The position numbers and the translations under genes are program-made. This document shows positions 1-64,000 of a stretch of DNA of 64,000 nt, one piece after another. The notes under the pieces are model-generated. The model was not told the origin of the DNA, did no database searches, and was given only the letters and a program-made list of their open reading frames with translations. The stretch is from Podarcis melisellensis (Eukaryota), in the NCBI GenBank assembly GCA_964234715.1, contig OZ174288.1. One strand, 5' to 3'. How positions within the stretch are numbered: position 1 is the stretch's first letter; the number at the start of each line of letters is the position of its first letter.

Positions 1-657
1 GCCCAGAGGAAGGTTCTACTTGGCTCTGCAGGAGGTCAGAGAAATAATGTTCACAGCTGTTGGCTGTTATGGTACTTTTTGTCCTCTTGTGGCCCCTGCA
101 GTCTCACACCAGACTTTTAGTGAGATGAGGTTACCACCTCTGTCTGTCCTCATTGAACCCCTGCTGTTGTGCACATGTTCCATTGGCAGGTTTTGACTCT
201 CCACCCCTGTGATGCTTCATTGCTTGCCATAGCTGCCCCCCAATCAAAAACAAAAAACCTCTTGGGTACCTTAGGATTCCAGGATTTTAGGACTTCTTAC
301 AAAACGATGGTTTGCCTCTTCCCTTCTGGACATGTAGGACCAGATTCAACTAACCAAGCACACTAGCAAAGGCCAGTGCAATGACTCCCACTCCCCCACC
401 CCCTAGAAAAAAATCTGCCCTAGGAAGTTGGGAGAACTGCCAGAACAGTTCCTACATGTTGTCTTTAGGGAGTGCTGGGAATGCGTATGAGACTGGCTGG
501 TGTAACTGGTGTGGATAGAGCAATGGTCCCTTGGGGCCCTGGGCTCCAATGGGCGGAATTCCCCTTTTCCACTGACCCCCCTCAGTAGGTTGGAGACCTT
601 TTGTGGGATCTTAGTTGCGTGCAAAACATAAGGCAGTTCTTATTTCCCATTTAACAG

Positions 658-3600
658 GTCTTCTTGGCCAGAGAATTGTCTACCTCCAGAGAATATGCCA
701 GTGAGTAACCCTTTCTTCATTAGGGTGTGGATTTTAGATGGATGATGTCCTGTCCTCATAATGGAGCCAAAGGAAGTCTAGGTTACGCCTGCTGCTGCTG
801 TTGTGGGAAGCTGCTCTCTAAGTGTAGCTTCATAGTCAAGCAGAGCAGATGAGTTTGCAGCTTCACTGTGTATTTCCCAAGTGTGTTGTAACTTATTTGT
901 CTTTTTAAAAGTTAAAATTCTGGAGAAGCGCCACATCATAAAAGAGGGCAAGGTGCCGTGCGTGAATAGGGAGAAAGATATCATGTCTTGCCTGGATCAC
1001 CCTTTCTTTGTCAATCTCTACTTCACCTTTCAGGATGATGAGAAGCTCTGTATCCTTCTGGATGGAAATGTTTCATGGTGATATTTGTTGGGATAATGTG
1101 TGTGGAAAAAAGAACCATGTTTCTTCATTTGCTAACCCAGTGATGTTTTCAAAATAGTTGTACCAGAATTCTTAGGCAGGATACAAATGTGAAAAATCTT
1201 AAATCTTGTAAACCTGGCAGAGGAGGAATCTTGGGCCCCCCCATGGGTATGACAGTGCCTTAAGGCACCCCACTCAGCCTCCCTCTCCCACTTTCTATTT
1301 TTTAATTGATATTTTTTGTTTGATGAGATTGCCTAGTTTTTGTGGTAGGAGGAGGTTTCTTGTTGTATTTACTGTGTTTTATTTGTCTCTAGGTGTCTGT
1401 GCTTTGCCTTTTAGGTGTATGGGGCTGTTTCTGAATACCACCAGTTTTTCTTCTGTGGAATGTGTATTTTGTGGTGTCCACAAGTTTCTTTTATCTCCAA
1501 ATGTGCCCCTTGTCCCAAAATGGTTGGAGACTAAGTTAACCGCTGTACCGCATTGGCCCGAATATAAGCTGCACACTTACAATTCAAGGTTTATTTGCAG
1601 GTGCTGGTGCTGGCCGCCCCCGTTCAGGGCAGTAGTGCCAGGAGGCAGGCACGGAGCGCGCTCAGAGCCCAGCACCAGGACTGGCTTGGCTACCTGGGTG
1701 CCTGACTCCGAGCTGGTTGGTGGTACGCGTGCTCCCTAGCTGCTTGGGGGGGGGAGAGGTGTGCGCAGGCTAACCAGCTTAGGGAACATGCGCAGGCTAA
1801 CCAGCTATGGAGTGTGCATACCGCCAACCAGCTGGGAGTCTGCGCATGCTCCCTAGCTGCTTGGCAGGGAGGGCAGTGGCGTGCCTGCCTCCTTGCTGGT
1901 TGGTGGTACGCATGCTCCACCCCCACCGCCAGCCACCTGGAAGGTAGGCATGCCGCTCCCCCCCATCAAGCAGCTAGGGAGCGCACACCGCCAACTAGCT
2001 GGGAGGCGCGCCACTCCCCCTGCCAAACATGCGCTCCCCAGCTGCTTTCAGCAGCTGTTAAAAAAATCACCAATTTAAGCCGTACTTTTAACTTTTCAGG
2101 GTCTGAAATTGGGAAAAAAGTGCGGCTTATATTCGGGCCAATACGGTAAATCTTTGGCTGTGTGCAGAGTCCAGCCTTCTCTTTCCAAGCACATCTCCAC
2201 CTATCCCTTCTAACATTGCTCTATCTGCCTTTGTGTTTTAGGGTCCAGAGATTCACAGTATAAATTATCCTTAACTTAGTATTCAGATTTTGGTCTTAGC
2301 TATGCCAAAAATGGAGAGCTTCTAAAATACATCCGGAAGATCGGCTCATTTGATGAGACATGTACTAGGTTTTATACTGCTGAAATTGTGTCTGCATTAG
2401 AGTACTTGCACGGAAAGGGAATCATTCACAGGTAATGTAATGAATTCAAATCCATCTATTCTTGGTTCTTGTTGCTGTTGTCATAGTTACCGTTTGTTGC
2501 CCTCCTGATAGATTTCTCCTGGTGGCTCAAAACTCAAAAGTTTCCAAAGCAAGCAAGCAGTGTCTTAGGTACCTTTGTTGAGACTTCCTGGCTATCCTGC
2601 ATTCCTCACCTGTGGTGACACCAGCCTAGTTAATTTGGCACAAGGCATTGGCTGCCTTGGAGTACAAAGTATCCAGCAATGGATGGGGATTTTGGACAGT
2701 TTAAATCTTTCTTTCCCTCCCTCTGTCACCTTTTGCCTTGGTTTTTTTTGTAGAGGAGAGGTACGTCCCATTCTGCCAGGTCGCTAGCAGAGTAAATGTA
2801 GCGCCTCTTCCGTACTGTTTGCCTGCCTGCAGTAGAAGGCAGAAGAGAAGAACTCAGCATGATCTAACATTCAGATTTGCTCCATGTCCCCCTGCTGCCT
2901 AGTCCCCTCCTAATCATTTGGGAAGCAGCTCCCAATGCCAGGCAGAGGAGCAGGTAGGAATCTACTTCAGACCTACCAGAACAGGCAGAGACAGTAAGGG
3001 CCAAAGGACAGCCTTAGTTTCCTAGATAGCTGCTGTTACTTTAGAAGCCTGGGGGAGAATCAGCTTTCCATGGTTAGGGCATTACATGGACAACTCGGGA
3101 TTTCCCCAGGGGACACAAATAGTTGGTGAGGGCATGACTCTGTGCATGCATGGCTCATTCCCAGCTGTGCCTTTTGCAGGGACCTGAAGCCAGAGAACAT
3201 TTTGCTCAGTGGAGACATGCACATTCAGATTACAGACTTCGGGACAGCAAAAGTATTGTCTGCAGACAGCAAGCGAGGTGGGTGCAATTTCTCCACCTGT
3301 CAACGACTAAAGCAACCTTCTGCAGTTTCAAATTCCTTAAAACTGACCACAGTATCCGATGCTACATCTCAGTGGGGTTTATGACAGTTCTTTACTGAGT
3401 AAAGGTAAAATGGCTATACCGCAGGAGATGACATCAGAGAGGAAACCTGCGGGGTCACTAAAATGGGGCAGCTGAAATCAGGTGATAGTGGGGTGCCCAT
3501 GGGGTGAAATGCTGCTTAGTAATGCTTAGTGTTGAGGGGGCGGGGAGTGTTTGAAAAACAATAGTCATTATGTAATATTGGATGCCTACAAGTATAGTTA

Positions 3601-6600
3601 AATAAAAGCTGATGAAATTTGAATTGCACAACAAAAATGAAAGCATTGTTTCCAAATGAACACATCCAAGCCTTCATGAGGACCTTGTAAGAACATTTTT
3701 AATGATTAAATGCTTACTTGCATCTTGGTTTCTTCAGCACGGGCGAACTCCTTTGTTGGGACAGCACAGTATGTGTCTCCAGAGCTGTTAACAGAGAAGT
3801 CTGCCTGCAAAAGGTGAGTTACATACGTTGCCTTTGTAGAGGGGTTTTATGACTGAGAGAGAGATCTTCAAGGCAAATGGGTGAGGCCTATTTACATTAG
3901 GGTATACCCTATTCTTGTGCCTCAGTGCCTCCTGCATAATCAACACTGAAAATTTTTAAACAGCATGACAATGGCTCTTAGGATTGCTTTTGTCTATTTT
4001 TCTGTAACATGAATAGTTCATTAGCACTTGGAGTTAACATAACATACCAGCAAAACATGAAACAAGATGTTCTAAGCATTATCATCATGTTTTCTTGCTG
4101 CAATCTCTTGCCGCTTTACTTGGTTTGTACATTAAACAAGACAGAGAACTAGAAAGCTCTGTGTGGGCCATTTATTTTATTTTAATTTTTTAAAGCACCC
4201 ATTCAGCTTGGGATCTTCTTCAAAGGGCTGTATTGGGACCTAGGCCTGGGCGATATATCAATATATTGCTCAAGACTGGTCCTTCCTCCAGCAGGCACTG
4301 CTAACAGAGGGACTCGGGAGCAGTGGTGGTTTCACCAGCGATATACCGCTGAGTGAAGCTGACATCGTGGTCTACTCCTCATACCAGTCCCAGGCAATAT
4401 ATCACCCAGGCCTAGGTCCCAATTCAGCCCTCATACAACGGAGAAGGAAAAACAAGCTCTATTGACGAGGCGCCGATACAGCTGTTTCCTCCCTATGCAT
4501 CTTTCAACTGCTCGGCTGAGGAGTTCCTTTCCTTAGTTGAGCAGTTAAAAGAGCCCCCAGCCCAGCGCAAACAAGTTGCATTGTCCTAACCCACGAGTCT
4601 GGGTGAAACTGCCTCAGCACTCGAGGTGAGAGCTGGGGCAGTTTCACCCAGTGTTTTGCGGGGAGAGGACAATGCATCTTGTTTTTTCAGCATTGCAGTA
4701 GGTCACCAAACTGCGATGTTTGGCTTGCGATACACTGCGTTGTTGAAAAGCTGATATCGCTCAGTCCTATTGGGACCTTGCTGAAGGCTCTCTTCTGCTG
4801 CTTCCATCCTTCCTGTGGGAGCCTAACCCAAGATGAGAAAATACATAGATCTGGTTCAGGAAGTGCACAATGGCAGCTTCTGCAGCAGATCCTTGGGAAA
4901 CGCCCAGGGATAAACACCTTTTCTTCAAGGTGCCTTTACCAGGCATGCCAAATAAATTAGAGTCTGAAACTCCAGGGGAATTTGCAGTTCTGCCTGAAAG
5001 GGAATATGTTGTATGCTTTTGTTGTGGGTGCCTGAACTAGGAGATGGTGAAATTGGATATGCCCACAGTGCTAACTCTTCTGCTTTGCCTTCTCATCTTT
5101 TTGCCTGTCTTGATGATGCAGTTCGGATCTGTGGGCTCTTGGCTGCATCGTATACCAGCTTGTAGCAGGATTACCACCATTCAGAGCCGGGTAAGACTTT
5201 GGAGCACACCAGTGCCAGACTTCCAACCAAGTTAGTGTTTGCCCGTGTACCCATAGGGTGGTATAGTTTCAACCTTGAAGTAGACTTATAGGAAATGTTT
5301 GCATAGATGTAACTATACTTTTCCCCATCCTTTTTGCAGAAATGAATATCTCATATTCCAGAAGATAATCAAATTGGAGTATGAATTCCCAGAGAAGTTC
5401 TTTCCGAAGGCAAAAGATCTTGTAGAAAAGCTTTTGGTAAATGAATTGTATTGTCAAAAGTTTCAAATGCATGCTAGAAGCCTCCAGTCAGATAACTTGC
5501 ACAAAATGTGGTACTCATTGCTGCTGTTCTATCCCAGCCGGTGTTTTGGCCCTCTAGGCTTCAGAGTCCCGCCCCCCAACTGTTGCCCCTTTGACTTGTT
5601 CCCTGTCCCTCCTGCTTTTCCACAAAGCATCTTCAGAGCCTTGTTTCTTAATCCCCACTGCCTTCCCATGGGGTTTTCTGCCCTCTCTCTTCCCAGCCTC
5701 ACCCCGACCCACAGATATACCTTGTGTTGAGGTATTAATTTCCAGCTAAGGCCCCCCTACTTTCCCTCTCTTCATGGAACTAGACTGTTAGCTTTGTTCC
5801 CAAACTAGCTGGAACTTTTCAGTCAGTTGTTGTTCAAGATTTTAGCACCACAAGAACGATATGATACAGATGTCAGCCTCAAGGCCAGTAACCATCATTC
5901 CTTTTCTTCCTGCCTGTCTCCTTCCATCTCTTTTCTCTTTTAATTGGCCACTTGCCTCCCACTTGCTTTAGGAAGTGGAGCAAAACAAGTTGACTTCATG
6001 ACCAGTTCCTTGAGAGGATCTCTATCCCGTTGCTTTATGCCAGTTAAACCTATGCAAGCCTTTGTTTCACGGGTTATTGCAAAAGCCCCTTGTGAATCAC
6101 CATGAAGGGGTGCTTGGAGAAGAAATCTCAATTTCCTTCTTGGAGTCTCACTTCTGCAAGGTACATCAAAGGTCCCATATTAACAGATTGTCCACAGAGG
6201 TGGACTGACTGAGTCACCAACATCTGAAATGACAGGGAGTGGAGCCAAAGACGCCCCCTGAGTCTTTCCAGGGAAAATGTAACTGTGTCTTCACTTAACC
6301 AGGTCCAAGATGCTACCAAGAGGTTAGGCTGTGAAGAAATGGGAGGATATGAGCCCTTGAAGGCCCACCCCTTTTTCGACTCCATCACCTGGGAGAATCT
6401 GCATCTTCAGACACCACCCAAGCTCACTGCATATTTGCCCGCAATGTCAGAAGATGATGAGGATTGCTATGGAAATGTAAGTGCAGGCTTTGATACTGAT
6501 GCCAGGGGAGATCAAAGGCTGCTGAAGGGCAGTTTGTCCTCGTGAGTGCCTCACATCCTTCTCCATCCATCTCAGCATTCTCAGTAGGAGTTCCCATCTT

Positions 6601-9600
6601 GATCTACCATGCTCCATAGAGGTCTTTTCAATACCATTGCATCCTTCAAGGGAGAAATAGGCCTGTAGTTCTTGTTCTGGTCTAATCCTTGGCTCCTCTG
6701 ACACCCTCACTTTCACTTGTCCAGTTCACATGACCAGAGGGTGAGAGCAGATACTGAGCTGAAAGCAGAGCTCCTTCCCAGCTTCCTCCCTCTCGCAGAA
6801 TTTCTGTATGCAAGTGGAGGGTTAAAGCGTGATACATGGATGTACTGTGAGGAGATAATGAAATAGAACAAAGCAAGTAAAAGGAAATGTTCTAGTTTCC
6901 AGCTGGTTAAAAATATGGGATCACTGGTGAAATTTGTGAAAGAGATAGAGGCTTTAAAATTTGAAGACAGGGATTTTTCTGATACATATATTTAATCAAT
7001 CAAGGCAGGACTATTGATCATTCAGAAATTAGGAGAAAATTGAATCCAACAAACCTCCCCCCCCCCCTTTGGCTTGAGTGTCTTAACGTAAAATGGGTAA
7101 TAAATTATGTAGATAGTGAATCAAGAAATGAGGCTGTGACCTGAGCCCCCTCATCTGCCATATTGGGGGTGGGTAGCATGGATGGATAGGGCAGAAATCT
7201 TCTGCTGTTCAGAGTGGCCTCAGCAGCACTCCTCCAGCACCACTGAATTTCTCATGCTGCCTGCCAAATGGGGTGTTCTGGAGAGGGAGGACTGAACTGG
7301 CTCCACTGCTGTCAGCAGTCCCAGGGTGGACTATAGGGTGGAACAAGGGTTTGCTTGCCCCCACATCTGTCCTGGTTGATATGTGCAATTGATGGAGCAG
7401 TGGCTATGCTGCCCATTACACTCTACTGTGCCTTACCCAGATTGGGTGTGGATTGCTCTGAGGAAATTAACTGATTTGGAGAAATTTGGTAAAACAACCC
7501 TTTATTACGATGCAGCGTGATATCCAATGTCTCAGTGTCATACTTAATTGTAGACCCATTGAAATCACTCTACTGGAGCCTCTTGATTTAAATTTGCCTC
7601 TTATGACTTGCAAATCACCCATAAAATTTAGTTAAATAGCTGCAGAATATAGGTAAAATCATTCCGGTGAAAATCTTGGGAAGCCTACTGATTTTCTTAA
7701 GTATAACTGGAAAGGAAAATAGAAAAAGTCCAGTACAAGCATGTGCTGGAAGTGTCAACAGGAGAAGGGAGGTGGTTATTATTAATGCTATTATTAAAAA
7801 GTGGAAGCAGATCAAGCATTTTACAGTCTATAGATTATGAAACCTCTCTAGGTCCTGTCCTCACTAAATTGTGTTGAAGCCTCAGTGAGACAGAGCATAA
7901 GGAATTAGTCCCATTTGTGAATTGAAGCAAGAATGTTTTTAAGCAAAGAAATGGAGAATATCACTAACAGCAGAACAAGTGGCCAGAAAATGAGTGGGAT
8001 TTTGCCTTGATGGCAAAAGTGATGTACTGAGTAAAATAAAAGATGGCCACACAGCTACCATATTTTTCCGTGTATAAGACGCCCCCATGTATAAGACGAT
8101 TTTTAGCCTAAATTAATAAATAAATAATTGCAACATTCTGTGTATAAGCCGCCCCCCCAATCTTTTTAAACTTACTTTTTTGGGGGGGAATATAGTCATA
8201 CACAGAAAAATACAGTATTTTAAGATACTGTATGTTGGAAGCTGTTTGTTTTCTTGCAGATGAAATGTGTTGCTTTCCTAAAGTATGGGCTTACAGTGTT
8301 TATACAGCGTAATTACATGATAGTACTAGTAGCATTTAAAGAGAGCATTCAGAATAATAAATAAATAATATAACATTGGTTGTATCCATTGTTAGTCACA
8401 TTCATTGGCACATCTAATTTAGGCCCATTAATGTTACTGGATTTACTCTTGAAGACAACTTGGATATTATGTTGGCAGATATATTGGTCAGAAGAAAAGG
8501 GTAATATGCCACATACTTTGCCCCCATTTATTCTGAAAACTATCTTTCTCATTTTGATAGTATGACAATCTCCTGAGTCAGTTTGGCTGCCTGCAAGTGT
8601 CTGGCTCCGCCTCTTCTCAGTCCTTGTCTTCCCCGGAGACGTCCACCCCACAAACCTCAGGCAGCAGCAACAACATAGAGCAATACATTCACAACCTCGA
8701 CAGCAATTCCTTTGAGCTGGACCTCCAGTTCTCTGAAAAGGAGAAAAGGTTACTCTTGGCAAAGCAGGCTGGTGGAAATCCCTGGTAAGCACTGCGGGGT
8801 GTGGGGTTTTTTCCCCATAGAGTGGCTTATGCAAATGTGTGTGCACGCATGTGCTTACACTTGCTTTCTCTCCCTCCCTCCCCCTCTCTTGAGTAACGTC
8901 CTGCTCCACAAATAAAGTTCAGCTTCATCAGTCTTGCACCTCACTTGCGTGTTCCTAACAATGGAGGGTGGCAGAACCTGGGGCTTTAGAAAAGGGGGAA
9001 CCAGGACCATTTGAATTGGCCAGAGCTTAGAAATGCAGCCAATTTCTGCCATGGGATCTGACCCAGAGCTGACAGTCCCATAAAAGTGCTGCTAGCTACA
9101 TCTGGCTGCTGGCTACTTTTCCTCCTCTCACTGACACTCTGTATCTAAAAGCCTGTAAGTGGGTGGCATGGCAATGAATGATGGATTGATGGAAATAACA
9201 CAAGGTGATGTTTTCTTCTCAGGCACCAGTTTGTAGAAAATAATCTAATACTGAAAATGGGTCCAGTTGACAAACGGAAGGTAAGTCACCTTATCCTGTG
9301 CCTCGGATTCATTCTTTAAATGATTGTACTTGTGAGTCTAAAGTACTTGGGGATGTGAAATAAAAAAAACCTGCAGAGTAGTGGAGGGGAAAGAAACATA
9401 TTAAGAGAAACCAAAAGCAGATTATCCAAATGTTGTAGTTTGTGGTGGGGAGTGTAACCCTGTTTGTTCTCCTTGACCTCCACATTTCATAATTTTATTT
9501 GTATGCTCTTCCATGTGTACCAGGTGGTTGGTAATTAGGTAACTAAAAAAAATAATAAACTAGTGGGGAGGGAGGGAGGCCTTCTAGTGTTTTGCAGAGC

Positions 9601-11025
9601 CTGCCATATATTTGACTATCTCCCCATTGGGCAGAAGTTGTGGGTGTTTCTAGAGTACAGTGAGCTCCAGGAACAAGCAGGGGCGTAGCATGGGGGGTGC
9701 AGGGGGGGCCGGGCGCACCGGGCGCAACATCTGGGGGTTAGGGTTAGGGGGCGCAAATCCACGGGTTAGGGGGCACAAATTACTTGCCTTGCCCCGGGTG
9801 CTGACAACCCACGCTACGCCACTGGGAACAAGTTGGTTCCCACACCTGGAAACGGCAAAAGAGGCAGAGAGAGTGTTGGGTGGGGTCTTCAGGGAGGTCC
9901 CACTCCCATGATGACAGTTCCCCTGCTGTCATAGGGAATGAGGGTCTCAGGGAAAGAGAGCGTTGCCTAGAAGAGAGTTTGAGCTCTGAAGACATTTCAT
10001 CATTTGTCCAAAATTTGGTTTGGAGACTGTTGCATGAAAGGCAAAAAAAGTTAATAGGTACTTCCCCTTCCTCGTCCTGTGAGCTGATTGTGCTGCATAT
10101 GGTAATGGCAGAGAGGCAGAGGAAACTAGCTGCTCAGAAGATGTTGTGATGATCCCTTTGTGCTCTATAACAAGAGTGTTGAGTCCTAAGCAGTATCCTG
10201 TGATGGTGCTAGAATCCTTCCTTTCTTGACCCTTTCTTTGAAGCTGCTGACCTGCAGCGCTGGCTTAGCTCTAAGTGTTGCGTCCTCCTCTGCAGGGGCT
10301 CTTTGCTCGCAGGCGTCAGCTGCTGCTCACTGAAGGGCCACACTTGTACTATGTGGACCCTGTCAACAAAATTCTGAAAGGAGAAATCCCTTGGTCGCTG
10401 GAACTCCGGCCGGAAGCCAAGAACTTCAAGACCTTCTTTGTTCACACAGTAAGTGACCCCTTCCTGCTGACAAGTTCTGACTTCACCGGTTCTGTTCAGT
10501 GGGCTCTTGCAGGTGTGGTATTAGCAGGGCCCATTCAGCTGCCAGTGCTTCCTGGGAGGTGTTGAGGAAGGTGCTGGAGGTGTTAATTGGCTGTGGGATC
10601 CTTCCCCTTTTTTGAAAAATGGATCTAGAACTTCCTGAAGTAGCAGCTCCCTAGTGACACAGCTCCACACACTGATGACTCTTGTACCTTCTCAGGCCAG
10701 AGTTGGCTCACACAGCCACCCTTGCCTTTTAATAGCTCCTGCCCGTTGTTTGGTTTTTACTGTGGGAGACTTCTGATGTACAAAGTGCTGTGTGCAACCT
10801 TCATCCCCAGGGGAGGGAGGGGAGGCCCAAGCCCATGCACTGCCTGCTGGCCTTGTTCAGCTTAGTTAGGTTCTTGCTGCAGGAATTAGTAGGGACTAAA
10901 CCTTTGTTTACTTGTAGCCTAACAGGACATACTACCTGATGGACCCAAGTGGGAACGCTCATAAATGGTGCAAAAAGATACACGAGGTTTGGCGACACAT
11001 ATACCACCAGAACACTGCGAAATGA
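658..11025 (+). CDS. PDPK1: 3-phosphoinositide-dependent protein kinase 1, 5'-partial (12 coding exons in window; kinase + PH domain)
   Basis: Exons 658-700, 912-1049, 2287-2431, 3180-3277, 3738-3813, 5122-5190, 5340-5436, 6303-6476, 8561-8784, 9223-9280, 10296-10448, 10918-11025 (TGA). All have AG/GT boundaries and consistent phases. Translation includes [32 protein letters not shown] and the PH domain [25 protein letters not shown]...[17 protein letters not shown]. Confidence 0.98.
1050..2286 (+). other. U12-type (minor spliceosome) GT-AG intron of PDPK1
   Basis: 5' site GTATCCTT at 1050; branch site TCCTTAAC at 2268-2275, about 12 nt before the AG at 2285-2286; no polypyrimidine tract; the codon T|AT (Tyr) is reconstituted across the junction. 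Confidence 0.93.
1548..2146. mobile_element. Tc1/mariner(pogo)-type non-autonomous DNA transposon (MITE)
   Basis: TIRs ccgcattggcccgaatataagctgcac / gtgcggcttatattcgggccaatacgg, flanked by TA on both sides; GC-rich internal short repeats (gcgcaggctaaccagct). Confidence 0.85.
4224..4780. repeat. Cluster of nested inverted repeats (MITE-like foldback)
   Basis: About 35-bp IR agggctgtattgggacctaggcctgggcgatatat at 4224 pairs with ~4397-4431; a second palindrome is centred near 4625 (aaacaagttgcattgtcct / aggacaatgcatcttgttt; tgggtgaaactgcctcagc / gctggggcagtttcaccca). Confidence 0.7.
8058..8215. mobile_element. Short Tc1/mariner-type MITE
   Basis: TA-ccatatttttccgtgtataagac ... gtcatacacagaaaaatacag-TA: imperfect TIRs with TA target duplication. 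Confidence 0.7.
9678..9824. mobile_element. hAT-type MITE (147 bp) with perfect 8-bp TSD
   Basis: TIRs caggggcgtagc / gctacgccactg; TSD ggaacaag at 9670-9677 and 9825-9832; internal GGGTTAGGGTTAGGG. Confidence 0.9.
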
Positions 11026-14000
11026 GACTGCCCCCCCCAGTGCCCTGCCTCCCTCCTTGCTGCTAGAGCGCCACATGCTCCCAGCCTGAGGACTCCTCCC
11101 AGCCCAGCCTACATCCATCTCCAGGGCCAAAACTAGTTCCTTCTCTAAGGAAAAGCCCAACCAATGGAATTCAGGGTCGCTTTGCTTGCTTTTGTGCTTC
11201 TGTTGAGGCTTCCAAACACACACACACACTTGCACAGCTCTCTTTGCTGCCGTGAGAGACTCCCTTGGCTTCTGCTGCAGACTGCTGACTTCAGTGTAGA
11301 TGAGTTAAGCCAAGCCACGCGCACAGCCCAGATCATGTGGGGCGGGATTATTACTGTGACTTTCCGATTTTATCATGCAACTGTGTTTCGTCAGGGAGCT
11401 TTGAAACATCTCCGTGTGAGAGGCCACCATTGTTTCTGCTGCCACTTCCTCCCTTCTAGTTGGTCTCTAGTTGGTATCCAGCACTTGTAACCGCTGCTGC
11501 AAGCGGATGGACGCCCTTGCCGAATCCTTCAGGTTGTGTCCAGTTGCAGGATTCTCCATGGATGGTACTTCTAATTGCATGTTTTGCAGATAGATACACT
11601 CCGGCACAGGTGGTAAGAGAGGGAAAATTTGAATGTGGCACTTAATCCTGGAAATCAAATTTCATACAATTTTAAACATGGAATTTTAATTTGATGCATT
11701 TACATGTTGAACTAAGGAGCATTAAAGTTACCAGCATGCTTTTAACTAATACTAACTGAGAGGTTGCCTAGTTAGTACCAAGCTGTATTGATGTAGTAAA
11801 TAGACTCTTCACCTTTTCCAAAGAGGGGGAGGGGGAGCAAGCTGGTTCTTTCCAGGGTGGAGCACTGCAGGGGGCTGGCCTGTTGTGCCTGGGGAGAGAA
11901 GTGCGGTTGTACAACTGATGACTTGATTTGTTGTCTCTTTGTATAATGAGGTGTACAAATATATTCCTGTCTTGTTCAATGGCAAAGCGTCAGACCTTTT
12001 AGCAACTTTGAAAATATTTTACATGATTTAAATATATTTAAGCCCCTCCACTAATCAGACTAATTGTTGTGTTTATGTAAAAATGTTGATACAAAGGAGG
12101 GGAAGTGTATGGTACTTGAGTCATATCTATCAAATGTTTCATATCGTTCTTTTGTCCTTTTCCTATTAAACTGTTATGGTCAAACATTTCTTGTAACATA
12201 GCAAAGATATTGCTTTCTCACTGCAAGCATTCTTTCTCTATGGTGTGCTCTGATATCTGGGTATCTGAAGCTTTTTTGCAGGGAGGGGAACAGGTTCTTG
12301 TCCAGACACCAGTTCTCTTCCTCACCCCCCAAAAGTACTGGTACCACTTCTGTTCACTTTTCACTTGTACCGTAAGAGAGAATTATTTCACTAGTGCTGA
12401 GCAAGAGGTGTCAGATTTAGGTTCCATTTTGAAGGTGAGGGTTTCTCTTGCCCTTAAAGTCAGGAGTAGACTTGGAAGTGGAGAGTGTCTGGTTGTTGCT
12501 GGAAATAAGAGAATCTGCTCTTTTCAAAGTTCCACCAGCACAAGGTGAATAGCACTTCTGGAACAGATGAGGCTGGTCTACTGTTATCTCTAGTTCTGTC
12601 TACAAGTTGGACCATTTTTCCTGTAAAGCTTTGACACACCCATGTGTTTGTTCATACATGCATACTGTCTGCAGAAGCCATCACATGGAACATGGATGTA
12701 TTCTTTTCCTGCAGCCAGGCAATGCAACCATGACTCTTAACAAGCCACCAGAAGTAGTGGAGCCAAGTAGAAGTGCTTTTGGCAGTGAGAATCCCCTTCC
12801 AACAGCTGTCAGTCATGCTGGTTGTTTTTCTTCCTTCCCCCACCCCTTGGTAAAACTGAATCCCATTGGGTGAAAGCAAGTGGCAACTTAACATCACCCA
12901 CAACTGTATTAGATTGTCTCAGGAGAGGTGCTGGGAAGCTCCTCTCTGGAAAATGATGACACACACAGATTTGACTTCTCCCATGGATGATGATTGTTCT
13001 GCACAATTCATCTAATGATTCAAGGAGTCTTTCTAGTAAGAAATGTCCAGCGATACTATTATGTTGGCAGAACTGCTCTGCGACTGCACCAGAGGACACA
13101 TTTTTCTGCTTGGCTTGCCTAAATTTGCTGGCTGCATCCTGCTATTTACTTGGATTAAGAGGAAGCATCTCTGCCCCATTAAAAATGGTGCCCCATTTCT
13201 TCCGGTAAAGCAGTCTCTCTCAGCCTTGAGTAGAGCCAGTGGGAGGATGATAAGAAAAATAGCACTAAAGGGGAAGAGTCAGTTTGGACCAAGGGGGAAC
13301 AGACAGGAGGAGCAGAGAAGGGGAAAGAGATCCAGTCATCTCACTTTCACAGCAGGTCTGAAGCTTCGAAAGGCAAGAGAGCGGAAATGCTGGTTCAGGT
13401 GGCTGAGAGGACACCTTTAGAATAGGTGATAATATAATTCAAGTCCGGAGTAGGGTTGAGGTATCTAGTTAACGGCACTCTCCATACTCTTGCTCTCAAC
13501 TAAAGCATCTCTCTTCAGCCACTTTCAGGACAAGTGCAATAGTCTTAAAAGCCGTGTTTGTCACAGTTCACACTGCTGCAAATATTAGACCTTGGGAGGC
13601 GGGTAGCATTTTGCTGCTGCATTTGACTGGATTACTAAACTGCTTTGAGGGGTGGTTGTGGTTGTTGTTTTTACAATCAAGTGTATATAAATAAACCACA
13701 CATAAGGCTGAGTGTTTTGGAAAAGTTCTGTTTGAATTACCACGCAGACAACACCATCAGGTATTTGGTCCAGGAAGACAAGCTGGGCTGGGTCTGCTAA
13801 CTCGTAAAAAAGTGACACAAAACTTTTGTGTCCCAAACCCAGCTTCTGACACTGCTTCTCACTTGCCTCAGATTCACACATCTTCTGCATTGTGAAAGAC
13901 CTAGAATTGTATGGAAGCTTCCCATCAATTAAGGAGCAAACTAATGTGTGAAAAGCTTGTTTCAGTTTATGCAAACTTGTTTCTGAAATCCATGAAGCTC

Positions 14001-14598
14001 AAAGTGAAAGTTCCAAATGAGAAGCTCTGGATTTTTCAGGCATTAATTCTGGTTATAGAAATAAACATGAGACCTAGGTTAGTATCTTCAGTGATGAATT
14101 ATTTCATGGGGTAGTGATATAAATTAGCTTGGGATAGCTAATTCTTGTCTACAATTATTATAAGCAATTGCAACCTTTTGGTATGCATGGTACTTAGAAG
14201 CAAATCCCACTGAGTCTATGGGACCTACTCCCAGGTAAGTGTACATAGGAGTGCACATACTTTTAAGTGGTGATCAAGCTGAACTCTCCAATAGTAAAAG
14301 TTGTAAAAATATCCAGTTTTATTGCTACTTCATAGTTACATTATAGGGGTATTTATTTCTGAGCTTTTTCCTCTTAAAAATTGAGTTCCTTCTGTTGCTG
14401 CATGATGATGCTTATGTCTGCATACTGTTTCTAATCCCAGATAATAAAACCCTCCTGTTTATTATGGTGATTGTTTCAAGTTTCAGCTTTTTTATTTCCT
14501 CATTTCTTTCTAAGTGGAAAACCTAAGTGTTGTATAACTTAAGATACGGCAGCTTGCAGTTTCATCTCTTAACACACAGCATTTGTATTGCATGTTTG

Positions 14599-14604
14599 AA
14601 TAAA
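14599..14604 (+). terminator. Candidate distal poly(A) signal of PDPK1 (3'UTR ~3.6 kb)
   Basis: AATAAA at the end of a long AU/U-rich tract downstream of the stop codon; an alternative AATAAA lies near 14443. Confidence 0.45.
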
Positions 14605-15903
14605 ACATATCTGCGCTTCATTCACGTTCCCAAAATAGCAAAGCAAATTTAGGTTTGGATAAGTAAACATCGCATATTCCATGGTTCAAAACTTCTGAAT
14701 TCCCCTATCTGCATTACATATTGCCAGTATGGAAACTGCTGAAGAAAAACGTTGATCCATCGTTAAAGCAAAATACTCGTGGATCCTCCATGTCGTCCTG
14801 TATCAATCTGCCAATGGATTGGGACGCGCTCTCTCCCTCCATGTCCCACGGTCCACATTGGCTTGCATCATTCACTTATTTTTCAGGAGCTGGGGAAGGA
14901 AGGAAGGCAGTCTCCAGTTCCCAGCCTCTTTTTTGTGTGGGGGCCATGTATTAGCACAGAAGTGGCTGCTGGGTCCTGAGTGGGAAAAGAACACACAGGC
15001 CCCATTATGCTGCATTAGAGTAAGGCTTGCAGTGTCAAACATTACTCCCCCCCCCCCCAAAGGTATTTTAAAAGCTGCTTTTTAGGTTTAAGGCTAACCT
15101 TTCAAAGAAATGAGGGCTGTAATGGCCAACATCAGATCAGTGTATTCATGAGAATGCAGCTAGTGCTATATCCCCCACATAGAGGACATTTCCACCCACC
15201 CCGGCAGCAAAACACCTGCCATGTGTTCTTCTGCTAACCATGAAGCCCCGAGCCAGTCCAGGCAATGTGATCCAGATCCATTTCATTTGGGGTTTAGGCC
15301 CAACTAGGCACAAAAACTGCTTTAGTGGCCCTGTATGATGATCTCTGTCAGAAGAGAGAGGAAATGTGCCTCTTCTCCTTGACCTGTCAGTGGCTTTCAA
15401 TGCTATCAGCCATGGTATCCTTCTGGAGTGGCTGTCCAAGTTAGTGGTGGTTGGCACCACTCTTCATGATCATGTGATCAAGGGTGATGCTTGGAGAGTG
15501 CTATTCTGCTCTGTGGAGCCTTCAGTGCAGGGTTCCTCAGGGTTTTATCCCCCATGCTACATGAAGCAGCTGAGGGATTATCTGGAGTTTTGGAGTATGC
15601 TATCAGCAATATGTGGATGACACACAGCTCTACTCCTTCACATCTGCAGGTGAGGCAGTGGATGTGCTGGATCGGTGTCATGCCTTGGTAATGGCCTGGA
15701 TGAGAGCCAACAAACTGAAGCTTAATCCTGATAAGACTGAGGCACTGTTAGTGGGCAGTTCCCTAGACCAGATGGATGGGAGGTTGCCTGCTCTTGAAGG
15801 AGTTTAACTCCCTGTAAAGGAGCTGATGCACAGCTTGAGGGTACTTCTAGATCCATTGCTTGTCACTTGAGGCTCAAGTGGTCTTGGTTGCACAGAGTGC
15901 CTT

Positions 15904-16032
15904 AGAATTATAGAATTGTAGAGTTGGAAGGGTCCCTGAGGGTAATCTAGTCCAAGCCCCTGCAATGCTGGAATATGTAGGTATGAGGATCAAACCCAGG
16001 ACCTTGACATTATTAGCACCATGCTCTAACCA
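15904..16032 (-). mobile_element. SINE with tRNA-Ile(AAT)-like head and CR1-type tail, inserted in the L2 remnant
   Basis: Minus strand reads tggttagagcatggtgctaataatgtcaaggtcctgggtttgatcc (tRNA-Ile-like), then cattgcaggggcttggactagattaccctcagggacccttccaactctacaattctataattct. Confidence 0.8.
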
Positions 16033-16423
16033 TCAGTTTAGACTGGTGGCCCAGCTGCACCCCTGTCTGGACAGGAATAGCCTAACTTCAGTTAATTATG
16101 CTCTTGTAACCTCTAGGTTAGATTACTGCAATGTGTTATACGCAGGGCTGCCTCTGAAGATGGTTCGAAAATGTCAGAGGGCACAGAATTCAGGAGTCAA
16201 TATGCTTGGAGTTGTTCACCAGGACAATATGCTTTGATCATATAACACTGATCCTTTCCCAGCTTCCAGTAAGTTTCTAGGCCCAATTCAAAGTGCTGGT
16301 TTTGAGCTATAAAGCCTTAAAAACTACTCAGGACCTCAAGGATGTAAACTACTGATATGACCTGAGGCCCTTGGTGCGCCTTTTCTGCGGAGGCTCCCTC
16401 TTTATGTTTTGTGCCTTCATTAC

Positions 16424-16694
16424 TGTTAAGTTGTGGGTGAACATATTAGACGACCCAGTGATTCTTCAAGCAGCTCTTGTTTATTCACAGGCCAGAACAG
16501 AACTGAACTAAAGGGTTCAGCCAGCCGGCTTATATAGAGCTCCACTACAACGCAATAGTAACTACTTTCTGTAACTATCCAATCACTGAACGTCACTTTC
16601 AATCCCTTATTTGCACATGTGGACCTGGGTGAAAACTTATCTACAGTACAGTATCCCCCCTGCTGGCCCAGGGTGAAAACATCAGTACATAACA
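16424..16694 (-). mobile_element. Solo LTR (271 bp)
   Basis: TGTTA...TAACA termini; perfect 5-bp TSD ATTAC (16419-16423 / 16695-16699); minus-strand TATA (ctatataag) followed by AATAAA. Confidence 0.88.
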
Positions 16695-16929
16695 ATTACA
16701 GATTACTAGGTGCCAGGCAAAAACATTCCTCTTCTCCCAGGCCTTTGGCTGATTGATCCAAGGTCTTTAAAATTCTGTTGGGGGGTGGGTTATTGTTTTT
16801 TGTTTACTGCTATGTTATGTGCTTTTGTGCTATAAACTGCCCTGTAAGCCTAAAATGAAGGGCGGTACAGAAATTCAATTTAACTAAATAAATGTGGGCA
16901 GACATAGAGCTCCTGCTCCCCCCTCCTCC

Positions 16930-17800
16930 ATCGGCGCGGAAGAAGAAGAGACCAGGCGAGGCGGAGGTGAGATAGTAAAAGCGGCCGGCAAGCAAAGAGT
17001 TAATCAGCGCCTCCGCCCCTCTTCCCGCTGGCGTACCCAGCAAGCAGAAGAAGCCCGCAGAAGGGGAGGGGCCTCTCTCCTCCCTCACTTCCGGACGGCA
17101 GGGGGCGGAGCCACATCGCCGCCGCCGCACATGCGCTCTCGGAGAGCCTGCTGGGACAGCTGCCCGGAGGGGACGCCTTTCGAAGGCGGACCTTCCGGCG
17201 CGCAGCCAGGATGGCGGCGGAGGGCTCCTGCGAGCTGCCGGTGGTGCCGGCGGCAGGGCTTGGCCTGTCCGGGGCTCCCTCCGCCTCCTGCCGGCGCTGC
17301 AGCAGCAGCTCCAGTTCGTCGTCGTCGTCCTTCTCCTCGCCTTCGTCGTCGTCCTCGTCGTCGTCGTGCGGGGGCTGCCTCGCTCCCCCGGCCCCTCCCG
17401 TCGCGGGCGGCGTGCCCGGGAAATGGGTCCGGCTGAACGTGGGCGGCACCTGCTTCCTCACCACCCGGCAGACGCTCTGCAGGGACCCCAAAAGCTTCCT
17501 TTTCCGCCTCTGCCAGGCCGACCCGGACCTCGACTCCGACAAGGTGAGGGGGTGCCGCCGCCGCATTCTGCAGGTGCTCCGGGGACAGGCCGGGCGAAAA
17601 CCCCATAGCTTGGCCGCCCCACCGCGGGCACTAGGCTGAAGGGCCCCCGTTTTGCTGCCCCGGTTCCTCCCGGAGTGCCGGGCTCTGCGTGAGAAAGAGC
17701 CGCTCAGACCACCTGTGTCAGCGGCGCCGTCGTTACCGTGAAAGAGGCGCCCACCGTCAGGTTCCCGCTCTTTTCTGGTCGGTTACCCGGGAGGTTGGCC
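16930..17800 (+). promoter_or_regulatory. CpG-island promoter of KCTD5
   Basis: High GC and CpG content; ETS-like cacttccgg (~17086), GC box gggggcggagc (17101) and NRF1-like gcacatgcgc (~17127) upstream of the ATG at 17211. Confidence 0.8.
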
Positions 17801-20800
17801 GCCTTTTCTCCCGCATCTAGGCAGGCAACTTTTAAGTGTTGAGCATGTATAATTAGTATGCATTGAGCACAGTAGGACTTGCTTCCGAGGAAACATGCAT
17901 AGGGTTGCACTTCGAGTTCACGAGGGATCCACACTGTCTTGAGCAGAGGGTGTGGAGCGACGGGGTTGAAGGGAGATCTCAGTGCCAGCTCAAAGCATCT
18001 TGCTGCCTGAAGTGGGGCACCAGCCGTAGCCCCCTTTCTATAAAAGGGACCCTTCCTATGCCTGTGCAAAACCCACCTGGGCCTCAGTGGGCATGCTGCT
18101 GGTCGCTAGGCATACGGCGAGAGAGAGACTTCAGTACTGAAGCGCTGGGCCCCACCAAAGCCCGCAAGTCTTAAAAATGTGTGAAGTTTTCAGTTTATCA
18201 GAACTCTCTAGCAAGCAAGATATTACCACACAGCAAGGTTTTATGAGGGGAAATCAAACCCAAATATAGTTGCTGTGGCTATGTGGCCAACTGGTTTGTC
18301 TTGGTTCCAGCTTGGAGATAAAAGACCAAACGGGTTCATCCTAGGGGCTGCATGAACCAGGTGACCCACCTGGGAGTATGTCCTCATGATTTGAGAAAAT
18401 AAAGCCTGACTTGTAACCCTAACGTTTCTAACACCCTAGACAAAAGATAGATTTCTTAGGCAGAACAGAACTAACAAGACATGGTAGTATTATTTCACTT
18501 TTAAATCTAGGAGGGCCGTCAAAGGTTGTCTGATCCAACTTACTGTTGATGTAGAACATCAACTTTGGGAAAGAGACTGTATTTCTTGAGAGTCACTCTA
18601 AAAGGCTTGTTCAAAACAGCTTTGTCTCTGGGCTTCTTTTAGTAGATTGAAGGTTCTCTTGTTTTACCCAGGGGGATCTATGATTCTCCAAATGCTGGTG
18701 GACTGTGACTTCCATCATCCATGGCTGGCAGAAGGAGCTAATGGGGGTTGGAGTCCAACATCTGCAGAGCACCAGATTAGCAAAGGCTGCTCTAGACTCT
18801 GCATATCTGGGCTCTGGGCATCTCCAGGCCTTGACTTCTCTTCACCAGACAGGTTCCTCTTCTCTGGGGCCAGGATGCCAACTTGAATCAAATATTTGCG
18901 GGGGGGGGGGGCAGGTAAGCTCCAGTCCACATAACTGATCATATGATGCAGTATAACACACCATTTGAATGGCAATGCCCATCAACTTTAGCCAAATATA
19001 TTTTATTGGGGAGGTCGAAGGAGACCTTCGCCCCTAGGAGTTGGCTCCTTTTCTCTGGAGTAAAGTTATTCTCTCTTCTGGTTGGACTCATAGATGAAGG
19101 CAACATGCAGAAAGTCTGCTCCCAACAGACTAACTCAGGAATAGCTAACTTGGTGCCCTCCTTATGTTGGACCGTGACATGCTTCAGCGCCAGCCAGCAT
19201 GACAAATGGTCAGGGAAGGTGGGAGTTGTAGTTCAGCAACAACTGGAAGGCACCATGTTGGTTGCTCCTGGACTTGAATAAGGAATCTTCAAAGGGGTAG
19301 TGAAACTGTTGGACTTTAAGCTTTAATGCAAATGTGACGCCTCTTTTTGCATTTCATTTCCATATGATCTCACTGTTTGTATTTCTTTCTCTGTACCTAT
19401 GTAGCAATGACATGCAATGTATCTGATGAGGTAGATGCTAGTCCATAAAAGCTTACAGTCTTCATAGTGCCCCTGGCTGTTCAGTTAATTGTTAAGTGTG
19501 CCTTGGCAGTGGTCAGATTGCACTCCAGTCCTGAAAGACTCAGTTGGCATATAGCTTAAGCTTGCTTTTAATGACTCAAGTGAGCTGCCTCTCCTTGCCC
19601 TTTAGTTCCTGATAACGCCCCTTGTGTATTGCCTCAGAGTGCAAGTCTGAACTTGCCTAGATCATGTTGTTTATTGATGCTGGTTCTTACTTAACTTTTT
19701 AAATATTCATTAAAAAATAGAGTAGCTACTTTCATAAACAGTGGGCATACACTAAGAAAATCAGACTGTTGAAACAGCTGTCTCCCAGTATGTCTTGTCA
19801 TATTTGCTCATGAGACAATTGTAGGAGGGGGAGAGAGTCCACCTTTCAGGTTGCTCCTACTGGCATAAGTACTGCCAAGCAAAAAACAATTTCTCATGTC
19901 AGTATGATCCTAGTATGTCAGTTTCTCAGATAAGCTATTTCCACAGTTTCCCCCCCACTGTAGTCTTTTCCATTGCTTGGCTAATTCTAGCCACACTACC
20001 ACAAGCATAATAGTAATCAGATCCTTATGGAGCAAATATTTATTAGGTCAGTTGAGTAAGCTCAGCAGTGCAAGATTACAGTCTACTCAGATTTGTTTTC
20101 TGATAAGAATAGAGCTGTGCTCTTGATTGTGCTCTTTAATCATGGGGTCAGCAAAATTCAGTGCTGCTGGACTCCACATTGTACACCTCTGTGCCAAACT
20201 CTGCTTTCTAACTTTAGAACTGTGGCAAGCCAGTAATGAAGTGGGGGAAGGAGCGGGATAGATTCTCATGGATCCATGGTTTTTACATGAAGGTGCCTCA
20301 AATCCACTATCAAACCAGTGCTTATATCTTTGTCCATGGACTGCTCCATAAAAATCACAGTTCATCATGGTGCCAAAAATTAGACCCAGGGTAAAACTCA
20401 TTCAGATCCAAGAAAAGCCATTTCCAGGTTTCATGTTTTTGCTAGTGGTGCAAAGACTCACCAGAATTGTGAGTTTTGCAATACAGTTGTTGCATACTTA
20501 GAGAGATAATTTGCATCCTCAAAACCCATCCATCCACAAGTAGGCTGCATATTTATTGTAAGATACCAATCAATGCAACAGGACCTGGATCCTTCAGTGT
20601 GGATTTTCACGGCATGGACTGAAAGCACCAAAAAATTTATTGGCCTTAAGTTTGCAACAAGAATGGAAAATACCTTGTAGCATCGTGCTACGAATATTGT
20701 ATATTATGTCCTGTAAGTACCAGAACAGACACTGAATTGGTAATCCATGAATGTCCAGAGTGGGACTGGAGTTTACATTTAATCATTACATGGATCCATC

Positions 20801-23800
20801 AGGATCTGGCCATCAGAAATGGCTAATTTTTGTGATGAGTAACCAGAGGTGTGAACTATAATGATAAGACAAAGGTGGTCAAAGGTGGTCAAGGGTTCTA
20901 TTTGAAAAAAAAAGAATGATGTATGAAGATCAGTGCTTCATTCCCAGTTTTTTTGCACCACAAGCATCACGTAGTATTAGTTTTACAATTTTATAATGTT
21001 CATTGTCTTTTGATAGTGAATTTGGGGCATTTTCATGTAAAAATGTGGTCTGATGTTTCTCTGTATTCCAATGGGCATTTATAAAAATACTTATATATCA
21101 CTATTTCATAGAAAAAAATCAAAGCAGTTTACAATAATGCATAAAACTATACAAACAAAACCCTAAAAATTTAAAATACGACATCAGTTAATTGTCATGG
21201 TATTAGATGTGGATTGTGATTATGCAGTGGATTTTGAGTTTCTCTATTTAAAAAATGCTGAGCTTCTTTTCCTGAGAACTACCATTCTGGCCCCTGTAGA
21301 ATTGAAAGATAGTGACTCTTATGTTTTCAATGCAATCAGTGGGGATAGATGCAGGTTGTGAGTAGCTGGTATATTTTTGGGAGCTGCTTTATAAGAATCA
21401 AGAAGATCCATGCCTAGAATCTAGGTTTTTGCAGTATGGTAATGTCACAAAACACTGGATCCGTGATCTTTGTAGTTCATTCTGCCACCATATTTATTTA
21501 TTGTTGGATTCCTCCTTTCAGAGTAAAAACTCCCAATGTGGTTTCCGTAGAAGCAGTAGCATACAATACTTAAAAAGAGCCCATCTGGTCCAGCACCCTG
21601 GACTCACCAGGTGCTTGAATGAATAGGCCACAAACAATACCTGAATACAGCAGCAGCAGCAGCTCTCTCCCTTTTGGGTTTCCCTCCAACTGAGCTTCAG
21701 AGACATAGCACCTCTGACAGTGGAGGTGGAGCATAGCCATTGTGGCTAGTAGCCATTGGTAGCTGGATCTTCCATGAATTTGTCCAATCCTTTTTAAAAG
21801 CTGTTCAAGTTGGTGGTCATCACTACTTCTTGCAGGAGTAAATTCTGTAGTTTAACTGTGTGCTGTGTGAAGAAGTCCTTCCTTTTTTCTTTTTAAAAAA
21901 TCTTAGTGGAAATTCAGTTCTTGTGATTTCCTTTATTTTAGTTTTGGTTTTGCATTTTCACTTTTATTCATTATTATTGTCACAACATCCATATTTCTAT
22001 ATCAAGGAAAAATGAATGAAAAGTCCTTCGTTTTGTCTGTCCTAAATCTTCAAAAGTTCAGCCTGTTGTGTGGCCCTGAGTCTTGAGGGAGGGAGAGGTT
22101 TCTGTACACCGTGCATAATTTTATACACCTCTGCCATGTCCCCCCCCCCCAACTCATTTTTCCCCTCTAAATATTATAAATTGCAAATGTTAAAGCCAAT
22201 GCCATAAAAACAAATAATATCAGGGCAAATTTAATAATTGGAACCCCCCCTATGAGAAAGCACGATAACAAAATTGCCGTTCAGGAAAATGCTGTGAGCC
22301 TTGATTGGATGGTGAATTTTTGTGTTCAGCTCATAAAAATAATGTGAATTCAGAGGGCTCTGGCAACCTTCTGCAAAATCGTATTTCTGTACAGGTGTGT
22401 AACAAAATACCTTTTAAGCCCCTTTGATGTTTTATTAAACAGCCCCTCTTCTTGACAGGAGGAGGAGATTTTTGCTGATATCCTGTTCGGTTCCTTTTGC
22501 CTTCCAAAAATCTTCTCCAGATGGTTGAGGGACCCACCAGAACCTTTGGGTAGGGGAGATTGCTGGGGTCTGCAGGGAGAATTGGAGAAAGGCATCTTCC
22601 TGCAATGGATACCTCAACTCAGTTAGAGCACATTTTATGAACTGTAGGGACCATTCAATACATTTCTAAGCCTGGATCTAACCCGGATATTTGAGGGCTT
22701 TATTGCTTTGGTTGCAATTTTAGGTTTATTATTTAGTATAAAGACCATAACTACTGGTTGAATGAAATGGATTGTTCTCATTTGGATAAATGTTACTAAG
22801 CTTTTCTTACCCCACATTAATATAAATTGTCATTTGAGCCAAATTATTAATTTTCACAATCCCTTGTGGTAATTGATTAGAGATTAGAAACTAGCTGAGT
22901 AGTAGCTCTGTTTCACAATTAAGACCTCCAAACTGAAGCTCTGATTATTCATTAATGCAGAGCACTGAATCCTTGGTGGAAGCTTCTGATTTATGACATG
23001 GATGAGGGCATGTCATGGTTGGAATGTCAGGATCTCTGTGGGGTCTCACATTAATTTAATCTGGTATTTTAATTTAGTTGGCTGATCTGGGAATAGGGTG
23101 GCTTAAGTGTGATAAGACAATTTCTATATAAATAAGTAACATACATATTTTAATTAGGACGAAACAGGTGCCTACTTAATAGACAGAGATCCAACCTACT
23201 TTGGACCGGTGTTGAATTATCTCCGACATGGGAAACTGGTTATCAATAAAGACCTCGCAGAGGAAGGTATGTTTTGCTGTTTAGGAAAACTGCTTTAATG
23301 TTTGATCACAGCTGTGAAAAATCACTTTGGGTGTACAGTAATTGGTTTCACTTACGCAAAGCATGGCAGCCTGTTTGGGCTGGGCTAGTTTGTAGCATTG
23401 CTCTACAACTTGCAGTGGCCTTCAGATCTTGAGACCTGAATGATCCTTTAGAAACCAGGATCCGGCACCTGAAGTGCTGTGAGGTCACTGTTTTGGGGAG
23501 GTTGTTGGCTGGTGCATGACCTACCTGGAACACTCCTCTCTCCTGGGCTTTCTCTTTCTGCTTTGGTCTTGGAGCAGAGGCCTTGCCTCATCCTGACCAG
23601 GGCAACGCTTCAGAGGGACAGTCTGTCGCTTGGCCATGCAGTGCCTCTCAGGGCCTGTTGGTGACACAGACTTTCTCACAAGCAGCTGGAGTTTTATGAG
23701 GCCCTCTTTTGACTTTGTGTTCCCCTCCAATCAGGTGTGCTTGAAGAAGCTGAATTCTACAACATCACATCCTTAATCAAACTTGTAAAGGACAAAATAA

Positions 23801-26800
23801 GGGAACGAGACAGCAAAATCTCACAGGTAGGACCTGCTAGTTTTTTTAAAAAATTATTTGTTTTTGAGGTATCCTTGGCTTGACTTCATTTCAGAATGTG
23901 TGGCTGTGTTTGGTGCCCAAACTGAGGGAATTATGAGAAGTGGCTTCTGGTGGTATCAGATGCCCTTTTTCCTTTCATGATTGAAATGTTTGTGCTTGTG
24001 GCAATGCCAAGGGGAGGAGGGCAGCAGAGAGATCTTGCTGCCGGCTGGGCAGGCTTCAGAGGCTGAGGCAAGGGGCTTTTTTGCACTCTGGAGCTCAGTG
24101 GTAACGGAGAAGGGACTCGTTTGGAAGACATGATGGTTGAAACCAGTGGCCATTCTTGGCCTGCTTCATCTTTCAGCTGTCTCTCTGTGTTTTTCACCAA
24201 AGGTGCCAGTCAAGCACGTTTACAGGGTGCTGCAGTGCCAGGAAGAGGAGTTGACTCAGATGGTCTCCACCATGTCTGATGGCTGGAAATTTGAGCAGGT
24301 AAGAGAACGGGAAGCAAACTGTTCAGTCTTTCAGGGCCCATACAAACAAACAAAAAAGCAGGCGAGAGGAGTGTGAGGGTTGGAATAATTGTGGGTGTTG
24401 TGGGCCTGGGTCCTGGAATGGTCAGGAAGTTCATACAAATAATAATATTATTAGCTTGTACTTTTACAGCAGTTTGCCTGAATGCTCAAAGTGCATCACA
24501 AATTAACTCTAGTTGTTTCTTAAAGTAACTCTGTAAAGAAGGACAATATCATTATTTCCCTACTGGGAATAAGCCTTGGATGTGCCACTGAGCTTGTGCC
24601 TTAGGAGATGCTTGATTTGCAGCTTATACTCTCAGCCTCTGAGTTGCACCTTCTTGGCATTTCCATGGGAAATCACACAGCAGGCACCAAGCACTTCATT
24701 CCTCCAGCACTGTGCCAGGTGGCCGTTTCAAGGCAAAGATCCATTTGCTCCACTTTTTATGTAGAGAGCTCTTGGAAACACAGTCCTCTGGGATTAACTC
24801 TGGTGGTGATATGAACACTGCTAGCTGTTTTTTGCGCGTGTGCTGCTCTGGTTGGAAAATTAGAAATTCTCGTAACTAGGCTCTAAACTGTGGCCATGTA
24901 GTGATGTTTGTCCACCAAGATGCCATGTCAGGGCCAGTGCTTCAGATCCTGCCATCAGTATTGCAGCACTGATCAGATCACTGGTATTTGCTTGTACAAG
25001 CAGAGCAGCTCTCTGTGGTGGAAGATTCTCAGTTAATGGAGATTTGGAGAGCAGAAGGAGGAATCAATCAAAATCTTTTTGGCTAAGAACTGTCCCTCAA
25101 CAGGCACTAGCTCTCCAAGAGCAAAGAAGAGTGTGGATTCCCCACAACTCTGTCTCTGGGCCTGTATTTTGTACATCCATTGTGGATGGCTCTAGGCCTG
25201 CAGTCTTCCTTCTGTGCAACATTCTAGGAGTTTCGCAGCTGTGTGTTTACACAGTCAGTGCTCTGTGTGGTCAGGACTGCTTACACTCCTGTGAAACACT
25301 GAAGCCTCCTATCTGCACAATGCCACACTCTCCTGCCTGAGCATGAATTATAGGAAGGGACAGGGGCCACTATTAATGTTAGATGCCCCTTGTGAGAACA
25401 GGAAGGAGAGAGCTCCACCTTTATTTAATAGCCCAGAATGTTGACTGTCAGAGCTTTAGTTGTAATCCCTTATTAAGTTCTGTCTGAAGCACAAGAAGAG
25501 CCACCCTCAGTTGTCTCTCTTTCCCACCTCCAGCTAGTCAGCATTGGATCTTCCTATAATTATGGGAATGAAGACCAGGCCGAATTCCTTTGTGTTGTTT
25601 CCAAGGAGCTGCACAACACCCCTTATGGCACAGCCAGTGAGCCCAGCGAAAAGGCAAAGGTGAGTCATCTTCAGGGTGGAGCAAGGCCCAGCTGCTGCCT
25701 TCCTCTGCCATCAAAGGTTGTTTGTCAGTTGCTACTAAGAAAGCAGCTTGCTTGGGTATCCTCTGCCCACCCTTTCTCAGGTGTCCAAGCACAAGACACA
25801 CATGAGCACACTGAGCAGTTGTGGAAAAAGGAAGCTCCAACATCACACCTCTTATGCAGGAGCAACAGTAAACCAGCCTTGGGTGTGATAGAGCACTGAG
25901 CCAGTTTAGGCTTCTGTCCATCTCATTGCTAGTTCTGTTAAACTCAGCTGTATGAAGACAACCTGCCCCATGCAAAAGTAATGGTTATGGATGTGTGGAT
26001 GTCTAATCCCCAAACACCCAACTCCCAAAGAACAGCTAAACCTTTTTCTGGAAAACGACAGGTGCTATTCTAGGTGTGCCTGCATGTGGGTGCAACCCAA
26101 AAAACACAGACACACCCACCAACATGGAAACCTTCATTTGTTGAACCAAAAAATAAAGGCATATAAATCTCATTTCAGTGTCAAGGCTAATTTATGTATG
26201 CCAACACAGGCATGCCTTGTTGGCCTGAATATAAGCCACACTTCCCCCCCCCCCCCAAATTCCGACCATGAAAAGTGTGGCTTATATTTGCGACCTGACT
26301 GTATGCAGCCAGGAGTGCGGGGCAAACAGTGGCAGGAATGCGGTGAAGTAGTGCCCGCCCTGCATGTAGTTCCCCATCTTCTCCCTCAAGACCAGGAATG
26401 GAGAGAACAAGGAAGGGGAAAGGCCGCCAGCAGTACAGCACAGCTCCCCCTTCCCAGTATGCAACCAGAAGCAGCGAGGATGGGAGCGGCTTATATTCAA
26501 GTATATTTTCTTTTCCCTCCTCCAATTTTAAAGGTGCAGCTTATATTTGGGCCAATATGGTATATAGACTGGCAGGTGCTTTTGATTCTAACACACCCAT
26601 AACTCTAAGCTGGAGAATTTAAGATGCCCTGTATTGGGAGAAGGAAAGGTAGGGTATCCCATGACTTCAGGGTTCTCTTTCTTTCTAGTTTCCAACTTGA
26701 GGTACCCAAAGTTTCATGGCCTTAAATCCAGCAAAAGCTTTCCTTGTGAGTGCAGGGTGAAAGAGGCAAAGTGGAGCTCTGAGGAATTCCCCCCACCCAC

Positions 26801-29800
26801 ACAATTCAAAGACTCGCTACTGAAATACACTTAGTGAAACTTGATCAATAATGTCAGTGATATTCTTACTTTCGAGAAAGTGGTGAGAGTCTGGTATGTG
26901 GCTAATATCTCCTGTCCTGAGGCCGACATGGAGCCCAATTCTGGCTGTCTTAGCTCCCCTGAGTTAAACAGTCCCTTGATCTACTCCTAACTTTTCCATA
27001 AATCATGGCGAGAAATTTCCCTCTGGCCTGAGAAAGCACTCTGCCGACAGGACTATAATTAGAGGCCCTGCCCTTGGTTGCCAGTGTTATTGTCTGGCTG
27101 CTCTGTTGCGGTTAAAATCAGGATGTCTGCGTTCATGTCATGTGGCATTCAGTAGAGACAAAAGGGTCAGAATTCCGGGGGATGGGGGAGAGAAAGGCAA
27201 AGGAGCATATGTCCCAAGATGCATCAGGCCTATGCCAGGCTACAGTCGACTGAGATGAACCAAGGTTCTGGTGTCATGCATAATTGTTAATTAACACAGT
27301 TGTGCCATGGGCATAAGTTAATGCCAGCCCTCTGCACATTTTTCATTGAGTTTTCAACATAAAATACAATGAAAGCCAAACTAATCAAAAGAAGATAAAT
27401 AGGCACACAAAAGAAGACAATAAAGAAGTAGAAAGAGATGAGGAGGAGGAGAAAAATAACAAGGTTCTCTATCATAATTATATCTTAACCTTTATTCCAC
27501 ATACAGACGGATGAACCCTCCCAGCTCTTACCTGGGAGCTTGCCCCTCTTCCCCCAGCCTCCCTCCCTGGGAGATGCTGGGCCCTTCATCTTCCATCCAT
27601 CTGCACCATTTTAAATGAAGCTGCTGCTGCTGTTGTTCAAGAAGCTGGCAAACAGTGTGCCAGGCAGCTTGGAAGCAAATGTGCGATTTCTGTCTCACTG
27701 TCCTATTTCACTCTCTACCTTATGCTTTCCCTTGGCCTTTGGCTTTGTAAACAGACAGCCAGATAGTAGAGTGATTGTTTCTGAAGGTGCAAATGATGTG
27801 CCGGATGCTAAAGTGATGTTCAGAAAGATCTAAGCTTCAAGATCCTTGCATGAACTCCTGAATTAATGAAGAGGGCACAGATAGGAGGCAAGGTTTTTTG
27901 TGTTCATCTGGCACTCTTGCATTGTGTGGCATTTGCATGCTAGAGAGAAGTGGCCATGCTGGGATCTGTGCCTGTTGAGAAGGAGGAAGATGATGTTGGA
28001 GTTGGGTGAATTAGTAAAGGTGCAGGGCAGAGCCCGCAGACACAAGGAAGCCCAGCTTCTTGCATCTTCACTAATGGTCGGTCATAGTTCAACAAGACCT
28101 CTGGCACACGAGGTGGAATCCAGGTGTCCTTGCAGGCATGAGTGCTCTCCAGCTCACACCCTGCAGAGCAGCTGCTAACCAGCTAAGAAACTGTTTGGAT
28201 GTTTATCAGGAAAGGTTGTATGGGGGTGGGGTGATGGTGGCTGGGACCCAGGGCAAAGGGACAGGCATCTCTCTCTATTGAGTTCTTTTGAAGAGAAAGG
28301 TGCCTCTTATGCACATCCTTAAGCGTTTGCTTTTAAATATATCAACAAAAAAACAACTCGGGCTCCCATGCCCAATTAAATCTTAATTAACCAAAAAAAG
28401 TTGGTTGGGGGAAGTTAGACAAAAGGAAGAGGGAATATGGAATTACAGCATCTGAGCCAGACACCCTGAAAGTTACTAAAGTGCTTTCACATGAAAGCGC
28501 ATAAATTAGAAATACTGTTTTTGGTCTGTGGACGAAAGTTCAATTTCCAGTGTTTCCAGGCTAGTAATGTTTAGCCACCAAAAGGTGGGATTTGACCATA
28601 AACTATTTGCTTCTTCTGGATGTGAAACCTATGGGATGGTAACCAGTGACTTACTCTAGTGCAAGGTGAGGCACTCTGTTTTCAACACACCCACCTATTG
28701 CAGCCCTGTGCGCCATGTCCCTTGCTGTGCCAGAGGGTCCTTGACACTGGATATGGGTGTTTTGCTGCTGCTTGGCAGCTTGACAGCTGTTTTCAGTGGT
28801 GGTTCGCCCTCTTCACACTGTGATGGCTTTTTCCTTGCGTTGTAGCTGCTCTTCCAGCGATTGATTGATTGACTGGCTGCACTGTTGTATTGCTTCTGTG
28901 ATCAACTCACAGAAGACTCTTCTGGGTTACCCTTCACAATTCAGGGGCTGGCTTGGACAGAAGTCTCATGCTAAGACAAACCCAGGCCAGACTTTTCCGG
29001 ATCTCTTTCCTGGATCTCCTTTTGTAGGGCAGCTGTTGAAGTGAACGGGCCAGTTGTCCAAAGATCACCAAGCAGAAGCCTTGAATCCTCTCTCAGGCAG
29101 CCTGGGGACGTTTGTACTTTACTCACCTTGCACTCTTTTCTTTTCCTTTCCTTCCTGCTCTTTGCACTTGCTTCATGAAACTCAGAGTGAAGACGAAGAG
29201 ACGGATTACGATATGAATGACTCAGATTAAGTGTGAATGCCATGGTGAGCACTAGGACTTCACCCACCTGCCTGTCCTCCCTCTGGCCTCTCCCACTGGT
29301 GCATCTTGTTTTGTGTTTGTAGTTGCTGCCTTGACCCCGTTGCCGGGTAGCCGTAGGCCCCTAGACTGCCTAGTGGTCCACTTGTGTGTTGGCTCCTTTA
29401 CTTCCTGCTGCTGTTGGTCCTCTTCAGAGGAAATGTGTTTTTGTGGCTCTTCTCACATGGAGGAAAGCAAGACTCCACCAGGGAACCCATCTGCTTTTCA
29501 CTTTAGAAAACCAGGGGAAGATAGGGGCCAAAAGGTCTGAGTTGCAGTCGTCTTCCTACGATGGTCACAGACATTGGGTTGCTTGCTCTTTTCTTTTTTT
29601 TAACTAGTACGCCTTCAGGAATTCCGAATTGCATGCCATGAAACATTGTCTTCAATCAGATGTCTACAATTGCTTTCTCTGAGTTTGGGTGCAGACTTCA
29701 CATCTGCTATGAGAGCAGGGGAAACAAATTGGAAAGAACTCTGTGTTTGTGGAGAAAGTGGATAGAGTTTCTTTCTCCCTCCTAATACTAGAATTCAGAG

Positions 29801-32492
29801 GGGTCATCAAGGAAGCTGCATGCTGGAAGATTCAGGATAGAGAAAAGGAAGTGCTTCCTAACACAGTGCACACTCCTGCAAGATGATGGCTTTGAAAGAG
29901 GATTAGACAGATTTATGGAGGAGGGGGAGGAGGAGACTGTAGATAGCTATGCGGCCCATAGCCAGTACTGGAGGCAGTTGTTGCACTGCAGGGTGCACCT
30001 GTTGCACCGATATTCTGCTTGTGAGCTTCACAGTGGTTGACCACTGTAATAACAGGATAGTGGACTAGATCCAGTAGGTTCATTCCAAGAGGAGTCTCCT
30101 GCTCAAAAATAATCTTGGTTCTTTGCTTTCTGGGGGGAACAGCCTCAAGACCGGCCTAACGATTCAAAAGGAGCAGAAGGATTGTCACCACGGCTGCCAG
30201 AGCTGTAGTAGAAAGTTGGTCTGGTCCTTTTGCTGAGTGAGCAGACTACAAGTGTGCACACCTTCCCTGTTTTTACCATGATGAAAGGAGAAAGAGGTGG
30301 GGAGAAGGGTGCCAGGAGTCTGAGTCAGGAGGTGTGAACTTTTCCAATGGCGGCTCTACCAGAAAGCAGCACTGGGATGGGCTGGAAATTCCTGTGCTTC
30401 ACACACCCGTAGTGTGCCCCTCCTCCAAGTATATAAAGCCCTGCATTACTGTGTGAGGGACTGGCCTTGAGCTACCTAGTGGATTCCACAATCAAGGTCC
30501 TGAGTTGTTTTTAATGGAGCTGATGTGTTGTTGACTCTTATTTCCCCAGCGACAATCTAGTAAAAGCAAGGCATGTTGTGTTTTTCCCTGCTTGCCCTGA
30601 GTGGGGATTTGTCCCTGTTCAAGGCCAACACTATCCATTTTCATCAGTGCTGATGCAAAGAGGAGAAACAGGTGAGGATTTTGCAGAGAAGGTCCCTGGG
30701 AATTCTTTGGAGGAGAAAAGGCCTAGTGGAAACTGCAGGTGTTGCTGGCCAAATGATGCAGTGCTGAAACATCAACATACATTGTGTTGGCTACGAGGGG
30801 TATTTTGCCCTGAGATGTTCTGGGTTCCCAACATGCCAGTGCTATTAAGCAGATAAGGGTCTTTAAAAATAATAATGATTCATGTTATTATTTGAACTAT
30901 CTTATCCTTGCTTGGTGAAGCCAAGGAGTGAGGCTCCTTGATTCTCTGGCAGAGCCACTGCACTGAGTTCTCCTTAGTCCTCGTCCTCCTCAAGCAACAC
31001 AAATAGTGGCCTGGAATGTGGCTCTTTGAGTGCCCTTCCCAGGTCCTTCAGTTGAGGGCTGAAAAGTACCTCTGATCTGTACTGCACATCCCCAGGCGAG
31101 GAGGAAGGCAGCAGCTTGTGGGCAGCCGAGGCCACCTGTGAAGTGTCAAGAGTGCACAGCCTGCCACAGCAACACCTTTATTTCCTGTTCTTGGCCAAGG
31201 TGTCTCCAAAGTGACTTGGAGTTTTATGGTGGTTTCTTCTAGTAGTTGATGTCATCACCACCTGGTTCCAGGCAGGGAGGAGGCAGCCAAAAGGATTCTC
31301 CAACCCTGATACAGGGCAAGATACTTAATTGCTAGAAAAATCTATGAAGCCAGGATATTTACATATCTTTCCTTCAGCATGTGAAGTTATACCATGGAAT
31401 TATTAAATCTCACTAACTGGATCCCAATTGTTGAAAATTTGATAGAGGGACCTTATGATTGTCTAAAAACGTGTTACACATTTCTGCCTCAAAGAAGAGA
31501 GTGAAGTGTACCCCCTCCCAATTAAAGTGCATACCGGTAATCCTTCAATATTGTTTATACACAAACTAAGACACTGATGACTGAACACACCGGAAAGTGG
31601 GGTATTTGTACATCTTTCTTTGGAAAAGGCAGACAGGCTGTACTGTATTAGAAACTTTAAATCTAGCACACTGGCTACTGAAGACATCCTCATTGCTTGA
31701 AAAACAATAAAATAAGCACTAAAGTAGGGTATCAAAACTGGAGCAAAGAACCCAGGCAGGCATGGTTCTGCAGCCTCAGGTTGTGATCTACAACTGTTGT
31801 TCACTTGAATTAACCTTTCGGAGGGGAGGGGGATTTCCAGTAGCTGCACCCCTACTTGCAGATTGCAAATGTCATACTAATAAATGCCATAGAGTCATAG
31901 AATTGTAGAGTTGGAAATGGATCTCCAAGGGTCACTTAGTCCAACTCCCTGTAATGCAGGAATCACAGCTGAAGAATCCCTGACAGATGGCCATCCAACC
32001 TCTGCTTGAAAACCTCCAAGGAAGAAGAGCCCACACCTTCCGAGGGAGTCCATTCTACTCTCAAACACTTCTTACCACTAACGCTTAGTGAGAACATAAT
32101 CAGTAAAACGAGCTGTTGGTTGCATATATGGCCCCTTTTTCAATCCACAACTGTTCTTTTCAAACTGGGAGCTGGACCACTCACATACACTGGCCTAGCT
32201 GTACAACCTAGCTAGTTTTGTAGGGAATGGGTGAGTCTGGCCTGTTGGCAGTTCCCTTAATTAACTTCCTATGTTTTGAGTAGCAGCTGACTGCCTAGTT
32301 CACCATCATGTTCCAAGGTGTCTTGCGTCAGAGAACAAAATCAGTTTGTTTGCCTGTTTTAAGGTTTTGCCTTCAAGAATGCCGGAGTCCTTCCACTGTG
32401 TGAGTCTTGCTGGAGAACCTTACCATGCAGAATCTCACCACTTTTTGTTTGTTTCCTTCCAGATCTTGCAGGAGCGAGGTTCAAGGATGTAA
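17211..32492 (+). CDS. KCTD5: BTB/POZ domain-containing protein KCTD5 (CUL3 adaptor), 261 aa canonical isoform
   Basis: Exons 17211-17543, 23158-23266, 23735-23826, 24203-24298, 25534-25659, 32463-32492 (786 nt). WVRLNVGG...[10 protein letters not shown]...[29 protein letters not shown]...[27 protein letters not shown]. It lies directly downstream of PDPK1, as in human. Confidence 0.97.
21570..22140 (-). mobile_element. Degenerate CR1 LINE 3' fragment
   Basis: Resembles reptile CR1 3' ends (gtggctagtagccattg...catgaatttgtccaatcctttttaaaag...tgtgtgaagaagtccttcctt); boundaries approximate. Confidence 0.6.
26215..26560. mobile_element. Mariner-type MITE, same TIR family as 1548-2146
   Basis: Ends tggcctgaatataagccacac / gtgcagcttatatttgggccaatatgg-TA match the TIRs of the 1548-2146 element. 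Confidence 0.75.
29186..29244 (+). CDS. KCTD5: Candidate alternative KCTD5 cassette exon encoding the acidic C-terminus [14 protein letters not shown]
   Basis: Long pyrimidine tract ~29120-29175, acceptor ctcag|AGT in phase 0 (matches the exon 5 end), TAA at 29228-29230, donor ATG|gtgagc at 29245. Confidence 0.6.
29745..30090 (+). mobile_element. Degenerate CR1 LINE 3' fragment
   Basis: gagaaagtggatagag...ggaagattcaggatagagaaaaggaagtgcttc...gatggctttgaaagaggattagacagatttatggagga resembles the CR1 ORF2 end and 3'UTR. Confidence 0.6.
30550..30570 (+). CDS. KCTD5: Candidate 21-nt KCTD5 microexon (RQSSKSK) with GC donor
   Basis: Acceptor ttgactcttatttccccag|, 7 open codons in phase 0, donor AAG|gcatgt (one mismatch to the GC-AG consensus AAG|gcaagt). 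Confidence 0.4.
31888..32060 (-). mobile_element. CR1 LINE extreme 3' end
   Basis: catagagtcatagaattgtagagttggaa...agtccaactccctgtaatgcaggaat...gacagatggccatccaacctctgcttgaaaacctcc; the tail is shared with the SINEs at 15904 and 43383. Confidence 0.75.
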
Positions 32493-35400
32493 CTCTGCCC
32501 CAGTATTGAATGCTGACAAGTTTTCCTTTGCATTGCCACACGAAGAGGCTTGGCACCAAGAGGATGTTGCTTGTTCAGACCATTTCTGTAGTTCTGGATT
32601 TTGAACCCTGAAGGTGGTGCTGGAGCTGGAGCTGGCTGCTTGCAGATGCCTGCCTTCAGCAGCAAGAGGGGTTGTGTTGGCTCTGGTGCCCGGTTGTGCT
32701 GATCTTAATCCCATGGAAAGAAGATTTGACTTCACTCTATGCTTTCCTTCCGAAGAGATATAGCGATGCTTTGCTGACTGTAGGGAAACAATTTGGGTTT
32801 TAATAATTGTAGGCAGTTCAAGGTCAACATACTTGGTGCTATGAATAAATTACAGCCCACATGTGGGCAGACATCCTTAAGCAGCTCCAGTTGACTGTGG
32901 CGGCTGCTGTACATTCCTTGGGGATCTATTGTAAGAATGCACTAGCCCAGACTAAGGGAGGGGTGCATCTTCTTCCCCCTCCCGACCCTGCTTGCTTCAG
33001 TACCCAGAGGGTATTCTCTTCTTGGGAAGAAGGTCTTATTTTGCCCACATCTCTAGGGACAGCCTTCCTCTCCAGGTAACTTGCTCCTGCAAAGGTTAAC
33101 CTCCAATTTTAGCTACGCTTTAGGATTGAAGCCCCAGTTAAACAAAAATAATATGGCAAATACCTTGCCTTGCACACATGTGTGCACACACGAAAAACAC
33201 ACACACACACACACCAAAGTTGCGTTCTTTGTTTTTAGAAATGCCTGCAAGTATTGCTACCCCCGTGGACTCACAGCACTGAAGATAGACATGGGGGTTG
33301 AGTCTTCATGGGTGCTCCATCATGAAGGCTGGGAATGAGAATCTCTGTGCTCAAAGGCACCAGAGTTTGTGCAGCTGAAGGCAGGAATTATTGTGATTCT
33401 TTAACAGATGTTTACAGTCATTTCTACATTCTCTTATCTATGCAGTTCCTTCTGATGTTTGGCAAGTACTGTCAATAACACTTGTGGTTTCATTGAGAGA
33501 GGCTTGTGGTAAATGTGAAGAAACACAACTGGAGCTTTTTAGTGTACTGTGTTTAAATGAAACCATTAGCATGTCTTTTGAAAATAGATTTAAAGGAGTA
33601 TATACAGATCTCTCTGCTTCATAGAGCACAGAGAGGAGCCCTTGCTTGTCTGAGGCTCTCTTAACATGCTACCTATATTTTAACTTTCATTAAGCAACTC
33701 ACAGAAGCTGTGTGTATACACACCCCTTCCTTTTCCATTCAGATGTGTGGAGTCCTCACAATCTTGAGCATCCCTTGTCTGCCTGCATTTTTGATCTGGT
33801 TTTTGGCAAACCTTTTCTGCCCAGTAGATCAGCAAGTGGGCCATTTGTCTTTTGCCATGGAGACTGGTCTGCACAGAAAGTTGCAAGGCCCTCCTCAACA
33901 TTGAGTAATCCGTTTGTCTTTTTTAAGATGTTAGCATTGAAATGAATTTACTAAAATGTAATTCTTCTGAAGGGTGAAATGTTTCTACTTTTATACTTTT
34001 TTAGGCATCTTGTGTTTGATTACTGTAAAGCGAACGCCAATGTGCTAAGAGATCACATTTCATGTACGTAGAAAGAAATGTTACTGCGAGTGTGTCTGCG
34101 TGTGCATGTGTGTGTGTGCACACACACATATATGCAGATGCAAAGATGGCTCTTGAATTGGCTGAACAGGCCTTGTTCTCCTTCAGGCCCCACCGTTACT
34201 GTGACGCATTCTGCCAGGGCAGTCTGAGTGGCTGGCTTGAAAGGCCTCCATCTCCAAACAGCCTTTCCTTAAAGGTGGTGCACATGCCTGTCCAGAAACT
34301 GCCTTTGAATGTTTTTGCTGTAAGTAGCAAAGGATTTGACTGACACAAATTTCAGGCTTGAGAGGGGGCAGCAGCAAAACATGGTGAGTGTAAGGAGGTG
34401 GAGCACAGAAGCAGCCACTCTGTCCATCAAGTGGCCAGTGAACGTGTTTGCTGCTTTGGGGTGGGATTTCCCACGTTGCTGCCACTGTCCCCTTATGTCC
34501 TTGGAGGAGGGGATTTTTGATGTTCCTCTTGTTCTCCCTCTGACCTTAAAGCCAGAAAGCATCAGGAGACACTTTGGAAGGGGCTGAAGCCAGTGTCTGT
34601 CAGGGTGATAATTTTGGCTGCAGGCAAGGTTTTCTCTCTGCATTGGTTTGGCTTCTTACTGAACACAGAAAAAGTTTTAGCATGTTGAACAGTATGAAAT
34701 TTAAGTTGCATCCTAGGATTTAACCTTGCAAGTGTGGAATCTTTTTGTATTCTTCATGATTGTGGAATGTGGTCTGTGGTATAAAGCTTAGCATGTTGAG
34801 AACCTCAGCTTCCATTGTTGGCTTAAGAAAAAATACAGGTTTCTTGCTCTCATGATGGGTAATGTAGGCAGTGAGAGGAGAGCTCAGAAAGCAAGTGGGT
34901 GCCAGACTAGGCTTTCCTATCCTTTGTGGCTCTGCTTCTGTCTCCCAGAACTGCCACCTCAGGCCTTTTATTCTCTCCTTTTCCCTTTGTTACTTGTCTG
35001 TAGGCTCCCGAAACTTGGAAGCCAGGTATCTTTTAAAAATTAGGGGAAGTATTTAAACTGGCACTGCAGAATATCACTTTCTTTGGTACAAATTTTAGAT
35101 TGTACCAAAAACCCTATACCATGAAGTGTAGAGGACAGCAGGTAAAGGGCTCCCAGGTGCCTTCTGCTTCTTTGCTCACGTTCTTTAAGGGGAGAGAACA
35201 GGTGCTCCATTCAGCCACTTGCCACTTTCCTCACTTCAGTGTGTTAGTGTCTCTGTGCATTCTGCAAATTACATCCCCCCCTTGGAGAATGACAGATTTC
35301 AGCAGCTTAAAAAGGCAAACTTTCCCATTCCCACTGAAATACTAAAGTGGACACAGACAACTTTTGTTGCACTGCTCAGCTGTAGTTTAGCCTCAGCTTT

Positions 35401-37619
35401 GCCTTCATTTTACTCAGTTTTTTAAAAGAAATGTCAATTATTTATTTAAAAGGGGGTGGGGGAGAGCAAATGTGAAGTTTCTCATGTAAACAAGGGGCTT
35501 GAAGCCCCCCCCAGGAGATCATTGATTCTCAAGGCGCAAAAGTCCCTGCAATGATGCCTGACAACAACAAAAATAGATGCTTCAGTTACATCTGTGCTCA
35601 TTTAGCCATGCAACTTTCTGTCTTGTCTGTCCCATCCCTTGCTGCCATAAGCTGTCATTTAGTCTGGAAAAAGCATACCCCATTTCAGACACTTGCAAGA
35701 AAGATAAGTTTAGAGGCACACATACAACTATGGCCTGACACCCGGATGCTGCCATTCCCTGACTCTCACATATTTTAGTAAAAGGTGGGTAGAATGAGTA
35801 GAGAAAATTGCTTTTGTCGCAAGAGGAGAGATCGACCCGAGGCCTGCTGTGTCCTTGTAGAGGGTGGAAGGGAGAACACTCCTTTCTCACTGTCAGAGCT
35901 ACCACGTAACAAAGTTGAGTGTTGCCAAACATTCACATGCTCTCCTACCCCAGGCGTGGCAGCTGTTGCCTCTGTTTCATTTCAAGGTTCTTTCTGATAG
36001 TATGCTGGTCTCTGGAGCAAATGATCTTTCGCACTGATATAGGACTAGGGCCAAACTATGCTCACACATAGGACATCCACACCATCAGGGATTCTGTGCA
36101 ATTGCTACTTGTATGTAGGGGTTCCCTTGCAGACAGCCAAAATCAGTCACCGTCAGAGGGTAGGACTGGTATGGCATTAGAAAGAGATGCATGGACTCCC
36201 TCTGGCTTAAAACCAGTAGTTCCCTGCATGTGAGTTAACACCTGAATTCAAGGAGAAATTGAGTTCCTTTGAAAGGCTGTCGTCCAAGTTTAGTCATTGT
36301 CTACTTCTTGGACCTTCCTTCAAATTCCATTTTTAGTGCTGTTGCTGAACTAAGATATTTTTCACAGCCCGGGCTACTTTACCTGCTTGCAAACAGAAAA
36401 TGGATTTGAAACAAGCCTTGAAGTGGTTCTTTGCTTATTCAGTGCTCCTTCACTATCTTGGCCATCTCTGAATCTTGCTTTAGAGCTGCCGTTTAAGATT
36501 TGGTAATGCATTTACTTAGGGAAACATGGGTGCCTCAAGCTTTGTGACAACTTGCTCCAAAAACGAGGGCTGAAAGGGCTACCTGGCTGTAATAGTCATG
36601 CAGTAGGAATGTCAAGGGCTGGCCTTTCCACAGAACTTGAATGCAAGTTAATGAAAGTTTGCTTGCATCTCGGTGGAGCCGTAATCAAGAAGATGCATTT
36701 GCTTGTGAACACTCCATCGTTTACAAAACTGAAATGTCATGTGTGGGAAAGTGTTTTCTGTCCTTCCATAGGGTAGAAAACAGGTCATTGCTTGGGGCCA
36801 AGTTTATCAAAGGCAGCGTTTTCACTGTGCTTACAAAGGACTAGATTTTCTGTGCACCTGGACAGGAAGCAAATCTGAATACTTGATGCATGCTTTACTT
36901 TTTAAAACATAACTACAAACCTAGAATTATTGCTGCTACTAGTCAGGGGGGCTGTGTAGTGCATCCATGAGCAGAGGCACTCCTGTGCCTTTGAATACAA
37001 CAGTATGAGGGCTTCCCAGGAAGGGCACTTGGTTGCCTTTTGGTCTGATCCAGGAGGGTTCTTCCTACATTAAAACTTCCCAGGTAGACCAACCAACAGG
37101 AGAGGTGAGATCATCACTCTGCCTTCCTCTGTGCTCTGGAAAGGTTGACCGTTTAAAACATTGATGAGGAGAGGCTGGTTTGAAATTAGGCTCTTCCTGT
37201 GCCTCCCCTCCAACCCACCAGTTTCCTTTCTGCCAGGGTGGGGGAAGCAATTACATCAATTTTTTTTATAAAAAAATGTGGTACAATCTTATCTTCCAGA
37301 CAGTGGATTAGCAATAGTTCTTTTTTGCACCAGTTCTTTATCTTTGAAGAGTACTTTTTGCAGCAGTTTGACACCTGGCATTGCACCCTTCCCCACCTCT
37401 GTACTTTTGGCCTGGCTGTGAGCAGAACAAAATGAAAGATTTCTTAGAGGAGTCCCTTTCGAGGCATCTCCAGTTCGTTTTCAGGTGGATGTGTCACTTC
37501 TGGAACAAATATATTACTGATATGTGTGGATGTTTTAAAGAAAAGTTTCGTTACACTCGCTCCTTGTAAAGTGCATGAAATAAACGTCTCCTTTCTAACA
37601 AAGCTGCCGTTGTGGGTCT

Positions 37620-38930
37620 TGGTTTCTCGGGCTGCGCTTGCTGGGCGGTGTCGGAGCGGTGTCCCAGCCTCTTCAGGGCGCAGCTGGAGTACGGCTTCCA
37701 ACCTTGCTGCTCCAGCCAACCCACCCAAGACGGTTTTTCAGCTGTGGTTGCGCAGGGAGGGTCGCATCTTGGCCTCGCAGCATTACTACTACTACATTTA
37801 TTGCATATTTTTTATTATCCTCCCTCATCTGGCAGGATTGCCCCGGTGTTCTCCACGTGTGGCCCGCTGTGGGGGCGGAGCTTCCCAGCCAAGCTCCAAT
37901 GGGGAGGAAGGGGAGGGGCAGTCGAGCCCCATCCGGGTTCTCAGAGCGACTCCCGTCATCATGGCAACCAGCCCCACCCCCAGAGGTGGGATCACCGGTT
38001 GCCCAGCTCCGTGGATTGGCGGGGAGTTCGCTCCGCCCCTGGGCAGAACCTACTTCTCTACCCGCGCAGAGTCGGCCCGCTCTGAGCTTCCCGGCCTGGC
38101 TGTGGCGCTGAAGTGCGCGCGCACCGCGCAGGCGCCGTTTGGCGGACGGGTCGCGCCGAGGGACAGGCTGCGCCGACGCGCTCCGCTTCCTGCGAGGGAA
38201 AGTCCAGGCTTGAGACAAAAGGGGGGGAGGCGAGTAGGGAACATCCGGGTCATTCGCCGCCGCCGCCGTCGCCTGAATCCGGGACACGCGCGGGAGCTGC
38301 TGCTGCGGCCGCTACACGGTGAGGCCTTTGGCGGGAAGACGCCTAGCAAGAGGCCGCGGGCAGGAGCGGGAAGCGGAGGAGGCGGCGGCGGACTGGGCCT
38401 AGAGGCAGCCCGGAGGCGGAGAGGGAAACGCGCGGCGGAGGCCTCTCAGCCCGCGGAGCGGCCGCCTTCTCGGCCTCCTCCCGGGGCTCCCGCTGGTCCC
38501 TCAAGGTCAGGCCTGGCTGCTCGCGCTCCGCCTCCGGGGCCAGGAGAAGGCCGGGCCGGGCCCATAGCCGTGTTCCGCCGAGGCGGGGCTGGTTGCTCCG
38601 GGGCCGGGCCGGGCCTTCCTGCGGCGGCGGCGGCGATGCTCCTAGGGCTCGCACGGGACTCCTAGGCCGCGGTACTCCTCCGACCTCCTCCCCCCGCCCG
38701 CCCGGTTGTTGGACTTGGGGAGGGAGGAGGCGGCGGCCTGCGGGAAGCAGCAGCAGCAGCGCACGGCGGGAGGGGAGAGGCTCAGGGTCCTGGGATCCTT
38801 CTTTCTCTTCCCCCTCCCCCTCCCGCCTCGTCGGGAAAGCTGACAGTTTCCGGGGCTGCGGCGGCAAAGTCGCCCCAAGACGGTTTTTTGCGGCCCATTC
38901 GGTGGCGGCGATGCGGAAAACTTCAGCTGC
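37620..38930 (+). promoter_or_regulatory. CpG-island promoter and non-coding first exon of UBE2I
   Basis: CpG-rich; CCAAT (~37896), inverted CCAAT/GC box gattggcggg (~38014), candidate exon-1 donor ACG|gtgagg at 38319; the ATG exon has a tandem acceptor cag/aag at 38956-38961. Confidence 0.75.
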
Positions 38931-38935
38931 CCTGA

Positions 38936-43832
<4,897 letters not shown>

Positions 43833-44394
43833 GCTCCTGTCATCCAGCATCTTAAAGGAAGGGATTAATTGGCAAGAACTTGTTTACAAAACTTTTGCAA
43901 ATCTATTGTCACTATGTACAATTAATAGTCACTTAGGGGAGGGGATTGTATGTGTGCCATTTTCCATATTCGCCACTTGTATACAGTTCTAAATTTGCTG
44001 AATTGCCCCCCGTTTTTTCATACAGGGTCTCTTCCTTCAGTCTTTTGTATTTTTGATTGTTATGTAAAACTTGCTTTTATTTTAATATTGATGTCAGTAT
44101 TTCAACTGCTGTAAAACTATAAACTTTTATACTTCTATAAATTCACTAGTATCTCTAGTTTCTTTGCTTTCTGATGCAGGCATGCTTTAAACTGTTTAGA
44201 AGTATATTTTGCCTCTACTTGGCTGTAAGAAGAAAAAGAAAAACATGCCCTCCACCCCCCTTTTTTGATTTCTACCAATAATAAATTAGGTTGTTGTTGC
44301 TTAAAAGCCTCCAGATCCAAAGTCAGCCAGCATCTTGATTCTGCATCACTTCCTTTGTGTTTATGGCGTTTTGTCTGTGTTGCTGTTTAGAGTA

Positions 44395-44400
44395 AATAAA
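44395..44400 (+). terminator. Poly(A) signal of UBE2I
   Basis: AATAAA ~560 nt after the stop, followed by a U-rich downstream tract. Confidence 0.65.
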
Positions 44401-45611
44401 CTTGTTTCTATAAAGCTTTTTTGTCTCGCTTTCTTCCTTTAATATACTTGTCACTTTTGGAGTGACCTCTCCTGTGGGCATTCAATAGCTTTGGGAGAGA
44501 TATCATGCCATGGTCATTCCAGGCAGCAGGAGTTAAAAAAGATCTGTGTGAGATCTTGAAAAGCCACCGGTAGTTGTAGTTCCATGTGACCATACTGCTG
44601 TATTCAAGCATCCAACATACAATAGCGCATCATTTGGCTGCTTGGCTTAATAGGATGAAAGGACAAACTAACCAAAGTTTGGTACATTAGTGTTTATTCC
44701 ACTCCCATGAATATACATGTTGGGGGCAGGGATATGCTTTTCAACACTGCCATATAAGGATTTCCTTCCTTCAAATCAAAGCATCCTTTTAGCTGGCCAA
44801 TAAGAGACTGAAGGGTTGAAAATGCATGTGTCAGACCCAGCAGCTTCATTCTCCTGGTGATATTCTCATTGGCTATTGTCCCAGACCCCACTGGTGACCT
44901 AAGGAAACATCTTTCCTCTTGCCTGTGTAGTTTCATCTTTCCTCTTGCCTGAAAAGTGAGGATTTTTTTTGTATCAAGGCACAAGTGACACAGGTTAAAT
45001 ACTGCAATGGGTTTGGGGTGCTTTTGTAACACTACAATTTCAGCCACCTTTGTTTTGCTACCATCTGATCCCCAAGAGGCAGCTCACTGGAGGGGTGTGT
45101 GTGTGGAGTCCGGCCTTGCTCCAGCAAGGTAGTCCCTTGTGTTCTTCACCCTAAGCAGTATAAGAAGGGTCAGGGTGCCTGCCCATCTCAGCTGGAGCTT
45201 CTCATTCAGCATCTGCATTCCCAGCCACCAGGCCAAAGCCTCTCTTGGGTATCAGGAGAGGTACTGAATTGAGAGGTGGAGGCGTTACTTTCAGAGAACC
45301 TCACCCAGTTTATTTCCTTCCAATATCACAACATATTCTACTAGTAGAAACTAGCTGAAATGGTGATTTAAAAGCGTGCCACAGTTGCAGTGTATGGCCA
45401 CTACAGCAGAAGAGAGACGGTGAGGCCCCATTTGCTAGCAGTAAGTGGGGACTGCTATCCACAGAAGAAGGTTCTCAACCAACCCTGTATATCTTCTTAA
45501 CCCACTGGACTCACCAGAGCAAAGTGCAGTCAAGCCCAATCCTAGACAGGCTTTATTTAAAAGCAAACCCCATCACTGAGTTCAATGGGACTTACTTCCT
45601 TGTAAGAATGC

Positions 45612-48600
45612 TCAGGATTGGAACCTTGGTTTGTTTTTAGTTTTCTCCCACACAGCTGGCTTGCTGTGTGCAGCACATGTTGCATTCAGGTCCTCTGAGC
45701 TGCTACTCTTTCCAGCATCCTCCTCCTCCTCCTCATCCGATGTTTCTTCATCGGAACTTTCATCACCAGCAGTTATTCTATGAATGGAGATCAGTGTAAT
45801 ACAAACCAAGAAGGAAAAGGAAAATGAGACTACTGCTACGTCAACTCAGAAGTAAGCCCCACTAAATGGACTTGTTCCCTGGTGGGTTTAGGATTGCAAA
45901 CCTGAAGATCTTACCCTGAAGTTCTGGCAGGCCTGTTGGGATTAAAAAACTCTTTTCCAGAGTCAATATCAAAGGGGTCTGTGGAGAGAAAAAAACAGGA
46001 TGGTAAGCTATTGTTCCAAGTTTTTTCTTCTCTAGAACCATATGCATGCAGTTACATCCCATCTTTCAGAATGCAAATCATTCCAAGATGACTTAAAAGT
46101 AAAATCAATATACAATAATGTACCAGTACAATGCCAATAGTAATTGCCACAGGCAGTTGATGGTAGATAACTTGGGAGCATGGGGTTGGTTTGTTAGTCC
46201 AGCTGGTGTGGTCTCTGAGGGCAGGGGAGATGGCAGAGACTTTATATTGACAATAATTACTGCATCAGAGAAGACCAATATCACTGGCTGACAGTGAGCT
46301 ACTAGGCTTAACTCAAGGTGTTAGTGTTGCCATAACAAAGCTCTAAATGTTGAGTTGAGGTGATTTAATACTTGTATTTCACTTTTCCAACAACAAATGT
46401 TGAACCATTGTTTTCTGATTATGTTGAGGGGGTTTATGGGATTTTGGAGCAGTATTTTGTATATTGTAGCCCTTTGTTGTTAGGAGGAGGTTTTTGAAGG
46501 CTGTCAAGGGCCTAGTTGCTGCTCATTTTACTACTGGATTATTTAAAAGGGCATGTACTTGGTGGTGTGTTAGCCCAGGGCATTTCGGTGTCCCCTAGTT
46601 TGTCTTGTATTTCTTGCGTTGATATGGGTTTGTTATTTTTGTAGAAGTCTGCTGGGCGGTATAAGCCTTTGGCTTCTCAGGTTTTTATCTAGAGGTTTTG
46701 TGCTGCGTGGTGCATTAGTGGATGGTGTGCCCACTATGGGGGATTAGTGGGGATGGGTTTGAGGACAGTTTACTTCCTTCTTCCTTCCATGCTTTAAGCA
46801 TGGTCTGTGTGAACCTGTTTAGTGTTGTGGGGATTTTCCTTAGTTTTTTGGGGAGGAATGGGTAAGCTGTGGTGAAGCTATTTTCAATTATGTCTCTCTC
46901 CAGGTGTACTCATTGTTTTGTCTTGTCTTCTAGAATGTATGGGATTATGTGGGGCACTTTGTTGGTGATGTAGTATAGTTCTATGCTGGGGATTCCCCAC
47001 GCTCCTAGGGGGCACCCAAGTTATGTGGCTGACTGATCCTATATGTTCATCCCAGAAGAATGGAGCAGCTTTCTGACTAAGCACCACTTGATTTCCTGAC
47101 CATGGAGGTGCGGGGGAGACAAGGGCAATGTCAAAGCATTGTTTAAGAAGACTCAAAGGTCCTCAGAAGTAAAAGTCAGTAGGTTCTTACCTATTTCTTC
47201 TTTTTCTTTTTCTTGGGCATGAGTCAGAAACTCTTGTTCAACTTTCAGTACTTCCTGTTCACAATTACAGGCTGCATATTTCTCCAGGAGGTCTTTATTC
47301 AAATCAAGGAACACTTTTCCCCATTTAAATTTTTGTAAGAGGATTGTGGCAAGATCAGAGAATCCTAAAATAAAGACAAGAAAGTCTGCATTTTAAAAAA
47401 AATTACACGGTACTTTGCAGGCGAAGAAGCTGTCCAGCCCCATACCTCCTAGTTGCTCGTGACATTCTGAAATAAATAAGTTTTTATCTATCTATCTACT
47501 TCATTGGCATAAAAAGTGCACCGTATACATGGATCAAAATACAACACAGTTAATGAAACATATTAAGAGGTACTTTAGGATAAAACTGTCCAGACATTGT
47601 GAGGTACGTTAAGACCCATGGGGACAATTTTATAGCATCACTCAGAAATCTTGCCACATTCTCCAATTAATCAGTTAGTTGGGACAGAGGCAGGTAGCTC
47701 AAAATAAAGACAGAAGTCCCTCTTAAAAAGTAATTGAACAATGTGTACATTCACATACACCTTGCTGTAAGCCTATAGCAGTGCTCAAAAGAAGGGAGGG
47801 AATGTGGAGAGAACAGACCCCAGATTCCTCAGCAGATGCCACAGACCCCCCAGAACATTTTCAAACTTGCCCCAGTCATCAAGGAAATATGTTTGACACT
47901 AAGGCGTGGCTGCACACAGATAGGCATGTATTCATATAGTCCACTGTACAGCAAAGAATTAGTCCTACAAGCTTTTCTTCCAGCCTCACCCACAATGTAG
48001 AAAGTAGCTGCAAATGCTTCCACACAGGAGAGTTTGCATGGCCGGCCGTAGTTCACTGGATTTGCAGCCACCAGAAAGGGCAGCAGGCGGAGATGGCTTC
48101 CCTTCATCTTGGCAAACGGTGTCTCATCCAGCTTTGCCCAAGAGCAGTCAATAACCGCAATTCCATTCTGAGCCACAATCTGTCTAAAAACACAGCAACA
48201 GCAATTTCAAACCAGGATGTTGCTGGTTTCTTGCTCCACTAGAGCTGCTTTGGGATCCAGTTAGGATAGCAGATATGAGTTGCTCAAGACCGCCAAGCCA
48301 GACTTCTCATGCTAAGACACTGGATGTGGCCAAATCTGAACAAATCTGAATAACCAAGGACTCAGCAACATTACATTGATCCTAAGGTGTGAAGTTTCAT
48401 CAGCTCACTAGCTTGTGGAAGCATCCACTTGAACAAAGCCCAAAAAGAACACTGGCTGGGAACACACCTCAACCCTGAAGTATCAGTCTTACAGGCTCCA
48501 CATACTGGCCCTACACATGAGCACTAAGAAGAAAGCAGCCCTGTAGCTGGACCAGCCTGTTCTTAGAGATGCCTGAGGGAAGCCTGCAAGCAGGGCATGA

Positions 48601-49826
48601 ACACAACAGCACTCATTCAGAGGCAGCAATGGAGACAGAACAAAACAATTATGGCTAGAAGCCACTGATAGGCTTGTCATGAATCTGTCTAATCCTCAGT
48701 GAAAAGTTGATGGCTATCACTGCCTCTCAGCAAGTTCCAGAGTTTATTACCAGCTGTGTGAAGAGCTGCTTTTTTTTGTCTGCCAAAATTACCATTGAGT
48801 GGCCCTGAGGTATAGCATGATTAAAGGTCCTGCCTTTTCCCCTCCACCGGGCAGAAACCCTCTTCCTGTCTTTGCTGGCTTCCCCTTTCCTCTAGATGCC
48901 TGTAAATACAATCTGGCAAGTATCTAAAAAGGAAGTATTATTGATATTAATACATGTTCCATATTTTCTTTTAACACTATCAACATGCGTAAGAGATTCA
49001 GGAACTAAGTATTTACCATCTCAAAGGAATGGCCAGGCTACCCAGAAAAGGCAATCATATAAAGCATTATCATGTATCCTGGCTGAGGGCCATCTCTTTC
49101 TGTGATGTATGCATGATGTTTTGGGGGGTGGTCTTGAGCTACAGGGTAGGCAATTTCAAAAGTCTATATAACTGCTTGCACACCAATGTTCTGGGTTCCT
49201 CCTCCCTCCTGCATGTGGTGAGTGAGCACCCTGTTGCAACAGTTTAATAAAGATCAGGCTTACTAGCTGCTTTGCTTCTCAATATTCTCTGGTTGGCCTC
49301 TGTTATTTTCTCCTACCGATAGAGAACCTACATAAGGACTCTGTACGGGCTCTTGGATACGCCATCAGGGAAAAGGGAGCAGATTTTTCTTCTAACACCT
49401 TCCTAGCTCCGCCGGCTCCGCTCACCTGTCTGCGGGGGAGACAAAGCGGGTGGCGGCGGGGCTGAGGATGACGCCTCCGAAGCGCTGCCCCAGGCGCAGC
49501 GTCCGCACCAGCCCCTTCCTCGCCAGCCGCCGCCCCGTGCAGCGCCGCGGGTCGCAGTGCCCCAAGTCCCACATGGCCAGCGGGGGAGAAGGCGAGGCCC
49601 GGACCTCGCCGCTACCCGGCTCCGGCTCTGGCTCGGACGACCCCGCCGCCGCGCCCTTGACGGGGGAGGAGGAAGAGTGGCCGCGGAGCGGGTCCCCGCC
49701 CAAGATGGGGCCGGAGTCGCCGCCGGGGCCTTCCTCATCCTCCGCCTCCGCGAAGGCCTCGAGAGGGGGTCCCGGCCGGGGCTGCCGCTGCCGCCGTTGC
49801 TGCTGCTGCTGCCGCTTCCGCCCCAT
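45612..49826 (-). CDS. TSR3: 18S rRNA aminocarboxypropyltransferase TSR3, 332 aa
   Basis: Exons 49826-49426, 48183-47990, 47364-47191, 45978-45915, 45777-45612 (999 nt). [19 protein letters not shown]...SPADR...DCSWAKL...[26 protein letters not shown]...[11 protein letters not shown]...DPFDIDSG, then an acidic tail. Confidence 0.96.
46400..46893 (-). mobile_element. Degenerate L1/Tx1-like LINE ORF2 fragment in TSR3 intron 3
   Basis: Strong strand skew (A/C-rich on minus) and broken reading frames such as [13 protein letters not shown] and [28 protein letters not shown], reminiscent of the post-RT region of L1-type ORF2. The family call is tentative. Confidence 0.5.
48901..49397 (+). mobile_element. 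Probable solo LTR in TSR3 intron 1
   Basis: TATATAA 49165-49171, AATAAA 49246-49251, 3' end ...tctaaCA at 49397 with an abrupt switch to CpG-island sequence. The 5' boundary is uncertain (48901 or ~48988) and no clean TSD was found. Confidence 0.6.
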
Positions 49827-49927
49827 CTCCTCGTGGACCAAGGGGAGAAGAGGCGGGTAGAGCGGCTCCCGGACGCCCCGGAAGAGCAACCCCTGCAGGC
49901 GCTTCCGGGTCTCGCCGGAGACCGAAG

Positions 49928-49935
<8 letters not shown>
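49827..49935. promoter_or_regulatory. Bidirectional TSR3/GNPTG promoter
   Basis: Only 101 nt between the divergent ATGs; oppositely oriented ETS/GABPA motifs ccggaag (49878) and cttccgg (49902); YY1 motif aagatggcggc over the GNPTG ATG. Confidence 0.85.
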
Positions 49936-55264
<5,329 letters not shown>

Positions 55265-55722
55265 GGAAAAATCCCCCTGGACAACTTGCTCAGCATTTGG
55301 GGTTTTCAAGCAATTAGAATTTAATCCACATTGTGTGGTTGTACTTGGGTTATGGAACCTGTGACCCCTCAGATGAGGCTGGAGTATAGCTTCCATCTTT
55401 CAGCATAGGCCACGCTAACTGGACCTGAAGGGAGCTGGGATTGAACAAGAAGCATATGGAAAGTCACAGGTTTCCTATCCCTCTTCTGTACCCCACAGGG
55501 AAGAGCAGAAACTGTTAAATATAGGACAGTCTTTTCAGCAGGCCGGTATCTGGTAGGAGCCTCTGCTGCCAACTCAGGACTCTCTTTTGGAGTGAAGGCA
55601 AGTTGAAGTTGTGGCAGCCTTTTTGAGCTTTGTGTCTTATTGCTTCGTAACAGAGAATACCACAAGTGAGGGCAGCAGTCTTGTGTACTGTGTGGTGTCT
55701 TGGGCCAGAAGAGGATCCATCC

Positions 55723-55750
55723 AATAAATTCCAGTCCTTAGAATTTTATT
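55723..55750. terminator. Convergent poly(A) signals: GNPTG (+, 55723-55728) and IQGAP1 (-, 55750-55745)
   Basis: AATAAA on + and TTTATT (AATAAA on -) 16 nt apart, between the two stop codons. Confidence 0.7.
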
Positions 55751-56531
55751 TAACAAAAGTGCACAGTGACCACAGTATAGGCGGAGGGACCCAATACAGG
55801 ATTTATCCCAAAGGAACATTACAAATGACCAGTCAGTGTTGCAGGCATACACTATGAAGAAAACTTCAAGCAGAACTAGCCCCCTATGCTTAATTTTACT
55901 CCTATTAATTCAGCAGGCCCCTCCACTGCTTTATGATATATTTCTGATGGTTTCTACTAGGCTGCTAAGGCAAGAAACTGAACATACTTGATTTCTGCCG
56001 CCGCTTTCATTCATTTCAGAGGGACACTGAGCACGGAGACTGCTGCTCCATAGGCCAGATCTGTTTATCCACCTTGACGAGGCTCAAAATTGCCCATCTT
56101 GCCTTCCTACCAAGAATCACCTACTTGATCACATGAGATGGCTCACAGCCAGATCAGAAGTGGCTCCAGCTGCTGTCTTGGTGGTTTGGTCACCTTAGTA
56201 GCCGCCATAATGCTATAGGAATATCAAACTACACTACAATAGATTGTGGGGGTAGAAGATGAGGGAAAGTCCAAGTCTTGGACTAAACACCCCCAAAGAC
56301 AACAAACAAACCACTCAGGCTAATAATGGTTTAATTCTGGGTGTTGAGTACATGGGAAACAATATGCAGGAGGCGGTGCAGCCATACGTCAGGATGGGTG
56401 CAAAGATCTGGAGCCAGCCGAGGTTGGCAATGTGGGAAGAGAGCTGCTTGTTTTGGGAGCCTCTGGTGGGTGAAGCAGCTCACAGAAAGAAACTCATAGC
56501 TCCTTTTCCACAGACTTCCAAGTAACAAGAG

Positions 56532-59500
56532 TTACTTCCCATAGAACTTCTTGTTTAGGAGAAAAATGAGGAGATTGACATTCACTTTTGCTCGGTCAAA
56601 CAACTTCATGACAGCCACACCTTCATACTGGAGCTGCAACAGATCCTGTGGGAGCCAGAGGAGGGGCGGGGAGAGAAAGAGAGAGAATAAATTCTCAGGT
56701 GCGGCTCCTAGGACACACCTGGTCAGCGTACAGAGGCTTGGCCTGTAGCGTTCATACATCTTGCCCACTTTGCACCTCTGAGATGGGCAAATCATACCCA
56801 GCAGTCATTTCTCAAGTAACACATGCCATCATTTTTTTGTGATGCTCAGCGGAAGCTATCAAGCTGCTATAGTGAAGGGTTCTCTGTTTTGCACAGGGTG
56901 GGAAGGAACCCTATTCCATGCATTGATACTTCTCCAAAACTGATTTCCTCACTGGTAAAAGCATGGATGACATCCCTGTTGGACATTCTAATTTTGTTTT
57001 CAGTAATTTAAGTGCACATTTTTCTTTAATGCTGCCAAATAAGAAAAAAAAAATGGTTTTCCCATGTAAGAATGTACACATGCCATTTTGCAGAAATAAA
57101 TTATTCTGGAAATGCCTCTGCACTGACTCTTCAACTCATTTCCAAGAAATGAGGATGGAGCACACAGGAAGGACTGTGAATGTTGCATTTGGCAGCCGAT
57201 GGAAAGAGAACAGCAAGCCATGTTATGCCCCAGCAATTATACCCCAGCTGCTTGATGCTTGCATACTTTCTGATAGCAGGTTAAATAGAATATAAGTTGG
57301 CAGTGAATAGATTAAGCTTTAGGAGTTATTTTTCATATGCAAGTTATATGCATTTGCACCGTCCACTTTGCTCCCCGCCCCCCATATGCTCCCCTAAGAT
57401 TATTTCAGCACATTAAAAAAGCTCTAAGAACCAAATTGGGCAAAAAAGATGAAAATAATAACTAAACTCTTACTCCAATCTAGGATCAATAATTGATAAT
57501 AGGACTATTCCTTAGAATCACTGCTGGAGATCTCCTAGCTCACTAATTAGGCCAAGAGGGGAAAAGAGGAGGAATGAACTATTAAAAAAAATATATGCTA
57601 TAGCTCAGGCACTGGGCATGGCAGGCCTGGAGGGTGGGAAGGAGGCCTCTGTGCCCTCCAGGAACAAGTCTGGAAGACACCATCTCCTGATCAAGGAGAA
57701 GCCTATTCTCAAACCGTTTTGCAATTCCACCTGTATCGGGTGTGTGGGTGTGTGTGAAAAGGCATTTTTTCAGAAAACTGAAGCAGCCACAAAGCTGCTA
57801 CATTATCTGGTGCAAACAGGCAACAAACCTCCCCACCACCACCCTCCCGGGGCAGGGGGAGTGGAGAGTCATTTTTAAAATCCATCTATTTATGTAAAAC
57901 TGCTAGCACATTTAAAAACATCTGTCTTTGATAAATATACTTTTCATTATGGTCTGCAGCTGGATATTATTATTATACAATCCAACTCCAGCATCACCTA
58001 GGGCCCACTGGATCCCTCCCCTCGGAGTCTAAACACACAAGCACAGCCAGTCTCTGCCTGATTTATTCTGGAGAAGATAGGCTAACATTTTGTTCAGTTA
58101 GTTCCCCAGCTTTCACTTTCTGCTTCCTTTGAAGAAGTGTGCTCCTTAATCTACCGGTAATTTAGATAAACCTGGAATGCAGTCTAGGAGAATAGGTCAT
58201 CATGATTTATTGTTAAATATCTAATATCATCCTCTCCTTCCCCATGACAGTTTGGAGACCCTGAACGAAGTCCCCTGATGCAAACTCAGTATAAGGGTGG
58301 ACTGTACAGACAACATCAAGATCCATACCTGATAATGTAGAATGAACGTCTCCATCTGTACACCCATGAACTTTGCTTTTACCTCAAAGTCTCCGACTTC
58401 TTCCGTTGGGCTAATTTCAAATATCACATTTTTGAATCTATACAGTTTGGGGACAAAAAATATGCTTATTGTTTTAATGTGCCATTGGGAGTTGAAGTGA
58501 AGAATAAAGGGTTATTGGATAGGAATTAAGTACTTGCACTAGAGAGCTTCAGTGTGGATTTCAGACTGGAAGAACCGAAAGCAATTGTATTTCTAGGTAA
58601 AATGAGTCCCTTACTTGACCTGTCAGTCACAACGGACTGTTTCCTTCCTCTCCCTTACCCCATCATTCCATTCTGGCATTGCCATGTCTGGGGAGCTTAG
58701 AGATTACTTTCAGTTTTATAAGACACTTGCAAGCAAGCACTGTTTTTGATGTCTAGTCCACAGAAGCACCATGAAGTGCTTCAGAGGTCTTCTACAGCTC
58801 CCACTTTGCCTCTGACAAGCCAAAAGTCCTTCTTGGGAGCCCTACTTGGCCTCAGAATTAGTCTAAATCTGATGCACATTGCTAGCAAATAGTTACACAC
58901 AAACCCCCTAATCCATGAAAATGTTCCTTCCCAATTTTATCCCGGAATGCTGCTGACTGGGTGAGACTTGCCTCTGTGCATGCTGCTGTGATAAATGACA
59001 TACTCACTGGCTGGCTTGCAGATCTTCAATTTCCAACAGGACTCCCTTTTCATGGAGCCGGGCTGCTGTGTATTTCAGGGAGATCTTTTTGCTCTTCTTT
59101 CCCTTCATCTCCCGTGGTTTTTTGGAAACCCTGAGGAAAAGAAGGACGGGCACCTCACTGAGAGGCATTCTCCCATTTGTAGGATTTGAGGTCTGACTTG
59201 ACAAGCATTGAGGCTAACAAAGACTTGACCCAGGCACTGGGTTTTTGCCTCTCCCTCCCCACCTGGGGGGTGGAAATAACTCCCTCTGACTCCTGCTCTT
59301 CCTGCAAGCAGCTCTTTGAGAGCTAACCCCCCTTGCTCTTACGCTCTTTGTCAAGTCACCATTTCCCTTCTCTCATCACCTGGCAATCCCCCCTCTCCAT
59401 TTTTTTGTTTTCATGTCAAGAGGTTTCCCAAGGACCCAGGGTACACCCACCCAACCCCACGCCTCCGGGGGCTGCCACTCACTTGCCCTTGCTGGCCAAG

Positions 59501-62500
59501 TTATCCAGGCACGTTTTGATATAGCTCTTGTAGTAATCCACCTGCTCCTCGTAAAAAGTCGCCTTGGAGGTGAGGGCGTTGTGGGTCTGCTGCAACTTCA
59601 CCAGCTCTGCTTTTCTCCTTTGGCGATAGCGCCGCTGATTTCGAATGTCCTAGAGTTTGGAGGGGAGAGGGGGGAAACAGGCTTACCTTCTAACTCACCC
59701 CCACCCAAGACATTCCAAGTTTGTGTGCACATGTCCATTGAGTAGCCACCCCCATATGCCCGGTTACCTTTATATGCACCTGCCAGCACAAGCCCACTGG
59801 CTGTTAGCTCAGTTTCCCTGGATGCCGCCTACCTTGGCCACATCATTGATCAGATCCTGGTATCTGTTCTTGGGGTTCACTGTCCCCAGTTCAGTCAGCT
59901 TCTTCAGGGCCGATTTTATCTTTTCCTTCTTTTCTTGAAGGCTCAGGTTGCTGTCCTCCTTGACCGCTTTGGATTTCTTCATCTTGTCAGGAGTTTTGGC
60001 ATCCCGAATGGCTCGCCTCTGCATGGCTCTCTGGTGTTCGGCTTCCTGGGTGGGGATTGGGGTGTCAGAAAGGCTGTTGCAACTGGTCTGTTGTGGTACA
60101 CACATTCCTGCCCCCCCTCAACATACACAACCAGAGGCCACTTGCTTGAGCCCTTCTCTTCTTTGGACAGTCAGTCACAGACTGCCGTTCCCCCTGGCCT
60201 GCGACACACTCTTGGAGACAGCAAGACTTTGGCGTCTGCTCCAACATGACTACACCTCCTCCCCATTACCTGTTCAGCACTGGCTGGAGTTTCCAGGATC
60301 TCAGTCAGTGTCTCTCCTGGCTGGAAGCGGATCACATCCACAATTAAGCGCTTTGTGCTGAAAAGCAAAAGGAAAGGAAGAATCAACGTGCCATCACTGA
60401 GCAAGTGCCTGTTGTCTCTTCTGCCAAATATGCACCATCAGGGAGATACTCAAAAGAGGAAGGAAATCACAGAAACACCCACCCTTGACAACTCACATCT
60501 CAGTAGCACAGAAAGCTGCAGATGTTCTTACACATAGCCTTGCCACTGTGATTTATGAACTGTGAACCTGAAGGCTGGGTTACTGTAATGCACTCTATGC
60601 AAGGCTTGTGCAGGGATTGTAGCTACTGCAAAAGGAAGCCCACACCACTCACTGGGGTGCCACATGGAATGCTTATTTCATGCCAGTGTGCTGCTGAATA
60701 TTGCAGCAGTTGCTACGTATCAACATGTAGCAAACATGTACAAAGAGATGCAGACTTCTGTACACCTCAAATGGCGTGTACACCACCAAATCTGTGGTGG
60801 ATGATCAGAACCTTGGGACAACTTTGCCATCCTTTTGAGGGCTCTCCCTCCCTCTGCCTCCTCTTTGATACATGATCATCAAATGGTGGAACCCAACATA
60901 CTGAGAGCAAGACACATTTTTAGTCATTTCACTTCCCTGAATACTTCTGTTATTTCTGGATGTTGCCATCTTTTGTGTTTTACCTAGAGAACTGTGTAGG
61001 GGATTCAGAGTGGAGAGATGCAGGCTCAGAATCTCCACTAAGCCATGAAGCTCACTGATAAGCCTTTGGCTCCCTCCAGCCAGTCAGCCTTTTCTTGAAG
61101 CCTGGGCAAATGCTTTGGTGAAATGGGACAACCCCAAGTGCCTTGGATGTGAAAGTGAGAAAGGTTCAGGGGCTGTCATGGCCCCTACTTACTTCAGCAG
61201 AATTGTCTTGGCATCCATCTCTGCGTTCTCGTCCCCAGGAACATCAAATTTGTTAGTCAGTGTGAGTGAAACTTCTGTCTTGGCCAACATCTCTTTACTG
61301 GCTGGATCATTCACGCTGCCAGATCCCTCTCCTTGGAGAAAAGCAGAGCACAGGAAGAGAGTGTGGTTGTTTGCTTCACTCATTTAGTCTCTTCCCCTAT
61401 GAAAGCTCATTTTTTAAGTAAGTGATTTTAAATGTGTGTGTGTTCCTGGGTGCCAGCTGTCTCTCTTACCTTGAGGACACTATTTAATCACCTTAGGAAC
61501 AGCAATGTTGACATGTGTCTGCATAGCTTTGGTTACAGAGGCCTCAATATGCAGGCAGGAGTAAGGCTGGTGGAGAGACATATTAGCTCTGCTTCTGGAT
61601 TGTTTGTGGCTAGTGTTTTAGCACTCAATCCATACACTTGAGCTATGTTTCTCATTACTAAATCAGAAAAAAGCTCACCTATCAGAGATTCAATGGTGGA
61701 CACCTCCCCCAGGTCATCCAGAAGCTCATGAATAGGGTCATTGTGCTCAGGAGCGATGGCATCTTGATGGTCCAAAAGCAGCTAGTTTGTGAGTAACAAA
61801 GATTAGGCAGTGAGCTGATAATAATAATAATGATATTATAACAATTTATTATTTATATGCCGCCCATTTGACTGGGTTGCCCCAGACACTCTGGGCAGTT
61901 CCCAACAAGAAATAGTTAAAACACAATACAGCAGCGGTTCTCAACCTGTGGGTCGCGACCCCTTTGAGGGTCAAACAACCCTTTCACAGGGGTTGCCTAA
62001 GACCAGGTTACCCATGCTACACCATGCTTCAAGACAAAATTTCATTTATTTGTAATTAGAAATAAATATTTCACAATATATAATTACATATTGTTTTGTG
62101 ATTAATCACTATGCTTTAATTATGTTCAATTTGTAACAATGAAAATACATCCTGCATCTCAGATATTTACATTACAATTCATAACAGTAGCAAAATCAGA
62201 GTTATGGAGTAGCAACAAAAACAATTTTATGGTTGGGGGTCACCACAACATGAGGAACTGTATTAAAGGGTCGTGGCATTAGGAAGGTTGAGAACCACTA
62301 CAGTACAGGATGAATAATAATAATCTGTGCTTGTGATGTTTCTGTCTAGTTTCTGGTATTCTTCAGAAAAACTTTTTTATTTATACCAAGAGAATAAAGT
62401 CTACACCATAACGGTCCTAGATGCAAAAGAATCTTACAGTGTGTGTGTTTATTATTTCTCCAATGGAAATATAGATCACTGGCTTCGTGAGGGTCACCAA

Positions 62501-63477
62501 GTCTGAATATTCATCAACATTGAACTTCTCTTGCAGCTCTGGGACTTCACAAGCAGCCTGGAAAAAACGCCTTCAGAAAGGCAAAAGAGAGTTAACCTAA
62601 TCTGGAAAGTCCTACCCCTGCCACCCCCAACCCAGCTGGTAATGCTTTTCTGCCCCATTTTGGCCAAATAGGTCTTCACAAGCACCATATTTGTCCTCCA
62701 CCAGGAGATTCTCATCTGGGGCGATTATAACACTTCACATAAGTCACTATGGGGAGCAGTCCCAAGCAGCATCCTTTAAAACTGGAATGCAACACACTGG
62801 ATGATGGGAACTGGAGTCACAACAACCCTGGCTTTTAAGTTTGACCACGAAGCACACTCACCCACCCTATTTGGTGAAAGAAAAGATAAAACTAAACTTG
62901 TTCTCAAGTGAGTCTTCCCCTGCTAAAAATATTTCTGCGTGCCCAATTCTCAGAAAGGAACCTTACTTCCCCAGGTGACAGAACTTTTGGGGAATCTGGT
63001 GTTGTGGCTACCTAAATACAAGGGTGTATTTCAGGAGAAATTCCCAAGCAAGGTTGGACTGTGAAGTTACGCCAGTCAGCCATGTCTGTGCCTTGTCAGA
63101 AGCAGGCAACTTCTTGTGGGACTTTACAAACAAATGTGTCCCCCCCACCAGAGAAACAGATCTCCTCCTTCCTATCTGTTCTGAATAATTCACTGTCATT
63201 GGCCCCATCATTCCTTGCTGAAAGTCATTGTCATTCTACTTTACCTGAATTTCTGGTAGGACTGAGAAAGGTACTCGTTGATGATGCCTAGGTGCGCATT
63301 GTCCCCCAGGAACATCTTATTAGATGCTGCATGCTGCAACATTTTTGCAATGGAGCCGAGGTTTCGCCGTTGGTCGGTCGTCAACTGTCCTCCAGCTGAC
63401 AGATCAATGATGTCAAAGGCATCTGGAGCCACAATGGCCGGGTTCATGTAGCGATAGTACAGAAGGTTGCCTACAAT
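56532..63477 (-). CDS. IQGAP1: Ras GTPase-activating-like protein IQGAP1, 3' part (10 exons; end of GRD and RGCT domains)
   Basis: Exons 63477-63245, 62570-62438, 61781-61679, 61331-61193, 60357-60270, 60045-59833, 59649-59483, 59130-59008, 58437-58329, 56645-56532. LLYYRYMNPAIVAPDAFDIIDLSAGGQLTTDQRRNLGSIAK...VNVNLLIFLLNKKFYGK*; EDSNL and VSKKPREMKGKKSKKISLKY favour IQGAP1 over IQGAP2/3. Confidence 0.96.
61932..62300 (+). mobile_element. SPIN (Space Invader; URR1-like) non-autonomous hAT transposon
   Basis: cagcggttctcaacctgtgggtcgcgacccctttg...ttcataacagtagcaaaat...ggttgggggtcaccacaacatgaggaactgtattaaagggtc...aaggttgagaaccact; 8-bp TSD caatacag / cagtacag (7/8 match). Confidence 0.9.
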
Positions 63478-64000
63478 CTAGGGAAAGAGTCCTTTGTGAC
63501 CTCACCTTGTCTGGAGGAAGCCACTTTCACCAATTCTGTCCCCCACCGCCAACCTGCTCAGTTGCACAAAGAGGCAGAGGGGAGGCAATAGGGCTTTAGA
63601 AAGGAAAGGAAGCCGCAGGCATTTGGGAGCAGGCAGGCAGGCAGCTGCTGTTTTCCTCACTTTGGAAGAGAATTAGCCACATTGGGAAATGCAGCTGAGA
63701 TGCGGAAAAAGCCAGGAAGAGCCAGAAACAAGGCAAGGACTTGGCAAACGGAACATCCAGCACAGACGCCCCGGGGCAGATCATTTCTCAGCTCCACTGG
63801 GTGGCTACATTAAGCAGGTGCCATTTGTCTGGTTGGAGACACGCCAGGAAAGAAAGGGAGGGAGGGTTGGCTCCCACGGAAGTGCCTTGGAGCTATAATC
63901 TTGCCTCCCCAACAGCCTCAAAAGGCAGTAGTCAAAGAAAGCCACAGGCTAGGAAGTTCTCGCTGCTGGACTATGGGGAATGGGCAGTGATCCACGGGCT

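Follow-up and report, generated by a model that had tools for sequence, protein, structure and literature searches.

The last intron of KCTD5 in this lizard contains a 59-nt cassette exon whose inclusion would exchange most of a basic C-terminal helix, the one that contacts G-beta in the published structure, for a conserved acidic tail. Judged by position, length and protein models, the exon is very likely the counterpart of a retina-specific exon of mouse, human and chicken. The reading favoured here, to which we assign a probability of about 0.5, is that in photoreceptors the cassette weakens the hold of the CUL3–KCTD5 ligase on free G-beta-gamma. The groundwork for this reading is considerably firmer: exon anatomy, conservation and retina-only inclusion (published for mouse, human and chicken, inferred for lizard) are together highly probable.

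KCTD5 lies on the + strand of the window (the whole 64-kb stretch that was analysed), where it was located by a motif scan and by tblastn with named KCTD5 records. Exon 1 shares 97% identity with a named wall-lizard record, as befits a lacertid-type lizard; the paralogues elsewhere in genome G000 reach 79% and 76%. The exons for the BTB domain and the C-terminal domain match KCTD5, not KCTD2 or KCTD17, and identify the product as a clade E BTB adaptor. The cassette is hosted by the 6.8-kb last intron, and the features that bear on it are as follows.

17211-17543, 23158-23266, 23735-23826 and 24203-24298, + strand: KCTD5 coding exons 1-4 (motif scan, tblastn, splice sites); together (17211..24298) they encode the BTB domain and the beginning of the C-terminal domain
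25534..25659, + strand: exon 5, 126 nt like its mouse counterpart, ending in phase 0 with the first four switch-helix residues
29101..29183, + strand: AG-free zone of 83 nt upstream of the cassette, against 19-32 nt at five constitutive acceptors
29186..29244, + strand: cassette exon, 59 nt, with 14 codons, a stop at 29228-29230 and 14 nt of 3' UTR
29245..29250, + strand: cassette donor gtgagc (after ATG), 14 nt past the stop
29348..29373, + strand: cluster of four UAG (Musashi-type, by motif count, binding putative), +104 to +129 from the donor
32463..32492, + strand: start of the last exon, ILQERGSRM and stop, switch-helix residues 226-234 in human numbering (exon 5-last exon junction present in reads); this stretch becomes 3' UTR upon cassette inclusion

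The cassette at 29186-29244 is a real exon. Its coordinates, frame, stop and donor, as well as the count of eight acidic residues among 14, had been proposed in an earlier note and are borne out by the sequence: the acceptor AG lies at 29184-29185 (cag), the frame continues in phase 0 from exon 5, which ends at 25659, and the TAA ends at 29230. The "strong pyrimidine tract" of that note is indeed strong (86% pyrimidine over 29126-29175) but is set back from the AG, with only 60% pyrimidine at -24..-5. The tract is rich in PTBP-type YCU/UCY motifs, where PTBP binding is putative, and CTCAC, with its A at 29125 (-61), is a candidate distant branch point; both assignments come from consensus sequences. 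Splice signals by themselves prove little, because a simple decoy filter, which rejects the cassette acceptor itself, lets through about four to five other AG/GT pairs of the intron; conservation is decisive. A weaker candidate donor, gtgaat at 29233-29238, would end the exon at +47, which equals the 47 nt of the chicken exon, and the protein would be unchanged with either donor.

Two other uses of the intron were considered and rejected. An alternative last exon with intronic polyadenylation (AATAAA at 31706 and 31879) does not agree with the mouse event, which is a cassette with both flanks, and no reads lie over that part of the intron. Splicing to a second candidate exon at 30550..30671 (+ strand), offered in the earlier note as another junction, finds no counterpart among 382 KCTD5 protein records, none of which contains its frame, and no read depth in any of four raw RNA runs; it would also invite nonsense-mediated decay (NMD), because the stop would then lie 136 nt before the last junction.

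The 382 distinct KCTD5 sequences were gathered from two protein searches (best 120 matches each) and two cluster listings (at most 15 members per cluster). Among the sequences listed, at least 215 continue after exon 5 with the canonical tail and at least 61 with the acidic tail; the remainder are intron read-through, fusions or one-off ends, and one record caught by the tail filter (P0075) was removed as unrelated. The 61 acidic-tail records are predicted gene models rather than detected proteins, from 2 sharks, 5 non-teleost ray-fins, 17 teleosts, 3 frogs, 6 turtles, 13 birds, 5 squamates and 10 placentals, and the placentals include a rodent and two primates. Among the records listed, none with the tail comes from a lacertid, a marsupial, a crocodilian or a snake. 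The C-terminal exchange foreseen in the earlier note is therefore conserved well beyond reptiles; in sauropsids and amphibians, where that note proposed to look, the tail occurs in birds, turtles, squamates and frogs.

The tail is 14 residues long in 60 of the 61 records and 16 in the other. Twenty-six of the 61 are identical to that of the lizard, with 14/14 identity in birds, turtles, frogs, gar and sturgeon, and a bird record matches the cassette over 14/14 residues when searched against the window (tblastn E 2.9e-9). Placental tails keep the length, the ends and the charge, with 5-9 of 14 residues identical. Net charge is between -5 and -9 in all 61 tails, and K or R occurs in only one. 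Residues S1, D3, E4, T6, D12, S13 and D14 are conserved in 58-60 of the 60 tails of standard length, and Y8, M10 and N11 are kept outside placentals.

Nucleotide comparisons point the same way. A teleost-type genomic contig from a metagenome scan (L002) carries the cassette 1 kb past exon 5 with the same acceptor, frame and stop, a 108-nt AG-free zone and, 23 nt past the stop, a gtgagc donor. The lizard and L002 cassettes differ by six changes in 45 nt, of which four are synonymous, one is stop to stop and one is D to E; the bases after the stop diverge. The protein records are nevertheless a fairer test than L002, because the search pattern had fixed ten of the L002 codons. Among lizard contigs, the cassette with its downstream flank is closer to the window than other pieces of the intron are in all four contig sets (1/277 vs 62/2111, 9/478 vs 48/1247, 4/264 vs 59/1619 and 0/231 vs 17/500 differences); these counts come from 32 rows shown of a longer list (2418 others) after a last-exon row and four repeat rows were dropped, and the sets are not independent, because two of the runs come from one organism. 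At the level of predicted peptides, these comparisons establish that the KCTD5 cassette is ancient and conserved throughout gnathostomes.

The published tables show where the exon is used. In mouse, a 59-nt exon (MmuEX0025234, chr17:24053272-24053330) follows a 126-nt exon and precedes the last exon (PMC4991804), the same position as in lizard; the human exon is also 59 nt, and the chicken exon is compared by its 47-nt length alone. A homologous acidic tail, also 14 residues long, is predicted by placental gene models, whereas the lizard tail represents the ancestral, more acidic and near-invariant form, from which placental tails differ at 5-9 positions. Inclusion of the mouse exon is 0.51-0.70 in four wild-type retinas vs 0-0.14 in four photoreceptor-less Aipl1 knockouts (Murphy 2016, PMC4991804); the Kctd5 gene itself is not photoreceptor-enriched (log2 fold change 0.10, PMC4991804). 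A second study, which also lists RT-PCR primers for the exon, gives 74% in P28 rods, 17% in olfactory neurons, 3.8% in Purkinje cells and at most 2% in the other columns shown (Ling 2020, PMC6952364), so the exon is not strictly photoreceptor-only. Retina vs other tissues stands at 50.5 vs 0.07 in mouse, 17.1 vs 0.12 in human (HsaEX1018507) and 19.9 vs 0.07 in chicken (GgaEX2015417), and the exon is classed as a retina-enriched long exon with non-retinal neural inclusion of 0.03-0.36% (Ciampi 2022, PMC9303857). Among 12 of the 18 supplementary files of PMC9303857, the zebrafish sheet returned no kctd5 row, and the exon was not found by name or coordinates in 11 of the 12 supplementary files of the Msi1/Msi2 double-knockout paper (Matalkah 2022, PMC9509328).

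The tissue is thus retina rather than the brain suggested in the earlier note, since the exon is retina-listed in three species and non-retinal neural inclusion is near zero. Nor was the exon "hidden", as that note had it: RefSeq/Ensembl models include it for many vertebrates, three published exon tables list it, and because it was already catalogued its discovery in a lizard is ordinary. In the available text of PMC4991804, PMC6952364 and PMC9303857 it appears only in tables, primers or a reply to reviewers, and the protein is unmentioned. A brain-specific or SRRM4 microexon was rejected as a reading: neural inclusion is near zero, the cassette is 59 nt long where SRRM3/4-dependent microexons are at most 27 nt and induced by SRRM3/4, and the human exon shows dPSI of -0.52 to 1.3, that is, no induction, in 8 SRRM3/4 experiments (PMC9303857).

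RNA reads from a related lizard show skipping of the cassette. Reads joining exon 5 directly to the last exon number 3, 52, 25 and 45 in four raw runs, 125 in total. The inclusion junctions that the earlier note predicted (25659>29186 and 29244>32463) are not listed in these runs, of which 6-13% of each was read at a threshold of 3 reads, with 37 rows of loose ends outside the list and the tissue not given; only skipping reads appear. The bin holding the cassette has a depth of about 60, 0, 38 and 118 read-bases in X20, X22, X23 and X24, and its neighbours are empty in X20 and X23, a pattern that fits single spliced reads, but these values are below threshold and are not counted as evidence. 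In the four contig-level runs exon 5 is without cover in 4/4, probably through filtering, which makes the upstream junction invisible, and no splice joint is listed; no inclusion junction is thus listed in the eight runs overall. In the related-lizard runs, then, the cassette is mostly skipped, as it is in non-retinal mouse tissue.

It is possible that the lizard cassette is under the same control as other photoreceptor exons. Six UAG occur in the first 200 nt downstream, vs 2.0 expected from the intron (Poisson p 0.018; 5000 shuffles, p 0.008), and four of these fall within 26 nt with gaps of 3-6 nt, in agreement with the published Musashi cluster rule of at least three UAG in the proximal downstream intron. 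The enrichment is modest: 5% of the 200-nt windows of the intron reach six UAG, the intron has three other clusters, and no cluster lies downstream of the L002 cassette. Inclusion of the mouse exon is lost upon Msi1 knockdown, according to the authors' reply to reviewers (PMC6952364), and the human exon is not switched on by MSI1 overexpression (dPSI -0.75 and -0.26, PMC9303857). The preferred scheme is that Musashi acting on the downstream UAGs is needed but not sufficient, with PTBP1 repressing from upstream; for the lizard this is suggested by motifs. Musashi-dependent exons such as Ttc8 exon 2A (PMC4991804) share with the lizard cassette the downstream UAG cluster and the upstream pyrimidine-rich, PTBP-type tract, but exons of that type mostly insert residues, whereas the KCTD5 cassette terminates the protein.

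The published structure of the KCTD5/CUL3/G-beta-gamma complex points to G-beta as the partner affected by the tail. In the cryo-EM structure, a basic helix of KCTD5 (residues 222-234) sits on the acidic hot spot D228/D246 of G-beta (Nguyen 2024, PMC11047111), and the canonical tail of the lizard matches these human residues exactly. Because exon 5 ends with residue 225, the cassette replaces nine of the 13 switch-helix residues: relative to the solved protein, residues 226-234 are missing and an acidic tail stands instead, an isoform unmentioned in the available text of that paper. None of the seven sequences of solved KCTD5 chains is the cassette isoform, by length or by name. The net charge of the tail changes from +1 to -8. 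AlphaFold models give a helical canonical tail (219-228) and an acidic tail in coil, but with a mean pLDDT of 42-45 this difference carries almost no weight.

The proposed consequence is as follows. Cassette mRNA would escape NMD and yield a protein in which most of the basic helix is exchanged for an acidic, probably unstructured tail. The BTB domain, the pentamer, CUL3 binding and the main G-beta contact patch would be retained, and the acidic tail would be repelled by the hot spot. Affinity for G-beta-gamma and its ubiquitylation would then fall, perhaps in a graded manner in mixed pentamers, and light-released transducin beta-gamma would be spared; the odds on this step are somewhat better than even. 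Light makes photoreceptors release large amounts of free transducin beta-gamma. A review (PMC6722924) cites both the ubiquitylation of transducin beta-gamma and the protection that phosducin gives it, and the level matters in rods, since phosducin knockout lowers transducin beta-gamma by 36% and reduces gain (PMC2151643). Loss of the helix, reversal of its charge, transducin release and the phosducin data together lead us to favour a dampened ligase that spares transducin beta-gamma. The broader proposal, that a photoreceptor exon reversing the charge of the G-beta helix predates the split of sharks and bony fish, tunes the ligase down and protects the transducin pool alongside phosducin, is put forward tentatively, with the balance somewhat against it.

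Published results bear on a dampened ligase in both directions. Deletion of the KCTD5 tail at 209 lowers affinity about 10-fold, reduces ubiquitylation without abolishing it, and leaves a protein that fails to lower G-beta in cells, in line with the proposal. Against it, the tail is called secondary in importance, and the truncation removes 26 residues, not 9 (PMC11047111). KCTD17 with an acidic extension still binds G-beta-gamma in pull-downs (PMC9976452), and KCTD2/17 could cover for KCTD5 in photoreceptors. The available text of Jiang 2023 (PMC10348674) holds nothing further on the KCTD5 tail.

Outside mammals, Y, M and N are almost invariant. Simple charge repulsion would not require this, which hints at a dedicated new partner. 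The acidic tail may accordingly be a gain-of-function docking motif, possibly phosphorylated by CK2, that recruits a photoreceptor or ciliary partner or substrate, or relocates KCTD5, with weaker G-beta binding as a side effect. In addition to the near-invariant S1, D3, E4, T6, D12, S13 and D14, an S-x-x-E/D motif opens 60 of the 61 tails, in keeping with the CK2-like sites noted earlier; the CK2 consensus, S/T-x-x-D/E, is matched at S1 and T6 as motifs. The KCTD17 isoform with the acidic extension is the one that binds trichoplein, a cilium regulator (PMC5469494), and the mouse olfactory neurons that include the exon at 17% (PMC6952364) are also ciliated. However, no partner of the tail was found, trichoplein binding maps past the KCTD17 acidic exon to residues 242-297 (PMC5469494), and placental tails vary freely in their middle part (5-9/14 identical) yet keep their charge, as they should if charge is the property that counts. 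A docking role is on balance unlikely, but it keeps an appreciable share of our credence because the tail sequence is more conserved than charge alone needs.

An effect on dose is improbable. The stop lies upstream of a junction, the acidic, S/T-rich end resembles a PEST-like sequence, and the mere six changes in 45 nt between lizard and L002 suggest constraint at the RNA level too, so that the cassette might act as a poison or expression-lowering exon, or as a C-terminal degron, to cut KCTD5 in photoreceptors. Five of those six changes, though, are synonymous or stop to stop, and the post-stop bases diverge. The distance from stop to last junction is 14 nt in lizard (3' UTR introns surveyed up to 32800), 23 nt in L002 and about 2 nt in chicken if the 47-nt exon is the ortholog, all within the 50-nt rule and short of the >50-55 nt of a poison exon, and steady-state inclusion of 50-74% in mouse (PMC4991804, PMC6952364) likewise counts for escape from NMD. 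That the cassette mRNA escapes NMD and makes protein, as the earlier note supposed, is accordingly very probable. We give hardly any credence to the idea that the cassette serves to remove a motif at the extreme C-terminus, be it SRM, which is a weak peroxisomal targeting signal, or another: the 12 C-terminal residues of zebrafish Kctd5a render EGFP partly peroxisomal, but full-length human KCTD5 is not seen at peroxisomes (PMC8919083), and although SRM ends the 215 canonical-type tails among the sequences listed (a few are SRI), its removal alone needs no conserved 14-residue sequence. It is equally far-fetched that the lizard cassette is a silent relic or a chance decoy. The eight runs without a listed inclusion junction, the lack of the tail from lacertid protein records among those listed and the commonness of decoy splice-site pairs in this intron would fit such a view; against it are intact splice sites, the 14/14 identity from birds to sturgeon, the low divergence among lizards and five squamate gene models that include the cassette, and the tissues of the RNA runs are not given.

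The acidic exon has a possible relative in KCTD17. As the earlier note stated, KCTD17 isoforms of mouse and human are extended by an acidic stretch at this junction (PMC5469494, Fig. S2): alternative exons occur at the same phase-0 position, and one is acidic and opens S-T-(D/E)-E. That exon is longer than the KCTD5 cassette, runs in frame into further exons, is described as coiled-coil (PMC5469494), and is not in the available retina lists of PMC9303857; the likeness is one of composition, with no alignment (tblastn gave none at that exon). At the KCTD17-like locus of the lizard (L008), a candidate acidic phase-0 exon lies 1519 nt past the exon-5 counterpart (G000:C10, 48563980-48564105, - strand), and a canonical LLQ/ILQ-type last exon was not picked up in the 30 kb scanned. 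The 1.7-kb intron of the KCTD2-like locus has no acidic exon. A common origin of the KCTD17 and KCTD5 acidic exons is possible.

The value of the KCTD5 cassette lies in the link between two literatures that, in the text searched, show no mutual citation: no function is attached to the exon in the retina tables, and the exon goes unnamed in the structural work, where the lost helix is defined. In the full-text literature searched (subscription papers, VastDB pages, bioRxiv supplements and the PMC11450717 supplement apart), the acidic isoform is unnamed and the exon is not tied to G-beta-gamma; what was not found in print is the effect predicted for G-beta-gamma turnover. If the link is true, it would explain how the cell with the largest free G-beta-gamma flux avoids degrading it, would provide a function for one of many orphan photoreceptor exons, and would mean that biochemistry done on canonical KCTD5 may not apply in retina.

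Many KCTD5 models contain another extra cassette, of 35-39 residues, which duplicates the first part of exon 5 in tandem and in diverged form. A loose motif for it is matched by 140 of the 382 records, with carriers among sharks, ray-fins, amphibians, turtles, birds and marsupials (P0001, P0003, P0007, P0009, P0012, P0024) and none in squamate or placental records among those listed; in the lizard it was not found in intron 4 (24299-25533; best tblastn E 0.15, wrong strand). This copy would add a hairpin to the G-beta-binding domain, and it was possibly lost twice.

Exon 1 carries a long poly-serine tract in the N-terminal arm (17290-17370), which other squamate records share but those of birds and turtles lack. 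Immediately upstream, and on the same strand, is PDPK1 (window 5284-17543), and PDPK1–KCTD5 fusions, candidates for read-through or annotation artefacts, occur in many turtle, bird and crocodilian gene models. Intron 5 contains interspersed repeats at 26141-26634, 27376-27622, 29846-30092 and 31822-32068, with very high read depth and loose ends. On the - strand, open frames at 56535-60117 resemble what we take to be the C-terminus of an IQGAP-family protein and adjoin genes that are presumably TSR3/GNPTG-like.
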